Below are positions 1 to 64,000 of a stretch of DNA of 64,000 nt, piece by piece; within the stretch, counting starts at the first letter, position 1, and every line of letters starts with the position of its first letter. This stretch comes from Nitrosopumilus sp. (GTDB lineage Archaea; Thermoproteota; Nitrososphaeria; Nitrososphaerales; Nitrosopumilaceae). A model generated the notes under the pieces. That model was given only the letters and a program-made list of their open reading frames with translations, was not told the DNA's origin and did not search any database. The translations under genes were made by a program, and so were the position numbers. Where the stretch lies: positions 1,344,001 through 1,408,000 of the forward strand of contig OZ241981.1 of the NCBI GenBank assembly GCA_965204345.1, in the 5' to 3' direction.

Positions 1-2
1 AA

Positions 3-482
3 GATAGCAAAGTGATCAATCTTCACACTTTGTTGTATGCATTAGAAGGATTAATTCATACATATAATGCTACAAAAGATCAAAGCTATCTAAACAGTTG
101 CAAGAATGCTGTTACCTGGTGTGAAAAACAAATTCAATCTGATGGAAGCATAGATTTATGGTTTAATTCTAAATATCATTCAAAGTCGAGCTATCCTATT
201 GCACAGCTAGTAAGATTGAAAATACTGTTGACAAAAGCAGAACAAAAAACCCTTGATCAAACTATTGAAAAACTACATTCATTCTTGCTTTCTTTACAGG
301 CACAAAAATCAGACAAATTTGTTAATGGAGGATTTTATGAGGAGTTTGGAAAATCTATTTTTGGATGGAAGAAAACTCTTAAAGTCAATTCCTGGGCATC
401 AATGTTTTCTATGCAAGCATTATTTTGGGTTGAAAATTTTTCAGAAATAAATTTTGAAACAGAAACTGAATTACTTTTTTAA
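3..482 (+). CDS. 5'-truncated protein, probable alpha/alpha-toroid (glycoside hydrolase/prenyltransferase-like) in glycan locus
   Basis: Frame open from window start; helical repeat-like segments (HTLLYALEGL, GGFYEE, NSWASMFSMQAL). Confidence 0.5.
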   Translation, partial: DSKVINLHTLLYALEGLIHTYNATKDQSYLNSCKNAVTWCEKQIQSDGSIDLWFNSKYHSKSSYPIAQLVRLKILLTKAEQKTLDQTIEKLHSFLLSLQAQKSDKFVNGGFYEEFGKSIFGWKKTLKVNSWASMFSMQALFWVENFSEINFETETELLF

Positions 483-496
483 CTTCTTAAAAAAGT

Positions 497-733
497 CTAA
501 TTGAGAGCTTGATTTAGAATTTTTTTGTGATCTGCTGTTACCTTTTTTCTACATTTAAGATATTCTGGTTCTAAATTAATTTCCGAATCCATTAATTCAC
601 TTTTTTCTAGTCTGTTAATTCTTTCTGGGCTGATATCCATGCCTACTATTTTTGGATCATTAGATGCAAGTCCCACATAAAATGGAAAGCCACCATATCC
701 TAAACAACATACCTCAATGTTGGTGAATTTCAT
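497..733 (-). pseudogene. Truncated nucleotide-sugar dehydrogenase (UDP-glucose/GDP-mannose DH N-terminus)
   Basis: Degenerate Rossmann start (VCCLGYGGFP...IVGMDISPERINRL); stops after 78 aa. Confidence 0.65.
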
Positions 734-751
734 TTAGTGTCTTTTCTAGTA

Positions 752-1891
752 TCATAATTTATTTCCTGATGATCTTTTATAAATTAATTTTTCATATAGT
801 TCTATTTCTTTTTGTTCCATTTTACTGGAATTTATTTCATTAATTCTTTCCAATCCTTTTTTGATTAATTTGTCTTTAAAATTACTATCTGATAAAATTT
901 TTTCAAATGCATTTTGAAATTCTTTTGGATCATTTTCTACAAAAAATATTGCGTTGTCAATAATTTCCGACCCTTCTTTCTTTGACATCACCACAGGCAA
1001 TCCTGATGCTAAAGATTCTAAAACTGGCATTGGTATGCCTCCCAAATTTACCATTGGTTGAGCATATATATCACAAGATGCATAATATCTATTCAATCTA
1101 TCATATGGTACCCTTTTAATTATTTTCACTTTACTTTTAATTTTCAATTTATTTATCAAACCAGTTAATCTTTCATAATTTGGCCCATTCCCAATTATTA
1201 TCAATTTAATGTCTAGAGTTTTTATCGATTTAATTAAAATACTATGATCTTTTTGATCAATTAATCTTCCTACAGACAATATTGTTGGCTTTGTTGAATT
1301 GAATTCTTTTGAACAACATGGTGAAAATTTTTTCAAATCTACTTTATTGTAAATCACAAAAATATTTTCAGCTCCCATTTTCTTTGCATAAGGAACAATA
1401 AAATTATAAACACAAAGTATCGCATCAGCATTTTCTAGAACAAATTTTGCTAATTTTTTTGTTGCGTAAGAGAGTTTCAAATATCTCAAAAAATTTCTTT
1501 TATGTTTTGCATCTCTCTTTTGCTGTTCATAGTTAGTATGTAATGATATTACTATTGGTATGTTCAATTTTTTAGCTATTCTGGTTGCTAACCAACCTTG
1601 AATAAGTGGATTATATGCTCTAACTATGTCTGGATTTATTCTTTTTACTAGTTGGAAAACATTAGATTCAAACTTTTTATAATTTTTTAAATTTGCTTTG
1701 CCTAATCTATGAATTTTTAATTTTGCATTTCCAGCGATTTGTTTAACTTTTTCCTCATTAATATCGTCATCAAAAAGTGATATTACATGAACTTCATCAA
1801 AAAAATTATTTGGATTAAAATACTCTGACTTAATTTCACCTTTTTCATAATATGCACTTAAAGGATCATTTGGAAATACACAAAATTTCAT
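752..1891 (-). CDS. Glycosyltransferase family 4
   Basis: ILSVGRLIDQKD and VLESLASGLPVV GT-B motifs. Confidence 0.9.
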   Translation of the reverse strand: MKFCVFPNDPLSAYYEKGEIKSEYFNPNNFFDEVHVISLFDDDINEEKVKQIAGNAKLKIHRLGKANLKNYKKFESNVFQLVKRINPDIVRAYNPLIQGWLATRIAKKLNIPIVISLHTNYEQQKRDAKHKRNFLRYLKLSYATKKLAKFVLENADAILCVYNFIVPYAKKMGAENIFVIYNKVDLKKFSPCCSKEFNSTKPTILSVGRLIDQKDHSILIKSIKTLDIKLIIIGNGPNYERLTGLINKLKIKSKVKIIKRVPYDRLNRYYASCDIYAQPMVNLGGIPMPVLESLASGLPVVMSKKEGSEIIDNAIFFVENDPKEFQNAFEKILSDSNFKDKLIKKGLERINEINSSKMEQKEIELYEKLIYKRSSGNKL

Positions 1892-2016
1892 AACTTGATA
1901 TCTTCTATTTGTGATTTATTTATTGCCTAAACAATATGTAGACAAATTTTGTGAATAAACTTAATTTTTTATCAATTCAACAAATTAATATCATAATACA
2001 GAACTCAAAAATTTGC

Positions 2017-3174
2017 ATGAAAAACAATTCTAATATCTATATTTTTTTATTTTGGGAAGCTGCTAGAATTCATGAGCAATTTCTATTTGAAAATTTAAAA
2101 AAACAATTTGTAATTAAAGATGTATATGAAATTAAATGGAATCAAAATAATTTTCCAAATAATTTGAGAAGATTTTACGGTCCAGGAAAAGTAGGTAATG
2201 TTGAGAGAAAAACTAAATTGTGTGGTACAGATTCATTTCTCTTAGTGATCATCCATGATCCTAATCCAAAATATGAAAAAAGAAGAACTTCCAAAGGAAT
2301 GGAATTAGTAAATGTTAATCTTTTTGAAAATAAATCAACATACAGAAAAATTACAAAAGCTGGTTATGCAATACATAGTAGCATTACTGAAAAAGAAACT
2401 AATGATGATTTGACATTGTTACTTGGAAAAAACTTAGAATATATTAAAAAAACACTTAAAGAAAAATGGGATGGAGTAATAAAGAAAATTTCATCTGACG
2501 TGATTGGACAAAATGGATGGAAGGATTTAGAACAATTATTTTATGTTTTAAATTCTACTGTAGAATACATTGTTTTAAGAAATTTTGAAGTTCTACCAAA
2601 TTTATCAACCTACAAACATAATGATATTGATTTTCTTACAAATGATTTTTTGAGAATTCCCTATATTGCCAATGGGGGAATGTCTTCTTTTAATAACAAA
2701 TTTCCTCCTTTTGTTATGATAGATAAACAAAAAATTCGATTAGATTTTGGTTATCCGGAAGACGGTTATTATGATGAAAAATGGGCTAAAGATATTCTCA
2801 AAAGACGAATACAATTTAATGGATTTTTTATTCCTTGCAAAGAAGATTACTTTTATACTCTTTTTTATCACGCTGTTTTTCATCAAAATAACATTTCTTC
2901 TGAATATAAAATTAAACTGTATAATCTTTCCAAAGAACTTGGAATTCTTGAAATTACCAAAGAAATTTTTGATAATTTAACACAATCTAAAAAGTTTTTA
3001 GAAGATTATATGTCTCAAAAAGGTTATCTTCATACAAATTCTAGAAAATATAAAATAATTCATAATGAATTTTTAAGGCTTGTTAAAACTTCCTTACTTC
3101 TTTGGAGAACTCAGGGCATTTCATTTTTATTTGAAGCAATAAATGGAAAAATTAAAAGAGCAGTTTTAAAATGA
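2017..3174 (+). CDS. Hypothetical glycan-locus protein with C-terminal nucleotidyltransferase-like domain
   Basis: YIVLRNFE...HNDIDFL (DxD) motif; ATG 2017 preferred over GTG 1951. Confidence 0.6.
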   Translation: MKNNSNIYIFLFWEAARIHEQFLFENLKKQFVIKDVYEIKWNQNNFPNNLRRFYGPGKVGNVERKTKLCGTDSFLLVIIHDPNPKYEKRRTSKGMELVNVNLFENKSTYRKITKAGYAIHSSITEKETNDDLTLLLGKNLEYIKKTLKEKWDGVIKKISSDVIGQNGWKDLEQLFYVLNSTVEYIVLRNFEVLPNLSTYKHNDIDFLTNDFLRIPYIANGGMSSFNNKFPPFVMIDKQKIRLDFGYPEDGYYDEKWAKDILKRRIQFNGFFIPCKEDYFYTLFYHAVFHQNNISSEYKIKLYNLSKELGILEITKEIFDNLTQSKKFLEDYMSQKGYLHTNSRKYKIIHNEFLRLVKTSLLLWRTQGISFLFEAINGKIKRAVLK

Positions 3175-3236
3175 TGAAAACTATATTTCTAATGATTGAT
3201 ATCAATGATAATGTAATTTATTTTAACTGATGTTTT

Positions 3237-4184
3237 ATGAAAAAAACTAAAATTAAATCAATCAAAAAAGCAATCAATAATATAAAAAAATATAATAGAA
3301 CTTACGGTTTAGGCGTTTCTTTAAGAGTTTTCAAACATTATATTTTTAGAGCAATCAAAAATTATTCTGTAAATCCTAACGAGTCAATTATCACTATAAA
3401 TGGTTACAAAATGTTTACAGTTCCTAATGATCCTGGAATCTCTAGTGAATTATCTGTTTTTAAAACTCATGAACCAATTAATACAAAAATCATTCCAAAA
3501 TTGCTACAAAAAGGAATGACTTGCATAGATGTTGGTGGAAATATTGGATATTATGTTTTATTGGAAAGAAAAATTATCGGTGATACAGGTAAAATAATAG
3601 CTATAGAGCCTTTGCCTCAAAATTTTTCCTATCTGAATAAAAACATTCAATTCCAAAACTTTCAAAACATTTCCACTTTTAATTTTGCATGTGGAGATAA
3701 AGATGGAGAGGCAACATTTTTTGTTAACAAAAAATCTAATGGCTGCCAGGTGATTCGTGAAGGTGTTGAGCCTCCAGATCCTTCTCTTGGAACACTTTCT
3801 AAAGTATCTATAAAAAAATTAGACACCCTAGTTTCAGAATTAAATCTTAAACATGTTGACTTTGTAAGAATGGATGCTGAAGGATATGAATTACATATAT
3901 TAAGAGGATTTAAGAATACTCTTGAAAAATTCAAACCTATAATTTCACTTGAACTGCATAAGAGACAGCTTGGCGTTGATGGCACTATAGAATTTTTTAA
4001 ATTAATGAAGGATCTTGATTATGAGATTGCATCCTATATTCCACGAGAGCTTGATATTCCTATTATTGGCAGTATGAAAAATGTTACAACGCCATCAATT
4101 GATGAATTAATATCGATGGTAAAATTTGGAAAAACTAGCAGTTATTTAATGCTAAATCTTGTACATAAAAATAAATCTCAATAA
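3237..4184 (+). CDS. FkbM family methyltransferase
   Basis: IDVGGNIGYY, AIEP, FVRMDAEGYE motifs. Confidence 0.9.
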   Translation: MKKTKIKSIKKAINNIKKYNRTYGLGVSLRVFKHYIFRAIKNYSVNPNESIITINGYKMFTVPNDPGISSELSVFKTHEPINTKIIPKLLQKGMTCIDVGGNIGYYVLLERKIIGDTGKIIAIEPLPQNFSYLNKNIQFQNFQNISTFNFACGDKDGEATFFVNKKSNGCQVIREGVEPPDPSLGTLSKVSIKKLDTLVSELNLKHVDFVRMDAEGYELHILRGFKNTLEKFKPIISLELHKRQLGVDGTIEFFKLMKDLDYEIASYIPRELDIPIIGSMKNVTTPSIDELISMVKFGKTSSYLMLNLVHKNKSQ

Positions 4185-4208
4185 AATATTTTTGTACGAT
4201 AAATTTAA

Positions 4209-5702
4209 TCACTTGCTTATTATTTCCTTCAAAATTGAATTGAAAAGTTGTTTTGTTCTTTTATCAATCATGTATGTTAATACAAAATATCCTCCAATAC
4301 TCAATATTCCGTACATCATTACCGGAGGTACAAATACAAAAATATTTTCATGATATTCTAAATTCTGTTCCATTACAAATCCTACCAGTCCAAAAATTAA
4401 GAAACAACCAAGTAAATATTTGACAGTGCTTTTTTTATCAATTTTTAAGGTAAATGATTTTTTTGTGAGTATTATAATGTAAATTGTTAAAGGAATTTCT
4501 ATAACAAATCCAATAATAGTCCAATATAATACTAAATCTAACATTGAATCTGTTTCTGAATTAACTAGTAACAATAAGATTATTAAAATTCCTATGTATG
4601 AACCATGCCTTATGAGATCAAAAGTTGGAATCCATACTAATTTACTTCGTAGAAAATCCTTAAAATTCAAATGCTGATTTTTATCAATGGTTTCTAATCC
4701 TGTAAGTGCCTGAAAGAAAACTTGATTCAGTGTCTTCAAGAACATTCTAAGACTGATAAATATTACAAAAAGTGATGCAATTTCATAAATTGGATTTAAG
4801 ATGTATAATCCAGGCTTTGCAAAGATAATTGAAAATGCCGTTAAGGGAAATGCAAAATAGAATAGTTTAATTAAATTATCTTGCAAAAATTCTTGCTTTT
4901 CGGTTTCTAACAATTTTGGATAAAGACCTGCAGATAAATCTCTGACATTGTTAACTAACATTCCTATTGTTTTGGCTGCTGTAAAATATGCCACTCCAAT
5001 AACTGAACCAGTCATTATTGAAAATATTGCTACATCTGACATTGCTAATGTGGAAGGCAATGTTCTGTAGGTCGGCAACCAAAACATTTTCATCCACTTT
5101 ACAAAATAACTTTTTTTGAAATTCTCTCTTAATTGTTTTCTTGCAGAAAATGATAATGACACTACACTTGCAATATATGCTAATATTACTGCTAAAATGA
5201 CTCCGTTAACACCCAAATCAAAATAATAAATAAACAATAATGTAAGAGGGATTTTGATAATCTCAAAAATTAATAACGCGTAACTTCTAGCTTGTGGTTT
5301 GAATCCTAAATTTATTGCCGATAAACTATTGTGGATAAAAATTATGGGAACCAATAATGTTGCAAAAAATAAAATTCCCATGTCTGCATCTGAATTTTTT
5401 CCAACTACTTCTGAAACAAGAACATAGATTCCAATTCCTAATATGCTTAATATCCCGCTAGAAATTAAAGCTGTATTTGCACTTTTTTCTCCTCTGGCAA
5501 TCTCTCTGGTTACCCAATAACTGACTATTGGATTTATCACCAGAGCGTAAATTATAATTCCATTAATTACTCCCCATGTTCCAAATTCTTCTACAGATAG
5601 CTGCCTGGTAACAATTAATGTAAAAATAATTCCTGTTAAAATAGAAATTAATCTAATGGCAAAAGAGATCAGGCCTGAATAAGTAACCCGTATACCCGTC
5701 AA
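4209..5702 (-). CDS. Polysaccharide flippase (Wzx/MOP family)
   Basis: Many TM segments, TRQLSVEEFGTW N-terminal motif, glycan context. Confidence 0.8.
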   Translation of the reverse strand: MTGIRVTYSGLISFAIRLISILTGIIFTLIVTRQLSVEEFGTWGVINGIIIYALVINPIVSYWVTREIARGEKSANTALISSGILSILGIGIYVLVSEVVGKNSDADMGILFFATLLVPIIFIHNSLSAINLGFKPQARSYALLIFEIIKIPLTLLFIYYFDLGVNGVILAVILAYIASVVSLSFSARKQLRENFKKSYFVKWMKMFWLPTYRTLPSTLAMSDVAIFSIMTGSVIGVAYFTAAKTIGMLVNNVRDLSAGLYPKLLETEKQEFLQDNLIKLFYFAFPLTAFSIIFAKPGLYILNPIYEIASLFVIFISLRMFLKTLNQVFFQALTGLETIDKNQHLNFKDFLRSKLVWIPTFDLIRHGSYIGILIILLLLVNSETDSMLDLVLYWTIIGFVIEIPLTIYIIILTKKSFTLKIDKKSTVKYLLGCFLIFGLVGFVMEQNLEYHENIFVFVPPVMMYGILSIGGYFVLTYMIDKRTKQLFNSILKEIISK

Positions 5703-5841
5703 TAATTTTGACTAGAAATTGAATTTAATACATAATCCTGTCTACAAATTATCACTTTTAATGTACTTTTTCAATTATTTTTTTTAAACAACATCTGATT
5801 CTTTTCAAATATTTTATAACTCGATATTTTAGATATTCAAC

Positions 5842-6126
5842 ATGACAAACTGTCAAGCCAAATTCAAGCCTACAATGCTGCTGCTTGAGTTACACAAACG
5901 TCAGCTAGGAATTGACGGTACAGGAGAATTTTTTAAATTAATGCAAGATCTCAATTATAAAGTTGAATCCTATATTCCAAGAGATCTAGATACTCCTTTG
6001 ATTGGAACTATGAATGATATAACACAATCTTCAATCAATCATCCTTTAGATATGATTGAAAATAACCAAGCAGGCAGCTTTCTTACGTTAAGCCTTGTTA
6101 ATAGTTCAAAGGAATCAATTGAATAG
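5842..6126 (+). pseudogene. C-terminal fragment of a second FkbM methyltransferase
   Basis: ELHKRQLGIDGT.EFFKLM.DL.Y...SYIPR.LD.P.IG shared with C-terminus of 3237-4184; SAM-binding half missing. Confidence 0.8.
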
Positions 6127-6201
6127 ATTATGTTGATGATGATGAAATGTAATTCTCTGTTCTTTTTGGTTTTAATTGAAGGGGAGTCCTAAATTTCTAA
6201 A

Positions 6202-7656
6202 GTGGTTATTATGACTCGTCATTGGTTTACATCCTATCTAACAGAAAATTATTCTAGAAACAAAAAAATTGGATTGGACATAGGCTGTGGAAAACAACCC
6301 TATAAAGAACTCTATAATTGCCAATATGTTGGAATTGATTTACCATCAAAAGTAGAGTCTACTGCAAAACCCATTCTTTTTGGAAGCGGGGAAAGTCTAC
6401 CATTTAAAGATGACACATTTGATTTTATCACATCGTATTCTGTCATCCCTTATGTAGAAAATATTGATAAATTCTTAGATGAAATGTTCAGAGTAATAAA
6501 ATATAATGGAATTGCAATTATCATAATAATGAATTTACGTGCCCTATCCCGTGATCCAAGTGGATATTATCCAAATAAATTTAGCTCAAAACAATTAAAA
6601 AATAAATTAAAGAAGCACGGGTTTGATTCAATCAAATCTAAAAATTTTAAAGCATTATTTTGGTCTACATATTTCAATTCGACCAGCGTATATTCATTTG
6701 CTATTGTAAAATGTAACAAAAATACAAACTCATTATACATGTCTGAAAAAAATCCAAATAAAAACTCCAATTTTACAACCCGCCAATTATTACGATCTCA
6801 TGTAATGAACCACACGAAATTTTATTCCTTCACAAGGACTCTTTTTCGAAAATATTGCATTGCGACACAAAATCTACACACTCTGCCTGATTTTCTCATC
6901 ATAGGAGCCGCAAAATGCGGAACATCCTCATTGTATGATTATCTCATGCAGCATCCCTGTGTAGGCAAATCACTTACAAAACAAATTCATTTTTTTGATA
7001 GGTATTTTGATAGAGGAGCACCATGGTACAAAGTCTGCTTTCCGTATAAATGGAAAAAATTCCAAATAGAAAAAATAAAAAATAAAAAATTTGCCACCGG
7101 CGAGGCTACAGCGCACTATATGACGCATCCCTTGGCTGCAAAACGTGCACATCAGCTAGTTCCTGATGCAAAAATCATTGTAATGCTTAGAAATCCTGTA
7201 GATAGGGCTTATTCCCATTATCAAATGGAGCATCAGCGTAATATCGATCCATTATCGTTTGAAGATGCAATAGAAAACGAGCCTAACAGAATAAAAGGAG
7301 AAATTCAGGAAATGTTTCATAACAAAAATAACTCAGGCAAAAATTATCCTCACAAGGCTTACATCAAAAGTGGAGAATATTTAGAACAAATTAAAAGATG
7401 GAGGGAATTCTATCCTAAAGAAAAATTCCTTTTCATCAAAAGTGAGGAATTCAATAAAAATCCGTCTCGTGTATATAATGATGTTTTAGAGTTCTTAGAA
7501 TTAACTCCTTTTAAACTTCAAAAATATGAAAAAATCCAAAAACGCCAATATGATAAAATGAATCCTGACACTAGGCAGAAATTAATTGAATATTTTTTAC
7601 CTCACAACAAAAATCTTTATGATTATTTGGAAATGGATTTTGATTGGGACAAATAA
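6202..7656 (+). CDS. Class I SAM methyltransferase fused to PAPS sulfotransferase
   Basis: LDIGCG and LPFKDDTFD; then IIGAAKCGTSSL and LRNPVDRAYSHY sulfotransferase motifs. Confidence 0.85.
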   Translation: MVIMTRHWFTSYLTENYSRNKKIGLDIGCGKQPYKELYNCQYVGIDLPSKVESTAKPILFGSGESLPFKDDTFDFITSYSVIPYVENIDKFLDEMFRVIKYNGIAIIIIMNLRALSRDPSGYYPNKFSSKQLKNKLKKHGFDSIKSKNFKALFWSTYFNSTSVYSFAIVKCNKNTNSLYMSEKNPNKNSNFTTRQLLRSHVMNHTKFYSFTRTLFRKYCIATQNLHTLPDFLIIGAAKCGTSSLYDYLMQHPCVGKSLTKQIHFFDRYFDRGAPWYKVCFPYKWKKFQIEKIKNKKFATGEATAHYMTHPLAAKRAHQLVPDAKIIVMLRNPVDRAYSHYQMEHQRNIDPLSFEDAIENEPNRIKGEIQEMFHNKNNSGKNYPHKAYIKSGEYLEQIKRWREFYPKEKFLFIKSEEFNKNPSRVYNDVLEFLELTPFKLQKYEKIQKRQYDKMNPDTRQKLIEYFLPHNKNLYDYLEMDFDWDK

Positions 7657-8162
7657 TTTTTTGCCTAATTAGAAAGGACTTTGTGCATAAATAAGAAATT
7701 TTGGATTTGGCAAAAGAAGAAATGGAGAATACTTGTAAAAAAAATTAATGGTAAAACCTGTGAAACATTTTCCGTTGATTATGAAAAATCTATTCTTGAC
7801 TGTTATCATAAGCAAGAATTGACTTTCAATAACAGATCTAATTGCTAGGATGGATCTTGAAAATTTTGATCAGACTGTTGATCTTGATTGCTCTGCAGGG
7901 GTTTGGCACGGTACAACTCGTAAATACGAAAGATATGACAAAATTGAAGCAATTTCAAATTCAGTGAAAAAATCGGGCTTAAAAGCAGGATTCATTATTC
8001 CTACCCATTGTACTGCTCCACCAAGCCTCACATCCTAAAATGGCTAAATTTTCTTCCAAACCTGCTTTTTTCTATTTGACTTAATCTTAAAAGCTCAAAA
8101 CAATTTCAGCAAATCCAAAGTAATCTACTGTGGAGTTATAAGCGAATAATATTTTTCAAATT

Positions 8163-9128
8163 ATGATGAAACTCGAAGTTAGAAATGACAAGGAACCGCC
8201 ATATAATTGGAATAAGAATCTCTTGTCCTCAAACACAGGAACGGTATACAATACAACTGAGTATAGCAATTACGTACAAAATAGATTAAACTGGGTTCCT
8301 AATTTTATATCAATCCTAGATTCTACAGGTTCGCTTCTTGCACAAGTTATTTTATTTGAGCTTCCCCCATCAGTTAAAGGAAAATCAATACCTAAATCAA
8401 TCCCGCTCATATCAAAAAAATTTCAAACTATTAAATGGAATTTTGGACCTGTTTTTATTAGCGATACCCATCAAAATGAAATAGCATCAAATTTTTTGGA
8501 ATATGTCCAAAAACTAGGCAAAAGAATTAGCGGTACATTTCATCCTTTTTTTAACGAACTTTTATCCTATCCTAACGTTGAAAAGTGGGCAACGTACATA
8601 ATTGATTTAAAAAAATCAATCGATGACACTAAAATAAAACTAGATAAAAAAAATACCATAAAAAATATTAAAAGATCTATGGAACGGGGTGTAGAATTAG
8701 CTGAGATTAATGATGATAATATTGCTGATTATGCAAAATTATTAAACCAGTATAGAATACAAAATCATATTGAGCCCTATTCAGATCAACAAGTAATTGA
8801 TCTTTGGAACTTTTTAAAACCATCTGGGTTTCATGGTTATCTATCATCAAAAGACGGAGTTTTACTTGGCGGAATCACTTTTTCAAATTTCAACGGTTAC
8901 ATCAATGAGTGGGGGATTGCAAGAACCGCACAAGATACAGAAGAAAAACTTTATTCTCAGGATTTAATGAAGTGGAAAATTATTGAATGGGGAATTGATA
9001 ATAATCAAAACTGTTTTGATCTAACAGGATTTAATCCAAACCCTATTTCAGAAAAAGAGAAAGGAATCTTACGCTATAAGAAGAAATGGGGCGGCACAAA
9101 ATATAATATTTTACAATATAGGGGATAA
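8163..9128 (+). CDS. FemAB/GNAT-like peptidyl- or acyltransferase
   Basis: NIKRSMERGV, MKWKIIEW, FDLTG, GILRYKKKWGG motifs. Confidence 0.75.
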   Translation: MMKLEVRNDKEPPYNWNKNLLSSNTGTVYNTTEYSNYVQNRLNWVPNFISILDSTGSLLAQVILFELPPSVKGKSIPKSIPLISKKFQTIKWNFGPVFISDTHQNEIASNFLEYVQKLGKRISGTFHPFFNELLSYPNVEKWATYIIDLKKSIDDTKIKLDKKNTIKNIKRSMERGVELAEINDDNIADYAKLLNQYRIQNHIEPYSDQQVIDLWNFLKPSGFHGYLSSKDGVLLGGITFSNFNGYINEWGIARTAQDTEEKLYSQDLMKWKIIEWGIDNNQNCFDLTGFNPNPISEKEKGILRYKKKWGGTKYNILQYRG

Positions 9129-9132
9129 CTGA

Positions 9133-10242
9133 ATGAGAGTATTACATGCAGGTAATATGGTGAATTTGGGATATGTTGTTACTAAGCAATTGAGAAATGA
9201 AAATGTAAATGCTGAATTAGTTATGGAAAAAAATCCTACACAAATGTCTGATCCTTTAATTTTTGATTCACAATTAACCAAATATCCTGACTGGATATAT
9301 TTTCTCAACAAAACTAAATTCTCATGGAAGTTAAATTTGATTAAAAAAATGAGACAAAATTATGACATTATTCATGCTGATGTTGAATTTCCAATCTTTG
9401 CATACCTATCAGGAAAAAAGTTTATTGCACAAACTCAAGGCAGTGATCTTAGAGAACTAGCCTTTTCGAATTCTATAAGGGGCATTTTGCTTAGAAAAGC
9501 ATATCATAAGGCAAAAGCAATTATTTTTTTCCAACCTGATCATTACCCATTATTTTCAAAATTAAATCTCAATAATGAAATTTTTTTACCACCGGCAGGA
9601 TATACCGCATATTACGAACCAACCATTTTTCCTGATGACAAATACACTGATAAATTTTTAATCTTTCATCCCTCTGATCTAAATTGGAGATTAAAGGGAA
9701 ATGACATATTATTAAAGGGATTTGCAGAGTTTCTAAAAAACAACTCTGATTCTTTTATGGTGATAGTTGACAGAGGAGTTGATTCTGATCGAACACATGC
9801 TCTGGTAAGACAACTGCATCTTGAAAATAACGTTGAATTTATCAAGGGTCCATTAAAACCACATGATCTAAAAAGATTTTATAATCTTGCAGATGTTGTA
9901 GCAGATCATTTTGTATACGGTTCTTTAGGATCTATTGGTTGGGAAGTGCTGTCATCACAAAAACCTCTTTTAGGGTTTATTTTTGATGACTTGTATGCAA
10001 AATTGTACGGTGAATCCCCACCAATATTAAACGCAAAAAATTCCAAGCAAATTCAGGAACAATTAGAAACTATCAAAGACACAAAACTACGTCATAAAGT
10101 TGGACAACAAAGCCGTAATTGGATTACAAAGTATCATTCGCCAAAAACTTTCTCAAAGAAACTAATACGACTGTATGATCTTGTTGTTGAAGGAAAAAAA
10201 ATCAATGAAATAAAGCACGAAATAGAAAAAATTCCTTACTGA
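9133..10242 (+). CDS. Glycosyltransferase family 4
   Basis: KGNDILLKGF, YNLADVVAD, WEVLSSQKP. Confidence 0.85.
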   Translation: MRVLHAGNMVNLGYVVTKQLRNENVNAELVMEKNPTQMSDPLIFDSQLTKYPDWIYFLNKTKFSWKLNLIKKMRQNYDIIHADVEFPIFAYLSGKKFIAQTQGSDLRELAFSNSIRGILLRKAYHKAKAIIFFQPDHYPLFSKLNLNNEIFLPPAGYTAYYEPTIFPDDKYTDKFLIFHPSDLNWRLKGNDILLKGFAEFLKNNSDSFMVIVDRGVDSDRTHALVRQLHLENNVEFIKGPLKPHDLKRFYNLADVVADHFVYGSLGSIGWEVLSSQKPLLGFIFDDLYAKLYGESPPILNAKNSKQIQEQLETIKDTKLRHKVGQQSRNWITKYHSPKTFSKKLIRLYDLVVEGKKINEIKHEIEKIPY

Positions 10243-10266
10243 CTGCATAGATAGTTACTTTTACTT

Positions 10267-10941
10267 TTATATTTCAATTTTAATTACAGTATCAAAATTC
10301 CTAATGGGATTTTTTAGATTTCTTCCATTGGCTTGTCTTGTTATTGAAAATTGTTTTTCTGATAATCCTAAATTACCCAATATTTTCCCGAGTTTTTTTG
10401 CCGATAATTCATTGTGATAAAACCCTCCCCTATTGAAATATTCAACCCTGTGTTCTGGGTAATCTGGAAAAAATCCTCTATATGCACTAACTAGGGCATA
10501 TTTTTTTGTATGATTTACAACATTGGTTAGAAAAGCATCAGGATCATACACGTGATCTATCACCGATTGAGTAAAAACCAGATCATATTTTTTCTTTAAA
10601 TCCATTTTTATAAAATCACCTTGAACAAACTCAAAATTTGAGTTTGCTTTACAGTGATCAATTGCAGGCTTGCCGATATCTACTCCTGTGTATTCTTGGA
10701 ATAAATTTTTAAATTTAATCGGAAATATTCCTGCACCACATCCTATTTCAAGAGATGATTTTGGTCTTTTATTGGATAAATAATCTATAATGAATCGGGT
10801 CATTAGGGGTCTATCCTCAACCATCTTGTCATAATGTTTTTCTACATATGTTGGATCTTGCCAAATTTCCCCAAATTGTGTTTTTTTAACTCTAACTTTG
10901 ATACCCTTAGAATAACGTCTTATTTTATCACTGATAGTCAT
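10267..10941 (-). CDS. Class I SAM-dependent methyltransferase
   Basis: LEIGCGAG, YTGVDI, YDLVFTQSVIDH. Confidence 0.85.
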   Translation of the reverse strand: MTISDKIRRYSKGIKVRVKKTQFGEIWQDPTYVEKHYDKMVEDRPLMTRFIIDYLSNKRPKSSLEIGCGAGIFPIKFKNLFQEYTGVDIGKPAIDHCKANSNFEFVQGDFIKMDLKKKYDLVFTQSVIDHVYDPDAFLTNVVNHTKKYALVSAYRGFFPDYPEHRVEYFNRGGFYHNELSAKKLGKILGNLGLSEKQFSITRQANGRNLKNPIRNFDTVIKIEI

Positions 10942-11185
10942 TGACTGTATGATAAATTTAGGAAAAATAAACCTTGAACCCCATTTCTGATTTTTCTTAT
11001 AAATAAATTAATCATAAAATAATGTTGTACAGACACAACCGTTTGATGCCCTAAAATCAACTCTGTTTTTTGACAAAATCAGCCAATCTTGTTGATGCTA
11101 AAACAATTTCTGAATAGAACACCCTTGTAGATTATTTATAAAAATGGGATTCATTTAAAATGTACATCAATTTTTGAAAAATTAA

Positions 11186-12250
11186 TTGATTGAACAAACC
11201 CCAGACACATCTTCATCCCTTAGGACAATAGAATGGAAAGATAACCATGTTGTAATGATAGATCAGACCAAATTGCCAAATGCATTAATTTTTGTAGAAT
11301 ATGATGATTTTAACCAAGTTGCAAATGCCATCAAGACTTTGGTAGTTAGGGGTGCTCCTGCAATTGGGGTATCTGGTGCATTTGGATTAGGATTGGCTGC
11401 CTTACAAAGCAAAGCAACAACAAAAGAAGAACTGCTCTTGGATTTAGATAATGCAAGAAAAATCCTCTTTGCAACCAGGCCTACTGCAGTAAATTTGGGT
11501 TGGGGACTGGAAAAAGTCATGAATGTTGCAAAGACTGGGAATACTCCAGAACAAATCAGGGAGTTGGTAATTTCAACTGCTAAAAAAATGGCAGATGAAG
11601 ATATAGAGATCAACAAGGCTATGGGAAAGAATGGATCCTCCCTTTTTGATAATAATGACACCATAATGACTCATTGCAATGCAGGTGCACTAGCTACTGT
11701 TGCTTATGGAACCGCTTTGGGTGTTATTCGTGCAACAAGGGAAAGTGGGAAAAATGTCAAAGTCATAGCTACTGAAACCAGACCAATCCAACAGGGTTCA
11801 AGATTGACCGCATTTGAATTAAAGCATGATGGCTTTGATGTCAGTCTAGTTCCCGATACTGCTGTTGGCTATTCGATGGCTAATGGCTTAGTTAACAAAG
11901 TTGTCGTAGGTGCAGACAGAATTGTAAAAACAGGTCATGTTTTTAACAAAATTGGAACATATCAAGTGGCAACAATGGCAAAACAGCACGGAATTCCATT
12001 TTATGTTGCCGCACCACTGTCTACAATTGATCTAGAAACTAATGCCAAAGATGTAATAATTGAAATGAGAAAAGGGATGGAGGTAACAGGCACAGGTGAT
12101 AAAAAAACTGCACCTGACGATATTGGCGTGATAAATCCTGCGTTTGACATGACTCCGCCTGACCTAATTTCCGGAATTATCACTGAAAAGGGCGTGGCTA
12201 CTGCCCCCTATGACGAATCCATTCCAAAATTATTTGAAGCTAATAATTAG
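11186..12250 (+). CDS. mtnA: Methylthioribose-1-phosphate isomerase
   Basis: VRGAPAIG, TRPTAVNL, THCNAGALAT, ETRP..QGSRLT, NPAFDMTP. Confidence 0.93.
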   Translation: MIEQTPDTSSSLRTIEWKDNHVVMIDQTKLPNALIFVEYDDFNQVANAIKTLVVRGAPAIGVSGAFGLGLAALQSKATTKEELLLDLDNARKILFATRPTAVNLGWGLEKVMNVAKTGNTPEQIRELVISTAKKMADEDIEINKAMGKNGSSLFDNNDTIMTHCNAGALATVAYGTALGVIRATRESGKNVKVIATETRPIQQGSRLTAFELKHDGFDVSLVPDTAVGYSMANGLVNKVVVGADRIVKTGHVFNKIGTYQVATMAKQHGIPFYVAAPLSTIDLETNAKDVIIEMRKGMEVTGTGDKKTAPDDIGVINPAFDMTPPDLISGIITEKGVATAPYDESIPKLFEANN

Positions 12251-12286
12251 AAAGTTTTTATTGTTTTTCAAACTGCCGTATATGAT

Positions 12287-12925
12287 ATGAGCACTGTTTC
12301 TACACAGGCAATTGAAGAATCACTCAAGCAGTGTATGGATCCAGAAGTGCCGCTAAACATTGTCGAAATGGGCCTAATTTATGGAATTGATGTCACAGAA
12401 AATAATGACGTAAACATCAAAATGACAATGACTACACAAGGGTGTCCCTTGCATGAGACTCTAGTTGAGGATGCCACGAGATTTGCTAAAAAGGTACCAG
12501 GAGTAAACAATGTCAAAATCGACATTGTATGGGAACCTGCATGGTCAATGGATAAAATGACTGAAGAAGGAAAATTAAAAATTAAAAATATGGGCGTTGC
12601 CATGAATACCCCTGCCCCAATAAATTATGAAACTGCTTTGCCGCAGGGTGTTGGAAAGCTGGTTCAACAGGAAGATGGCTCTATGGTATTGGCAAATGAA
12701 CATGAACAAGGATTTATGGTTAATCAGGCAATTGTAGACTTTTGGAAATCATGTAATGGGGAACGAAAAGTTACCGAACTAGTAGAAGTGTTTGCCCAAC
12801 AAACTGGATTACAAAGAAAACAAGTTGAAAAAGAAGTCATGCAATTACTACAACAATTACGTGATGGCGGATTAATTGCAATTGCAGGACAGCCAGACAC
12901 TCCAAACGTCGAATTTAAAAAATAA
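12287..12925 (+). CDS. DUF59/Fe-S assembly domain fused to PqqD-like domain
   Basis: DPEVPLNIVEMGLIY, TMTTQGCP, VWEPAWS; PqqD-like C-terminus. Confidence 0.85.
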   Translation: MSTVSTQAIEESLKQCMDPEVPLNIVEMGLIYGIDVTENNDVNIKMTMTTQGCPLHETLVEDATRFAKKVPGVNNVKIDIVWEPAWSMDKMTEEGKLKIKNMGVAMNTPAPINYETALPQGVGKLVQQEDGSMVLANEHEQGFMVNQAIVDFWKSCNGERKVTELVEVFAQQTGLQRKQVEKEVMQLLQQLRDGGLIAIAGQPDTPNVEFKK

Positions 12926-12927
12926 TC

Positions 12928-13326
12928 CTAGTCTAATCCCTGTCTAGGCCTTCCAGACTTTCTCTTGGTTTTGGGTCTGCCTACTTTACGCTCTTTTCTA
13001 ATGTTCTTTGTTTTTTCTTTGAGATCCATTCCTTTTTCAAAAAATTCCCATATCATAATCTTTACCAGTTTTGAAACTTTTTGTTCCAAATTTCTTTGGT
13101 AATCTGGACTGTTTAAAATTTCCCCCAAATTCTTCCCACCAATTGCAATGTCCTTTTCTTCAAGGGCATCCCCAACTAACTCTTTTGCCATTGTTAAACC
13201 CACATAGAACTTTACTCCTGACCGAATAATTTCATTGTAACTTAATTCGTACTGCTCTTTAATTCTTTTAATCTCTTCAAATTCATCATCTGGAAACCTT
13301 GCCCTAAGGGTATTCCATTCTGTCAT
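12928..13326 (-). CDS. Hypothetical protein (RHH-like N-terminus, basic AT-hook-like tail)
   Basis: 132 aa ORF; RKVGRPK/GRPR motifs. Confidence 0.65.
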   Translation of the reverse strand: MTEWNTLRARFPDDEFEEIKRIKEQYELSYNEIIRSGVKFYVGLTMAKELVGDALEEKDIAIGGKNLGEILNSPDYQRNLEQKVSKLVKIMIWEFFEKGMDLKEKTKNIRKERKVGRPKTKRKSGRPRQGLD

Positions 13327-13371
13327 GAAACAAGAAAGTATTCTATACTAATAACTTCTTAGATTTTTATT

Positions 13372-14019
13372 TTAGAATATGTGATTTGAACTAGCGCCAT
13401 CAAAGTTTATTGTAACGCCAGAAAGATATTTTATGTTGTTTTGAATTATTGATTTGACAAAATTCCCAATTTCTTCAGGTTTGCCTAATCTACCCATAGG
13501 CAATGTCTTTTCAAACTCTTTGACATTCTCTATTAATTCTTGAGTTCTGTCCGTATTGATAGGACCGGGGGCAATGTTGATACAACTAATATTCTTTTTA
13601 GCGTATTCCTTACTCATTACTTTGAAAACTTCAGAAAATGCACAACGATATGCTGAAGAAACTATCAGTTTTGCGTTTGGTTCTTTTATTACATTAGAAC
13701 TGATTAAAAAGATATACCCTCCATCATTAATTTTGATATTTTGTAAAATTATAACAAATCCCAAAAACAACTGATTGTGGTATAATTTCCAGTCTTCTTC
13801 TGTAATACTTGAAAATGGTTTAGGAATAGGGCCTCCGGTATTCAGAACCAGAATGTCTGCCTGGCTATGATTTCCAACAAATTTTTTCACACTATCCAAA
13901 TTTGACGTATCAATATCTGTTTTTGATGCTGCAAAAACGTCAATTTCTATATCTCTGAGTGAATCACAAATGGCCTTACCTATTCCTCGCGAACCTCCAA
14001 GAACAATTGCACTAGTCAT
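13372..14019 (-). CDS. SDR family oxidoreductase
   Basis: GGSRGIG, NIAPGPINT, PMGRLGKPEE. Confidence 0.9.
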   Translation of the reverse strand: MTSAIVLGGSRGIGKAICDSLRDIEIDVFAASKTDIDTSNLDSVKKFVGNHSQADILVLNTGGPIPKPFSSITEEDWKLYHNQLFLGFVIILQNIKINDGGYIFLISSNVIKEPNAKLIVSSAYRCAFSEVFKVMSKEYAKKNISCINIAPGPINTDRTQELIENVKEFEKTLPMGRLGKPEEIGNFVKSIIQNNIKYLSGVTINFDGASSNHIF

Positions 14020-14103
14020 GTTATTTTCAAAACAAACTTGATGATTAAATTTCTTTAGTTAACAAAATACTTTTTGTTAAATGGAAAACCATACTCTAGA
14101 TGT

Positions 14104-14564
14104 ATGAAAACGCTTCAAAAAACTCTTAGAAAGACACTCAGTAGAGAGGAATTCATTAAAAAATTCTATAATAAAAGCAAATCTTTAGGCTCTAAAAGAA
14201 TATTCTTACTTCAGTTTTAATCTTTTTGATAATTTTTGTACTGATGTATACGGTGATAATTCCGAAAGATTGTTGACATAACTTAGAGGCAATATGGGTG
14301 ACGCACATACAATTTTCTTCAAGATTTCATCAAATACATGGAAGAAAACAAACTCAAACTCAAAACAATTGCTTCCTATTTCAGTATTTTGAGAATATTC
14401 CTTAGAAGAAATCAAGATTAGTTCAGATGACATTAAATATCTGATTACATCGCCTACTATTATTCAGGAGTTATGAATTCACTAACTAAAGATCATCTAA
14501 AATTATTATTAGATTATTCAAACCCTGATCGTAAGACATTATATCTCATCTTGCCTCTGTTCTG
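14104..14564 (+). pseudogene. Degraded tyrosine recombinase/integrase (N-terminal part)
   Basis: Manual translation across frameshifts: SREEFIKKFYNKSKS...LQDFIKYMEENKLKLKTIASYFSILRIFL...LTKDHLKLLLDYSNPDRKTLYLIL, ending just before the expected catalytic Arg box. Confidence 0.6.
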
Positions 14565-14779
14565 AAGAAAAATCTCATAAAATGACTATGATGGAAGAGA
14601 TTTAGAATATTATCCAGTAAGACTGTGGAAAATGCTATTTGGAAATTGGTTTAGAGTGGCAGGTTGTTTTACATATGAAAATACAAATTCTCAAATCTAA
14701 TCTTCAATACAAATTATGTCTAAATGTAGCATTCTAAGAAATATCATTTCAGAATTGATTATAGATACAAATTCTCAAA

Positions 14780-14871
14780 GTCATTTTGGAATATATAAAG
14801 AACCGTTCACCAGGTCATTTTGGAATATATAAAGAACCGTTCACCAGGTCATTTTGGAATATATAAAGAAC
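14780..14871 (+). repeat. Tandem 34-bp repeat x2.7 (GTCATTTTGGAATATATAAAGAACCGTTCACCAG) containing a TATA-like box
   Basis: Exact copies 14780-14813 and 14814-14847, partial 14848-14871. Confidence 0.95.
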
Positions 14872-14877
14872 TGATCA

Positions 14878-16404
14878 GTGATGATAATTGTGATTAAAGA
14901 AACTGATGTGCGTGATTTGAATCCGTGGTGGAAAGATCGTTTGAATATTCATACAGATAAAAAAATCAGAGAGTGGGATGAATCTGTAATAAAATATGAC
15001 TCGAGATTAAGACATGTAATAAAATATGATTATGATCCAGATAATACTGTAGTTTACACTTTACGTGGACCTAGGCAAGTTGGTAAAACAACTCTAGTAA
15101 AATTACAAATCAGAGATTTTCTAGAACAAGGAATAGATCCATGGAATATTCTATACTATTCTCTTGATTTAGCTAATACTCAACAAGATGTTGTAGATTT
15201 AGCTGAAACTTATTTAAAAATAAGTAGTAGACAGAGAGGAAATAGACGTTCTTATTTGTTCTTAGATGAAGCATCATCTGTGACAGAATGGCAAAAAGGA
15301 ATTAAATGGTTAGTGGATAATGATAAATTAAATAATTGTACTGTAATGGCTACCGGCTCACAAGCTATCAATATTAAAAATGCTACTGAAAGATTACCAG
15401 GACGTAAAGGAACAATCAATGATAGTTATGATAAAGTTTTACTTCCTATGAAGTTTGTAGAATACGCATCACTGTTAAACAATAACATAAAGGAATTGAT
15501 TAATCAAAATGATTTAGTATCATTCAAACATAGAGAAGATATTTTTAAAAAATTAATTACAGGAGAAATTGATGAAAGATTAGATAAATTAAACACATAT
15601 CAAAATGAAATTAATAATTTACTAAATGAGTATATGCTAACAGGTGGAATTCCGAAAGTACTAAACGAAAGAATAAAAACAAATATAATTCATGAAAGTA
15701 TCTATACAAATTATTTAGAAAGTATTACTGGACAATGGAGTGAATTAGGAAAAAATGAAACATTGTTAAAACAATTCGGCGGTGCTATAATCAAAAGCTT
15801 AACGAGTCATATTTCTTGGACTAATCTTGCTAAAGAAGCTGCATTAGGAAGTCCAAATACCGCAACAGATTATGCACTTGCTTTGGACGATCTATTAGTT
15901 TTATCAATTATACATCTTTATGGAGAAGTGAAAAAAATACCTATAATTCAAAAAGACCGAAAATTCTATTTTCGTGATCCATTATTTGCACACATATTCA
16001 ATGGCTGGATAAATCCCAATGCTAATTTTGATACTAGTCTTAAATATCTAGAAGATGATGTTAATCAGAGCAGAATTATAGAAAGTATTGTTGCTGATCA
16101 CCTTATACGCTGGGCATTTTCAATGAGTAAAAAGAAACAGACCTATGATTACTATAATCATGTGTTTTATTGGAAAGATGACAAAAATAGAGAAGTTGAT
16201 TTTGTTCTATATGATGGGAATACAATAGAAATTCCTATTGAAGTGAAATTTCGAAATAAACTTGATCTTAAGGAATTAGCACCAATGGTAAATTTTCTTA
16301 CTAAAACAGGTAATGACAAGGGACTGGTTCTTTCAAAGTCACTATTTGATGTAAAAAAAGATTATGTGATAATTCCAACATCTTTATTTTTATTGTTAAT
16401 ATGA
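14878..16404 (+). CDS. AAA ATPase with DUF4143 / C-terminal PD-(D/E)XK-like domain
   Basis: GPRQVGKTT, LFLDE, TGGIP, KFYFRDP, EVDFV...PIEVK. Confidence 0.9.
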   Translation: MMIIVIKETDVRDLNPWWKDRLNIHTDKKIREWDESVIKYDSRLRHVIKYDYDPDNTVVYTLRGPRQVGKTTLVKLQIRDFLEQGIDPWNILYYSLDLANTQQDVVDLAETYLKISSRQRGNRRSYLFLDEASSVTEWQKGIKWLVDNDKLNNCTVMATGSQAINIKNATERLPGRKGTINDSYDKVLLPMKFVEYASLLNNNIKELINQNDLVSFKHREDIFKKLITGEIDERLDKLNTYQNEINNLLNEYMLTGGIPKVLNERIKTNIIHESIYTNYLESITGQWSELGKNETLLKQFGGAIIKSLTSHISWTNLAKEAALGSPNTATDYALALDDLLVLSIIHLYGEVKKIPIIQKDRKFYFRDPLFAHIFNGWINPNANFDTSLKYLEDDVNQSRIIESIVADHLIRWAFSMSKKKQTYDYYNHVFYWKDDKNREVDFVLYDGNTIEIPIEVKFRNKLDLKELAPMVNFLTKTGNDKGLVLSKSLFDVKKDYVIIPTSLFLLLI

Positions 16405-16458
16405 AAAATTGATGAGAATTTATGAATATAAAGTTACGAACCAATAAGATGGGAAGAG

Positions 16459-16575
16459 ATGAATGAAAGAACAACAGAGTATATTGTTAGAGATATCTTA
16501 CGAAAAAATAATGAAAAATACGAAAAAATTATAATTTATGAACAAAAAACAGATAAACCCTAGAATAGAAAAATA
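16459..16575 (+). pseudogene. N-terminal remnant of an N6-methylase/type IIB-IIG-like RM protein
   Basis: MNERTTEYIVRDILRK...IIIYEQKTD(N)PRIEK resembles the N-terminus of BcgI-like RM subunits; truncated. Confidence 0.45.
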
Positions 16576-16601
16576 ATTCAATTAGATTTTTTTAATACCA
16601 C

Positions 16602-16862
16602 TTAAATCTCTTTAATCTCTATAATTGTACCTAACACAGAATCCATTTGAACAATTGCCTTTTTCTCAGCCCATCCAAGTGCAACATACCAATCACCTGC
16701 ATCATCATGATATTTTGTTTCTAGCGTCTTGAGATCTTTTGGTTTAACGTTATATTTTTTTGCGATGCCTGAAATTGCTAGTGCAATCGCATCTTTTTCT
16801 TTTTCTAGCCGCCTTTTCATTAGGCCTATTCCTGGACTCATATTTTTCCTATATCCTTTCAT
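16602..16862 (-). CDS. Small hypothetical protein typical of Nitrosopumilaceae
   Basis: MSPGIGLMKRRL...GDWYVALGW. Confidence 0.7.
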   Translation of the reverse strand: MKGYRKNMSPGIGLMKRRLEKEKDAIALAISGIAKKYNVKPKDLKTLETKYHDDAGDWYVALGWAEKKAIVQMDSVLGTIIEIKEI

Positions 16863-16871
16863 CTAATATAG

Positions 16872-17027
16872 TTAATTGAGCTTGCTGATGCAGTTGGATA
16901 TTGTATTAATAGAAAAATTAACAATTATTCTGATTTTGATATTTTTTGGAATGAAATTTATCCTAAGTTTCGAACGAATTTAAATGGAAATCATATGGGA
17001 TATGGTTTTAAAATTTATCCAGAATAA
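16872..17027 (+). pseudogene. C-terminal remnant of DUF3800-like protein
   Basis: IELADAVGYCINR...FWNEIYPKFR...GYGFKIYPE-stop; no start. Confidence 0.55.
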
Positions 17028-17428
17028 AGGTCGATGATACATGATCACATAGCCGCAACCCATGTATCTTCTAGCGATACACAAGACCGCATCACTTATG
17101 GTAACTTGCCGTATTCTGTATAAATTATTATCGAATCAATTGTCCTACATATGTTGCTATTTTGATTCAATTTTGACTATGTATAAGATATCACTTGACT
17201 CCTCAAAACCATTGCTTTACAGTCCTTGGATAAATTCCGGACTTTGATAAAAATATGACAAAGTAGCTGAAAACCTTGCAAATGTCAACTCTGTTATTGC
17301 TTACCTCAGTGCTTATCTTAGATAATCACAAGGACTAAGTTAGTTTATAAAATTACTCATAGAATCTAATTTTTCTAATTATTACTTTTCCAATATTTCA
17401 AATAGCCCTATATTATCGTAAAAATAAA

Positions 17429-18022
17429 ATGAAATTAATTCAAAGACTTTCAAATTCGGCAATTACTAAATCCAGCACACTAGTTTCTCTAGTTTCAATC
17501 TTGGCAGTAGTTGGTTCTATTGTAATAGTCTCAGCAGGATTTTGGGATGCCATATCTCATCTTCAAAAAGAACCAGAATTTTTCTGGAGTCCTCCTCACA
17601 TTGTAGTTTATCTTGGCGTTTCAATGACTGCATGTGCCGCAATCATGGGATCTGCACTAGTAATTCAAAAATCGGTTCATGGCTCTCTTAAAACTGGAAT
17701 TAAGTTTGTCATTGTAGGTTCTGTATTACAGATTATTTCAGGTTTTGGTGATTCATTGTCTCATGATATCTTTGGAATTGATGGACTAATTTCATGGTCA
17801 CATCAGCCACTTGAATTAGGCCTGGTACTTGCATCATTGGGCGCAGTTTTGATATTAAAAAATAGAGAGCACACAAAACTAAAGGTATTTCTTCCATTCT
17901 CTATTGTTGCATTTTTGTTCTTTACAACTTGGTTGATATTTAATTTAGTTTTGTTTTTTGGGCATACAATCCAATGCATTCAAATTTATGAGATGTTTTC
18001 TTCAGGCTGTTCTATATTGTAA
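17429..18022 (+). CDS. Membrane protein
   Basis: Hydrophobic; WDAISH...FWSPPH and DSLSH..FGIDG..SWSH repeated motif. Confidence 0.75.
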   Translation: MKLIQRLSNSAITKSSTLVSLVSILAVVGSIVIVSAGFWDAISHLQKEPEFFWSPPHIVVYLGVSMTACAAIMGSALVIQKSVHGSLKTGIKFVIVGSVLQIISGFGDSLSHDIFGIDGLISWSHQPLELGLVLASLGAVLILKNREHTKLKVFLPFSIVAFLFFTTWLIFNLVLFFGHTIQCIQIYEMFSSGCSIL

Positions 18023-18498
18023 TTCTTTATTCTCATGTATGATATGATCATCATTCCGATGGATCCAACCAATATCATGATTCCTGACGGATACATTTTT
18101 TGAGAATTTGTATTGCCAAATTCTGTCTCTATGTCAACTGAATTTTCTGCTATGTTTGTGATTCTTAATGCATATTCTCCGTTCTCATCAAAATCAAAAT
18201 ATCCTACTGACATTTTTGTCTGAATCATCTGCTCTGAAATCACATTATCATTTTTATCTAATATCTGAACAAATATCTCTTCTCCTGAAAACTCAGGCAT
18301 GTATAATTTGTAATATCCGATATCAGCTCCTACAAATTCTGTTCTTGTCTCAAATGAACTTGATTGCTTTAGAGTAACCATGTCGTATTTTTTCTCCGTT
18401 TCATCAAAAATCAATGAGGTCCAAACCATCCCAACTACTACCATTGCTAATCCTATTTTGAATGGTGATATCTTCAATTCATCATGCTGAGAAATCAT
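17986..18498 (-). CDS. Membrane-anchored hypothetical protein
   Basis: N- and C-terminal TM helices; start moved downstream of the att-like site. Confidence 0.7.
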   Translation of the reverse strand: MISQHDELKISPFKIGLAMVVVGMVWTSLIFDETEKKYDMVTLKQSSSFETRTEFVGADIGYYKLYMPEFSGEEIFVQILDKNDNVISEQMIQTKMSVGYFDFDENGEYALRITNIAENSVDIETEFGNTNSQKMYPSGIMILVGSIGMMIISYMRIKNYNIEQPEENIS

Positions 18499-18517
18499 TT
18501 GCTTAATAAGATAATCT

Positions 18518-18541
18518 AAAGGGCTCGGAGGGCTTTGAACC
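18518..18541 (-). repeat. Duplicated 3' end of tRNA-Arg (att-like)
   Basis: AAAGGGCTCGGAGGGCTT identical at 18518-18535 and 19403-19420. Confidence 0.75.
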
Positions 18542-18754
18542 TTATGACTGACGGGCTCATACATCAAATATTGCGTGATTTATTCAAACTGTCTTTCTGT
18601 TTGTCTGAATGGAAGATGCCAGCAGGTACAAATGACAATATTCCAATACAGATAGGTCATTTTGCAGAAAAAAATCTGGACAACTCTGGCAAACACGAAT
18701 AACCTATTATTCATAACAAAAAAGAGGAAAAACATTACCACTTAAAAAACAGAA

Positions 18755-19292
18755 TTACTTTTCAAGTTCGTCTTGGATTTTATCCACTAATTCTTTCTCA
18801 CTCATCACCGTTTTCTCTGAATTTGATTTAGTTGCTTTGTTATCTTTTATCTTGTAGGAGCCATCAATTACACCAGAGATGTAATAGTCATTACCATACA
18901 TGGTGTCGGGTTCAAGATTGAGCATTAGTAGAACCTGATCTCCTATGTCAAATTCAGGATGTCCGGTATAATGTACCAAGTTATTATAAGTGCCTCCCAA
19001 TGCTTTGACTGCTACATACTCTGCCTTTTCAGATTTTTCATCTTTTAGAAATTGAGATGGACTGATTTCATAACTGGTCATCACATTTGGCGTATTTTCA
19101 ACAAGTTGCAGCGCAGCACTTTTTGATATTATCTCTCCCTTCAAAATCACATCTGAGAGTTCTGTTAATTCTTCAATACTGTATGGCTGAAATGTGGTAT
19201 GTGTTTCAATAGTCATTGGAATTATTCCTGCTGCAAACAATAATGGAATGGTTGCAATGACGCTTGGAATGATAATTTTTTTTGTTATTCAT
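18755..19292 (-). CDS. Secreted hypothetical protein; signal peptide start frameshifted in an A8 run
   Basis: SIEELTELSDVILKGEI..GGTY..F.IGDQVLLML; ATG 19292 is one base out of frame. Confidence 0.6.
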
Positions 19293-19404
19293 CTCTAATA
19301 CATCCTTCTGTTTTATGGATTCTCTATCTGCTTGATGACGGTTTCAGGCTTTGATATCAACGTATCATTTTATCCTAATTCATGTAATGAACCAGATAGA
19401 TAAA

Positions 19405-19479
19405 AGGGCTCGGAGGGCTTCGATCCCTCGACCTAGCGGTTCGAAGCCGCTCGCACTATCCAGACTGTGCAACGAGTCC
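19405..19479 (-). tRNA. tRNA-Arg(TCG)
   Basis: Cloverleaf; anticodon arm AGCGG-CTTCGAA-CCGCT; acceptor stem has one A.C mismatch. Confidence 0.9.
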
Positions 19480-19523
19480 AAACAAGTAAGATTTTAACGG
19501 GTGTAAATATCTGTCTAGATACT

Positions 19524-20699
19524 TTGAAGGTATCAAAAAAAGTGATCGGAGTCGAATATGCCATTAGAGACATTGTCCTGGCTGCTAGAAATGTCGAACA
19601 AAAAGGAATGCAAGTTGATTATCTTAACATTGGAGACCCTGTCCAATTTGGATTCCAACCTCCAGATAACGTAAAACAAGCTTTTATAGACGCAATTAAT
19701 CGAGGCGACAATTTCTATTCTACCTCTGAGGGTCTTCTAGAATTAAGACAGGAAATTGCCAAAAAAGAAAACTCCAAAGGACTCTCGATTTCTGCTGATG
19801 ATATTCTAATTACAAATGGAGTCTCTGAGGGGCTTGACATGGTTATTTCCTCAATTGTCGAAGAAGGTGACGAGGTATTGCTTCCAGGACCGTATTATCC
19901 GCCGTATGCCTCCTATGTCAGATTACACGGCGGGGTTCCTGTAGAGTTTGCAGTAGACTTGGATAATTCCACTCCGAATATTGATGATATCAAATCCAAA
20001 ATCACCTCAAAAACTGTTGCCATCTGCTTGATCAGTCCAAACAATCCTACGGGTGTCGTGTTTAATGAGCAGGCACTCAAAGAATTAGTTGATATTGCAA
20101 ATCAGCACAATCTCTACATTATCTGTGATGAGATTTATGATCAGATAGTATTTGATGAAAAATTTGTCGGAATTGGCAAAGTTGCCGGAGATTCCCCGGT
20201 AATAATTCTAAACGGATTCTCCAAAGTACATCTGATGTCCGGATGGAGAATTGGATACATTGCATTTAACCGGTCCCCCCAACTAAACGAACTGCGAGAA
20301 CATCTTCCGAAATTGGCAAGAGTCCGAATTGCTACCAGTCTTCCTGTTCAGTACGCTGCTTTAGAATCATTACGTGGGTCTCAAAATTATATTGATGATT
20401 TTGTTTCAGAAATGAAAAAACACAGAGACTTTGTTGTTAAACGACTAAATGAAATGCCCGGACTGTCATGTTCCAATCCAAAAGGCTCATTTTATGCATT
20501 TCCAAAAATTGAGGATAACCGATTTGAAACTGATAAAGAGTTTGTGACAAAGCTGTTAGAACAAAAAGGCGTGCTAACTGTCCATGGCTCTGGATTTGGG
20601 GAGCGATATGGAGGAGGTCATTTCAGACTGGTTTATCTTCCTGATCTCAAAACATTGGATTCTGCAATGAATAAGATCGAATCATTTGTTACTCAATAA
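19524..20699 (+). CDS. Class I/II PLP aminotransferase (alanine aminotransferase-like)
   Basis: LNIGDP, SPNNPTG, DEIYD, NGFSK..MSGWRIG; TTG 19524 chosen as start. Confidence 0.92.
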   Translation: MKVSKKVIGVEYAIRDIVLAARNVEQKGMQVDYLNIGDPVQFGFQPPDNVKQAFIDAINRGDNFYSTSEGLLELRQEIAKKENSKGLSISADDILITNGVSEGLDMVISSIVEEGDEVLLPGPYYPPYASYVRLHGGVPVEFAVDLDNSTPNIDDIKSKITSKTVAICLISPNNPTGVVFNEQALKELVDIANQHNLYIICDEIYDQIVFDEKFVGIGKVAGDSPVIILNGFSKVHLMSGWRIGYIAFNRSPQLNELREHLPKLARVRIATSLPVQYAALESLRGSQNYIDDFVSEMKKHRDFVVKRLNEMPGLSCSNPKGSFYAFPKIEDNRFETDKEFVTKLLEQKGVLTVHGSGFGERYGGGHFRLVYLPDLKTLDSAMNKIESFVTQ

Positions 20700-21094
20700 T
20701 CCCAAATAGTAAATTTTTCAGGAATAACTTCTATGATACAATCAGTGTCATCTAGTAATTCCCTTGCGGATTTATTCTCTAATGTCTGAAAATATCGCAA
20801 AAGAATTTTTTTTGCAATTACCTTGACTCTGGTTTTTTCCAAAATGAGACTTGCATTACCTTGTATTAGCACACCGTAAATGTCTGGTGCATTGACTCCC
20901 ACGTCTACACAGCAAGAAACCTTGCTGTTCTTTTTTACATTTCTTACCTTTACAGTTCTGGTATTACTTCCAACATAGAACTTCTTTCCGCTATACCTAT
21001 ACCAAACAGGCACAATGTGCGGAATATCGTTTTCACCTATTGTTGCCAACCGTAAAATCTTCTGTTCCTTTAAAAATTCATCCTTTTTGCCCAT
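20693..21094 (-). CDS. Pyridoxamine 5'-phosphate oxidase family protein
   Basis: LRLATI...PHIVPVWY, KVRNVKKNSKVS. Confidence 0.85.
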   Translation of the reverse strand: MGKKDEFLKEQKILRLATIGENDIPHIVPVWYRYSGKKFYVGSNTRTVKVRNVKKNSKVSCCVDVGVNAPDIYGVLIQGNASLILEKTRVKVIAKKILLRYFQTLENKSARELLDDTDCIIEVIPEKFTIWDY

Positions 21095-21311
21095 GTTTTC
21101 CAAATCCCAGTGCTATCATAAAAGTCCCAAAGCATATCATTGCAACTGAGACTTTTTCATTTGTAAATTCCCCGTTAAACAAAAAATCTCCTACAAAATC
21201 TATTCCCCATATGAGTAACTGCTGAATGAGAACAATTCCCCCCATTACGCAAAAAAGTATGCCAATAGCTGTAAACCAATTTTTACCTCGTCTATAATAC
21301 TCGTGACTCAT
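21078..21311 (-). CDS. Small membrane protein
   Basis: Two TM helices, operonic position. Confidence 0.7.
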   Translation of the reverse strand: MSHEYYRRGKNWFTAIGILFCVMGGIVLIQQLLIWGIDFVGDFLFNGEFTNEKVSVAMICFGTFMIALGFGKHGQKG

Positions 21312-21329
21312 GATAATTGATAAAGTAAA

Positions 21330-22001
21330 CTAGATAATTTTGATGCCTGGATTCTTTATCTTATTTCTGATCATTGCATTTAGGAGTAACGGCGTGGACA
21401 TTTCTGCAAGATATGATAATTCAATTGGTCCCAGGTATATTGATCTTAGTCCTTTAATCTCGTCAATCAAGTCATTAACAACTCTTACTGATTCCTTATC
21501 ATCTCCACAAACAAAGATGTCATAGTCTAGTTCGAGTGTGGGATTGACTAATTTTTTTTCAGAAATTACATGGAATGCCGAGACAAGCTTTGATTTATCC
21601 TTCATGTGATCTGAGACAAGTTTGTATGAAAATGGCTTGTCTTCCTTGATTGAAATACATTCAAACCCGACGTCAGTCTTTGTCATTGGAACAATTGGGG
21701 AGACAACAACACAGTCATCTCTTACTTTTGGTAATATGCCAGAACATACAGAATCGATATTTTCATATGGAATTGATAAAATCAAAACATCACTTTCTTT
21801 TGCAACTGAAACATTGTCGTTTCCTGTAATTGATCCCTTGATCTCCCCAAATGCCTCTTTTGCAAGATTAGCATATTCCATTGCTGATTCAGATGCCCTT
21901 GCAGCATCTCTTGAGCCAATAACGACATCATTATTTTGTGACCACCTTAGTGCAAATCCTTTGCCCATCCCACCGGTTCCGCCGATAATTCCAACTTTCA
22001 T
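21330..22001 (-). CDS. npdG: NADPH-dependent F420 reductase
   Basis: GGTGGMGKG, IGSRD, SAFHVIS, VCGDD. Confidence 0.9.
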   Translation of the reverse strand: MKVGIIGGTGGMGKGFALRWSQNNDVVIGSRDAARASESAMEYANLAKEAFGEIKGSITGNDNVSVAKESDVLILSIPYENIDSVCSGILPKVRDDCVVVSPIVPMTKTDVGFECISIKEDKPFSYKLVSDHMKDKSKLVSAFHVISEKKLVNPTLELDYDIFVCGDDKESVRVVNDLIDEIKGLRSIYLGPIELSYLAEMSTPLLLNAMIRNKIKNPGIKII

Positions 22002-22051
22002 GATATCTATCTGATAATGTTATTATTATCTCTATTTGAAGACCGATCAAA

Positions 22052-22675
22052 TTGGGCCAAATAATCTTTCTTAGACATGGACAGGCAAAAAACAACACTG
22101 AGAGAATATTAACTGGACGTACAGAAGGAGTTCCATTAACTGAGACTGGAATTAAGCAGGCAGAACATACTGCTGAACTACTTGAACACATGAACATCTC
22201 TGCAATTTATTCTAGTCCGATCCAACGGGCAAAACATACAGCAGAAATTGTGGGAAAGCACAATTCAGTTGATGTTCTCACCGATGAGAGATTAATTGAA
22301 CTTGATATGGGAAAATTTACCGGAATGCCATATGATGAGATCTTTAACAGCCATGGCAACGTCTTTATGAAATTCTATAATGGCGAACTGGAAATTGCCC
22401 ACAATGGTGTAGAAACATTTGATCAAGTCAAAAAACGAGTCTTGCAGATAGTTGATCACGTGGTCGAAAACCATCCTGATGAAAACGTCGTTTTGGTCAC
22501 TCACATGGATCCAATCAAGGCTATGCTCTCAACAATTGTTAATTTATCTCCCAGTGATCTTTTTGAACTGGTTATCGCAAATGCCTCCCTTAACATATTT
22601 AGAGAAAAAGAACAGAAATTCACTCTCTCGGGACTTAATGTAATGCATACATCACGTTTCGATCAGAATTGGTAA
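22052..22675 (+). CDS. Histidine phosphatase family protein
   Basis: LRHGQ, SSPIQRAKHTA, VTH. Confidence 0.9.
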   Translation: MGQIIFLRHGQAKNNTERILTGRTEGVPLTETGIKQAEHTAELLEHMNISAIYSSPIQRAKHTAEIVGKHNSVDVLTDERLIELDMGKFTGMPYDEIFNSHGNVFMKFYNGELEIAHNGVETFDQVKKRVLQIVDHVVENHPDENVVLVTHMDPIKAMLSTIVNLSPSDLFELVIANASLNIFREKEQKFTLSGLNVMHTSRFDQNW

Positions 22676-22731
22676 TTAATAATCTTGAAAACCCTTAAAT
22701 AGAAATTACAGACCACGTCATTCAATCGCTA

Positions 22732-22992
22732 ATGATAAAGTTGGTTGGATTATTCTTGGTATTGGCAGTTTTAGTCATAGTTCCATCCGTAGATCTAGCT
22801 TTGGCAGCAGGAGACGAACCTGGAGAATATCTTGACCGCAGAGTGGTTATTTGGAATTTATTTTATAGAATGATGACTGTTGCTTTTACCGTAGGTGCAG
22901 TAGTATCTGGGACTATTATCTGGCAAGTTTGGAGATTTAGGGAATCTCATCCAAAGGCAAAACCCACTCCTTATGAGGGCACAGACTGGTAG
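22732..22992 (+). CDS. Small membrane protein of cox cluster (split subunit II N-terminal helix-like)
   Basis: TM helix ending WRFRE, directly upstream of coxB. Confidence 0.7.
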   Translation: MIKLVGLFLVLAVLVIVPSVDLALAAGDEPGEYLDRRVVIWNLFYRMMTVAFTVGAVVSGTIIWQVWRFRESHPKAKPTPYEGTDW

Positions 22993-22994
22993 AA

Positions 22995-23426
22995 ATGGGC
23001 GGACACTCTAACTGGCCTGAATGGGTTTACATTGGCGTGGTAATTGCATTGATGACTTGGGTTGGTGCAGAAGCATGGGAGGCAGAAAGAATCATAGAAC
23101 ACATCCCTGAGGATGCCGAAACGATTATCGTAACTGGGCAGCAGTGGTTCTGGTCCTTTGAACATGAAGACGGAACAACAGAGATCGGAGAATTACATGT
23201 TGAAGTTGGAAAGGCTTACAAATTTGAAATTCATTCCAAGGACGTTAACCATTCTTTTAATATTCACGATTACGTGGTTTTGATGGATGCAATTCCTGGC
23301 AGAGTCAACACTGTTTGGTTTGCTCCAGACGCCCCGGGCGTACATGACATTCAGTGTAGAGAGTATTGCGGCTTGATTCACTATAATATGCGTGGAACTC
23401 TTTATGTGGAGGAACCATCATCTTGA
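22995..23426 (+). CDS. coxB: Heme-copper oxidase subunit II
   Basis: QQWFW, DVNHSF, CREYCGLIH.NM CuA motif. Confidence 0.95.
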   Translation: MGGHSNWPEWVYIGVVIALMTWVGAEAWEAERIIEHIPEDAETIIVTGQQWFWSFEHEDGTTEIGELHVEVGKAYKFEIHSKDVNHSFNIHDYVVLMDAIPGRVNTVWFAPDAPGVHDIQCREYCGLIHYNMRGTLYVEEPSS

Positions 23427-23475
23427 CAACGCTTTTATCACAACTTTCAATTCTTTACAACGAGGATGCTAACTA

Positions 23476-25002
23476 ATGACCCTTGAACTGCAAAAACCAC
23501 GTCCAATTTGGCAGATTATGTTCTCAACACATCATACTGATGTTGGTTTGCTCTACCTGATTTCATCGCTTGCATTCCTGTTCTTAGGAGGTGCACTTGC
23601 TCTTGCAATTAGGGCAGAGCTGTTCTTGCCTGGAGCCCAAATCATTGGAGACGCAATGACATTTAACAGAATTTTCACCGTTCATGGCACAACGTTGATT
23701 TTCTTATTCATCATTCCCTTTGCATCTGCAGTCGGCAATTACTATGTTCCAATCATGGTCAGATACAAAGACATGGCATATCCAAAACTTAATGCAATTG
23801 CATTTTGGATGATTCCTCCATCAGGTGCTCTTATTTGGTTAGGCTTTGCTGACTTTACTTGGTATGCAACACCTCCCTATTCCATTATCAGTGCCCCCGG
23901 GCCCGCTGCCGATATGTGGATCTTTGGATTGAAGATTTTAGGCATATCCTCCGTCCTTGGCGCGATTAACTTTGTAGTTACCATTCTCAAATGCAAGCAT
24001 CCGGACATGTCCATTGGACAAGTTCCGCTTTTAGCTTGGTCATTTTTATCATCCTCTCTGATTATCCTAGTTGCAATTCCTACATTTGCAGCCGCACTTT
24101 TGATGCTGCTTACTGACAGACTTGGCGTAAGTGGGTTCTTTAATCCTGCCATGGGCGGTGATCCAATCGCATATGCCCACCTGTTCTGGTTTACATTCCA
24201 TCCCGAAGTCTACGTATTGGTTATTCCGGCCATTGGCATGATGTATGAGATTATTCCAAGGTTCTCCAGAAAACCCATCTACAGCTATGGTTCTGGCGTA
24301 TTTGCGTTTGTTCTGCTATCCATTGTAGGTTTCTCATCATGGGCACATCACATGTATGCAACCGGCATGTCATTTACCGAAAAAACCGTATTTATGGTTG
24401 GAACTCTTGCAGCGGTTCCGGCATCTGCAATGCACGTTTTCAACTTTATTGCAACCATGTGGAACGGCAGAATTAGATTCTCAACTCCAATGATGTGGGC
24501 AGTTGGCGGCATTGCATTATTCTTCTCTGCTGGTGCAGGCGGTGTTGTTAACAGTGCTATGCCACTGGACTTTACAACCCATGATACATACTGGGTGGTT
24601 GGCCACTTCCACCTCTTTGTAATGGGAACAATCGCATTTGGCTCTATTGGCTATCTTTACTACATGTTCCCATACGTTACTGGCAGAATGTATAATGAAA
24701 CAATGGGCAAAATTCACTTTATCATGTCTTTTGTTGGCACGGTTCTAGTATTCTTTACACAGCATGTACTTGGTCTGTATGGCATGCCAAGAAGAATCTT
24801 TGATTATCCTCCAATCCCAGAATGGATTGCTATGAACCAAATTGCAAGTGTAGGCGCAATGGTTATTGGTATTAGTATGGCAATATTCTTAGCAAACATG
24901 ATTCACAGTTCAGCAAAAGGCAAGCTTGCAAACACTGATGATCCATTTGGACTGGGTGGCAAATACTATTATCCGTTTGAGGCAAAGAACCCATCACATT
25001 AG
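23476..25002 (+). CDS. coxA: Heme-copper oxidase subunit I
   Basis: HPEVY, WAHHM, HFH motifs. Confidence 0.97.
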   Translation: MTLELQKPRPIWQIMFSTHHTDVGLLYLISSLAFLFLGGALALAIRAELFLPGAQIIGDAMTFNRIFTVHGTTLIFLFIIPFASAVGNYYVPIMVRYKDMAYPKLNAIAFWMIPPSGALIWLGFADFTWYATPPYSIISAPGPAADMWIFGLKILGISSVLGAINFVVTILKCKHPDMSIGQVPLLAWSFLSSSLIILVAIPTFAAALLMLLTDRLGVSGFFNPAMGGDPIAYAHLFWFTFHPEVYVLVIPAIGMMYEIIPRFSRKPIYSYGSGVFAFVLLSIVGFSSWAHHMYATGMSFTEKTVFMVGTLAAVPASAMHVFNFIATMWNGRIRFSTPMMWAVGGIALFFSAGAGGVVNSAMPLDFTTHDTYWVVGHFHLFVMGTIAFGSIGYLYYMFPYVTGRMYNETMGKIHFIMSFVGTVLVFFTQHVLGLYGMPRRIFDYPPIPEWIAMNQIASVGAMVIGISMAIFLANMIHSSAKGKLANTDDPFGLGGKYYYPFEAKNPSH

Positions 25003-25014
25003 GAGATATATGAA

Positions 25015-25977
25015 ATGAGTCACGAGAATAATTCCCAATTTTACAGAACAACTCCGGCAAGAACTGGAAAGATGATGGCAATTATGTTAGGCATCTGCAT
25101 TGTTGGCGGGGCAATCTTCTTTTCACTGTGGGACTATTGGATATCAGAGCCTGCACCGGTTGTGGCAATGATGGCAGGTGATTCAGTTCCCACCGATGTA
25201 GGAGTACATACCGGAGATACAATTACCAAGGATCTTCACTTTATTGAGTCGTCTGACTTTAGGACCTTGGCATTTAATGCATTGCCTGGAGAGCCTGACA
25301 ACAACCCGACAATTACTATGGATGTTGGGGACAAAGTAATCTTTAATGTAGATAATGCAGGCAATTCATTCCACTCTTTTGGTGTTACTGCTAATTCTGA
25401 AGGTGTTGGAGGAATTATCCCTGGAAGTGAAGTTGGACTGCCAACAAAGCCATTAACGCATGGCGAAAGCGGTTCTTCTGAGTTTATTGCTGGCGAGGAG
25501 GGAATTTATTATTATATCTGTACGGTTGCAGGTCACAGAGAACAAGGAATGGTTGGCACAATCATCGTAGGTGATGCCACAGTTGAGGAAGCTGTAGAAC
25601 CTGAAATTCCTGAGGAGGTTATGGAGCCTGAAATTCCTGAGAAATCTATGGAACCCGTACCTGATGTGCCTGTAGAATTGGATGGAGTCATATCCATCCC
25701 AGCTGGCTCTGCAATTCCCGGATGTGATGAGACCAATGAATGCTATATCCCATACCACGCTTTAGTTTCTGCAGGTGATGAGATTACCTGGTCAAATGAT
25801 GATTCGGCAGCCCACACTGTTACAAGTGGAACACCTACGGACGGTCATGATGGTAAATTCGATAGCAGCCTGTTTACTGCTGGAAGTACATATTCTATAA
25901 CTCTTGATGAACCCGGCGTATATCCCTACTATTGCATAGTTCATCCTTGGATGCTAGGTAATATTACCGTAAACTAG
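25015..25977 (+). CDS. Membrane-anchored two-domain cupredoxin with PEIPE linker
   Basis: YICTVAGHREQGM and YYCIVHPWM type-1 copper sites. Confidence 0.9.
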   Translation: MSHENNSQFYRTTPARTGKMMAIMLGICIVGGAIFFSLWDYWISEPAPVVAMMAGDSVPTDVGVHTGDTITKDLHFIESSDFRTLAFNALPGEPDNNPTITMDVGDKVIFNVDNAGNSFHSFGVTANSEGVGGIIPGSEVGLPTKPLTHGESGSSEFIAGEEGIYYYICTVAGHREQGMVGTIIVGDATVEEAVEPEIPEEVMEPEIPEKSMEPVPDVPVELDGVISIPAGSAIPGCDETNECYIPYHALVSAGDEITWSNDDSAAHTVTSGTPTDGHDGKFDSSLFTAGSTYSITLDEPGVYPYYCIVHPWMLGNITVN

Positions 25978-25989
25978 ATTCGAAAAGTA

Positions 25990-26439
25990 TTGGCTCTACA
26001 ATACCTTGCATTAACAACAATGATTGTCTTGTATTCTCTAATGTTTATTGGAGGATATATTTCAGCAGCCGGTCTTGGCCTTACCTGTCCTGAATGGCCG
26101 CTATGCCCAAATGGAGTGATGCCTTCTGAAGAATATCTTATCGAATGGATTCACAGAACGGTTGCAGCAACTACCGGAGCATTGATAATTGCAACAATGA
26201 TTGCAAGTTTTCTTAACAAGAATGCAGATTTGAAACTAAAGATTACGAGTTTGCTTGCAACTGTGTTGGTAATTACCCAAATTACCCTTGGTGCCTTGGT
26301 AATTGACACAAAACTTCATGCAGTACTAGTTGCAATCCATCTTGGTATTGGAATTTGGCTATTTGCTATGGTTTTACTAACCACACTGTTTGCATTTAGA
26401 ATATCAAAGGTTTCTGTATCACCACCGCCTAATGCCTAA
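25990..26439 (+). CDS. ctaA: Heme A synthase (COX15/CtaA)
   Basis: GLTCPEWPLC, EWIHR. Confidence 0.9.
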   Translation: MALQYLALTTMIVLYSLMFIGGYISAAGLGLTCPEWPLCPNGVMPSEEYLIEWIHRTVAATTGALIIATMIASFLNKNADLKLKITSLLATVLVITQITLGALVIDTKLHAVLVAIHLGIGIWLFAMVLLTTLFAFRISKVSVSPPPNA

Positions 26440-26968
26440 ATTTTTTCAATATTTTTGGCAAGTAAATGTAGATCATAATACCTGCAAACACAAAAGCTCC
26501 TGTGGTGATGGCCCCTATGAAAATTATCCCAAATGGACTCTGTGTTCCCATGTTAAATGTATAAGTTAGGATTTCATCAGTGCCATCCATATCATACAAA
26601 TCAATTTTAACAATATGGTTTCCTATGTTTTTCCATGTGTAATCAAAGTCCCAATGTGCCCCTTTTACAAATGTTGGGGGAATTGCGTCTATCTGCTGGC
26701 CGTTATAGTTTATTCTGATTCCCATTGTAAACTCTTCAACATCCTCATAGTCAAATCCTTTGGTTACCTTTATCAAAAATTGAGATGGCTCATCAATCTG
26801 TGGAAATTCCGGTGCTGTGGCTACCTGAACCCTATACCCCCCGTAGGACTCTTCAGCAGAATTAAACATTGAATGGGCGTATGCTGAGCCAGGGCCTGAA
26901 TAAGACGAAACAACCAAAATCCAGATCAAAAAAACTGATCGCTTTTTATTCATCAAACTAGGATACAA
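26429..26968 (-). CDS. Exported, C-terminally anchored hypothetical protein
   Basis: Signal peptide ending AYAH; C-terminal TM. Confidence 0.7.
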   Translation of the reverse strand: MYPSLMNKKRSVFLIWILVVSSYSGPGSAYAHSMFNSAEESYGGYRVQVATAPEFPQIDEPSQFLIKVTKGFDYEDVEEFTMGIRINYNGQQIDAIPPTFVKGAHWDFDYTWKNIGNHIVKIDLYDMDGTDEILTYTFNMGTQSPFGIIFIGAITTGAFVFAGIMIYIYLPKILKKFRH

Positions 26969-27049
26969 ATTTGATAAATATATTGTAAGTTAATTTCTTT
27001 GTAAAAATCTTCAAAACCTTTAAATCCTTATTGCCAAGAAACCCAATCG

Positions 27050-27652
27050 TTGACTCTCGTTACAAAATCAATCGATATTAAGACACCTGTAGAGAACGTT
27101 TTTACCTATTTTGCAAGACCAGAGCATGTCTCTGATCAAATCAAAAATGACACAGTAGGCATGACTGTGGTTCCTATGGATATTAAGGAAGGCATGGGTG
27201 TTGGTACAACCTTTAGGATTATCGGTGACTTTAGCGGCAAGCGCTTAGAGTGGGACTGTGAGACGACTGAGTTTATCAGAAATGAGCGAATCACTGCCAA
27301 ACAGATTGAAGGTCCGTTTAAGAACTGGCAAATCACTAACGAATTCAAGGCATTAGGCAATAATCTCACTAGGGTAACCATGTCTGTAGATTATGATATG
27401 CCATTTGGTCCCTTGGGGGCAATTTTGGACAAAGCAAAGTTTGCAAAGTCCGCTGAGAAGGGAATGGAGACTGCCCTGTATAACGTTAGAGGATTGCTTG
27501 AAGGAAATGGCTCAATTCCGGTGTACATAACACTGGATGCATATCAAAAACTTTTGGCAGAAAAGAAAAAAATGAATGACGTTCCAGTCTCAACTGCACT
27601 TACGGCAATTATCGAAAAGTACAACGAAATTGAAGCCAAAGTAGAAAACTAA
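27050..27652 (+). CDS. SRPBCC/cyclase family protein
   Basis: SIDIKTPVENVF, EGPFKNW, YDMPFGPLG. Confidence 0.85.
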   Translation: MTLVTKSIDIKTPVENVFTYFARPEHVSDQIKNDTVGMTVVPMDIKEGMGVGTTFRIIGDFSGKRLEWDCETTEFIRNERITAKQIEGPFKNWQITNEFKALGNNLTRVTMSVDYDMPFGPLGAILDKAKFAKSAEKGMETALYNVRGLLEGNGSIPVYITLDAYQKLLAEKKKMNDVPVSTALTAIIEKYNEIEAKVEN

Positions 27653-27711
27653 ATCTCCTTTTATTTTAAAATCTCAAGATTAATAACAACTCTAGGCTTT
27701 TTCTTTTTGGT

Positions 27712-27785
27712 GGGTCTATGGCGCAGCCAGGTAGCGCACCGGACTCTTAATCCGGTTGTCAAGGGTCCGAATCCCTTTAGACCCG
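27712..27785 (+). tRNA. tRNA-Lys(CTT)
   Basis: GGGTCTA/TAGACCC acceptor; CCGGA-CTCTTAA-TCCGG anticodon arm. Confidence 0.93.
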
Positions 27786-28084
27786 CTATCCCACTGTATC
27801 TAACACCTCAAGGACTTCTTTATGCAGACCAGACTTGTGATGTGAAGGCAAAACGATGAGTGCAAAAAATACCATCAAAAACATAGTCTGCATGTACCTC
27901 AAGACAAAAATTGCGACAACCGCAGACACAGAAGACTCTTTTTTTTGATTTCATGGTCTTTTTGAGAGGCTTTCATTTAGAAAATTGAATAGATATGTTA
28001 CTTTAAAGAAATAAAACATTAAACTTTTGAAACTATTATTATTGTTTTACAATATATAAAAAACCGTTCAGTGTTACACAAATT

Positions 28085-28210
28085 CTAATCAATCATATGC
28101 CTTGTTCTTAACATAAAGTTACCGTCTTCATAGACAAGCTCTTGTATGTGTTTTGCATCCTTTCTATCTTTCACGGGTCTAAATTTCTCATCCAAATACA
28201 TCTTTGGCAT
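28085..28210 (-). CDS. Small hypothetical protein (41 aa), possible element remnant
   Basis: MPKMYLDEKFRPVKDRKDAKHIQELVYEDG; follows 28224-28439 on the same strand. Confidence 0.3.
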   Translation of the reverse strand: MPKMYLDEKFRPVKDRKDAKHIQELVYEDGNFMLRTRHMID

Positions 28211-28223
28211 CTCAAATTGTGTG

Positions 28224-28439
28224 TTATCTTTTGTCTTGTTCATTTAACTGCATTCCCTCATGCATCTTTTTAAGTTTTTGATAATTTGACTGTGCTCCAA
28301 GATTTGGATCAGATTCATTTGGGTATACAGCCGCATTGATAATTTTATCACCTGTAAGATCTGCAACTTTATTTGACAGATTTTTCATTTCATCTGTTAG
28401 TTCTTGTATCTTATCATGAATCTTCATTTTTGTATGCAA
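28224..28439 (-). CDS. Small hypothetical protein
   Basis: 71 aa ORF in island. Confidence 0.35.
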   Translation of the reverse strand: MHTKMKIHDKIQELTDEMKNLSNKVADLTGDKIINAAVYPNESDPNLGAQSNYQKLKKMHEGMQLNEQDKR

Positions 28440-28604
28440 TGCCTGCTTGTTGATTCAAATCTATCATTTTTTGAAAGATATCAAGATTTTCTGCTTTAGA
28501 TCATGTATTTTTGACAGACACAACATTTCATAGTATATAGGGCACCTAATCAGAGGTAGTTAGAGTAAAATGAATGAGAATGTTCGTCTGGCTTGTGTGA
28601 GTGA

Positions 28605-28634
28605 AAGTTCATTCAAGTTCATTCAAGTTCATTC
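28605..28634 (+). repeat. (AAGTTCATTC)x3 tandem repeat
   Basis: Three exact copies plus a degenerate fourth near 28646. Confidence 0.9.
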
Positions 28635-28720
28635 ACACTAGTACAAAGTTCATCAAAGCATAATGATACAAAATCAGGTTTTCAGGAATTTCTTGATTCA
28701 CACGGGGGAGGCTCTTCTCT

Positions 28721-31700
28721 TTGAGCAAAAGCCAGACTTTTGCCACATTTGACACAGTTTTACAAAAAATTAGAGATGAATCAAACAGCCCATTTGAACT
28801 TGGTGAGAAATTTGAAAAACTTGTATTTAATTTTCTAACAACTGACAAACTCTATACAAAGAGGTTTGAAAAGGTCTGGACATGGACGGACTGGGCAAAA
28901 GAGAACAAGATCAAAGAGTCATTGGGTACAGGCCATGATCTTGGAATTGATATTGTGGCATTAGAAGATGATGGAAAACTTTGTGCCATACAGTGCAAGT
29001 GCTATCATGATGAGAACATTCTGGAAAAAAAGGATGTTGACAGCTTTGTTGCAGCAAGGGTTGCCTACAATATGGACTACTGCATTTTGGTCAGTACATC
29101 CCCTGTCAATGATAATGCAATGGCCATGCTCATAGGTGCAAAATGTACCATCCTAGATACTGAGCACCTCAGAAACAGCAGCATTGACTGGTCAGAGTAT
29201 CCAAAGATCAAGGCTAGAAAGCCAAAGAAACTGCGAGACTATCAGGAACTGGCAATGGATGATGTGATACAGGGATTCTCAAAAAATTCCAGAGGCAAAA
29301 TGATAATGGCGTGTGGTACCGGCAAAACGTTAGTATCACTACACATAGCAGAAAAACTTGCAGGCAGGGGCGGAACAGTTCTGTATCTGGTACCATCAAT
29401 ATCCCTAATCCTGCAAAGCATGCGTGAATGGTCTGAGAACTCTAACATTCCTCACTATTACATGGCAGTCTGCTCTGATACAAGCATCAGAAATGATGAT
29501 GGTTCCCTAACAGAACTAGAGACTCCCGCATCAACTGACCATCATCTCTTGTCAGAAAGGCTCTCAAAAATATCCAAACAAAAGATGAACGTGGTATTTT
29601 CCACGTATCATTCAATCGATGTGGTCATGGACTCAATGAAAGGATCGTTTGATATCGTACTGTGCGATGAGGCACACCGCACGGCAGGAATCGAAGGCAG
29701 CAGTGGCAAAGAGTCATACCTCACACTGGTACACCACGACACCAACATAAAGGCAAAAAAGAGGCTGTACATGACGGCAACGCCAAGAATATACACAGAG
29801 AATGTAAAAAGCAAGGCAAGGCAAAAAGAAAAGGTGATCATCTCAATGGATGACCAGTCCATATACGGACCTGAATTTCACCATCTGACCTTTTATGATG
29901 CAGTCCACAAGTATGATGCATTATCGGATTTCAAGGTGCGTGTTGCAGTCATGGATGGCGACACCATGGATAAGACAATTCAGGGACTAGTATCAGATGA
30001 TGATAACCAGATTCCGTTAAACGAAAAGACCCTGATGGCCTCAATGTGGCACGCACTGGAATATCCCGGTGCAGGAGATGAGAAAGAGCTGCTCCAAAGG
30101 GTAATTGTATTTTGTGACATGATAAACTCATCCAAACTGTTTGCAGGAGATGAGATAACCTACAAAAAAGATGTGCGGGAAAATTCCGAAGAGTTTGAAA
30201 GGATCAAGGAAATCGATAAGAACCGCTCGTTTGTCAGGCTGGTAAACTATGTCAAAAAAGTCAAGAAGGATTCAGATATCACAAGGCCAGCAGTAAGACA
30301 TGTAGACGGAGGGGATAACGCCCAATACCGAAGAAAGCAGCTTGACTGGTTGCGGGACAGTGAAGATGATCCAAATATCTGTAGAATGTTATCAAACGCC
30401 AGATGTCTGTCTGAAGGTGTTGATGTTCCCGCATTAGATGGTGTGGTGTTTATGAATCCACGAAAATCAGTAGTGGATGTGGTCCAGGCAGTCGGCAGAG
30501 TCATGCGCAAATCACCTGGAAAGGATTATGGATATGTCATACTGCCAGTTGCAATACCTGCCGGAATGAAGATAGAAGACGCACTAGGTGACAGCAAGCA
30601 CTTCAAGGTGGTCTGGCAGGTTCTAAACGCGTTACGCTCTCATGATTCCCGGTTTGCAGATGAGATAAACAAGCTGATACTAGATCCGCCTGATGGCACC
30701 AGTAATGACATTACAAACAGGATAATAATCAGACATGCAGGCAGTCACGGCCTCTCCAGTCTTGAGATGCCCGCAGAAAAGATGATTGAGGGTATTGCCA
30801 CCAAGCTTGTCGAAAAGGTAGGCGATGTTGATTACTATGACACGTATGGAAGAACCATCGGTGAGACAACAAAGGCAGTAGAGACTAGAATAAAAAATAA
30901 ACTGGATGGATCACCACAACTGCAAAATTATTTTAATTCGTTTCACGACGGACTAAAACAGCTAGTCAACGAGAACATTACAAAGGATGAGGCACTACAG
31001 ATAATCGGTCAGCACATTGTAATGTCTCGTGTATTTGATGCAATGTTTTCAGGAGAGTTTACATCACGCAACCCACTATCACAAATACTAGAAAAGATAG
31101 CAGGAAAGTTTGGCTTACAGGAGGAGCTAAAGATACTAGAGCCGTTTTATGAGCAGGTAAGACGAGAGATTCAGGGAATTAAAACCAGAGAAGCAAGACA
31201 GAATTTCATCAAAAAGATATATGGCAACTTTTTTTCCAGTGCCGCAAAAGAGCAATCAGAACAACACGGCATTGTATACACGCCAGTTGAGGTCATTGAT
31301 TTTATCATAAACAGCGTTGAGATTCTGTTAAAGAAACACTTTGGGCTGGGCTTTAATGATCGTTCAGTCAAAGTACTAGAGCCGTTTGCCGGAACCGGGA
31401 CATTTATCACCCGTCTTTTGGAATCAGGCTATATTCATGATAATCTGTACGAGAAATACAAACATGACATCTTTGCAAACGAGATGATATTATTAGCGTA
31501 CTATATCGGAACAGTAAACATAGAGACGACATATTCTAGCCTGCAAAATCACAACAGATATGTTCCCTTTAATGGAATTAACTATACTGATACAATAAAA
31601 CATCCCGCAAGATATAGGGAAGACCCAAGGCACAGACAGGAAACCACCAAGATAAACGAAGACTTTGTAGCAGTACATGCTAGGAATAGATATCAAAACG

Positions 31701-33475
31701 CCTCGCACCTGCATGTTCTGATGGGGAATCCTCCGTATTCGGCAGGACAAGACGATTTTAACAAGGGCACGCCAAACAAGAAATATTCTGACCTTGATCC
31801 AAGAATAAAAGACACGTATATTTCCAGAGTTAAGAAAATCAACCCAACTCTTACCAATACTGTATCACTGTATGATTCCTACATACGCTCAATTCGATGG
31901 GCATCAGATCGGATTGGAAATTCCGGAATTATTGGGTTTATCACCAATGCAAGCTTTATCAGATCTGATGCAACAGCAGGACTGCGTGCATGCCTTGAAG
32001 AAGAGTTTGATGAGGTATGGTGTTTTGATTTGAGAGGCGATGCATATACACAAGGAGAATTGCGTAGAAAAGAAGGTGGTAATGTATTTGGTTCTGGTTC
32101 CAGAACTCCGGTTGCAATCACTATACTGATCAAAAATCCTACAAAGAAAAAATGTGTCATACATTACAAGGACATCGGTGATTATCTCACAAGAGAGCAA
32201 AAACTAGGAAAAATATCTGAACTAAAGTCCATAAACGGAATAAAGGACTGGGAGAAAATTTCTCCAGACAAACATCATGACTGGATTGACCAACGCCCTA
32301 AAGGATTTTCAAAATACACTCCAATTGGAAGCAAAGAAACAAAGTCAGGCGCATATGTAAATGCTATTTTCAGAATATATTCCAGTGGAATTAAAACTCA
32401 TCGTGATGTATGGGCATATAATTCATCTAAAGATGAGCTTGGCAAAAATATGAAAGTACACATTAATTATTGTAATTCGCAAGATCTGAATAAACCAAAA
32501 ATCGATCCAACGCAAGGCAAATGGACAGCAAGCTTAAGTGACAAATTAAAACAAAATAAGACAAAACCCAAATTCGATGACAATAAAATTAGAACTGCAT
32601 CCTATAGACCGTTCTTCAAACAGAATCTATATTTTGATAATGTTTTTGTCGAGATGACCTACCAAATACCAAAATTCTTTCCAGAAAATTCCTCAAAAAA
32701 CTTGGTAATCTGCATACCCGATAAAGGCAAACTTGGAATGTTTTCTGTTATTGTAACAGATGTGACTCCTGATCTTCACATAATCGAACAATCTCAATGT
32801 TTCCCACTATACGTATACGAAAACAACAAGGACAAAAAACTCAACATTACAGACTTTGCGTTAAAAGAATACCAGCAACACTATAACGACTCAAAAATCA
32901 CAAAAAAATCAATCTTTTATTACGTCTATGGCATATTGCACCATACACAGTACAAGAAAAAATTTGCAAACAACCTTACACGGGAACTGCCACACATTCC
33001 AATGGCTCCAGACTTTTGGAAGTTTAGCAAGGCAGGAGAAAGACTGGCAGACCTGCATCTAAACTATGAGACCTGCAAGAGATATTCCCTGGGCAAGCCC
33101 AAATCCAAATTTGGCAACCTGGAAAAGATGGCGTATCCAAAGATGAAAAAAGATGATAAACAGATAGCAGACAAGACAAAACTTAGGATAAATGGAGTTA
33201 TAACATATGAGAACATTCCATCTGTCAAATATCAGATTAATGGCAGAACACCACTAGAGTGGCTAATAGACAGATACCGTTTTACAACAGACAAGGATTC
33301 TGGAATTACAAACAATCCAACAAAAGATATGACCGAACAAAAGACCATAGAGATGATTGAGAGAATTCTATACATCAGCACAGAATCAGATAAGATAATT
33401 GCAGAGTTCTCAAGACTGCCATTTGAGCCAAAAGACTGGGAGCCCAAAAAGACTGGCCTTGATGCGTATGGATAG
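28721..33475 (+). CDS. Type ISP restriction-modification enzyme (Mrr-like nuclease, SF2 helicase, N6-MTase, TRD; LlaGI/LlaBIII-like)
   Basis: GIDIVA...AIQCK; MACGTGKT; DEAH; QAVGRVMR; EPFAGTG; GNPPY; C-terminal TRD. Confidence 0.93.
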   Translation: MSKSQTFATFDTVLQKIRDESNSPFELGEKFEKLVFNFLTTDKLYTKRFEKVWTWTDWAKENKIKESLGTGHDLGIDIVALEDDGKLCAIQCKCYHDENILEKKDVDSFVAARVAYNMDYCILVSTSPVNDNAMAMLIGAKCTILDTEHLRNSSIDWSEYPKIKARKPKKLRDYQELAMDDVIQGFSKNSRGKMIMACGTGKTLVSLHIAEKLAGRGGTVLYLVPSISLILQSMREWSENSNIPHYYMAVCSDTSIRNDDGSLTELETPASTDHHLLSERLSKISKQKMNVVFSTYHSIDVVMDSMKGSFDIVLCDEAHRTAGIEGSSGKESYLTLVHHDTNIKAKKRLYMTATPRIYTENVKSKARQKEKVIISMDDQSIYGPEFHHLTFYDAVHKYDALSDFKVRVAVMDGDTMDKTIQGLVSDDDNQIPLNEKTLMASMWHALEYPGAGDEKELLQRVIVFCDMINSSKLFAGDEITYKKDVRENSEEFERIKEIDKNRSFVRLVNYVKKVKKDSDITRPAVRHVDGGDNAQYRRKQLDWLRDSEDDPNICRMLSNARCLSEGVDVPALDGVVFMNPRKSVVDVVQAVGRVMRKSPGKDYGYVILPVAIPAGMKIEDALGDSKHFKVVWQVLNALRSHDSRFADEINKLILDPPDGTSNDITNRIIIRHAGSHGLSSLEMPAEKMIEGIATKLVEKVGDVDYYDTYGRTIGETTKAVETRIKNKLDGSPQLQNYFNSFHDGLKQLVNENITKDEALQIIGQHIVMSRVFDAMFSGEFTSRNPLSQILEKIAGKFGLQEELKILEPFYEQVRREIQGIKTREARQNFIKKIYGNFFSSAAKEQSEQHGIVYTPVEVIDFIINSVEILLKKHFGLGFNDRSVKVLEPFAGTGTFITRLLESGYIHDNLYEKYKHDIFANEMILLAYYIGTVNIETTYSSLQNHNRYVPFNGINYTDTIKHPARYREDPRHRQETTKINEDFVAVHARNRYQNASHLHVLMGNPPYSAGQDDFNKGTPNKKYSDLDPRIKDTYISRVKKINPTLTNTVSLYDSYIRSIRWASDRIGNSGIIGFITNASFIRSDATAGLRACLEEEFDEVWCFDLRGDAYTQGELRRKEGGNVFGSGSRTPVAITILIKNPTKKKCVIHYKDIGDYLTREQKLGKISELKSINGIKDWEKISPDKHHDWIDQRPKGFSKYTPIGSKETKSGAYVNAIFRIYSSGIKTHRDVWAYNSSKDELGKNMKVHINYCNSQDLNKPKIDPTQGKWTASLSDKLKQNKTKPKFDDNKIRTASYRPFFKQNLYFDNVFVEMTYQIPKFFPENSSKNLVICIPDKGKLGMFSVIVTDVTPDLHIIEQSQCFPLYVYENNKDKKLNITDFALKEYQQHYNDSKITKKSIFYYVYGILHHTQYKKKFANNLTRELPHIPMAPDFWKFSKAGERLADLHLNYETCKRYSLGKPKSKFGNLEKMAYPKMKKDDKQIADKTKLRINGVITYENIPSVKYQINGRTPLEWLIDRYRFTTDKDSGITNNPTKDMTEQKTIEMIERILYISTESDKIIAEFSRLPFEPKDWEPKKTGLDAYG

Positions 33476-33558
33476 TGTATATGCTAAAAAAGGCTGTAAA
33501 ATACGTACATGCAAATATAATATTCAAAATATTTAATCTGTTTTTACTAATGTATAAC

Positions 33559-33672
33559 ATGGGCAAAGAAGAAAACAAGAAAAAAGATGCCAAGGAGCCT
33601 TTCTACGGCAGTAGAGCAGCTCCGGAAAAACCGGGTTTCACAAAAGGCAAGCTGAGACCTACTGACGAATAA
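33559..33672 (+). CDS. Small basic hypothetical peptide (37 aa)
   Basis: ATG downstream of a TATA-like tract; followed by T-rich terminator-like run. Confidence 0.3.
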   Translation: MGKEENKKKDAKEPFYGSRAAPEKPGFTKGKLRPTDE

Positions 33673-33781
33673 TTTTTAATCAAAATTATCTCTTAATTTC
33701 TTTATCATGATTGGGATGTAACTATAATTTTTTTTGATTATATCCTTTATGATATAAACCCGTCAATGTATAAAGTAACAC

Positions 33782-34084
33782 ATGCTTACTAATCTCTCTT
33801 CTTTTTTAAGAAAAATCAACTCTATCATAATCTTGTCAGTCACCTCTTATCAAGGGCTTTTTTTATTGATAAGCAACGAGTATTTTCTATTTAGTTATCG
33901 TATCAGGGGTGAGGGAGTTGTTGTAATTCTATGTGTCATGGTATGTGTTGCTACCATATTGTCTATACTGCAATTAAAAAACATGAAGCAAAGTGATAAA
34001 TTCACATTCATTTGGCACGGCGTAACATGGTTTTTGTTTTTTGGCACCCTAATATCATTAAGACTTCAACCATTCACGCCTTGA
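33782..34084 (+). CDS. Small membrane protein
   Basis: Three hydrophobic segments. Confidence 0.45.
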   Translation: MLTNLSSFLRKINSIIILSVTSYQGLFLLISNEYFLFSYRIRGEGVVVILCVMVCVATILSILQLKNMKQSDKFTFIWHGVTWFLFFGTLISLRLQPFTP

Positions 34085-34467
34085 AGAGGGAGAGGCATAA
34101 TTACATTTTTATTTATTTCTCCAAAATCCGCACTTTTATCAGCAGGTAAAAATATTTGACTATCTGCAATTGACTGTCTTTTTTTTCATTTTTGATACCT
34201 TGCAATATTGGAAGTTTTTGCAGCTATCATAATTACCATCAGCAAAAATCTTTCGTGCTTGGCTAAGATGAGAACAAACAAACCAGTTGAACAACGAGAT
34301 AATCCTGAAAATCTTACAGAAGAAAAAAAAACACATGAAATTTTAAAATCTGAACGCTTGTATGCCATTGGGAAATTCTCAAGGAGAAGTTACTGTAACA
34401 GACAAAATCCTGCAGCTTTTAAAACAACTTTACCCCAAGTCAATTCCATGTGACTATCTGAACAAAA

Positions 34468-35022
34468 TTATAGTTTTTTTAATAGCGTAAATCGCGATTT
34501 AGCCGGTTCTATGTCTTCGTGCATGTCCACATTGCTTATGACCTTTACGTGATAGTCTAACCATCTTTTTTGCATGTTGCGAAATTTATGATATTTATCA
34601 ATCCGTCTCTCTGTTTCCTCAAATTTCTCACAATTCATAATGTATTTTTTTGATACTCTATACATCTCTGCAATTCCTTGGCCTACAATCTCATCATCCA
34701 AGTAATTCAGAAGGTGATGTGTAAAGATAAAGTCTATTGAGGAATCATCAAACGGCAGTTTTGCAATTGTTCCTTTTTCAAATTTTGCAATTGGCAGTTT
34801 TTCCCTTGCTACCTGCAATGCCTGCCCATTAAGATCTACACCATGTATTTCAAATGTATCTGAAAACAGTCTCAAATCTATTCCTGTTCCACAGCCAATC
34901 TCCAAGATGCTTGTACAATGCAACGATGCAGCCAAATCCCTTGTAAATTTTGCAAATTCCTCATTGTATCTTGATTCGTTATCATCACAATACCTGTTCC
35001 AAAATTCCTCATCGTAACCCAT
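34468..35022 (-). CDS. Class I SAM methyltransferase
   Basis: LEIGCGTG, LPFDDSSIDF. Confidence 0.88.
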   Translation of the reverse strand: MGYDEEFWNRYCDDNESRYNEEFAKFTRDLAASLHCTSILEIGCGTGIDLRLFSDTFEIHGVDLNGQALQVAREKLPIAKFEKGTIAKLPFDDSSIDFIFTHHLLNYLDDEIVGQGIAEMYRVSKKYIMNCEKFEETERRIDKYHKFRNMQKRWLDYHVKVISNVDMHEDIEPAKSRFTLLKKL

Positions 35023-35060
35023 GACCTTTCTCGCATAAAGCTGTATTTGATACTAGTCAT

Positions 35061-35222
35061 CTAATGCTGACATTTGCATGATACAAGCTTTGTATCAAAC
35101 GTGCAATCATGCGGACCGTCTGATTTTCCTTGTGTGGGTATCTCCTTGATGCAGTCATCATGACGACCCTTTCTGCAAAACCAACAGATTTCCGGCGTGT
35201 CGCCTGCAGCACAAGAGTCCAT
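35061..35222 (-). CDS. Cys/His-rich microprotein (53 aa)
   Basis: MDSCAAGDTPEICWFCRKGRHDDC...PHDCTFDTKLVSCKCQH; fills the gap between two co-oriented genes. Confidence 0.7.
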   Translation of the reverse strand: MDSCAAGDTPEICWFCRKGRHDDCIKEIPTQGKSDGPHDCTFDTKLVSCKCQH

Positions 35223-35261
35223 GCTTTTCATCCTAATTGCTGGTAAAAAACCCCATCTGGT

Positions 35262-36176
35262 TCAGATAAATGTCAGCCATGGCAAAAATCTTTCATCTTT
35301 GCCCATAACCACATCTGTAAATGATCTTTGTAACGCTTTTGTAATGCTGCCCATTTTGCCTGTTCCAACTTTTACTTTGTCTATCTGGGTAACTGACTTT
35401 ACCTCAGCTGCTGTACCTGTCATAAAAATCTCATCGGCATTATAGAGATCACCCCTTTCTAGATCACGTTCAATCACAAACCCGCCATTTTCTTCAATAA
35501 TCTGAATAATGCTGTCCCTGGTAATTCCCTCCAACCCGCCTGCAGAAAGCGGAGGAGTCTGAATAATGTCATCCTTAATGACAAATATGTTCTCAGTACT
35601 GCCCTCTGCAACTTTTCCGTGATAGTTTAGCATAATTGCCTCGTCATACCCATTTTCCAATGCTTCCATTCTTGCAAGAGCTGCGTTTGCATAGTTTGAT
35701 GCCGCCTTTGCCTGCATTGGCTGAGAGCGCGAATCCGTCTTTGCCCAACTGGATACTTTGCACTTTGCACCTGAGAACTTTCCAGCTTTTGATTCGCCCA
35801 TCTTCCATTCCCAGCATGCAATAGAGACATCAACTTTGTTACTAGTAGGGGTTAGTCCCATTGTTCCATAACCATAGTATGCCAGTGGCCTAATGTATGA
35901 TTCCTTGAGTCCCCCAGCTTTTACCGTATTGATAATTGCGTCTGAAATTATTTTTTTTGAGAACTGCATCTTCATTGAATACAACTTTGCAGACTTGAAG
36001 AATCTGTCTACGTGTTCTGGAAGCCTAAAGATTGCAGAGCCGTTTGGGGTATTATAGCATCTAATGCCCTCAAAAATTGATGTTGAATAGTGCAATGCGT
36101 GGGTTAGTACGTGAACCTTGGCATCTTTGAATGGAACCAGCTTGCCATTCATCCATATCTTGCCAACTTCCTTCAT
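35262..36176 (-). CDS. ilvE: Branched-chain amino acid aminotransferase
   Basis: ALHYSTSIFEGIR, YIRP, AEGSTENIF, LEGITR, TGTAAEV. Confidence 0.95.
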   Translation of the reverse strand: MKEVGKIWMNGKLVPFKDAKVHVLTHALHYSTSIFEGIRCYNTPNGSAIFRLPEHVDRFFKSAKLYSMKMQFSKKIISDAIINTVKAGGLKESYIRPLAYYGYGTMGLTPTSNKVDVSIACWEWKMGESKAGKFSGAKCKVSSWAKTDSRSQPMQAKAASNYANAALARMEALENGYDEAIMLNYHGKVAEGSTENIFVIKDDIIQTPPLSAGGLEGITRDSIIQIIEENGGFVIERDLERGDLYNADEIFMTGTAAEVKSVTQIDKVKVGTGKMGSITKALQRSFTDVVMGKDERFLPWLTFI

Positions 36177-36274
36177 GGAGAGCAGAAAAAACACTACCAA
36201 TTTAAAGAATTATCTTTTTGATGAAATTGGCTTTCTTTCTTAAACTACATATCTGATTAAGTGATGCTTTTTGT

Positions 36275-36481
36275 ATGGAATGGACTTTGGGTTTTGCAGG
36301 AATTATCTGCCTGACTGTGGGCTTGGCTGGTCAGGCATTTGAGATGAGAAAGATCCGCCTATCTGCCTACAAAGACGAAGATTCAGGCTCTGTCAATATA
36401 TTTACGAACAAGAGAAATCTAAAGTGGTACATACTGCTGGGAATTGGAGTTGTTTTATGGTACGCAGCTGAGCGTATGTGA
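36275..36481 (+). CDS. Small membrane protein
   Basis: Two TM helices. Confidence 0.65.
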   Translation: MEWTLGFAGIICLTVGLAGQAFEMRKIRLSAYKDEDSGSVNIFTNKRNLKWYILLGIGVVLWYAAERM

Positions 36482-36530
36482 ACAGATCTATATAGATCAT
36501 CCCTAAATACTAGGAATTCCATAGTATAGT

Positions 36531-36630
36531 ATCGCGTGTTTTGGGTAACGCCGGACTAACTCTAGATAATGGTCCAAGAATAAACCCATGATGGTGTTTA
36601 CAGGTGAAAGCCCGTAACATCATCCTTTTA
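36531..36630 (+). ncRNA. Candidate structured ncRNA
   Basis: GC-richer intergenic tract with nested stems TGGGT/ACCCA and GGACTA/TGGTCC, then ATGATG..TTAC/GTAA..CATCAT; T-run at end. Confidence 0.35.
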
Positions 36631-38046
36631 CTAAATAAAATCAATCTTTGCAATTTCTTGGTGTATTGCCCTAATGGCCTTTGTAATGTTATCCTGTGTG
36701 TCTTCTACGACAATAATTATCCTTGATGTCTCCTCCTGTGCATCCATGTTCAAAATATTCAATCCTGATTCACCAATCTTTGCACTGGTCCTAGAGGCCA
36801 CCTGTTGAACCTTCCACATCTCGTCTCCAATTAACGTAATTACGCCCCGGTTAAACGCTATTGTTGCAAGCGAATCAAATGCCAAGAGATATTTTTCATT
36901 TCTTTTTACATAGTCTCCATCCAAAAATAATATTCTAGAAAACTCTATTCCGTCTTTTGCAAATGGTGATAAAATTATGAATTCGCTATAACGCTTGTCT
37001 CTTTCTAGGGATGTCAATAACTTCTGAACTGCACTTGTCTCAATCCTAAAAATGGCACAGTTCTCCTTGCCCGTCACTATCTTTATTGGATGCCCCTTTT
37101 GCTCGTCCAGATTTCGTTTAATTACGGTAATTTCTTCTGGGTTTTTCATATTGGTTATGGTGATTGGTATGTCGACGCCGTTTTCTACAATCTCTTTTAT
37201 CGCAATTGGGTCTAGGATCTTCATGCCGAACATACCTGCCAATCTGGCCTCATTGTATGACAGCTGGATAATCTCCCTTAATTCCGAATCTACAATTTTT
37301 GGATCAGCAGAGACGACAGCGCTATCCTTTTCAAAATCTATGCTTGTCTCATACTTTTTGTGAAACAGTATTCCCAGATCTGCCGCTGTTCTGTCTGAGC
37401 CTCCTCGTTCGTATGTTGTAGTTATGCCATCTACTGTTTTTCCAATAAATCCGCCAATGGTTACCACCTGATTTTTTTCAACCAGTTCTGCCGTTTTTTC
37501 TATCTTTTCCCTGGATTCTGATGTAAGAAAATTTGTAAACTCGATATTGTTGTCTGTAATGATTGGCCAGTTATCATATTTTACTGCCTCAGCACTGATG
37601 CCGCTGCTTCTCAGAATATGGGTCATGACATGTGACATTAGAATCTCTCCTGAAAATGCCAGAGCTTTTGATCGTACTTCGTTGGCAAATTCCCTGCTCT
37701 CAAAGGCCTCATCTAATGCCTGCTGCGCCTTTTCTAGATGAAAATCAACTGTCCTAATACAACTCTCCTTGTTTTTTTCATCAACCATATCTGTAATCTT
37801 CTGATAAGTTGATTTTACAGTATCCAAAGACGGTTTTATGCCATTTTCTGCATTTCTTCCCTGTTCTAGTATGACATCAGTCAGTGAACGTCTCTTTTGC
37901 TCGTAAATTGTTAATGGTGCCGAAAAAACTGCAATAACCTTTGATTTTTTCTCCAAATTTGCGATTCTTTGGATAATTTTTGGAATTGTTTGGCCATTTG
38001 GACCTATTGCACTTCCCCCAAATTTGGCAATTACCAGGCTAGTCAC
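36631..38046 (-). CDS. Aspartate kinase
   Basis: AKFGGS, GGFIG, RGGSD, SADPKIV, LSYNEA; C-terminal ACT. Confidence 0.92.
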   Translation of the reverse strand: MTSLVIAKFGGSAIGPNGQTIPKIIQRIANLEKKSKVIAVFSAPLTIYEQKRRSLTDVILEQGRNAENGIKPSLDTVKSTYQKITDMVDEKNKESCIRTVDFHLEKAQQALDEAFESREFANEVRSKALAFSGEILMSHVMTHILRSSGISAEAVKYDNWPIITDNNIEFTNFLTSESREKIEKTAELVEKNQVVTIGGFIGKTVDGITTTYERGGSDRTAADLGILFHKKYETSIDFEKDSAVVSADPKIVDSELREIIQLSYNEARLAGMFGMKILDPIAIKEIVENGVDIPITITNMKNPEEITVIKRNLDEQKGHPIKIVTGKENCAIFRIETSAVQKLLTSLERDKRYSEFIILSPFAKDGIEFSRILFLDGDYVKRNEKYLLAFDSLATIAFNRGVITLIGDEMWKVQQVASRTSAKIGESGLNILNMDAQEETSRIIIVVEDTQDNITKAIRAIHQEIAKIDFI

Positions 38047-38091
38047 AGCACTTTATCAAAATCAACTGACCATCTATTAAGCATTTGATTT

Positions 38092-39108
38092 TTAATCTAC
38101 CAAGTTTTGAATAATTTTTGCCGCAGCATTTCCACCTGTCGCATTGATCGGATTTCTTTTTTCCTCAAGCTTTCTCAAAATCAGGCTCTCTAATCTGTTA
38201 ATATCATCAAATTCAAATCCTTGTCTTCTGGCATTGTCTTCTTGCTCAAAATGTCCTTTGATTGGTATGAATATTGCAGGGGTACCATACGCGTTAGCCT
38301 CATCCATGGTTGATTTTCCTGCCAATGATACTAACACATCTGCTGCAAATATCAACTCATGCAAGTTATCAACAAATCCCAAATTCTGTACGTCATCGAA
38401 TTTCTTGGTTATTGCAGGACCTGAAACCAAAACTGCCTTTACATCCTGATTTATCCTTGATATGACTTTCAATGCCTCCTCAATTAAGAATAACCCTGCA
38501 CTGGTACCTCCCACCGAAATAAGAATCGTTTTCTCATGAAAGCCAAACCTTTCTCTTAATTCTTCCCTTGTTGAATCTATATGCCTCACAATTGGCCCTG
38601 TTCTCTTGATGTTGCCCTCATCATTTCCGCCTTCAGGAAAAATTACCGTGTCACATTTTCTAATTATCTGATGCATTGATTTGTTCATCCTCTTTTCAAC
38701 CAGTGATGCCACACCTTTGGTAAAGCGGGTTTCAAGCACATCTGTGATTAATACTGTTGGAATTTTCATTTCCTGTGCAACAGTAAGTGATGCAAAATCC
38801 TCATCACTGATCACTAGATCTGGATTATTTTTCTCCAATATGGTCTTTGCAATTTTTTTACAGTCTTTGTAGTACCTGTAATAATTCCATAACCATTTTG
38901 CAGAATTTTTCAAAGCCCCGTTTTCAATAATAAATGATGGCGGATTGTATGCATCTTGTACATTGTAATTTAATTTTTTTAGAATTTTTGCAGCTCCACT
39001 GCCTGTAACGAAGCTTGTTGAAATGTTCTGAAAATTATTAACTATCGCAATGTCTCGAGTTATATGGCCTAGCCCGATTGGACTGGAAAAAAAATTACAA
39101 TTACTCAT
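38092..39108 (-). CDS. GT28/MurG-like glycosyltransferase
   Basis: GLGHITR, SVGGTSAG, LAGKSTMDE, HFEQEDNA. Confidence 0.85.
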   Translation of the reverse strand: MSNCNFFSSPIGLGHITRDIAIVNNFQNISTSFVTGSGAAKILKKLNYNVQDAYNPPSFIIENGALKNSAKWLWNYYRYYKDCKKIAKTILEKNNPDLVISDEDFASLTVAQEMKIPTVLITDVLETRFTKGVASLVEKRMNKSMHQIIRKCDTVIFPEGGNDEGNIKRTGPIVRHIDSTREELRERFGFHEKTILISVGGTSAGLFLIEEALKVISRINQDVKAVLVSGPAITKKFDDVQNLGFVDNLHELIFAADVLVSLAGKSTMDEANAYGTPAIFIPIKGHFEQEDNARRQGFEFDDINRLESLILRKLEEKRNPINATGGNAAAKIIQNLVD

Positions 39109-39187
39109 ATTTTACCACAATCTTTGTCAAATTTCTAGATTCTCTCTTGTCTCAAAGTTTAAATGGATTTTAACAAGGTAGATTTCT

Positions 39188-39262
39188 GGGCTCATAGTCC
39201 AGATCGGTTATGACGTCGCCCTTACACGGCGAAGATCCGGGGTTCAAATCCCCGTGGGCCCA
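39188..39262 (+). tRNA. tRNA-Val(TAC)
   Basis: GGGCTCA/TGGGCCC acceptor; TCGCC-CTTACAC-GGCGA arm; GTTCAAAT T-loop. Confidence 0.95.
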
Positions 39263-39417
39263 TACCTATCTTTTCTGGGACAAATAGAATCACCTAAAAC
39301 ACAAAATTCTCTCTGAAGTTAATGATGTAGTTTAGAACACTAATTTCTTTTTTTCTTTAAAATTATCTCAAAATATTTGTAAAAAATATAACATAATTGA
39401 TGAAGGAGAAACTAATA

Positions 39418-39722
39418 ATGTCTGAAAGTTTTACGGATTTTGAAATAATTACTGATGAGTTGTGTGATGCTATACAAAACAAGGATATCCGCCGTTGATT
39501 CTACAAATGATGTCTTCTCTCCATACCATGAAAAGACAAAATAACATGACGTTCTAAATTTGTCCAAAGAAGATTTTGTAAAACAAGTAGTCAGTATTAC
39601 AGTTTCCCGCCCAATAAACTATCAGAGAATTATTCAGATTAACAAAGGAAGCACTCCATTAATTCTCAGAAATACCTGATTTGGAATTAGGACCTAATAG
39701 ATGTAGTATTTGTAGAGGATAG
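39418..39722 (+). pseudogene. Internally deleted rhodanese/MBL-fold hydrolase remnant
   Basis: LNLSKEDFVKQV....RPINYQRIIQINKG...DLELGPNRC C-terminal signature. Confidence 0.65.
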
Positions 39723-39802
39723 TTTCATTGGATTTTATTAATGATTTTCATATATGATAATTGGCTGTTGTGTTTATTATTCTAATGAGAACATAGTGTC
39801 TG

Positions 39803-40351
39803 ATGAACAAAATTCTTTTACCCATTATTTTCTTAACATTCATTTTAGCATTTTCACTTGGTGCCATACCATCTTTTGCAAGCGACAATAATGATGATTC
39901 TTCTCATGATGACAGGTATGACGACGACAACGACAGAGATGATGACAAATACAAATCTAGTTCAGATTACAGAGAGGAAAGAAAAGAATATCGAGAATCA
40001 AAAGTATGTGTAAATAAAGATGAGTGTGTACATGATGAAGAGTTTAAGGAAGCTCGAGAAAAATATAGGGAAGAACGACAAAAATTACGAGATGGGTTTC
40101 ATAGTGAAAGACAGTTTTTTGATTCAAACAAACGATATTTTAAGATGTTAGAAATTATGAGAAAATCTTCCATGGGTGATGACTATCTACTTCCTCCCCT
40201 ACTCCAGATGAGTATTGTTGATAATGCACAAGAAATTCAATGCAGAGAAGGACTGGATTTGATTTTCAAAGAAAACAATGATCATCCAATGTGTGTAAAA
40301 CCCAGCACAGCAGAAAGGATGATTGAACGTGGAATTGCTTATACCTCTTAA
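39803..40351 (+). CDS. Secreted acidic protein with thaumarchaeal C-terminal Cys motif
   Basis: Signal peptide; CREGLDLIFK...PMCVKPSTAERMIERG. Confidence 0.75.
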   Translation: MNKILLPIIFLTFILAFSLGAIPSFASDNNDDSSHDDRYDDDNDRDDDKYKSSSDYREERKEYRESKVCVNKDECVHDEEFKEAREKYREERQKLRDGFHSERQFFDSNKRYFKMLEIMRKSSMGDDYLLPPLLQMSIVDNAQEIQCREGLDLIFKENNDHPMCVKPSTAERMIERGIAYTS

Positions 40352-40495
40352 GTAAAGATCATTTTTAGTTCATTTTCTAATTTTGCATATGATATATACT
40401 CTGGAATATCTTATCAATAACAGAATCATCTTCACTGAAAGTCAGATGTGAAAATTGTCTTTGGGTATATATGCTAAATTCATGTTAATCGCTTA

Positions 40496-41218
40496 ATGAG
40501 TAAGCAACTTACAGTAGCATTCAGTATAGCAATACTGCTAACAGTTACTGTTGTATATTCAGCTGATCTTTCACAGACAGCTGATGGTGCAAAAGCACAA
40601 GGAAATTTTTTACCTGAAACAGGTTCCAAAAAAGTTTGTGGAGATAAACTATGCTCTGAAGTAAATCAACCAGAAACTACTAAAGCCAAACATAGTAAAT
40701 CTGAAGACAAAACAAAACATGGTTCAAAGAAGTCTATTTCTATTTTACCAAATCAAATAATGTCAGGCAAATACAAGATCACTGTTGATTGGATACATGA
40801 GTTCCCCGTTACTGGTGAAAGTAATGGGTTTGCAATTCTAGTAAGTGATACCAGCATCAAAGCCGCCCATGGAAAAGACAAAGCAAAACACGGTGAATCA
40901 TCACATGAAGAAAAGGAAATGGGTGATTGTAGATGTATCACACTGCTAAAATCATCAGTTCCAAAAGCTGAACTATTTGAAAACGGTGTAAGTGGATTGG
41001 AGAATCACCTGACGATTACTGTTTCTGCTTCAAACCAAGAAATGATAATGCCTCTTTCTGCTGATGAATTGAGTGGAAGATACTATGCATTGTTTATACC
41101 TGCTATGTCAGGACAATACGATGTCAAACTGAGTGGCATGATCAGTGGTACAAGCGTAAATCATACATTTCAACCAGATCATGTTTTAGAAAAATCAGAA
41201 TTATTGCAATTCCCATAA
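40496..41218 (+). CDS. Secreted His/Lys-rich protein
   Basis: Signal peptide; KVCGDKLCSE motif; GRYYALFIP..GQY. Confidence 0.75.
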   Translation: MSKQLTVAFSIAILLTVTVVYSADLSQTADGAKAQGNFLPETGSKKVCGDKLCSEVNQPETTKAKHSKSEDKTKHGSKKSISILPNQIMSGKYKITVDWIHEFPVTGESNGFAILVSDTSIKAAHGKDKAKHGESSHEEKEMGDCRCITLLKSSVPKAELFENGVSGLENHLTITVSASNQEMIMPLSADELSGRYYALFIPAMSGQYDVKLSGMISGTSVNHTFQPDHVLEKSELLQFP

Positions 41219-41279
41219 TTTTTTTATTTTTATGCTGTCTCTAAATGAGTGATCTAGATATGGTCTAAATCATAATGCA

Positions 41280-41385
41280 GTTGCAATGGCTTATGATCTA
41301 CCTACAAAGGATGAGCTAGAGGATCTGAAAACGGAAAATCCAATTCAATGTTGCAATGGCTTATGATCTACCTACAAAGGATGAG
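41280..41385. repeat. Repeat-spacer-repeat unit: 36-bp exact direct repeat around a 34-bp insert
   Basis: GTTGCAATGGCTTATGATCTACCTACAAAGGATGAG at 41280-41315 and 41350-41385. Confidence 0.95.
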
Positions 41386-41619
41386 AGTGGAGATGTTAAT
41401 GCCGGATATTACTATAACCAAGAATTTGATAAAATTCTAAAATATACTGAAGATAAGAGGATTTGTTATTCCATCAAAATATTCTACTGTAAGGTATTTC
41501 TTGAAAACTATTGGTTTTCATATAACCTGATCGTGAAAATTAATTATGAATAATATTATACCCAAGTCGTTATTATTAACAAATACTTGATCATAAGAGC
41601 TTTCAGGGAATGATGATAA

Positions 41620-42198
41620 ATGAATATTGAAAATATTACAAAGGAAGACATGGTATTGGCCTTAATCAAAAGGGCAACAGAGTATACTGGAACTAAAAAC
41701 AACAAAGGCGTACATGGAAAGAAAGCTCTTCAGAAAAGCCTCTATTTCCTAAATGATAAATTTCATCTATTTGGATTTAGATGGGGTGATTATGGCCCAT
41801 TAAGCGGTGAAATTCAGCAAATTGCTGAAGATCTTATTACTAGAGGTGATATTACAGTCACAAAAATCCCTACCAAAAAAGATGGTATCTTTACTCAACA
41901 CATGAAATATTCTATGAAAGATGATTCTTACTTTGAAGAGTTGGATATGCCAAAAGATTTGGATTCTGAATTAGATGAAATTGTCAAATTTACTGCGGGT
42001 AAAAGTCCTAGAGATTTAGAACTCCTTGCATCTGTTCATTTTTGGGCTATGCGACAACAAGATCTGTTAGATGAATATTCTATGAATTATGTTTTAGAAA
42101 AATTAACTGAGCTAAAACCTGATGCTGGCTTCAAACAGTCTGATGTTGAATATGCTATTGAAACTCTTGTAACCCATGAATATTTACCAAAAAACTAG
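41620..42198 (+). CDS. YwgA/SocA (Panacea)-like antitoxin-domain protein
   Basis: GKKALQKSLYFL...F.WGDYGPLSGEI...DLELLASVHF. Confidence 0.6.
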   Translation: MNIENITKEDMVLALIKRATEYTGTKNNKGVHGKKALQKSLYFLNDKFHLFGFRWGDYGPLSGEIQQIAEDLITRGDITVTKIPTKKDGIFTQHMKYSMKDDSYFEELDMPKDLDSELDEIVKFTAGKSPRDLELLASVHFWAMRQQDLLDEYSMNYVLEKLTELKPDAGFKQSDVEYAIETLVTHEYLPKN

Positions 42199-42398
42199 TT
42201 TTTATGATATTTTTCTAATTATGAATTGATCTCTGTTGGGTTTAATTTAATATCTGTTCATAATCAACAGATCTACAAATTTTTTTATTTTAACCAAAGG
42301 TCAGCCTGTGATTAATTAGGATCAATTGATCTCACTAAATTGTTAACAGAATTGATCGATACGATACTTGAGGATAGGGGAATAATAGTTACGTTACA

Positions 42399-43835
42399 AT
42401 GAGTATATTCCAATTTCTTGGGCTATTAGGTAGAGAAGAAAAAAAACAGGTTTCTCTTAGAGGCAGATGGATTGAAAGAGAATTTGGTTTTGAATATACT
42501 CCATTTGAAAGAAAGCAAATTGAAGAATTTTCTAAATCAAAAAAGAAAGATTTAGTAGAATTATCTGGATTTGTTTCTTGGATAGACAGAATCCGATTTT
42601 TACTTTTGCCAACTAGAACTACTCAAAGTAATTACATTATTTGTGAGGCTATAGAAGGATTAAACTTTCCTCCAAATAATTCATACATTTCTTGTAAAGG
42701 ACGATGGAAATATAGTGGAAAACTAGATTCCTTTTACAAAATTTTAGTTATAGAGGATGCCAAATTAGACATTCCTGACTACAAAAAATTTTCTTCGGAT
42801 ATGAAAGCATCTGATTTTCAGGGAAACCTATTTGAAAATTGGACTAATATTGATTCAACTCAACAGAATTTCTTATCACAATACTTCATCAGCTCTCCAT
42901 CATTGCCTAGTAGAGTAGGTGGAATTACAGTTTCTTTATTTAATCCTCGTCGTCAGTCCAAATTAGTCAGATCCCTTAATTTGGATTTACGAAGATCTAT
43001 TGCTCCAGAATTATTAGGTACAAAAAAAATGATTTTTGATATTCCTGAATTAAACAAAAAACATCGATTATTGCCATTTGATTGGAATGAAGAGATATCT
43101 GATTTTGAAAAAATTTCAGATAATACACAACAATCTCTTTTTAGAAAAAATCCTGTTGATAATTCGGAGCAATCTATTTCATTATTATCAAAAAAACATA
43201 AACCTCAAACTTTAGATTCATTTGGACTTACAAAATCAGATTATCCTATTGTAATTGAAGAACATGTAGAACGAAAAAACCATTCAATATATGCAGATTT
43301 GAAAATGACTCAATTTATTGTTGCAGCTCACATGAATACTCCTAGCATTGAACAAAAAATCTATGATGAATCATTAACCCATGCTAGAAATGAGATTAAG
43401 AAATTTGTAGATACTAAAAGTCATCTAGCAACTCATCTATTGGGATATGATAAAATGTTTAATTTAGATTATAACGGAAAACCATCTTCTATTTTGAATT
43501 TAGCTATATCTCAACAACGAGTAACTAATAGTGGTACTGTAAATAAAGAAAAAATTGTTTCGTCTACTAATGAATACATAAAAAATCTCAATCTTGTTTT
43601 CAAAATATGGGGAGATAGAACTGCCGAAGGTAAAATTCATTCACTGGCATCATTAAGCCTTAATGAAGAAAAAATTCTTGTATTTTTACATAGACATGGA
43701 CCTCATACGTTTAATGAAATTTGTAAGGCAACTGAACTCAGTATTGAGAAATGTAACAAAGCAATAGAGTATCTGTATAAAGAAGGTGCAATTTACATGT
43801 ATTCTCAAAATCAATACGCTGCTGTTCCTCAATAA
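42399..43835 (+). CDS. Hypothetical protein, possible degenerate MCM-like (OB-like N-terminus, C-terminal winged helix)
   Basis: C-terminal KAIEYLYKEGAIYMYSQNQY wHTH; no intact Walker A/B. Confidence 0.55.
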   Translation: MSIFQFLGLLGREEKKQVSLRGRWIEREFGFEYTPFERKQIEEFSKSKKKDLVELSGFVSWIDRIRFLLLPTRTTQSNYIICEAIEGLNFPPNNSYISCKGRWKYSGKLDSFYKILVIEDAKLDIPDYKKFSSDMKASDFQGNLFENWTNIDSTQQNFLSQYFISSPSLPSRVGGITVSLFNPRRQSKLVRSLNLDLRRSIAPELLGTKKMIFDIPELNKKHRLLPFDWNEEISDFEKISDNTQQSLFRKNPVDNSEQSISLLSKKHKPQTLDSFGLTKSDYPIVIEEHVERKNHSIYADLKMTQFIVAAHMNTPSIEQKIYDESLTHARNEIKKFVDTKSHLATHLLGYDKMFNLDYNGKPSSILNLAISQQRVTNSGTVNKEKIVSSTNEYIKNLNLVFKIWGDRTAEGKIHSLASLSLNEEKILVFLHRHGPHTFNEICKATELSIEKCNKAIEYLYKEGAIYMYSQNQYAAVPQ

Positions 43836-43898
43836 TGAAATTTAATTCTAAGAAAGATTCACACCTATCTGCACCCACTTTACCCAAAATGACGGCTG

Positions 43899-43917
43899 AA
43901 TCCCCGTGAGCCATACC
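43899..43917 (+). repeat. Degenerate copy of tRNA-Val 3' end (att-like)
   Basis: AATCCCCGTGAGCC-ATACC vs AATCCCCGTGGGCCCATACC at 39247-39266. Confidence 0.7.
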
Positions 43918-43996
43918 ATATAATGAGTATCAAATAAGACGCACATTATGCCATCATCCAATGGAATTAACCATTGAGAAAATCAATACGCGTACA

Positions 43997-44100
43997 GATC
44001 TTTATACTCGTTACAAAATTGATACATTGATACCAAGATTCATATTGATATTAACCAAGTAAGCAGGATCTTTATACTTGTTACAAATTGACACATTGAT
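43997..44100. repeat. Repeat-spacer-repeat unit: ~35-bp near-identical repeat around a 35-bp insert
   Basis: GATCTTTATACTYGTTACAAA(A)TTGAYACATTGAT at 43997-44031 and 44067-44100. Confidence 0.85.
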
Positions 44101-44422
44101 GGCAGGTGGCAGCATTCACTTTTACAAGCCTAGACAAACTATTGGAAGAAAGCAATTTCTTGAGAGGATAATTGACTGGCATGAGGAAGGAAATCATATA
44201 GTGAAAACTCTAACAGAATATGATCAAAACTACAGAAAAAAAATTTGTAGTAAATGTACAGAAGAACAACAAAAGAAACGTAATTGTCTAAAATTAGACA
44301 TGTACACATCAGAAGGAATTCAACTAAAACATTGCAGTCACATGAATAATGCCCGTGTAAGAAAACATAAGCAGCTAATTAGAAATCATATACATCTACA
44401 CCCTTCGCTTCAAATTATCTAG
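44099..44422 (+). CDS. Hypothetical Cys/His-containing protein
   Basis: CSKC...C...HCSH; TATA-like TTTATA ~25 bp upstream. Confidence 0.6.
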   Translation: MAGGSIHFYKPRQTIGRKQFLERIIDWHEEGNHIVKTLTEYDQNYRKKICSKCTEEQQKKRNCLKLDMYTSEGIQLKHCSHMNNARVRKHKQLIRNHIHLHPSLQII

Positions 44423-45415
44423 CTCATCAAAGAGAGCTTTCCTTTTTGGAACATATTCAGAAAAGAAAATTCCTTTTTTTACATGCTCTTTTATTTTCTC
44501 AATTTCCTTGCTGAGATTATTCATTGATTTTACTACTGCCTCTTCTGGAGTAATTCTCATTTTGTTATAACTCAGAATATTTCTATCAAGTACATATCCA
44601 AATACTTCCTTTGATTTCCTTCTTTCTTTCTCATCATTTTTCTTCCTTGGAAATCTTCGGAAATTGTGAGATGCAGTATGAACACCATAAAGAAAAGTGC
44701 ATGCCAAAAGTGATCTGTGAGGTGGAACAGTAGTGAAATGTCCTTTTATAACTGCTGTTACATTACACCAAACATTTTTTCCAAAAATTTTCTGAGATAA
44801 TCTTATCCAGTTTACATAATGCTTATCAAATGATGAAAATTTCACATTAAATCTTGAATATCCTTTCTCAATGATATAGTCAAGCTTCGCTTCAAATAAT
44901 CCTGGAGTGATAATTTCTATATCAATTGTAGGACAAATAATCTGATTATGTGGATTCTCTATACTTTTTAGCTGAGCCGCAAAAGCATCTACTGACTGTT
45001 CTCTATTGATCTCAATATCTGACAAAAACACTGATCTTAGAGTTCTCTGAATCTCTAGAATTGCCTGTCTATCTGCCTCTGTTTTACTGTAACCTTTCAA
45101 AAAATCATAGCCGATATCTATGATGCTATTGGGATATTTGCCCTTCAAATCAGAATATTTTTTCATAATGTTATTTTTTGTCTGCTTGTTTGCTAGCGGA
45201 TTTTTAATCTTTACTTGGTGATATAATTGAACAAGATTAGTATCTAGATTTGTATCCAAATCTTCTGCTTTTTCTAATTCACTTTTTATTGCTGCAACAT
45301 TTGGAAATTCAAACTTTTTTCCATAAATTGTAACTTCAATTACATTTACTCCCAACATGCCATCTTTAAGATCGATTTTATCTTGTGCAATATTTTCAAC
45401 GACTACATCTGTCAT
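44396..45415 (-). CDS. Hypothetical protein with TGT-like TIM-barrel pattern
   Basis: IYGKKFEFP, ILEIQRTLRSVFL, LYGVHTAS recall TGT IETP, IEIQ..LGSDI, LGVDMFD; catalytic residues not evident. Confidence 0.5.
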   Translation of the reverse strand: MTDVVVENIAQDKIDLKDGMLGVNVIEVTIYGKKFEFPNVAAIKSELEKAEDLDTNLDTNLVQLYHQVKIKNPLANKQTKNNIMKKYSDLKGKYPNSIIDIGYDFLKGYSKTEADRQAILEIQRTLRSVFLSDIEINREQSVDAFAAQLKSIENPHNQIICPTIDIEIITPGLFEAKLDYIIEKGYSRFNVKFSSFDKHYVNWIRLSQKIFGKNVWCNVTAVIKGHFTTVPPHRSLLACTFLYGVHTASHNFRRFPRKKNDEKERRKSKEVFGYVLDRNILSYNKMRITPEEAVVKSMNNLSKEIEKIKEHVKKGIFFSEYVPKRKALFDELDNLKRRV

Positions 45416-45639
45416 CTGTATTCTTCTATTCTAGGTAGTTTGATGTCTAAATAGATATTGCAAGTTGTAACTTTTCTTGTTTGGTCTAATTTTTTCATTC
45501 CACCACTAACCACAATAGGATCCTCAAGTATCGAATCAATTAATTCTCTTAATAATTCGATGCGAGCAATTGATCCTAACACCATACCGTGTACAATACA
45601 GTTAACACCGTTCCAATAAATATTGGAGCGGAATTTCAC
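45412..45639 (-). CDS. Small hypothetical protein
   Basis: Stop overlaps next start (ATGA). Confidence 0.45.
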   Translation of the reverse strand: MKFRSNIYWNGVNCIVHGMVLGSIARIELLRELIDSILEDPIVVSGGMKKLDQTRKVTTCNIYLDIKLPRIEEYR

Positions 45640-45676
45640 AAAAAGATCTTAATACTTGGTAATTGTATTATTACCT

Positions 45677-45862
45677 ATGCGATCTATTACATGCGGAATA
45701 TGTAGCAAAAAACACAAAATGTACGGTACAAGAGTAGAAAGAAATCTAACTAATATTTCAAACAATGGATTGCTATACAAATGCAGAGCATGTAATGCAT
45801 CACTAAACATAATTAGACTAAACGGAGAATGGGGTGTAAGATGGATTGAAGTCCTAACTTAG
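45677..45862 (+). CDS. Zn-ribbon microprotein
   Basis: CGIC...YKCRAC. Confidence 0.6.
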   Translation: MRSITCGICSKKHKMYGTRVERNLTNISNNGLLYKCRACNASLNIIRLNGEWGVRWIEVLT

Positions 45863-46115
45863 AATTTTCTGATCCAATACACCAAAATGATCTTTAATTC
45901 GATCTTTTCTAAAACAAACATGTAGCCGAAGTCTAAATCTTGTTTAAAGTGAATGCACCATATGAGGCTACATCTGATGATGTAGAAAATTTATTGAATA
46001 TTGCGAATAAAATATTTAAAGAATTATCATGATTTAGGTGAGAAATTTAATTTTAATATATATTTTTTGTATTATCCAATAAAATCTATATTAATTTCAC
46101 CACGTCACTATATCT

Positions 46116-46559
46116 ATGAAACAAAAACTTTCATACCAAATAGGTGACGGTCATATTGTTACAGGAGAAATTCCTGTATCACATGACAATTTTATCTTCA
46201 CAGACATTGAAGAACATATTGTCTTCACCAAATCCGACATTATCATGCATTATGATAAGGTAATGTCGACACTTGGTGACTCTTACAAGGGAGCAAGTAA
46301 ATATGCCTATGATAATATTTTACAAGCAATCAATACAATAATCGTTGCAAAAAATAATAGACTAAGAAGATCTGGAAAATCTGAAGCATTAGGCATTTTT
46401 GCATCAAGAGATGAAATTCTCTCCTGCAAAAATTCAGAGAATACCTCTGTTATTAGGAATAAAGATGACTTCAGGTCAAATACTAAAGTTATCAACAAAG
46501 TTTTTGTAGAAAAGTCGGTTCCAGCATGGATTGAAAAGTTTCTAGGAGGTAATTTTTAA
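46116..46559 (+). CDS. Hypothetical protein, translationally coupled to DUF2130 gene
   Basis: TAATG overlap at 46557-46561. Confidence 0.65.
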   Translation: MKQKLSYQIGDGHIVTGEIPVSHDNFIFTDIEEHIVFTKSDIIMHYDKVMSTLGDSYKGASKYAYDNILQAINTIIVAKNNRLRRSGKSEALGIFASRDEILSCKNSENTSVIRNKDDFRSNTKVINKVFVEKSVPAWIEKFLGGNF

Positions 46560-47755
46560 TGACACAAGAGATTCTTACAGATTCAAAATGTCCATTGTGT
46601 AGAAAGGAGCTAGCATCTCATGAATATCATGCAGCACTAAAAGAGCTTGAAAACAAAGTACAGCAAAACTATGAAAAACAAAACAAGATTCTCACAAAAC
46701 AATACGAAGAACAAATAGAGCATCTAAAAGAGAAACATGAGACAGAAAGCACTAGAATAGAGCAAGATGTTACAAATTCTTACAAAAAACAGATTGAATT
46801 GATGCAGCAAAACTATGATGAAATGTCAAAGCAGAGTCAAAATCAATTCTCTGAGTTAAAAAAACAGCTAGAAACAAGCCACAAAAAAGATTTGGCAGAA
46901 AAGGAAAAGCAAATCAAATCTTTTGAGAAAGAACAGACAAAGTTCAAAAAATCTGCAATGGAGACAGCAAAGGCAGAGTTTGAGCTAAAATCTAAAAATC
47001 TCAATGACGAGATTAGAGCGCGTGACATACAGGTAACGAGATTCAAAGATGAGGTTGATTCACTCAAGAAACAACTCACACAAAGTCAGGCTGAACTTAA
47101 AGGTGAGGCTGGGGAGATAGATCTCTTTGTGACGTTAACTGATGCCTTCCCACAAGACAACTTTAGGCGTCAAAAAAGAGGAATTTCAAGTGGTGATCTG
47201 ATACAGCGTATCAGAACAGTATCATCTACACTTGATACACCAATTGTCTATGACAACAAGGCAGCAAATTCTGTAACAAAGACAGACATCATAAAGGCCA
47301 AGAAATATCAAAAAATACATGGAACAACATATGTTTTGATTGTAGGACAGAATCTTCCAAAGAAGAATGTCCCAAATGGTTTACTTGGTGAAAAAGATGG
47401 AATCATCTTGGTTCATCCTAGCATAGTAGTAGAGGTCTCAAAGAGAATCCGTGAAGGAATAATTGAGATATCAAAACTCTCACTGGGAAAAGAAGACAGA
47501 CAAGAAAAACAAGACAAATTATACCACTACATAATGAGTCAAGAGTTTTCTATGATTCTAAAGTCACTGTCAGACCTAAATGAGAAATTCTACCATCTCC
47601 AGTCAAAGGAAGAAAAGGATCACCAAACATTGTGGAAAAACCGCAAGAGTTTGCAAGAAGAATTTCTCAAGACATACAATGAACTCTCAAGTGGAATTGA
47701 GAGTATCACACAAGATTCTCTGATAGAAATTACACCAGAAACAGGAGAAAAATAA
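46559..47755 (+). CDS. DUF2130-like protein (Zn knuckle, coiled coil, PD-(D/E)XK-like domain)
   Basis: CPLC; long coiled coil; KGEAGE...FPQD...GDLIQRI...YDNK. Confidence 0.8.
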   Translation: MTQEILTDSKCPLCRKELASHEYHAALKELENKVQQNYEKQNKILTKQYEEQIEHLKEKHETESTRIEQDVTNSYKKQIELMQQNYDEMSKQSQNQFSELKKQLETSHKKDLAEKEKQIKSFEKEQTKFKKSAMETAKAEFELKSKNLNDEIRARDIQVTRFKDEVDSLKKQLTQSQAELKGEAGEIDLFVTLTDAFPQDNFRRQKRGISSGDLIQRIRTVSSTLDTPIVYDNKAANSVTKTDIIKAKKYQKIHGTTYVLIVGQNLPKKNVPNGLLGEKDGIILVHPSIVVEVSKRIREGIIEISKLSLGKEDRQEKQDKLYHYIMSQEFSMILKSLSDLNEKFYHLQSKEEKDHQTLWKNRKSLQEEFLKTYNELSSGIESITQDSLIEITPETGEK

Positions 47756-48117
47756 TGAACTGTCCAAAGTGTTAAAGTTCAAAAATGAATTTCTTTTTGA
47801 AAACTAGATCTCCTGAAATAATTCCTTTCAAAGAGTGTAAAGATTGTGCATATGAGATGAAACAATCTGAGACGATTTACTTGAATGACACAAAAAAGAT
47901 GAATGACAATAAATCAAAACAAAAAAGATTCAATCAAACATCTATTTTTTCTCATTTCAATGCAAAATGTGAATATGTAGATCCAAAATCTCCCAGAAAA
48001 TGCAATTCACAAGAAAGATCTTACCACTCATCATCTAAATTACAATCATTCTGATGACTGCCAAAAAATTTAGAAATTTTCTGTCTTCCTCATCATGAAA
48101 ACGAGAAGAAATTTTAA
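47755..48117 (+). pseudogene. Disrupted Zn-finger/HNH endonuclease
   Basis: MNCPKC-stop in frame with CKDC; later HHLNYNHSDDC..NLEIFCLPHH across frameshifts. Confidence 0.6.
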
Positions 48118-48437
48118 AGAAAAAACGTGATTACAGATAATACCAATACATTCATCATTTTATTTTAAACAAAAACTCCTCCTACCTGAGTTCTTATTTA
48201 ACTAAAATTTGATAACTCTTAGGACTATCTAATCTATTGTGGATTCTTATATACAAGAATCATATTTTCGTATATGTCGAACAACTTGGTAGGGTTTGGT
48301 AATTTGATATTGCAGAAGTGTGCAGTATGTACAAACACTTTCTTATCATGGAATAGTAATACTATATTAGAAATGAACATTTTCTTTACGTATATTAAAC
48401 CTCAAATATCATCACAAAATCCGAGAGACGAAGTAAT

Positions 48438-48740
48438 ATGATGAATTTAGAACAATCCAATGATTTGAAAAGTGCTCTTGTATTAGTCAAGTGTTCTAAA
48501 AATGAACATAATGATTGCAGAACTATAAGAGATGCTATGCTTAAGAAATTTGGTCATATACAAGAAGCATATACTACTGATGTTGAAATTGATAATCAAA
48601 AATGGTGTGTTGCAGCATCTGCATTAATTCCTTCTAATGAATCAGATCAATTCAAGAAAGAGTTGGGTAACCTTGATGCAGATGAATCTAATGCACACAT
48701 CACTATTGATGATTCTCGAGTCTTTATAGATGGACAGTAA
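48438..48740 (+). CDS. Small ferredoxin-like (Lrp/AsnC ligand-binding-like) protein
   Basis: ALVLVKC...IQEAYTT pattern. Confidence 0.5.
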   Translation: MMNLEQSNDLKSALVLVKCSKNEHNDCRTIRDAMLKKFGHIQEAYTTDVEIDNQKWCVAASALIPSNESDQFKKELGNLDADESNAHITIDDSRVFIDGQ

Positions 48741-48776
48741 AAGATTAAATCATATCTTCATAATTAATCAATACAC

Positions 48777-49742
48777 ATGTTTGTTTTTCTAATTGTAAGT
48801 GAGGATCAACATGATTTTGTATTACAAGAAATAGAAAGTCATGGCTATACTGTAATGGTGAATTCTAGACAAACACACTCAATATCAGTACGCGTTGATG
48901 ATTTTGGGGATAACCAACAAAGTAAAGAACAATTAGAACAGGATTTTTCAGGGATTGATGGCGTACTTCAAGTTCAATTAGCTGCGCCATTTCTAAATGC
49001 AGGTGAAGAAGTACCATTAACTGCATCTTTCAAAACTGGAGGATGTAGATTGATTTTTGATGTTGATAGTACACTCACACAAGGTACACCTGGAGTAATT
49101 CATCCTGATGTAGAAAATATCTTTGATAAAATTAAAGAAAAAGGAATTCGCATTTATCTTGCAACAGGACGATCAATGCCTGATCTAATCGAATTGATAA
49201 AAATTTTACCTATAAGTAAACATTCTATTGCTGAAAATGGCGGAATTATACTTGGATTTCCTCCTAAAAATTATGATGAATTTGGAACTATTACTGAACC
49301 AAAAAAAATTCTGACCTATTTACAAGGAAAATATTCTGTTAGAGAAGATATGGATCAAGGTGAACGATTTACGGAAATAATATTCTTGAAAAAAGATGTA
49401 ACAATGGAAAAATTAAAAGAAGCAAAATCTGCTACTGGAGCAAATGTGGATTTCCACGAAAGTCAAAATTCATTTCATGTAGCAGAACACGGTAAAAATA
49501 AAGGAACAGCGATGTTAGAATTAGCACATCGTCAGCATTGGGGAAATGATTTTAAAATTGCAATAGGTGATGCACCTATGGATATTCCTATGTTTGAAAA
49601 AGCTGACTATAGTTTTGCTGTAGGAAATTGTACTGCTGAGGCAGGTAATGCTGCTTCTAAAACACTTAGCGGCAAATATGAGAAAGGAATACAAGAAATC
49701 TATGAAATAATAGAACAGGTGCGTTCAAATCGACAATTTTAG
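48777..49742 (+). CDS. HAD/Cof-type phosphatase with N-terminal ACT-like domain
   Basis: FDVDSTL, ATGRS, AENGG, NKG, IGDAPMDIPMF. Confidence 0.88.
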   Translation: MFVFLIVSEDQHDFVLQEIESHGYTVMVNSRQTHSISVRVDDFGDNQQSKEQLEQDFSGIDGVLQVQLAAPFLNAGEEVPLTASFKTGGCRLIFDVDSTLTQGTPGVIHPDVENIFDKIKEKGIRIYLATGRSMPDLIELIKILPISKHSIAENGGIILGFPPKNYDEFGTITEPKKILTYLQGKYSVREDMDQGERFTEIIFLKKDVTMEKLKEAKSATGANVDFHESQNSFHVAEHGKNKGTAMLELAHRQHWGNDFKIAIGDAPMDIPMFEKADYSFAVGNCTAEAGNAASKTLSGKYEKGIQEIYEIIEQVRSNRQF

Positions 49743-50059
49743 AATTATTTTTACATTCGTCTATGTTTATTTTCATCCCCAATTTGGTAGATGAATTCCG
49801 TGGCCCATTTCCACTGTGGGTCTTGATACTGCTATCGCTATATTCGTTCTAGCACCGAGACCTGCTTGGAACAAATTCATGGCGCCGGATGGAAAAGAAA
49901 AACACTGCCAGATCCAATCAGGTAATCATGATGGCATGCATGCATAAATCAGAATTTCCATGCCTAAAGGCCTCAAACATTGTAATTCAATGAAATCACA
50001 CACCAATTTCTATGGCAGATATGCGATTTTTTTAAATTCTAATATTTTTACAGTATAAT

Positions 50060-51478
50060 ATGCCCCTTGCATCTAGAGCAATTTCACGTGATTCAGTCAA
50101 AACCTTCATCATGTATGTTCTAAGCAAAAGGGGAACAACAATATCAGTAATCGAGGAGAAAAAAAACAGGAAATATGATGGAGATGCATCACAAAAGAAA
50201 TATCAAGACAAGCATGTATGGATCACTAGAAATGATCTAATAGAATCTGTTGCAAAATTACTAAAGATCAATAAAAATTTGTGGGGTCCAAACCGAAACT
50301 CAAACAAGTTTCACAACATAGTCGATCAAGAGATTGGAAAACTGAGGCGCAAAAAGGAGATAGTAGACTGGAGCAGTACCAAACAGCTCGGAATATTCAG
50401 GCTCGAAGAAAATACTTCTGGTTTAGATGAATTACCAAATATGACTTTAGAAGATCCATCGCCTCAAAAAAATAATCATGATCCCTACACTGATACATCT
50501 GAGCAAAATCTCAAAAAAATATTCATATCCATAATTTCTGAATCCTCAAAATCCAACACCTATAAATTCACCCTTGCCAAGTCCCTCTTGGATTACTGTA
50601 AAGAAACTGATGAAAATAAGCCAACATACGAAATACCATACACATACTTTGCAAGTAAATTTTTAAAATATTATTGGTATCAGGAATACAAATTCAGAAT
50701 GAAACAAGATTATCTTAGTAAAGGAAAACCAAATGTCATCCAACAGATTAACAGTGTCTTTGGGGATAATCCTCCCGGAGATTTTAGCCTGCTTGAGAAA
50801 AACGACATAGATGCTGCAGAGCAAAAAATACTCAAAGCCGTGTTTGGTAGCATTCGGTCAAAAAAATCGATTGTTATTCCTGCATTTCAAAACATTTCAG
50901 TTGGACAAGGTGCAGAAGAGCGCAAGGTATTTTATGACTATGACAACAAAAGTAAAAAGCTATATCTTCGGAAAGAGGCATTTGATTTTTTCAAAAAAAA
51001 TAACAGCATACTATCAAAAGCAGTTCTTGCAGAGTGGGCAAAATTCCTAGAAAAGATCAATCATTCACTACCACGACTAGTTGCAAAGATCGATCAGTAC
51101 GATCTAAAGCGGGGTTCGCTAAATACGGTTCGAAACATGTATCTAAAACATACAGATCACTGCTTTTACTGTGCAAGTAAACTAGAAGATGATTACATTG
51201 AAGTAGATCATTTTATTCCATGGTCATACATATTTGATGATGCTGTATGGAACTTGGTCCTGTCCTGCAAAGACTGCAACCGCAAAAAAAGCAATTCACT
51301 TGCAGAGGAAGAGTTTCATCAGGCACTAATTAAAAGAAATTCAAGGCACTATGAAAAAATAAGAGAACTGCAAATCTCCCTGGATCAACTAAACACAGGC
51401 AAAGGCTGGAAACCGGTGATCAAAAATCACTATGTGACTTGCAAGGACTATGGATTTGCAATGATACGAATGCCTTAA
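50060..51478 (+). CDS. HNH endonuclease with Mrr-N-like winged helix
   Basis: NTYKFTLAKSLL; CFYC...EVDHFIPWS...WNLVLSCKDCNRKKS. Confidence 0.85.
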   Translation: MPLASRAISRDSVKTFIMYVLSKRGTTISVIEEKKNRKYDGDASQKKYQDKHVWITRNDLIESVAKLLKINKNLWGPNRNSNKFHNIVDQEIGKLRRKKEIVDWSSTKQLGIFRLEENTSGLDELPNMTLEDPSPQKNNHDPYTDTSEQNLKKIFISIISESSKSNTYKFTLAKSLLDYCKETDENKPTYEIPYTYFASKFLKYYWYQEYKFRMKQDYLSKGKPNVIQQINSVFGDNPPGDFSLLEKNDIDAAEQKILKAVFGSIRSKKSIVIPAFQNISVGQGAEERKVFYDYDNKSKKLYLRKEAFDFFKKNNSILSKAVLAEWAKFLEKINHSLPRLVAKIDQYDLKRGSLNTVRNMYLKHTDHCFYCASKLEDDYIEVDHFIPWSYIFDDAVWNLVLSCKDCNRKKSNSLAEEEFHQALIKRNSRHYEKIRELQISLDQLNTGKGWKPVIKNHYVTCKDYGFAMIRMP

Positions 51479-51560
51479 TGATGTTCATAACTGTATGTGG
51501 CTTGATGCAGACTTATCCAAAACTTGAAAATACTGCAATCCAATTTTGAGTGAACCATCT

Positions 51561-51737
51561 AAAATATTATGTGCTTTTGGCCGTATACGTGATCTTGATA
51601 CAAAAACAGTACTTTAGCGAAGATACCCAAACATTGATCCGCAATTTATGTTTGTAAATGTTGGTTATAATTTCTGTCCACTGAAATTCAAGGTGCATTT
51701 GGAATTCATCAAATACCAAATTAGATCAATTCATAGA
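51561..51737 (+). pseudogene. DegT/RfbH-like aminotransferase fragment
   Basis: YPNIDPQFMFVNVGYNF..TEIQGAFGIHQ across a frameshift. Confidence 0.6.
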
Positions 51738-52078
51738 ACCAGTAATAAAACTGATATCCCACAAAATTAGGCACTGCCAAATTCAAAATTGGCAAGACTG
51801 ACTCGTTTTTCTTTGGAGATCATCAAAAAATTGGCAAATCAGAAAGAGAATACATAATGGATATAATTTCAGATTTTATTGATAAAAAGAAATGGCAAAA
51901 TAATTGACATTTTATTTTTTGTACTAGCATTCAAGTTATAAAATCTTAGAATTAATGATTATTGTTTTTAATTGGTACAAAACAAACTGATATGAGAATT
52001 AAAAACTTCTGTTTCTATCAAGTAGATATAAAAACCCTAAAATTAACTAAATTCAATTGTTATATACACAGCGTGAGA

Positions 52079-53254
52079 ATGTCTTCAATAATTGAAAAAC
52101 TTTTACATCTATTAAAAAGAAACCAAGATTTTTTTAATGTATCATTTGGACATATAATAAGTACTGGTTTAGCTGGACTATTCTTCTTTATTTTAGCTTA
52201 TATAATGGAAGTTGATTCTTATGGAGAACTAGGATTTTTATTTGCCATTGCTCTTCTTTCGACACAGGTTTCATTATTAGGGTTTGTTCCAACCAAAATT
52301 ATAAAAATTTCTAAAGGCGAGAATAAAATAAAATCCCTATCTAGCGTTGTTGTTTTACTATCTGGTATTATACTCGGAGCAATAATTGCCATATTATTAA
52401 ATAATATTTTTATCTTTTTTTTGGTAATTAGTCAGGCATTTTTTTTGTTATCAACTGCAGATTATCTTGGAGAAAAAAAATACAAAATATATGCCCAAGT
52501 GTTGATCGGTCAAAAAACTGTTCAACTCTTATTGGCAATTATCTTGTTTTATCTCCTTGATGTTAATGGAATCTTACTTGGAATTTCTATTGCAAGCATG
52601 ATTTTTGGAATCAAATCTTGTTCACATCTTTCAAGATTCTCTTTAGATATTTCTGAATTCAAAAAAATTTTTAGATTATTAATGCATAGTTATTCTTTAG
52701 AATTATCAAAAGCAGTTTTATTTTTTTCAGACAAAATAATTATTGCTCCTTTATTTGGATTTACTGTTTTAGGAATATACCAAATAGCTTCTCAATTTTT
52801 ATTGGCTTTATTGATTATCCCAACCATACTGTTTCACTATTTGTTATCTGAAGAAGCTTCGGGTAAAAATAAGGCAAAACTTAGAATTAAAGGAATCTTA
52901 ATATGTTTAGTTTTGGGCGTTATTATGTTTTTTACTCCTCCTGTTTTAATTCCAGAATTTTTACCCAATTTTGAAGAATCTATTTTACCTGCACAAATAA
53001 TGGCATTAGGGTTAATACCAATAACTGTCTCATATTCAATTAATTCGAAACTGCTATCTTCAGAAATGAGCAAACCTGTATTGATTTCCTCATTAATTTT
53101 TGTCTGTTCGGAATTTGTTTTACTATATTATTTTGGAAACATGTGGCAGGTTGTTGGATTGTCAATAGCATTGGTCATATCATCAAGCCTGCAGGCAATA
53201 TTTTTGCTCATCGTATATGTTATGATTTATAAAAAAACAAAAAAAGAGATCTGA
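52079..53254 (+). CDS. Oligosaccharide flippase family protein
   Basis: Multi-TM; SDKIIIAPLFGFTVLGIYQIA. Confidence 0.8.
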   Translation: MSSIIEKLLHLLKRNQDFFNVSFGHIISTGLAGLFFFILAYIMEVDSYGELGFLFAIALLSTQVSLLGFVPTKIIKISKGENKIKSLSSVVVLLSGIILGAIIAILLNNIFIFFLVISQAFFLLSTADYLGEKKYKIYAQVLIGQKTVQLLLAIILFYLLDVNGILLGISIASMIFGIKSCSHLSRFSLDISEFKKIFRLLMHSYSLELSKAVLFFSDKIIIAPLFGFTVLGIYQIASQFLLALLIIPTILFHYLLSEEASGKNKAKLRIKGILICLVLGVIMFFTPPVLIPEFLPNFEESILPAQIMALGLIPITVSYSINSKLLSSEMSKPVLISSLIFVCSEFVLLYYFGNMWQVVGLSIALVISSSLQAIFLLIVYVMIYKKTKKEI

Positions 53255-53269
53255 TAGGGTGAGAGATAG

Positions 53270-54022
53270 ATGGCCTATACTAAAATAATGTCTTGTTTTG
53301 TGATGGTCTGGTTTGTTGTCGTTGTTATTAGCATTATTGTTGTTCAACCCAGTTATGCGAATCTTCAAGATAATCTGATAGGAGGCAGTGATTTTGAAAA
53401 GTTAAAAATTCTTGAATATGACAAGAATCGCTTTGGCCTGTTTGGCTCTGATCAGTTAAAATGGATCATAAACTGGAATGGTGAGAGTTGGCAAGAGGAA
53501 ACCCTGTTTGTTCAAGCAAGTAGCACTGCGTCCAAAATAACGTTTCTTGCCAGTGGAACTGACCGTCTTCATTTGGATGATATTGCACTGTCAAAAACAT
53601 CGCTTGGGAAAAATTCAAACGAGTTTGCATTGGATTTAATTCCTCAAAAAAGAGCTATTACAAACGAGCAAGATGCGCCGTTTCTGCTTGAGATAAACCC
53701 GATCTCTTTGGATTCCACCTCTGCTGCTGCCACTCCCATGATACAACTAGACGTTGTTTATGATCAAAATGATTTCAAAGAAATATCCGTAAATCCCGAC
53801 AGCGGGATTCCCCCATTCAAATCAGTCATTTTGGTCCATCCAGCACAAACTTCTGGAATAAAAAACTTCACCATACTTTCGCAGGATAGTCTTGATAATA
53901 ATGTACAGGTTGTGGGAACCGTTGAAATACAAGAACCAAAAAACACATTTCTCTGGAATTTAATCATTGGCATACTGACAATTTTATTGGCATTGGGACT
54001 GTTCAAAGTAATCAAGAAATAA
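53270..54022 (+). CDS. Exported protein with C-terminal TM anchor
   Basis: Signal peptide and C-terminal hydrophobic helix. Confidence 0.7.
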   Translation: MAYTKIMSCFVMVWFVVVVISIIVVQPSYANLQDNLIGGSDFEKLKILEYDKNRFGLFGSDQLKWIINWNGESWQEETLFVQASSTASKITFLASGTDRLHLDDIALSKTSLGKNSNEFALDLIPQKRAITNEQDAPFLLEINPISLDSTSAAATPMIQLDVVYDQNDFKEISVNPDSGIPPFKSVILVHPAQTSGIKNFTILSQDSLDNNVQVVGTVEIQEPKNTFLWNLIIGILTILLALGLFKVIKK

Positions 54023-54055
54023 AAATTCTTCTGTATTGGCAGCGCGTACTGCTGT

Positions 54056-56749
54056 CTATGTTTTCACTTTGAATAAGGCAGCTTCACCTTCTCTAATGAC
54101 TAATTGCAATTGAGGATTATCCTCAAAGAGGGCTATTCGTTCAGAAGTACTTATGTGAAGAGCTGGAAATACTGGTAGAAGATGCTGTCGTGCCGCTTGT
54201 TGTCTGTTTTGGGGATCACCGCCAGTAATTAACACATATTCAATACCATACTTGTCCAATATTTCCATCATTTTCATGTCTCCGGGATGGTGTAATACAA
54301 GGTTAGCCTCATATGCTCTCTCTTTTAGAAATGTATCATCTGGCACAACATTGGTGCTTATTCTTTTCCACATTTCTCTGTTATTAGTTATATCAAATAT
54401 CTTTATTGATGAAAGCCACATTCCTTCAGTAGTTCTATCCTCAAGGATGGTTGTATTTGAATCAAGATTGTCATTCATCCAACCCATAACTTTTAATTCA
54501 TTGCTTGTAGGTAAATATCCTAGCAAACCATCTTTATACTCGTATGAAATATGAGTATCAAGACTTGGAATTAGTGCAATAAAAACCAACGAGCAAATCA
54601 CTATGGACAAGACTGATTTTGAACGTAATGAAATTTCGCGTTTGTTAAACCTAGTTGCAAGTTTATCAAAAATATCAACCCCTGCTAAAATTATTCCTAT
54701 TTGAGAGATGATAGCTCCTAGTAAAACAAGTCTGTCAGGATACATAAACCAGAAAAGATTCTCATAAATTACTTTATTTGATATTGTTCCAAACACTAGG
54801 GAAAACATTACAATCAAAAATAAACTAAACTCTCGATTGGATTTAAACAACCAAGTTGCAGAAAGAACCCCCCCTAGTAATAAAATAAAATAAGGAAAAT
54901 ATATAGAATCTATGTTGTATATGTCCATCTCCTCTAGAAAGATCCACCAAAAGTCGACCCTAGCACCATGTTCCTGAATCAATTCATCTGCAAAATAAAC
55001 CAGTGATGCGCCTGATGTTACTACCAAAATAATTAACGCCAATCGTAAAGAAGTAAGCATATAGTTTTTTATCTTAAATTTCCCGACTCGCAGTCCATTT
55101 GTTTTGGAGTTTATGGGGGATTTTAAGAGTATTAATTTAATAATTATAAACAAAACAAAGGGAACGATCATGATAGTATATGTGATAAATATTACAACTG
55201 ACAATAGCGAATAAATAATAAAATTAGAATTATTTTTATTATTAATAACTATGCTGATAAAAAGCAAAAGTATGCAAGTAAATGTAGCAAATACAAAAGT
55301 GCCCCCTTCTAATGGAGTAAGTAGTACATCATCAAATAGTATAAAATAACCTACTTCATTTCCTGGAATAAAAAACAATGCTCCAAATGCAATGCTTGCC
55401 AAGTAATACGATTTGGTTTTTTTGTATATTATTGAAAAACAGATGGGCGGCAAGAGTGCAACAATTGTTGCTGTGACGGCATATTGGGATATTGGCAGCA
55501 TGACGTTTGTAATCAAAGAAAAAAATGCAGTCAAAGCATGAAATCCCTGAGGATAAACTGTCATTCCATATGGCAAATCAAAAAATGGCCAATTATTGTT
55601 AAACACACTCGTATGATACATTATAAATTGCGAAGCGTGACCATGGTATTGCGGATCATGAATCGGCGGCCAGCTCATATTTTCTGCAATTATAAAAAAG
55701 TGAGTCAGTGACAGAATTATGAGTATGCCTGCAATCAGATTTGGAAGAACTTTTTCATTTTTAATTTCAGACAGAATTTTAGCTCTGTCTCTGAAAATCA
55801 AGTAAGAGCCAACCATCATAAACGAAAAGAAGGCTGTCAGAACAGTAGTCTGTGTAAAGTGAAGCATTGCCAGAAAAATCGCCAAAAGAATCAGCAATAC
55901 CAAGCCAAAGGCAGAGTACAGGGAAAAATTAATTACAAATCCAAAATTCAGCTTGTATCGGATAATTTTTAATAGAAAATACCCCATAATAACTGAAGAC
56001 GACAAATAAACAATCATGGATGTCAGTATCTCGTTTTTAAAATTCGACCTGTCTGAACCTATTTTGCTGTCAAATAATCCAGGCACTACCTCTGCATTTG
56101 CAATGTTCAGGCGCTGTGCTAGCTGTGCGTGATATTCTACATCAAATAATCCAGGCACTACCTCTGCATCTGTAATGAGCGTGGTCTGGGAATAAGAGTC
56201 CCCTCCGTTTACAAATGTAATTCTAAGAGACTTGACATTGCCAGGATCAAAGCCAGGTTTATTTTGAACGTAATTGGAGGGATCTACAATAACTTTTGCC
56301 CAAGTGCCATCTTCTAAACCAAACCACTGTGGCAAATTCCAAAAAGGACGCTGTATATCATTTGCATCAACCATGATCAAAAATGCATTAGCCCTCCATG
56401 CTTCAGGAGTACTTTTATTTATTCCAGCCACATTTTCAAGATTCATCCAAAATCGTAATCCTTGGCCCGTAGACAGATCCACAGGCTTGGAAAAACGGCA
56501 CTCAAGAACTGCTGTTTCTGTGGCATCACTGCTGGAAAAATAACTATAGGTAAAATCGCTATCATCATCATCATCATCACTATTCATATTCAGAGATTTG
56601 TCCAAAAAACTAGACTCTGAATCCCACGTACATTTATTCTCACTGTCAGACTCGAAAACATAAAAATCATGAAGATTTTCGGCAAATACAATTGATGGCA
56701 ACGCACATAATACCAACAAAACAAGTGCTATCCCACTAACAAGAAACAA
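54056..56749 (-). CDS. GT-C fold (STT3/AglB- or DUF6541-like) membrane glycosyltransferase, allele A
   Basis: Signal peptide, extracellular domain, many TMs, HDPQYH, YPQGFH, WMNDNL...LDKYGIEYVL. Confidence 0.7.
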   Translation of the reverse strand: MFLVSGIALVLLVLCALPSIVFAENLHDFYVFESDSENKCTWDSESSFLDKSLNMNSDDDDDDSDFTYSYFSSSDATETAVLECRFSKPVDLSTGQGLRFWMNLENVAGINKSTPEAWRANAFLIMVDANDIQRPFWNLPQWFGLEDGTWAKVIVDPSNYVQNKPGFDPGNVKSLRITFVNGGDSYSQTTLITDAEVVPGLFDVEYHAQLAQRLNIANAEVVPGLFDSKIGSDRSNFKNEILTSMIVYLSSSVIMGYFLLKIIRYKLNFGFVINFSLYSAFGLVLLILLAIFLAMLHFTQTTVLTAFFSFMMVGSYLIFRDRAKILSEIKNEKVLPNLIAGILIILSLTHFFIIAENMSWPPIHDPQYHGHASQFIMYHTSVFNNNWPFFDLPYGMTVYPQGFHALTAFFSLITNVMLPISQYAVTATIVALLPPICFSIIYKKTKSYYLASIAFGALFFIPGNEVGYFILFDDVLLTPLEGGTFVFATFTCILLLFISIVINNKNNSNFIIYSLLSVVIFITYTIMIVPFVLFIIIKLILLKSPINSKTNGLRVGKFKIKNYMLTSLRLALIILVVTSGASLVYFADELIQEHGARVDFWWIFLEEMDIYNIDSIYFPYFILLLGGVLSATWLFKSNREFSLFLIVMFSLVFGTISNKVIYENLFWFMYPDRLVLLGAIISQIGIILAGVDIFDKLATRFNKREISLRSKSVLSIVICSLVFIALIPSLDTHISYEYKDGLLGYLPTSNELKVMGWMNDNLDSNTTILEDRTTEGMWLSSIKIFDITNNREMWKRISTNVVPDDTFLKERAYEANLVLHHPGDMKMMEILDKYGIEYVLITGGDPQNRQQAARQHLLPVFPALHISTSERIALFEDNPQLQLVIREGEAALFKVKT
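56070..56177. repeat. Repeat-spacer-repeat unit inside allele A (36-bp repeat, 36-bp insert, in frame)
   Basis: 28 bp exact (56070-56097, 56142-56169) extending to 36 bp with 2 mismatches; absent from allele B. Confidence 0.9.
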
Positions 56750-56799
56750 CAGATTCTAAAATTTTCTTGTTTATTTACTTTTTTGTTATGAGGTTCTGT

Positions 56800-57843
56800 T
56801 CTATTGTACGAAAATTATGTCCGCCTAAGCTCAGGCTTCAGACAAGGGATTATTACCGCATATACCGATCACGAATAATGAAGAGAACCAGACTAAAAGG
56901 AGATCAGACCAGATACATCATACGGCAGCATCAAAAGGGCACAGCTGCAGCAGTCTGGCCCAGACCATGCAGGTCAGCGCAAGACACGTCAGACGCATAT
57001 GGGCAGCCTACCGCAAGACCGGAAGAATACTCCCCCACAGAAAGGCAGAAAGACCCAGAAAGATACCATCACCTGAGGATGTACGTCGTGTTCTTAAGAC
57101 ATATGATGATATTCATGCAGTAGTGCGCACGACTCGCCACCTCAGAAAGTCATCTCATATAAGCTACCATACGGTATACCAAATAATGAAATCCAACGGA
57201 CTGGCCAGACTGTCTCCTGAAAAATCCAAGAAGAGGAAATACGTCAGATACGAGCGACTGTATTCCAATGCAATGTGGCATGTGGACTGGCCAAAATGAA
57301 GGATCCACGCCTGAAAGGACTGCAACTTGTGGCATATCTGGATGATGCATCAAGATGCATAACGGGATTCGAGATATTTGAGTGCCACAAGCCAGAACAC
57401 TGTAGCCGTTTTGCGCAAGGCTATCAAGTCATTTGGCACGCCAGGCCAGATACTTTCAGACAATGGAGCCTAGTTCACATCCCGGAACCGCGGTGTACCT
57501 GCCAAGGGATGGAAGCCCACCAACCCTGTTTGAGTCAGAAGCCCTGGAGAGGTGTATTGTCCTGATTGACTCGCGCTCTCACCACCACCACCCGCAGACC
57601 AACGGCAAGATTGAAAGATTCTTCAAGACACTTGAGGATGAGATTGTACACTTTAAGACGATGGAGGAGTTCATCGACTTTTACAATGAGGATAGGCTGC
57701 ATTTTTCTCTGGACATAGAGAACTGCCAGATGCTCCTGATGGCATTTAAGGCCAAAAAGGTTCCTGATGCGATCAGGAAAAACAACCAAAAATGGATGGA
57801 GGCAGATATGAATGACTAGCGGACATAATTATCATATAATACA
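56800..57843 (+). mobile_element. IS481-family element copy 1, frameshifted transposase
   Basis: 25-bp imperfect TIRs (T.TATT.TA.GA.AATTATGTCCGC); WHVDW, YLDDASR, PQTNGKIERFFKTL motifs. Confidence 0.9.
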
Positions 57844-58058
57844 GCCTTCCTCCTCCTCCTCTTTATCTTTATCATCATCGTCTTTATCATGCCTACCTCT
57901 TGAGTCTCGCGTAAAAACTATCACCTTGTGTTTCTCTGCGAGTCTGCCATCTGCTTTTTTTCCAATAATGCAGTCTGCCCTTGTTCCGATTATTTTTCCA
58001 TCTCTGGGAGTCTGCCAGCTAATTCTTTTCCAATAAAGCTGGTGCTGCCCCCAATTAT
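57844..58058 (-). pseudogene. Remnant resembling a duplicated NAD-dependent epimerase N-terminus plus low-complexity tail
   Basis: IIGGSTSFIGKELAGRL and IIGKKADGRLAEKHKVIVFTRD. Confidence 0.4.
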
Positions 58059-59102
58059 TGTATTATATGATAATTATGTCCGCTAGTCATTCATATCTGC
58101 CTCCATCCATTTTTGGTTGTTTTTCCTGATCGCATCAGGAACCTTTTTGGCCTTAAATGCCATCAGGAGCATCTGGCAGTTCTCTATGTCCAGAGAAAAA
58201 TGCAGCCTATCCTCATTGTAAAAGTCGATGAACTCCTCCATCGTCTTAAAGTGTACAATCTCATCCTCAAGTGTCTTGAAGAATCTTTCAATCTTGCCGT
58301 TGGTCTGCGGGTGGTGGTGGTGAGAGCGCGAGTCAATCAGGACAATACACCTCTCCAGGGCTTCTGACTCAAACAGGGTTGGTGGGCTTCCATCCCTTGG
58401 CAGGTACACCGCGGTTCCGGGATGTGAACTAGGCTCCATTGTCTGAAAGTATCTGGCCTGGCGTGCCAAATGACTTGATAGCCTTGCGCAAAACGGCTAC
58501 AGTGTTCTGGCTTGTGGCACTCAAATATCTCGAATCCCGTTATGCATCTTGATGCATCATCCAGATATGCCACAAGTTGCAGTCCTTTCAGGCGTGGATC
58601 CTTCATTTTGGCCAGTCCACATGCCACATTGCATTGGAATACAGTCGCTCGTATCTGACGTATTTCCTCTTCTTGGATTTTTCAGGAGACAGTCTGGCCA
58701 GTCCGTTGGATTTCATTATTTGGTATACCGTATGGTAGCTTATATGAGATGACTTTCTGAGGTGGCGAGTCGTGCGCACTACTGCATGAATATCATCATA
58801 TGTCTTAAGAACACGACGTACATCCTCAGGTGATGGTATCTTTCTGGGTCTTTCTGCCTTTCTGTGGGGGAGTATTCTTCCGGTCTTGCGGTAGGCTGCC
58901 CATATGCGTCTGACGTGTCTTGCGCTGACCTGCATGGTCTGGGCCAGACTGCTGCAGCTGTGCCCTTTTGATGCTGCCGTATGATGTATCTGGTCTGATC
59001 TCCTTTTAGTCTGGTTCTCTTCATTATTCGTGATCGGTATATGCGGTAATAATCCCTTGTCTGAAGCCTGAGCTTAGGCGGACATAATTTTCGTACAATA
59101 GA
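58059..59102 (-). mobile_element. IS481-family element copy 2 (reverse complement of copy 1)
   Basis: Identical ORF translations; same TIRs. Confidence 0.9.
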
Positions 59103-59152
59103 ACAGAACCTCATAACAAAAAAGTAAATAAACAAGAAAATTTTAGAATCTG

Positions 59153-61771
59153 TTGTTTCTTGTTAGTGGGATAGCACTTGTTTTGTTGGTATTATGTGCG
59201 TTGCCATCAATTGTATTTGCCGAAAATCTTCATGATTTTTATGTTTTCGAGTCTGACAGTGAGAATAAATGTACGTGGGATTCAGAGTCTAGTTTTTTGG
59301 ACAAATCTCTGAATATGAATAGTGATGATGATGATGATGATAGCGATTTTACCTATAGTTATTTTTCCAGCAGTGATGCCACAGAAACAGCAGTTCTTGA
59401 GTGCCGTTTTTCCAAGCCTGTGGATCTGTCTACGGGCCAAGGATTACGATTTTGGATGAATCTTGAAAATGTGGCTGGAATAAATAAAAGTACTCCTGAA
59501 GCATGGAGGGCTAATGCATTTTTGATCATGGTTGATGCAAATGATATACAGCGTCTTTTTTGGAATTTGCCACAGTGGTTTGGTTTAGAAGATGGCACTT
59601 GGGCAAAAGTTATTGTAGATCCCTCCAATTACGTTCAAAATAAACCTGGCTTTGATCCTGGCAATGTCAAGTCTCTTAGAATTATATTTGTAAACGGAGG
59701 GGACTCTTATTCCCAGACCACGCTCATTACAGATGCAGAGGTAGTGCCTGAATTATTTGACAGCAAAATAGGTTCAGACAGGTCGAATTTTAAAAACGAG
59801 ATACTGACATCCATGATTGTTTATTTGTCGTCTTCAGTTATTATGGGGTATTTTCTATTAAAAATTATCCGATACAAGCTGAATTTTGGATTTGTAATTA
59901 ATTTTTCCCTGTACTCTGCCTTTGGCTTGGTATTGCTGATTCTTTTGGCGATTTTTCTGGCAATGCTTCACTTTACACAGACTACTGTTCTGACAGCCTT
60001 CTTTTCGTTTATGATGGTTGGCTCTTACTTGATTTTCAGAGACAGAGCTAAAATTCTGTCTGAAATTAAAAATGAAAAAGTTCTTCCAAATCTGATTGCA
60101 GGCATACTCATAATTCTGTCACTGACTCACTTTTTTATAATTGCAGAAAATATGAGCTGGCCGCCTGTTTTTGATCCGCAATACCATGGTCACGCTTCGC
60201 AATTTATAATGTATCATACGAGTGTGTTTAACAATAATTGGCCATTTTTTGATTTGCCATATGGAATGACAGTTTATCCTCAGGGATTTCATGCTTTGAC
60301 TGCATTTTTTTCTTTGATTACAAACGTCATGCTGCCAATATCCCAATATGCCGTCACAGCAACAATTGTTGCACTCTTGCCGCCCATCTGTTTTTCAATA
60401 ATATACAAAAAAACCAAATCGTATTACTTGGCAAGCATTGCATTTGGAGCATTGTTTTTTATTCCAGGAAATGAAGTAGGTTATTTTGTAATTTCTCATG
60501 ATGTACTACTTACTCCATTATCTACAGGAACTTTTGTATTTGCTACATTTACTTGCATACTTTTGCTTTTTATCAGCATAGTTATTAATAATAAAAATAA
60601 TTCTAATTTTATTATTTATTCGCTATTGTCAGTTGTAATATTTATCACATATACTATCATGATCGTTCCCTTTGTTTTGTTTATAATTATTAAATTAATA
60701 CTCTTAAAATCCCCCATAAACTCCAAAACAAATGGACTGCGAGTCGGGAAATTTAAGATAAAAAACTATATGCTTATTTTACGATTGGCGTTAATTATTT
60801 TGGTAGTAACATCAGGCGCATCACTGGTTTATTTTGCAGATGAATTGCAGAAGATAAATAATATTCCGATCACCACTTACTGGCTATTATTTGAGAATAT
60901 GGACATATACAACATAGATTCTATATATTTTCCTTATTTTATTTTATTACTAGGGGGGGTTCTTTCTGCAACTTGGTTGTTTAAATCCAATCGAGAGTTT
61001 AGTTTATTTTTGATTGTAATGTTTTCCCTAGTGTTTGGAACAATATCAAATAAAGTAATTTATGAGAATCTTTTCTGGTTTATGTATCCTGACAGACTTG
61101 TTTTACTAGGAGCTATCATCTCTCAAATAGGAATAATTTTAGCAGGGGTTGATATTTTTGATAAACTTGCAACTAGGTTTAACAAACGCGAAATTTCATT
61201 ACGTTCAAAATCAGTCTTGTCCATAGCGATTTGCTCGTTGGTTTTTATTGCACTAACTCCAAGTCTTGATACTCATATTTCATACGAGTATGACGATGAT
61301 TTGCTAGGATATTTACCTACAAGCAATGAATTAAAAGTTATGGGTTGGATGAATGACAATCTTGATTCAAATACAACCATCCTTCAGGATAGAACTGGTG
61401 AAGGAATGTGGCTTTCATCAATAAAGATATTTGATATAACTAATAACAGAGAAATGTGGAGAAGAATACACAGTAGTGTTGTGTTAGATGATACATTTCT
61501 AAAAGAGAGAGCATATGAGGCTAACCTTGTATTACACCATCCCGGAGACATGAAAATGATGGAAATATTGGACAAGTATGGTATTGAATATGTGTTGATT
61601 ACTGGCGGTAATCCGAAAGACAGACAACGATCGGATGCGTACCCGCTTCTACCAGTATTTCCAGCTCTTCACATAAGTACTTCTGAACGAATAGCCCTCT
61701 TTGAGGATAATCCTCAATTGCAATTAGTCATTAGAGAAGGTGAAGCTGCCTTATTCAAAGTGAAAACATAG
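59153..61771 (+). CDS. GT-C fold membrane glycosyltransferase, allele B
   Basis: Paralogue of 54056-56749 with patchwise differences. Confidence 0.7.
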   Translation: MFLVSGIALVLLVLCALPSIVFAENLHDFYVFESDSENKCTWDSESSFLDKSLNMNSDDDDDDSDFTYSYFSSSDATETAVLECRFSKPVDLSTGQGLRFWMNLENVAGINKSTPEAWRANAFLIMVDANDIQRLFWNLPQWFGLEDGTWAKVIVDPSNYVQNKPGFDPGNVKSLRIIFVNGGDSYSQTTLITDAEVVPELFDSKIGSDRSNFKNEILTSMIVYLSSSVIMGYFLLKIIRYKLNFGFVINFSLYSAFGLVLLILLAIFLAMLHFTQTTVLTAFFSFMMVGSYLIFRDRAKILSEIKNEKVLPNLIAGILIILSLTHFFIIAENMSWPPVFDPQYHGHASQFIMYHTSVFNNNWPFFDLPYGMTVYPQGFHALTAFFSLITNVMLPISQYAVTATIVALLPPICFSIIYKKTKSYYLASIAFGALFFIPGNEVGYFVISHDVLLTPLSTGTFVFATFTCILLLFISIVINNKNNSNFIIYSLLSVVIFITYTIMIVPFVLFIIIKLILLKSPINSKTNGLRVGKFKIKNYMLILRLALIILVVTSGASLVYFADELQKINNIPITTYWLLFENMDIYNIDSIYFPYFILLLGGVLSATWLFKSNREFSLFLIVMFSLVFGTISNKVIYENLFWFMYPDRLVLLGAIISQIGIILAGVDIFDKLATRFNKREISLRSKSVLSIAICSLVFIALTPSLDTHISYEYDDDLLGYLPTSNELKVMGWMNDNLDSNTTILQDRTGEGMWLSSIKIFDITNNREMWRRIHSSVVLDDTFLKERAYEANLVLHHPGDMKMMEILDKYGIEYVLITGGNPKDRQRSDAYPLLPVFPALHISTSERIALFEDNPQLQLVIREGEAALFKVKT

Positions 61772-61855
61772 ACACAGCAGTAAATGAAATGTAATGTATG
61801 ATGCGTGGTCAAAATGCTCTGAAAGATTTATTCAGTGAAAACATAGACAGCAGTA
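61751..61855. repeat. Degenerate duplication of gene 3' end around a ~37-45 bp insert
   Basis: TTATTCA(AA)GTGAAAACATAGAC(AC)AGCAGTA at 61751-61782 and 61828-61855; single copy in left arm. Confidence 0.8.
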
Positions 61856-62120
61856 CGCGCTGCCAATAATGTATTATATGAAAATCATATCCGCTAGTCA
61901 TTCATGTCTGCCTCCATCCATTTTTGGTTGCTTTTTCTGATCGCATCAGGAACCTTTTTGGCCTTAAATGCCATCAGAGGCACCTGGCAGTTCTCTATGT
62001 CCAGAGAAAAATGCAGTCTATCCTTATTGTAAAAATCGATGAACTCCCCCATCGTCTTAAAGTGTACAATCTCATCCTCAAGTGTCCTGAAGAATCTCTC
62101 AATCTTGCCGTTGGCCTGCG

Positions 62121-62317
62121 GGTGGTGGTGGTGGTGGTGGTGGTGGTGGTGGTGGTGGTGGTGGTGGTGGTGGTGGTGGTGGTGGTGGTGGTGGTGGTGG
62201 TGGTGGTGGTGGTGGTGGTGGTGGTGGTGGTGGTGGTGGTGGTGGTGGTGGTGGTGGTGGTGGTGGTGGTGGTGGTGGTGGTGGTGGTGGTGGTGGTGGT
62301 GGTGGTGGTGGTGGTGG
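62121..62317. repeat. (GGT)~65 trinucleotide tract
   Basis: Perfect tract; only 4 units at the homologous site in IS copies 1 and 2. Confidence 0.95.
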
Positions 62318-62774
62318 GAGCGTGAGTCAATCAGGGCAATACTCCTCTCCAGAGCTTCTTCCTCAAACATGGTGAGCCTCTATCCCTTGGCAGGTATACC
62401 GCGGTTTCGGGATGTGAACTGGGCGCCGTTGTCTGAAAGTATCTGGCCTGGCGTGCCAAATGACTTGATAGTCTTGCGCAAAACGGCTACAGTGTTCTGG
62501 CTTGTGGCACTATCAAATATCCCGAATCCCGTTATGCATCTTGATGCATCATCCAGATATGCCACAAGTTGCAATCCTTTTAGGCGTGGATCCTTCATTT
62601 TGGCCAGTCCATATCCCACATTGCATTGGAATACAGTCACTCGTATCTGACGTACTTTCTCTTCTTGGATTTTTCAGGAGACAGCTTAACTAGTCCATTG
62701 GATTTCATTATTTGGTAATGCTGTATGGTATCTTATATGAGATGACTTTCTGAGGTGGCGAGCTGTGTGCACTA

Positions 62775-62884
62775 CTGCATGAATATCATCATATGTCTTA
62801 AGAACACGACGTTTAAGTGGTGACGGCATCGTCTAGGGCTTCGAGCCTGCATGAATATCATCATATGTCTTAAGAACACGACGT
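62775..62884. repeat. Repeat-spacer-repeat unit inside IS copy 3 (38-bp exact repeat, 34-bp insert)
   Basis: CTGCATGAATATCATCATATGTCTTAAGAACACGACGT at 62775-62812 and 62847-62884. Confidence 0.95.
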
Positions 62885-63279
62885 ACATCCTCAGGTGATG
62901 GTATCTTTCTGGGTCTTTCTGCCTTTCTGTGGGGGAGTATTCTTCCGGTCTTGCGGTAGGCTGCCCATATGCGTCTGACGTGTCTTGCGCTGACCTGCAT
63001 GGTCTGGGCCAGAACAGATGCTGCACCTGTGCCCTTTTGATGCTGCCGTATGATGTATCTAATCTGAACTTCTTTTAGTCTGGTTCTCTTCATTATTCGT
63101 GATCTGTATATGCGGTAATAATCCCTTGCCTGAAGCCTGAGCTTAGGCGGACATAATTTTCGTACAATAGATTTGCGAAACCAGATGAAAGACTAAAAAC
63201 GTTAAAACTGGATGATGATGATCCTGCTCATGCAAGAGATGTTAATTAATATGAAGTATTTTCAGCAGTACTAACACAC

Positions 63280-64000
63280 ATGATTGTTGGTAGATCACCA
63301 CTAAGAATCAGTTTTGCAGGGGGAGGAACTGATCTTGAAGAATATTACAAAAGATATACAGGTCATACCATTAGTTTCACAATCAGCAAAAATACACATG
63401 TCGTCATACAAAAAAGAGAGGATGAAAAATTCCAGGGATTTTCTCCAGATTTTCAAACGCATCATCCCCCAGAAAAATATTCAAAAGTAAGGAAAAATCT
63501 TCAGGGTCATGAAATAATCATAGCAGTTTTAAAGGAATTAAACGTTACAAAAGGAATAAACGCATTTTTTTGCAGTGATGTAAACGCGGGTTCAGGGCTA
63601 GGTGCATCATCATCACTTGCAACAAATTTAGTTAATACCGTACTTTTTATGGAAGAGCAAAAATGGACAAAAAAGAGAATTGCAGAGAAGGCATATGAGA
63701 TAGCACATAATGTTTTAAAATGGAACTTGGGAAAACAAGATGAGTTTTCTTCATCTTATGGTGGATTGAATCTCTTTGAATTTACTAAAGATAATGTCAA
63801 GACTGAAAGACTTTTGTTGAACAAATCTACCTTCAGAGAGATTCAAGATAATTCGTTGTTGTTTTCATTAGAAAGAAAGCGACAGCCCTCTAGCACGATC
63901 TTAAAAGACCAAGCAGAAAAAACTAAGAAGAATGATCCCCGTACAATAAATGCCCTGCACAATACAAATCAATTTGCTTTAGAATTGCGGGACTGCTTAA
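63280..64000 (+). CDS. GHMP sugar kinase (HddA-like), 3'-truncated by window end
   Basis: RSPLRISFAGGGTD, GSGLGASSS, GKQDE..SYGGLN. Confidence 0.88.
   Translation, partial: MIVGRSPLRISFAGGGTDLEEYYKRYTGHTISFTISKNTHVVIQKREDEKFQGFSPDFQTHHPPEKYSKVRKNLQGHEIIIAVLKELNVTKGINAFFCSDVNAGSGLGASSSLATNLVNTVLFMEEQKWTKKRIAEKAYEIAHNVLKWNLGKQDEFSSSYGGLNLFEFTKDNVKTERLLLNKSTFREIQDNSLLFSLERKRQPSSTILKDQAEKTKKNDPRTINALHNTNQFALELRDCL

Follow-up and report, generated by a model that had tools for sequence, protein, structure and literature searches.

In the sap locus of Campylobacter fetus, one of the closest described systems known to us, a family of full-length S-layer homologues shares conserved 5' parts and differs in its 3' parts, opposed copies bracket a segment that can be inverted by homologous recombination with no site-specific invertase, and the choice of the expressed copy depends on one promoter, carried by the invertible segment. 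The R64-type shufflon, whose rearrangements give alternative C-terminal parts of a surface-related protein, depends on its recombinase, Rci, and on several short sfx sites. The ampliconic palindromes of the human Y chromosome combine kilobase-scale inverted arms and a short unique spacer with gene pairs kept nearly identical by conversion, and the tuf genes also stand in inverted orientation. Variation by segmental conversion is described in the available part of PMC4534519 for VlsE, with six variable regions interleaved with six invariant ones, for TprK (V1-V7), and likewise for PilE; in these systems one expression site is supplied by promoterless partial cassettes. Gene conversion also keeps the paralogues tufA and tufB near-identical, as whole-gene homogenisation under purifying selection, and the seven archaeal cases of concerted evolution in the accessible portion of PMC6053082 are all from methanogens and concern metabolic or histone genes, not surface or glycan genes. 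Finally, an excerpt of PMC11708052 reports IS481-family elements at duplication junctions without target-site duplications, in a case where a 60-kb direct duplication has one new active insertion sequence (IS) between the copies.

We compared with these systems a locus of Nitrosopumilus sp., within a window (the whole stretch of DNA analysed) of 64,000 nucleotides. A preliminary description of the window had proposed ~3.8-kb inverted arms within 54034-61868, separated by a 215-bp spacer, and repeat search and alignment both recovered this arrangement, with arms at 54034-57843 and 58059-61868. The features of the locus are as follows.

54034..57843, no strand: left arm of the inverted repeat, made up of hairpin, geneA, 50-bp upstream region and IS_L
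58059..61868, no strand: right arm of the inverted repeat
57844..58058, no strand: spacer, unique, 215 bp, with an internal 36-nt direct repeat (57933-57968 and 58001-58036)
54038..54056, no strand: stem-loop resembling a terminator, outermost in the left arm; mirror copy at 61846-61864
54056..56749, minus strand: geneA, 897 codons, Pfam DUF6541 (E 9.9e-15)
56750..56799, no strand: 50-bp region between the IS end and the geneA start codon; mirror copy at 59103-59152
56800..57843, plus strand: IS_L, IS481-family, 1044 bp, transposase frame broken by frameshifts and stops
58059..59102, minus strand: IS_R, identical to IS_L
59153..61771, plus strand: geneB, 872 codons, DUF6541 (E 3.1e-14), identical to P0003
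61775..61833, no strand: 59-nt insertion in the geneB 3' flank, with a 16-nt direct repeat at its bounds
61870..63171, minus strand: IS3, a third IS copy, oriented as IS_R and also broken

Each arm is a complete unit consisting of a broken IS481-family element, 50 bp, a DUF6541 gene and a terminator-like hairpin. The core found by the repeat search is 1702 nt long at ~100% identity (56142-57843 and 58059-59760, with 215 nt between), and it is extended outward by 1055 nt at 98%, 754 nt at 96%, and blocks of 129 and 70 nt at 100%. In the alignment the arms are exactly identical over 1497 nt (56347-57843), followed outward by three single mismatches (56346, 56217 and 56151). The outermost 33 nt (54036-54068 and 61834-61866) again match exactly beyond the 59-nt insertion of the right arm, which confirms 54034 and 61868 as the outer limits. 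Given its length and identity, the repeat is not a chance match, and in 50-64 kb no repeats were found besides the long arms and internal matches between the IS copies. With its inverted kilobase arms, short unique spacer and near-identical gene pair the locus resembles the human Y palindromes, from which it differs in scale and organism, and in having extra family members outside the arms and hypervariable islands within them. A minus-strand open frame in the spacer was considered as a gene remnant and rejected, being ordinary (present in 1502 of 5000 shuffles) and without a Pfam match at E<=1, and an Rfam scan of 56700-59200 for non-coding RNA gave no match at E<=1. The 50-bp upstream region, in which an A/T-rich box can be read 21-28 nt ahead of the start codon, is a candidate promoter.

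The two central IS copies are convergent and identical over all 1044 nt of the alignment, and the flanking genes point away from the centre, as had been described. The terminal inverted repeats of the element match at 21 of 25 positions, with a TGT start on one side. ORF fragments of IS_L match NF033577 in order (positions 23-136, E 3.2e-14; positions 220-276, E 1.3e-8), as do fragments of IS3 (positions 5-71, 148-203 and 213-276), each scoring below the NF033577 cut-off of 224 bits because the transposase gene is in pieces. The IS ORFs also match rve_3 (E 2.1e-7), and intact relatives are 311-316 aa long and 54-57% identical. The transposase genes of all three IS copies in the window are interrupted by frameshifts and stops, and all three copies are relics. 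IS3 is ~94% identical to the others (60 substitutions in 1040 ungapped columns); a trinucleotide run accounts for an insertion of 183 nt in it, and a further 72 nt are duplicated. It adjoins the right arm without a gap, which leaves geneB with an IS copy on either side, the two in direct repeat. No matching flanks indicative of a target-site duplication were found around any of the three IS copies, and no simple history emerges from pairing up their ends. IS_R and IS3 have in common an identical run of 173 nt despite their 5.8% divergence, a length reached in 10 of 10000 permutations, and this run may be a sign of conversion elsewhere in the locus. With a GC content of 0.35 in the genes, 0.352 in the window and 0.47-0.49 in the IS copies, the genes appear to be native and the IS foreign. 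As in the case excerpted from PMC11708052, an IS481-family element bounds duplicated DNA with no target-site duplication; unlike that case, the duplication here is inverted and 3.8 kb long, and the dead IS lie inside its arms.

The geneA product has a signal-like N-terminus, an acidic N-terminal domain of ~220 residues, a membrane core of ~13 spans and a C-terminal domain of ~165 residues. Fourteen hydrophobic segments were found by hydropathy, and the positive-inside rule predicts an outside position for three loops free of K/R (356-422, 472-483 and 587-615) and for the domain 731-897, in a topology that comes from a crude hydropathy rule and requires the stretch 508-548 to make two spans. 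All 43 of 43 aligned sequences have D365, and H369 is almost as constant; the loop that carries them is also predicted outside. GT-C enzymes have a catalytic Asp, for which D365 would be a candidate. The preliminary description labelled the proteins GT-C. In favour of the label, the predicted layout, with a multi-span core and with a large loop and the C-terminal domain both on the outside, is GT-C-like, and the Atlas model of the homologue P0008 aligns with a glycosyltransferase RgtA/B/C/D-like cluster (TM 0.72/0.73) and with DUF2298 (TM 0.71-0.72), while the model of the homologue P0015 aligns with a PMT_2 cluster (TM 0.46/0.66), these being models of distant homologues rather than of the window protein. 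We take the PMT_2 and Rgt enzymes to be GT-C. A sequence match to a characterised member does not back the label: a profile search of the PDB returned a best E of 0.2, to unrelated proteins, hhalign against E. coli ArnT gave a probability of 0.14, and neither search found a sequence-level link to any characterised GT-C enzyme. The membrane core may have a GT-C-like fold, for which these models are leads. DUF6541 is the sole Pfam family matched, in 9 of the 43 members, and we found no literature on it.

The locus has on its flanks a Polysacc_synt flippase-like gene and a GHMP kinase of the heptose-kinase-like sort. A scan of genome contigs with geneA as query returned no related locus, an alignment of 43 sequences offered no segment of sufficient conservation for a search, and a search with a seven-sequence alignment returned one locus, in a Bathyarchaeota MAG (L001), where the homologue stands last in a GT2/GT2/epimerase/GT4/GT4/methyltransferase row. 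This context suggests that the locus sits in a surface-glycan gene cluster and that the proteins may have a glycan role.

Aligned over 872 codons, geneA and geneB differ at 51, of which 47 differences are nonsynonymous and 4 synonymous, and the adjacency clustering of the differing codons was matched in none of 10000 permutations. The 767 codons outside the patches hold no synonymous and three nonsynonymous differences, and the 105 codons within eight patches have pS 0.18, pN 0.26 and omega 1.5. This omega does not significantly exceed 1 (p 0.27 by Fisher test), so diversifying selection is not demonstrated, and relaxed constraint fits the patches equally well. The differences had been described as accumulating in the distal parts of the genes; the 5' ends are indeed near-identical, but instead of a smooth gradient there are eight dense patches with long identical stretches between them. 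The main variable segments, numbered on geneA, are listed here.

54182..54230, minus strand: hypervariable patch, codons 840-856, five alleles in five family sequences
54342..54366, minus strand: variable patch, codons 795-803
54429..54600, minus strand: scattered variable codons 717-774, with alternating affinities to other family members
54929..54979, minus strand: hypervariable patch, codons 591-607, within a loop predicted outside; each of the five sequences has its own allele
55301..55342, minus strand: variable patch, codons 470-483, surrounding the conserved D474
55659..55664, minus strand: variable codons 362-364, adjoining the invariant D365
56070..56141, minus strand: 72-nt (24-codon) segment flanked by a 28-nt direct repeat

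The main patches map to loops predicted outside by the positive-inside rule, and loop entropy in the wider family is 3.0-3.4, against an average of 2.54. The same patch positions vary in every family member examined, and the 72-nt segment is present in geneA and P0001 and missing from geneB, P0002 and P0004. At most patches the geneA alleles are private, occurring neither in geneB nor at any donor elsewhere in the window; geneB carries three private single changes. Short variable regions set in invariant sequence, with mosaic products from short tracts, are also what the available part of PMC4534519 describes for VlsE, TprK and PilE. With tufA and tufB, as treated in the accessible portion of PMC6053082, the locus has in common near-identical paralogues of the kind that gene conversion produces, and it differs from them in that hypervariable patches are spared. 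A diversity-generating retroelement was considered and rejected: the 49 ORFs scanned contain no reverse transcriptase family, the substitutions involve all bases in the alignment rather than being adenine-specific, and the variation is spread over several patches, not confined to a single variable region at the 3' end.

Protein searches tied at least five distinct full-length versions of the protein, in 11 member sequences, to one 2.04-Mb contig. Thus, geneA and geneB, first described as two alleles, are instead two of at least five distinct paralogues. The 11 members come from four protein clusters (3+2+5+1), each on one contig, the longest of which is 2,038,535 bases in all four, and the count rests on cluster tallies in which one gene could have been entered more than once under differing predicted starts. 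Among 1.84 billion sequences the searches returned 100 representatives at E<=1e-3, the best of them outside the family being 32% identical. P0001, P0002 and P0004 show no differences among themselves in their first 200 residues. The conserved-5'/variable-3' layout is therefore a trait of the whole family and not a gradient set by the palindrome centre. In a four-gamete test on five protein sequences, 48 of the 91 pairs formed by 14 informative sites fail, a mosaicism that could in part be repeated substitution at hot sites. Eight of the 14 sites group geneA with geneB, making them each other's closest relatives, and at codons 741, 770 and 774 affinities alternate among the family members. The exchange tracts implied by this pattern would be very short, and this favours gene conversion from donors external to the palindrome over arm-to-arm crossover. 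Every family copy seen is full length, and no shorter relatives of 30-492 aa were found among 8000 candidates scored; tblastn of the gene against plasmid and phage collections gave no match in either. In its full-length copies the family is unlike VlsE, TprK and PilE as covered in the available part of PMC4534519. Silent cassettes of the vlsE/tprK/pilE type were rejected here, with no short relatives, no patch donor in the window and both copies at full length.

On balance, we lean towards a lineage-specific multigene family that evolves by gene conversion around hypervariable surface patches, with the locus as an inverted pair of two of its members. The family protein, of ~870-900 residues, would consist of a DUF6541 multi-span core with outside N- and C-terminal domains. 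The inverted arrangement would have arisen by IS-associated rearrangement, as suggested by arm limits that coincide with IS ends. Homologous gene conversion, both arm-to-arm and family-wide, would then keep the copies identical even at silent sites, and divergence would persist or return, in short tracts, only in the roughly eight patches, most of which belong to the C-terminal domain or to loops predicted outside. The likely products would be enzymes or surface proteins that have a common scaffold and differ in their exposed or substrate-facing loops. Arm-to-arm recombination would also flip the centre, and nothing indicates that flipping is the purpose of the arrangement. The family-wide patch pattern fits copying between copies better than a purpose-built switch, and the palindrome is best read as an IS-bounded inverted pair of members, not as a demonstrated switching device.

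There is also a bolder version of the same reading, which we consider rather unlikely. Here, a GT-C-like surface-glycan enzyme would exist in about ten copies, all of full length and each expressible in its own right, and these would serve one another as donors for short-tract conversion, generating combinatorial diversity of outside loops near catalytic-type residues in the style of VlsE and TprK, and without silent cassettes. IS-bounded inverted pairs would be recombination hot spots, and the result would be variation of surface glycans or of a virus-exposed protein.

Three rivals to conversion across the family were weighed. First, the palindrome itself could be a recombinase-free shuffler: by reciprocal arm-to-arm crossovers it would invert its centre and make chimeric genes at a useful frequency, giving surface variation; this we consider unlikely. 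The long arms, the short spacer and the 1497 identical central bases suit such a device, and crossovers between patches at eight separate places would yield new combinations, consistent with the mosaic history of the family. As had been stated, there is no dedicated recombinase: no tyrosine or serine recombinase family was found in the 49 ORFs scanned, and the IS transposases are broken. The term shufflon-like, used in the preliminary description, does not hold, since no integrase or resolvase family was found in the 49 ORFs and no short crossover sites in 50-64 kb. A shufflon or invertase switch is ruled out on the same grounds, the sole recombinase-like matches being the broken IS481 fragments; in contrast to R64, where rearrangement likewise affects C-terminal parts of a surface-related protein, the locus has neither an Rci-type recombinase nor short crossover sites. 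The geometry resembles that of C. fetus sap, with a full-length family of conserved 5' and variable 3' parts and opposed copies around a segment that homologous recombination could invert with no site-specific invertase. Unlike sap, each copy has its own identical 50-bp upstream region, so a flip of the spacer need not alter expression, and the centre holds two dead IS and 215 bp; the host is an archaeon, and the protein is membrane enzyme-like rather than an S-layer protein. That crossover between inverted arms can invert the centre and swap gene portions, as first proposed, is possible in principle from the geometry. However, crossovers between two arms re-sort only the alleles of two genes, and the private alleles of geneA, together with affinities to either arm that alternate in single codons, mean that short conversion tracts and outside donors are needed. 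Moreover, the conserved 5' half is a family trait and not an effect of the centre, and the palindrome holds only two of the at least five known copies.

Second, the locus could be a recent and passive IS-mediated inverted duplication, in which a gene and its upstream IS were copied once and a few chance conversions from paralogues later overwrote the patches, with no ongoing role. The absence of synonymous differences over 767 codons, the identical IS copies, the arm limits at IS ends with IS3 adjoining the right arm, and the three private changes of geneB, which resemble fresh mutations, all agree with a recent event, and IS481-family elements occur at duplication junctions without target-site duplications in the excerpt of PMC11708052. 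Yet to bring eight patches of otherwise identical genes to pS 0.18, many short conversions would have had to occur independently and in quick succession, variation at the same positions in every member examined speaks for a sustained process or selection, and the reading frames of 872 and 897 codons both remain open throughout. We regard a purely passive duplication as unlikely.

Very unlikely is an assembly artefact, in which two strain haplotypes or dispersed paralogues were mis-joined where their IS and gene 5' sequences are identical: repeats of 1.5-1.7 kb without a difference, in a family of near-identical 2.6-kb genes, do make for a difficult assembly, and perfect central identity could reflect collapsed or over-polished repeats, but the spacer occurs only once, patches and indels distinguish the two arms, a complete, open gene lies in each of them, ordinary genes continue past both outer junctions, a fold-back read error would yield perfect arms without a spacer, and the record of the same proteins on a single 2.04-Mb contig suggests a closed assembly.

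Surface variation, programmed or semi-programmed, is to our knowledge well documented in bacterial pathogens and hardly at all in archaea. A review, in its accessible part, urges that surveys of such variation be extended to archaea (PMC11868660). The literature searched on gene conversion in archaea, on multigene families and on hypervariable glycosyltransferases of Thaumarchaeota contained no like system. Should the locus be no more than a recent duplication, it would be an IS-associated rearrangement of an ordinary kind. Under gene conversion across the family, identity at silent sites combined with eight diverged outside patches would make it a clear test case for conversion-driven diversification outside a host-pathogen setting, where the presumed driver is virus pressure. 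In addition, because the variable loops adjoin an invariant Asp and His, the uncharacterised DUF6541 family would gain its first functional handle.

Both a repeat search and a gapped alignment of the two arms recovered the inverted repeat reported in the preliminary description. The repeat search placed complementary arms of 1702 nt at 56142-57843 and 58059-59760, with 215 nt between them and further blocks of 1055 nt (98%), 754 nt (96%), and 129 nt and 70 nt (both 100%) outward of this core. In the gapped alignment, the 1497 nt at 56347-57843 match their partner without any difference, the next 200 nt contain three single mismatches (56151, 56217 and 56346), a 72-nt segment (56070-56141) occurs only in the left arm, and the remaining differences are confined to a few dense clusters. 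The outer limits, 54034 and 61868, are correct, because the ends match exactly (54036-54068 with 61834-61866) when the alignment spans a 59-nt right-arm insertion bounded by a 16-nt direct repeat. Both arm indels (56070-56169 and 61759-61849) are alike in consisting of extra sequence bounded by direct repeats (28 nt and 16 nt), which fits deletion via slippage in the shorter copy.

From the centre outward, each arm consists of an IS481-family element, 50 bp of gene-upstream sequence, an open gene and a stem-loop, and a third IS copy adjoins the right arm:

54038-54056, stem-loop directly past the stop codon (left)
54056-56749, minus strand, geneA, 897 codons, Pfam DUF6541 match ~1e-14
56800-57843, plus strand, IS_L, IS481-family element, 1044 bp
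58059-59102, minus strand, IS_R, IS481-family element, 1044 bp
59153-61771, plus strand, geneB, 872 codons, Pfam DUF6541 match ~1e-14
61846-61864, stem-loop directly past the stop codon (right)
61870-63171, oriented as IS_R, IS3, starting one base past the right-arm end

The 50-bp upstream sequence, which has an A/T-rich box 21-28 nt before the start codon, may be a compact promoter.

Alignment of geneA and geneB gives identity at 819 of 897 positions. Differences affect 51 of 872 aligned codons (47 nonsynonymous, 4 synonymous), and their clustering was equalled in 0 of 10000 permutations. All four synonymous differences lie inside eight patches totalling 105 codons (pS 0.18, pN 0.26; omega 1.5, not significantly above 1, Fisher p 0.27), while the 767 codons outside hold 0 synonymous and 3 nonsynonymous differences. 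Since the differences are concentrated in patches and the backbone is identical at silent sites, the backbone appears to have been homogenised very recently, leaving the patches as islands of old, or imported, divergence. The patch substitutions involve all four bases, and a search within the window found no donor for any patch.

Rather than two alleles, as first described, geneA and geneB are members of a family with five distinct full-length sequences in hand, drawn from four protein clusters plus geneA. These four clusters (3, 2, 5 and 1 member sequences; geneB is P0003) were all that a word-seeded search of 5.8 billion proteins yielded; each is recorded on one contig, the longest being 2,038,535 bases in all four cases. 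The number of paralogues is between 5 and 11, two of them within the window. Searched exhaustively without a profile, 1.84 billion representatives gave 100 relatives at E<=1e-3, the best match outside the family being 32% identical; no shorter relative, of 30-492 aa, was found among the 8000 candidates scored, and the family did not occur in plasmid and phage collections. These searches point to a lineage-specific expansion.

An alignment of the five sequences is variable in 88 of its 897 columns, and codons 591-607 and 845-856, in two main loops, show five alleles in five sequences. geneA joins with geneB at eight of the 14 informative sites that have two states, and these eight range from codon 39 to 796. 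All four combinations were seen in 48 of 91 site pairs. At codons 741, 770 and 774, the affinity of geneA switches between family members P0002 and P0001/P0004, indicating either repeated change or exchange over very short tracts. As had been proposed, crossing over between the arms would flip the centre and swap parts of the genes, but the data are better fitted by conversion in short tracts, involving copies that lie beyond the palindrome, than by reciprocal exchange between geneA and geneB. Moreover, each gene keeps its own upstream region, so a flip of the centre need not alter expression. The contrast between an identical centre and 5' ends and variable distal parts is real, but it is not an effect of distance from the palindrome centre: P0001, P0002 and P0004 have no mutual differences over their first 200 residues, making the conserved 5' half a family trait.

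IS_L and IS_R are identical and convergent, as originally stated. The element ends match at 21 of 25 positions, and the ORF fragments map in order to the NCBIfam IS481 profile and to an intact 314-residue relative; because several shifts and stops break the transposase frame, the copies are relics. Relative to the arm copies, IS3 has 60 differences in 1040 ungapped positions and carries a 72-nt duplication and a 183-nt insertion from a perfect trinucleotide run. This run (62121-62317, 65.7 units, 197 nt) reads in the transposase frame as ~65 histidines just ahead of the conserved HPQ(T/A)NGK motif; the same site has only ~four units in both arm copies. Despite 5.8% divergence, IS3 and the arm copies share a 173-nt identical run, reached in 10 of 10000 permutations, a further sign of local conversion.

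Flank comparison found no target-site duplication at any of the three copies. On the inner side and on the right outer side, the arms stop at IS ends, which appears to link the way the arrangement arose to the IS. Experimental work in a bacterium has documented an element of the IS481 family at the junction of a duplication with no target duplication (PMC11708052), and IS481 elements are known in archaea (PMC13343696). The same end of IS_R and IS3 adjoins a similar short motif (57933-58058 and 61856-61869; GCTGCC, a few bases, then AAT and A/T), and the 215-bp spacer contains two 36-nt repeats, each with a CCAATAA end. By analogy with the REP targeting reported for an IS481 element (PMC11708052), such a motif may be favoured for insertion. 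Outside the window, the 2.04-Mb contig carries another copy of this IS type, the fourth (P0104, 88% identical, 247-residue ORF). Its flank at the transposase start is unlike that of the gene-linked copies, and thus the IS was once mobile independently of the gene family.

Topology was predicted from hydropathy and the positive-inside rule. The protein is predicted to have a signal-like N-terminus, an acidic outside domain (22-244), ~13 spans (taking 508-548 as two), outside loops without K/R (356-422, 472-483 and 587-615) and an outside C-terminal domain (731-897). The main patches are located in predicted outside parts, and a patch directly adjoins each of D365 and D474. D365 is present in all 43 aligned relatives and H369 in nearly all of them, both in the large predicted outside loop; across the wider family, variability of the main loops exceeds the average (entropy 3.0-3.4 vs 2.54). 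We found no sequence link to solved structures, nor to E. coli ArnT when compared directly (probability 0.14). The fold evidence comes from Atlas models of homologues, not of the window's own protein. The model of P0008, 29% identical across residues 244-897, has DUF6541, DUF2298 and a cluster named glycosyltransferase RgtA/B/C/D-like as predicted structural neighbours (TM 0.71-0.73), and that of the distant homologue P0015 has a PMT_2 neighbour (TM 0.46/0.66); we take the RgtA/B/C/D-like and PMT_2 families to be GT-C. The neighbouring genes support a glycan-related role: on the left is a flippase-like Polysacc_synt gene and on the right a gene for a heptose-kinase-like GHMP kinase, and in the one related locus found, in a Bathyarchaeota MAG, the homologue closes a run of genes on one strand (GT2, GT2, epimerase, GT4, GT4 and methyltransferase).

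The host, probably an archaeon, has low GC (0.352 in the window) and encodes haem-copper oxidase and plastocyanin-type proteins. A second glycan-modification cluster of lower GC (0.27-0.32) occupies 1-10300, with GT4 enzymes, an FkbM methyltransferase, a methyltransferase-sulfotransferase fusion and several ORFs without a family. An AAA_14/DUF4143 ATPase (14878-16404) matches the candidate defence family PDC-S01, and 28721-33475 encodes one restriction-modification enzyme of Type ISP / IIG, 1584 residues long, that contains Mrr-type nuclease, helicase, methylase and Type_ISP_C domains. A 192-residue protein (41620-42198) is similar to DarG in its C-terminal portion (PADLOC E 1.8e-9 for that portion of DarG). 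A 60-nt inverted repeat (42316-42375 and 45520-45579, 83% complementary) brackets 3.1 kb in which two ORFs (478 and 339 residues) converge; for these we found no Pfam, PADLOC or PHROG family and one weak winged-helix match. Between a HAD hydrolase gene and the flippase-like gene, 50060-51478 encodes a 472-residue protein in which an HNH domain of Cas9/IscB/PtuB type (residues 355-435) is all that can be recognised, with scores far below the IscB and Cas9 cut-offs.

A diversity-generating retroelement was rejected, there being no reverse transcriptase family among the 49 ORFs scanned and patch changes at all four bases. The preliminary description had proposed a shufflon-like device working without a dedicated recombinase; the latter part holds, as tyrosine and serine recombinase families are absent from the same 49 ORFs and the IS transposases are dead, but the locus lacks the features that define a shufflon. 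The Campylobacter fetus sap locus is closest in geometry, but its defining feature, a single invertible promoter, is not evident here. Closest in sequence design are vlsE, tprK and pilE/pilS, which have variable regions in an invariant frame but rely on silent partial cassettes, absent here (PMC4534519). Duplicates of the tuf type likewise evolve in concert via conversion, but there this spares no hypervariable islands, unlike here (PMC6053082). In open-access full text, no paper on DUF6541 came up, and nothing equivalent emerged for comparable archaeal systems.

We propose that the locus is an IS-bounded inverted pair formed by two members of a concertedly evolving family, which homologous gene conversion, performed by the general recombination machinery of the host, would homogenise, with variation restricted to predicted outside loops. 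The original interpretation is borne out in part, and the palindrome is unproven as a dedicated device. Patch diversity may be either selected, to vary glycan specificity or a surface exposed to viruses, or simply tolerated. Of greater interest is the design shared across the family, in which identical backbones carry hypervariable patches on what is predicted to be the outside of the protein.

Follow-up and report, generated by a model that had tools for sequence, protein, structure and literature searches.

Proteins of the STT3/AglB/PglB class (PF02516) have 13 transmembrane (TM) helices, with DXD motifs on EL1 and EL2, and the mycobacterial arabinofuranosyltransferases AftA and AftD are GT-C enzymes acting on polysaccharide acceptors. 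Hypervariable segments set in a homogenised backbone are known for surface-antigen multigene families: in Borrelia vlsE/vls and Neisseria pilE/pilS, arrays of near-identical copies carry short variable segments that alternate with invariant ones and undergo segmental gene conversion, a single expression site being accompanied by silent cassettes that are truncated or lack a promoter. Our literature searches found no report of such a family among archaea or for membrane glycosyltransferases of GT-C type, nothing comparable on glycosyltransferases of sponge Thaumarchaeota or on diversification of GT-C paralogues, and no papers on DUF6541 (PF20176), the Pfam family matched by the gene described here.

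This gene is present in 11 full-length, intact copies (blastn of the gene against the genome) in the 2.1-Mb, 99.7%-complete genome of a Nitrosopumilus-like, sponge-associated ammonia-oxidising archaeon. The copies are almost identical and their variable patches lie next to the predicted active site, a combination suggestive of an enzyme panel by which the cell varies its sugar coat. As the vls and pilS systems are generally described, the family resembles them in its near-identical copies, in its mostly residue-changing differences and in the inverted orientation of its array; it differs from them in that all 11 copies are full ORFs preceded by the same 40-nt upstream segment, with no truncated silent cassettes or fragments found, and in that the product is an enzyme-like polytopic membrane protein whose variable parts lie around a catalytic-type site and not on an antigenic surface. 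Diversity-generating retroelements also limit hypervariation to short defined segments of a ligand-facing domain, whereas the present family has several separate patches across 1.5 kb. Such an element was rejected as the source, since no reverse transcriptase was found (RVT_1 had no match in the genome, while control genomes gave matches); there was no template repeat either, and the changes involve all bases, not adenine only. Trypanosomatids are reported to have arrays of expanded UDP-glycosyltransferase genes tied to a variable surface glycan coat in a host-associated setting (PMC5853035); those enzymes differ in being eukaryotic and nucleotide-sugar-dependent, and the abstract of that account does not report the pattern of identical backbones with active-site patches.

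Predicted fold and active site

Two copies lie in the window (the 64,000-nt stretch of DNA analysed): copy A at 54056..56749 on the minus strand (897 aa) and copy B at 59153..61771 on the plus strand (872 aa). Pfam assigned both to DUF6541 only (54.3 bits for A and 52.6 bits for B, gathering cut-off 29, profile positions 32-645 of 646), and no NCBIfam family matched the gene. The genome-wide DUF6541 scan scored 7 of 17 first-look candidates, among them 6 of the 11 family copies, all over the cut-off; DUF6541 is also present in Corynebacterium among the Pfam-scan control genomes.

The AF2 model of copy B (pLDDT 84.7, pTM 0.86) agrees with the glycosyltransferase reading of the first-pass annotation: as modelled, the family protein has a GT-C fold nearest to STT3/PglB. 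In a Foldseek search, 23 of the 24 matches with E <=1e-3 were GT-C enzymes (STT3, AftA, DPY19, PglB, ALG12 and AglB). The VIA Z values of GT-C matches spanned 12.8 to 19.8 over 417-492 aligned residues (yeast STT3 19.8, model residues 301-872 against chain residues 6-684; PglB 16.5; AfAglB 15.3; ArnT 14.6), on a scale where 13-14 is possible for unrelated helical bundles and 16-20 exceeds that. The best structural matches to STT3/AglB/PglB cover residues 301-872 and share with them the order of a TM core followed by a C-terminal external globular domain. The model adds three extra N-terminal helices and a predicted external CBM-like beta-sandwich (Z 12.6 to CBM30 and 11.0 to CBM11), and by our own count (DSSP and the positive-inside rule only) there are about 11 core helices from the TM1 equivalent onwards, compared with 13 in STT3.

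At the sequence level, the AglB of congeners is weakly detected by the DUF6541 HMM. The STT3 HMM, in contrast, matched at C1:1294587, 1418771 and 1425436 and at none of the 11 copies, and the sequences of A and B lack WWDYG, DK/MI and DXD motifs, their only WW being in patch 3 of copy A. A profile search of the PDB returned only spurious TM matches (best E 0.0065, a peptide permease), with no sequence-level link to a solved chain. The canonical AglB of the source genome is a single 712-aa ORF, whereas the family is multi-copy and has hypervariable loops. AftA held Foldseek ranks 2-3 (E 7.6e-7, TM 0.51 target-normalised), and VIA Z was 13.9 for AftA and 11.2 for AftD; like the family protein, both join soluble domains of carbohydrate-binding type to a GT-C core, but the domain order differs, and AftA and AftD are single-copy and conserved.

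The proposal that patches adjoin a putative catalytic D in DPQYH was borne out: when 79 family sequences are aligned, only this residue (D341 in copy B) is the same in all of them, and patch 1 touches it. D341 is located 7 residues past the helix aligned with TM1 of STT3/PglB, and an acidic residue in the corresponding first external loop is a feature shared with STT3; the D341 loop contains 0 K+R, so an outside location is predicted. Judged from sequence, D341 is of catalytic type, with a putative catalytic role. It is a single acidic residue in FDPQYH, not a DXD motif, and an HD/DD pair is found in the second external loop. Patches likewise flank the near-invariant residues G459 and D746, and the C-terminal domain has a conserved W732 and N736. 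The 79-sequence alignment has no conserved stretch.

Family copies and their surroundings

A search of the genome for further copies, proposed by the first-pass annotation, revealed the pair to be two of 11 paralogues in which the same codons are variable throughout. Besides copies A and B, a third copy lies ~35 kb off, and eight form an array with an exact 3609-bp period. This array is arranged as an inverted repeat, meets unique flanks at distinct junctions, and carries an invariant 250-aa partner gene in each unit. The 11 ORFs are all complete (872-897 aa) and have ~40 nt of upstream sequence in common, including a promoter-like TAAATAAA box 26-33 nt before the start codon. All 11 full copies are known from one assembly, which is of metagenome type: its main contig closes on itself through a repeat, and its 8 small variant contigs are strain variants of other regions. 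Copy A carries type I patch alleles, common to copy C, and copy B type II alleles as in the array copies. Copy A also has an in-frame 72-nt insertion (56096..56167, minus strand), which duplicates the AEVVPGLFD motif in the stretch linking the CBM-like domain to the first TM helix and recurs, among the 11 copies, only in array copy G.

Copies A and B form the arms of a 3.8-kb inverted repeat with one IS copy per side. Towards its inner end the left arm holds an IS-like element at 56767..57843 (plus strand), in which HTH_21 and rve_3 fragments are spread over several frames; the inner right arm holds a second copy at 58059..59135 (minus strand). Only 3 of 1702 nt differ between the segments 56142-57843 and 59760-58059 (99.8% identity), and between the arms lies a unique central spacer of ~215 bp (57844..58058). 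A third, diverged IS copy (92-97% identity) is located 3' of copy B (61870..63171, minus strand) and carries a long (CAC)n run. The 250-aa partner ORF at 53270..54022 (plus strand), part of the 3609-bp repeat unit, is convergent with copy A and has a signal/anchor helix and a C-terminal TM segment; it matched no Pfam or NCBIfam family, and Atlas offered a doubtful lead to CBM_4_9 (score 0.78 only). Adjoining the repeat unit is a polysaccharide-biosynthesis (flippase-type) membrane protein (51962..53254, plus strand; PF01943 28.7 bits, cut-off 28.2). The family genes are located in surface-glycan islands, their neighbourhood encoding this flippase-type protein, GT1/GT4 and GT2 glycosyltransferases, sulfotransferases, methyltransferases and sugar-nucleotide enzymes. 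The same island also contains an unrelated inverted duplication of 4.2 kb, with 0 mismatches between its two copies.

Among the genomes searched, the family is restricted to the Nitrosopumilus-like source genome. A word search of 5.8 billion proteins returned only the four clusters of that genome; the best foreign relative was 32% identical, with none closer to serve as an outgroup among the databases searched; 0 of 40 relatives matched with the family protein; and 150 congeners yielded nothing beyond their single AglB. Scans of genome contigs (56 pattern matches) and of proteins from JGI metagenome contigs (106 pattern matches) gave 0 confirmed matches each, and an exact 32-nt backbone pattern had 0 matches in metagenome contigs. 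The gene was detected in sponge-metagenome contigs of four studies (2010-2024), where 75-85% of its words were present and the contigs break at the patches. Patch alleles of both types, I and II, are represented in these contigs, as is the 72-nt insertion (the latter in runs X2 and X10), and the same alleles occur in runs from 2010 to 2024; the patch alleles are thus stable and not being rewritten. Parts of the gene had no contig cover in runs X2 and X4, and 0 of the 13 gene-holding runs are on record as RNA.

Seven variable patches

The first-pass annotation had described near-identical backbones with short replaced patches. The aligned coding parts of A and B (2616 bases) have 79 mismatches and, in addition, two indels of 72 and 3 nt. 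The mismatches cluster far beyond chance: 55 neighbour gaps were of <=3 nt, whereas 10,000 random placements averaged 6.8 such gaps and never gave more than 17, and the longest mismatch-free stretches measure 414, 403, 328 and 316 nt. All eight residue patches quoted in that annotation were found in the A/B protein alignment (IHD/VFD, ILFD/VISH, EG/ST, IQEHGARVDFWWIFLEE/QKINNIPITTYWLLFEN, KDG/DDD, EDRTT/QDRTG, KRISTNVVP/RRIHSSVVL and DPQNRQQAARQH/NPKDRQRSDAYP), and its description of the differences as mostly non-synonymous holds across the family, 80 of the 89 variable codon columns altering the residue. Its further claim for the longest patch, that the changes fall on codon positions 1-2 and often spare position 3, survives as a tendency only (13/8/6 changes at positions 1/2/3 in the longest patch, 31/29/19 in the whole gene).

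Seven patches were delimited (copy B coordinates on the plus strand). Patch 1 (copy B 60155..60178, copy A 55652-55675; residues 335-342, SWPPVFDP) flanks the invariant D341, and its codon 340 encodes F, H, V or I across the family. Patch 2 (60476..60529, copy A 55301-55354; residues 442-459) is a predicted external loop ending at the near-invariant G459. Patch 3 (60848..60901, copy A 54926-54979; residues 566-583) is the longest, and is predicted to comprise the external end of a TM helix and a loop. Patch 4 (61292..61300, copy A 54527-54535; residues 714-716, DDD/KDG/KDN/DDG) lies at the start of the C-terminal domain, followed by patch 5 (61385..61399, copy A 54428-54442; residues 745-749, QDRTG), which flanks the near-invariant D746, patch 6 (61460..61486, copy A 54341-54367; residues 770-778) and the patch 7 window (61595..61645, copy A 54182-54232; residues 815-831, variable core 820-831). 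Patches 3 and 7 have 8 and 7 alleles, respectively, among the 11 copies. In patch 3, A and B have 27 of 54 nt in common, and allowing gaps does not lift their alignment above that of shuffles; type I (copies A and C) and type II alleles differ at the level of shuffled sequences, with no intermediates. A compensated frameshift was considered as the source of patch 3 and rejected (A/B gapped alignment score 3.0, the 95th percentile of shuffles).

Patch topology was assigned from secondary structure, the positive-inside rule (20 K+R in the predicted inside loops versus 1 in the predicted outside loops) and the aligned ranges. Variable residues make up 27 of 117 in the external loops, 21 of 163 in the C-terminal domain, 23 of 300 in the TM segments, 2 of 79 in the cytoplasmic loops and 7 of 189 in the CBM-like domain; the topology contrasts gave Fisher P = 3.6e-4 (external loops and C-terminal domain versus cytoplasmic loops) and 3.5e-6. 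The suggestion that the patches occupy the external or substrate face is in keeping with this enrichment, the placement itself being predicted. Two related suggestions fared worse. The FWW/YW segment of patch 3 does not correspond to the WWDYG region of STT3, as it lies between TM helices, four helices before the C-terminal domain, and is topologically nearer to a long EL4/EL5-type loop. A role as virus receptor is disfavoured because the CBM-like domain, the most exposed part, is nearly invariant and because eleven apparently expressible copies could not conceal a receptor.

Across the family, 19 codon columns have 3-5 residues and 17 nucleotide columns have three or more bases. The eight array units differ at 112 of 2694 columns in the gene (106 of them in the 3' 1694 columns), whereas 1 of the 866 nt of their spacer and partner gene varies, so that variable-site density within the repeat units is ~50 times greater for the gene than for these adjoining parts. 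Unambiguous single-base steps comprised 84 non-synonymous and 16 synonymous changes (P = 0.093). Pairwise dN/dS was above 1 in 51 of the 52 pairs with a finite ratio (range 0.98-2.94, pooled 1.33), and crude, recombination-blind tree-free counts gave 1.44 for all columns (P = 0.044), 1.33 for patch windows (P = 0.12) and 1.74 for the backbone (P = 0.17). The dN/dS of ~1.3-1.5 is therefore only marginally above 1. Silent differences affect 5 of the 28 residue-invariant codons in patch windows (20 silent sites), leaving 23 of these interleaved conserved codons untouched, versus 4 of 789 in the backbone (516 silent sites), a silent divergence ~30 times the backbone value. As silent divergence is also raised ~30-fold in the windows, positive selection on new mutations alone is insufficient; the concentration of silent differences there is the pattern expected from linked old alleles. 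The diversifying selection proposed by the first-pass annotation thus keeps its direction, dN/dS exceeding 1 in nearly all pairs, while its strength is modest (tree-free P = 0.04-0.12) and silent sites are raised too.

Origin of the variable islands

Recent duplication, or ongoing gene conversion with unequal crossing-over, keeps the backbones, spacers and partner gene virtually identical. On balance, and with some reserve, we favour the explanation that alleles of specificity loops are maintained within a GT-C family that gene conversion homogenises. About seven short islands (the D341 external loop, two further external loops and the C-terminal domain) would escape homogenisation because they encode functionally different loop alleles kept apart by selection, and linked silent differences would persist only within a few codons of the islands. 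On the external side of the membrane, each copy would take its sugar from a lipid-linked donor, the patches would set acceptor and/or donor specificity, and a panel of up to ten isoenzymes would diversify the S-layer or envelope glycans of the cell; virus adsorption or sponge-host recognition could be the driver. The islands are only 5-28 codons apart, so homogenisation up to their edges needs many short conversion tracts, which is demanding for this explanation. Signs of exchange among copies and loci are the 72-nt insertion that copy A has in common with array copy G only, and the four gametes found in 120 of 528 segment pairs; patch-to-patch pairs gave 0 of 28. These gamete counts come from 11 sequences and may include recurrent mutation. 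If the patches set specificity, they constitute a natural experiment that points out which loops determine specificity in an uncharacterised GT-C family, a candidate route for a sponge symbiont to vary its envelope glycans against viruses or in host recognition, and an unusually clean case for the interplay of gene conversion and selection at a resolution of tens of bases.

The modest and weakly significant dN/dS may also reflect a neutral or mutational origin of the islands. Unconstrained loops could diverge until heterology locally blocks gene conversion and divergence snowballs, with no selection for diversity; we consider this unlikely, though it accommodates the patch-window dN/dS (1.33, P = 0.12), the ~30-fold rise at silent sites and the low wider-family conservation at most patch positions (0.2-1.5 bits in patches 3, 4, 6 and 7). 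Lack of constraint sits poorly, however, with the scarcity of variation in the cytoplasmic loops (2/79) and the CBM-like domain (7/189), or with residues 523-536, which are poorly modelled yet show zero variation. Nor does it account for the variability of F340 and Q745, which are conserved family-wide or adjoin invariant residues, for three or more residues at the same codons in 19 columns, or for the integrity of 11 out of 11 copies.

Import of the patches by recombination with diverged alleles of other symbiont strains, the backbone identity then reflecting a recent sweep or amplification, is in our judgement rather improbable. It would explain the lack of DNA-level relatedness between the type I and type II forms of patch 3, and strain variants of other regions do exist among the small contigs of the assembly. 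Contigs of other studies also hold allele combinations absent among the 11 copies (an E/H-type patch 3 with a B/D/F/K-type patch 2 in run X4, and a K-type patch 3 with the KDN allele in run X2), but these are Logan contigs, possibly chimeric across repeats. No diverged donor was present in any database searched (the 5.8 billion proteins, the 150 congeners and the JGI metagenome contigs), and selection would itself be needed to confine imports to 6-54 nt at the same seven places.

A bolder form of the specificity idea, to which we assign little probability, is a programmed repertoire of enzyme specificities, in which active-site loops would be diversified and reshuffled by a reverse-transcriptase-independent mechanism or by selection-steered micro-conversion, giving a combinatorially variable glycan coat; if true, this would be antigenic variation acting via enzymes and not via an antigen gene. 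Targeted diversification as such, by a mechanism of unknown kind that works independently of reverse transcriptase and writes changes into defined segments, appears decidedly improbable. The ~50-fold contrast in variable-site density between the gene and its adjoining spacer and partner gene, and the involvement of both silent and replacement sites in the same windows of every copy, are what such a mechanism would leave. The genome lacks, on the other hand, an RVT_1 match and the donor cassettes that the first-pass annotation had proposed to search for: blastn with the gene matched only the 11 copies, and outside them nothing beyond chance matches of <=17 nt was obtained with 31 patch queries. 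The A/B changes show no base specificity (38 transitions and 41 transversions), the 23 of 28 interleaved conserved codons are untouched, and the alleles are stable across the runs from 2010 to 2024.

An assembly artefact, by which strain alleles of a single-copy gene would have been strung together or palindromic long-read chimeras formed, is hardly credible: inverted repeats are a known class of such artefact and the assembly is of metagenome type with 8 small variant contigs, but the arms differ in a patterned way and enclose a unique 215-bp spacer and the IS copies, the array has its exact period and distinct junctions, and the main contig closes on itself. A weak hint of multiple copies, contig depth not being copy number, is given by runs X1 and X10, in which backbone contigs were 6-9 times deeper than the copy-B-specific patch contig.

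Eleven copies of a patch-variable gene

The genome containing the window (2.12 Mb in nine contigs, 99.7% complete; the ends of the main contig, C1, join through a repeat, and the small contigs represent strain variants of regions elsewhere) encodes eleven full-length and intact copies of the glycosyltransferase-like gene, not just the pair described in the first-pass annotation: copy A (window 54056-56749, minus strand, 897 aa), copy B (window 59153-61771, plus strand, 872 aa), copy C, 35 kb beyond this pair, and copies D-K, which form an array (C1:2006423-2033940). Copies A and B form the outer segments of a large inverted repeat (window 54047-57843 versus 61782-58059), whose inner parts are two IS-like copies flanking a unique spacer of about 215 bp. 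The array, with an exact period of 3609 bp, is also an inverted repeat, of three minus-strand and five plus-strand units around a centre of about 340 bp. Each unit comprises the gene and a convergent 250-aa partner ORF (signal or anchor helix at the N-terminus, anchor at the C-terminus), and the same ORF adjoins copy A (window 53270-54022). All copies may be expressed, since all share a TAAATAAA box 26-33 nt upstream of the start codon. Copies B and C have in common a 77-nt insert after the stop codon (B: window 61772-61860; C: downstream in the genome), ending in a second copy of the last 17 nt of the gene, suggestive of a duplicated gene end.

Between the arms of the A/B repeat there are 3 differences over the inner 1702 nt, which cover the IS and the opening 600 nt of the gene, and 73 over the remaining 2063 nt. 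The coding sequences of A and B show 79 mismatches in 2616 aligned bases, plus one 72-nt and one 3-nt indel; the mismatches are strongly clustered (55 neighbour distances of 3 nt or less, where 10,000 random placements averaged 6.8 and never exceeded 17), and fall on codon positions 1/2/3 as 31/29/19 overall and 13/8/6 in the longest patch. All the A/B patches listed from the sequence alone were recovered in the protein alignment; the original observation was confirmed and extended, and its interpretation is supported in part.

Among the eleven copies, 89 of the 897 aligned codon columns vary (80 with a residue change, 9 purely synonymous), and 19 columns carry three to five different residues, e.g. 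F/H/I/V immediately preceding the conserved Asp and A/F/V/W/Y within the long patch. The variable columns occupy the same seven windows in all copies (residues 335-342, 442-459, 566-583, 714-716, 745-749, 770-778 and 815-831, copy B numbering), with about 30 isolated single changes outside them. The contrast between the gene and the neighbouring DNA is extreme: in the 8 units with the partner gene, 112 of the 2694 gene columns are variable, 106 of them in the 3' 1694 columns, versus 1 variable site in the next 866 nt (spacer and partner gene). No mismatch separates the arms of a further inverted duplicate in this island, which is 4234 nt long and carries STT3-like ORFs (C1:1417232-1421453 / 1423254-1427487, outside the window and around an IS copy; one gap). 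The comparison of copies suggests that sequence is exchanged between them: 120 of 528 variable-segment pairs show all four allele combinations (0 of 28 among patch-to-patch pairs), the 72-nt insertion of copy A is otherwise present only in array copy G, and the patches of copy A are shared with copy C.

Fold and location of the patches

Pfam assigns only DUF6541 (54 and 53 bits for copies A and B, cut-off 29); NCBIfam has no family for the gene, and no mention of DUF6541 was found in the literature searched. An exhaustive HMMER search of 1.84 billion representatives gave 99 relatives; of the foreign ones the best shares 32% identity. Across 79 aligned sequences D341 is the only invariant residue (consensus WPPxGDxxxHG), and the near-invariant ones include G459, R648, W732 and D746. 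The AlphaFold2 model is confident (pLDDT 84.7, pTM 0.86) and falls among GT-C enzymes in Foldseek and VIA-align comparisons: yeast STT3 (Z 19.8, model 301-872 versus chain 6-684), PglB (Z 16.5), AglB (Z 15.3), ArnT (Z 14.6) and AftA (Z 13.9). By structure comparison residues 30-205 resemble carbohydrate-binding modules (CBM30, Z 12.6; CBM11, Z 11.0). From the structural alignment, the helix 310-334 is the predicted counterpart of STT3 TM1, and the D341 loop that of EL1, which in these GT-C enzymes bears catalytic acidic residues (PMC8342417).

The patches abut conserved residues: V339/F340 lie directly before D341, as had been proposed for the putative catalytic Asp, S457/T458 before G459, and Q745 and G749 around D746. 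The proposed proximity to a region equivalent to the STT3 WWDYG motif was not supported: the motif is absent from both sequences, and in the predicted topology the long patch is placed between membrane helices, with four helices separating it from the C-terminal domain. Judged from helix counts, this patch would resemble by position a long EL4/EL5-type loop, which forms part of both substrate sites in those enzymes (PMC8342417). STT3-family membership was also rejected, the STT3 profile matching none of the eleven copies; unlike them, the canonical AglB of this genome is a single 712-aa ORF matching the profile (C1:1294587). The other matches are two 721-aa ORFs, one in each arm of the 4.2-kb duplicate and both weak, giving three STT3-like genes besides the eleven DUF6541 copies.

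The topology was predicted from the model helices and the positive-inside rule (20 K+R in loops assigned inside, 1 in those assigned outside). Variable residues amount to 27/117 in external loops, 21/163 in the C-terminal external domain, 23/300 in membrane helices (4 at the outer end of one helix), 2/79 in cytoplasmic loops and 7/189 in the external CBM-like domain, in agreement with the external location previously suggested. The catalytic-side external regions are enriched in variable residues relative to the cytoplasmic loops (Fisher, P = 3.6e-4) and to the CBM-like domain (P = 3.5e-6).

Selection and alternative explanations

Diversifying selection had been proposed, and the ratios obtained bear this out only partly. 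Among the 55 copy pairs, I-J show no difference, while 4 replacement changes and nothing else separate D from F and likewise E from H; the other 52 have Nei-Gojobori dN/dS values of 0.98 to 2.94, below 1 in B-K only (pooled pN/pS 1.33). A tree-free minimum-change count gave 1.44 for all columns (P 0.044), 1.33 for the patch windows (P 0.12) and 1.74 for the backbone (P 0.17), and the unambiguous single-base steps were 84 replacement versus 16 silent (expected silent share 0.219, P = 0.093). Such values are unusually high for an enzyme-like polytopic protein, yet not robustly above 1. Within the patch windows, silent differences were found in 5 of the 28 residue-invariant codons (20 silent sites), and in the backbone in 4 of 789 (516 silent sites), indicating that what has to be explained is a local rise in divergence of all kinds, biased towards replacements, and not just replacements on a young duplicate.

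The best-supported reading, which we moderately favour, is a panel of GT-C isoenzymes. The backbones would be held identical by amplification in the recent past and by conversion or unequal crossing-over that is still going on, selection would preserve the differences between isoenzymes in the loops that face the substrate, and linked silent differences would survive only beside selected codons. That the windows are neutral islands escaping conversion, a reading to be set beside these same silent differences and ratios, is unlikely. The pattern appears to be a known one, hypervariable islands in a concertedly evolving gene family; new here would be the uncharacterised GT-C-type enzyme family and the archaeal symbiont.

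At least half of the sampled words of the gene were present in 13 runs belonging to four studies (one of 2010, one of 2019, two of 2024), all sponge metagenomes and none an RNA run; one of the 13 may be the source sample. In the four runs whose contigs were compared, one per study, contigs break off at the patches, which is what several variants with a common backbone would produce, and carry type I alleles (the patch set of copies A and C), E/H/K-type alleles and the 72-nt insertion. Two low-depth contigs, of a kind that can be chimeric, show allele combinations absent from the eleven copies: E/H-type patch 3 (566-583) together with B/D/F/K-type patch 2 (442-459) in run X4, and K-type patch 3 together with KDN, an allele of patch 4 (714-716), in run X2. 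Importation of the patches from other strains is a slightly more doubtful explanation than neutral islands. That identical alleles recur across 14 years speaks against the patches being continually rewritten, and a targeted mutator of unknown kind is quite improbable; a DGR was excluded (no reverse transcriptase found in the genome, no template, no adenine bias), and the long patch is not accounted for by a compensated frameshift. An assembly artefact is barely credible.

Distribution and genomic surroundings

The protein query had no matches among 24 congeners or 16 further genomes of the order. Of 150 other genomes in the genus, 38 each gave one weak match to the DUF6541 profile, never more, in ORFs of about 650-760 aa (one match within a 300-aa frame), each corresponding to the AglB of this genome. 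From this distribution, the present lineage appears to have acquired the family and amplified it. Its copies occupy glycan islands of low GC content (flippase-type, GT1/GT4, GT2, sulfotransferase, methyltransferase and sugar-nucleotide genes), also rich in IS copies and young repeats.

The island at 1.385-1.446 Mb is a patchwork of young repeats throughout, including a 100% identical tandem repeat starting in the last 1.7 kb of the window (C1:1406292-1414371, period about 3598 bp; units compared, 1406292-1410773 versus 1409890-1414371). In the IS-like copies between A and B (window 56767-57843 and 58059-59135) the transposase is split across several overlapping frames (118, 110, 96 and 128 aa) that contain fragments of HTH_21 and rve_3, and is either frameshift-dependent or decayed; related copies lie at C1:1422217-1423254 and 1440074-1441117. 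A third copy (window 61870-63171, minus strand) has a (CAC)n run of about 225 nt inside an rve-like ORF (61894-62370), reading as about 75 consecutive histidines, where the other two have only HHHH. Five CBM_11 repeats occur in a giant protein of secreted type, longer than 1416 aa (C1:1428002-1432249, minus strand), which adjoins sulfotransferase, GT4 and epimerase genes; the segment with the GT4 and two epimerase genes (411, 344 and 326 aa) has a 99.9% duplicate next to array copy K. A 472-aa protein encoded immediately upstream of the flippase-type gene (window 50060-51478, plus strand) has a C-terminal HNH_4/HNH nuclease domain and an N-terminal part without family match. The window also encodes a 1584-aa Type ISP restriction-modification enzyme (28721-33475, plus strand; Mrr_cat, ResIII/helicase, coupler, N6_Mtase and Type_ISP_C domains) and, at 23476-25977, cytochrome oxidase subunit I and, after it, a protein of 320 aa that carries a plastocyanin-type copper domain, a combination typical of ammonia-oxidising archaea.
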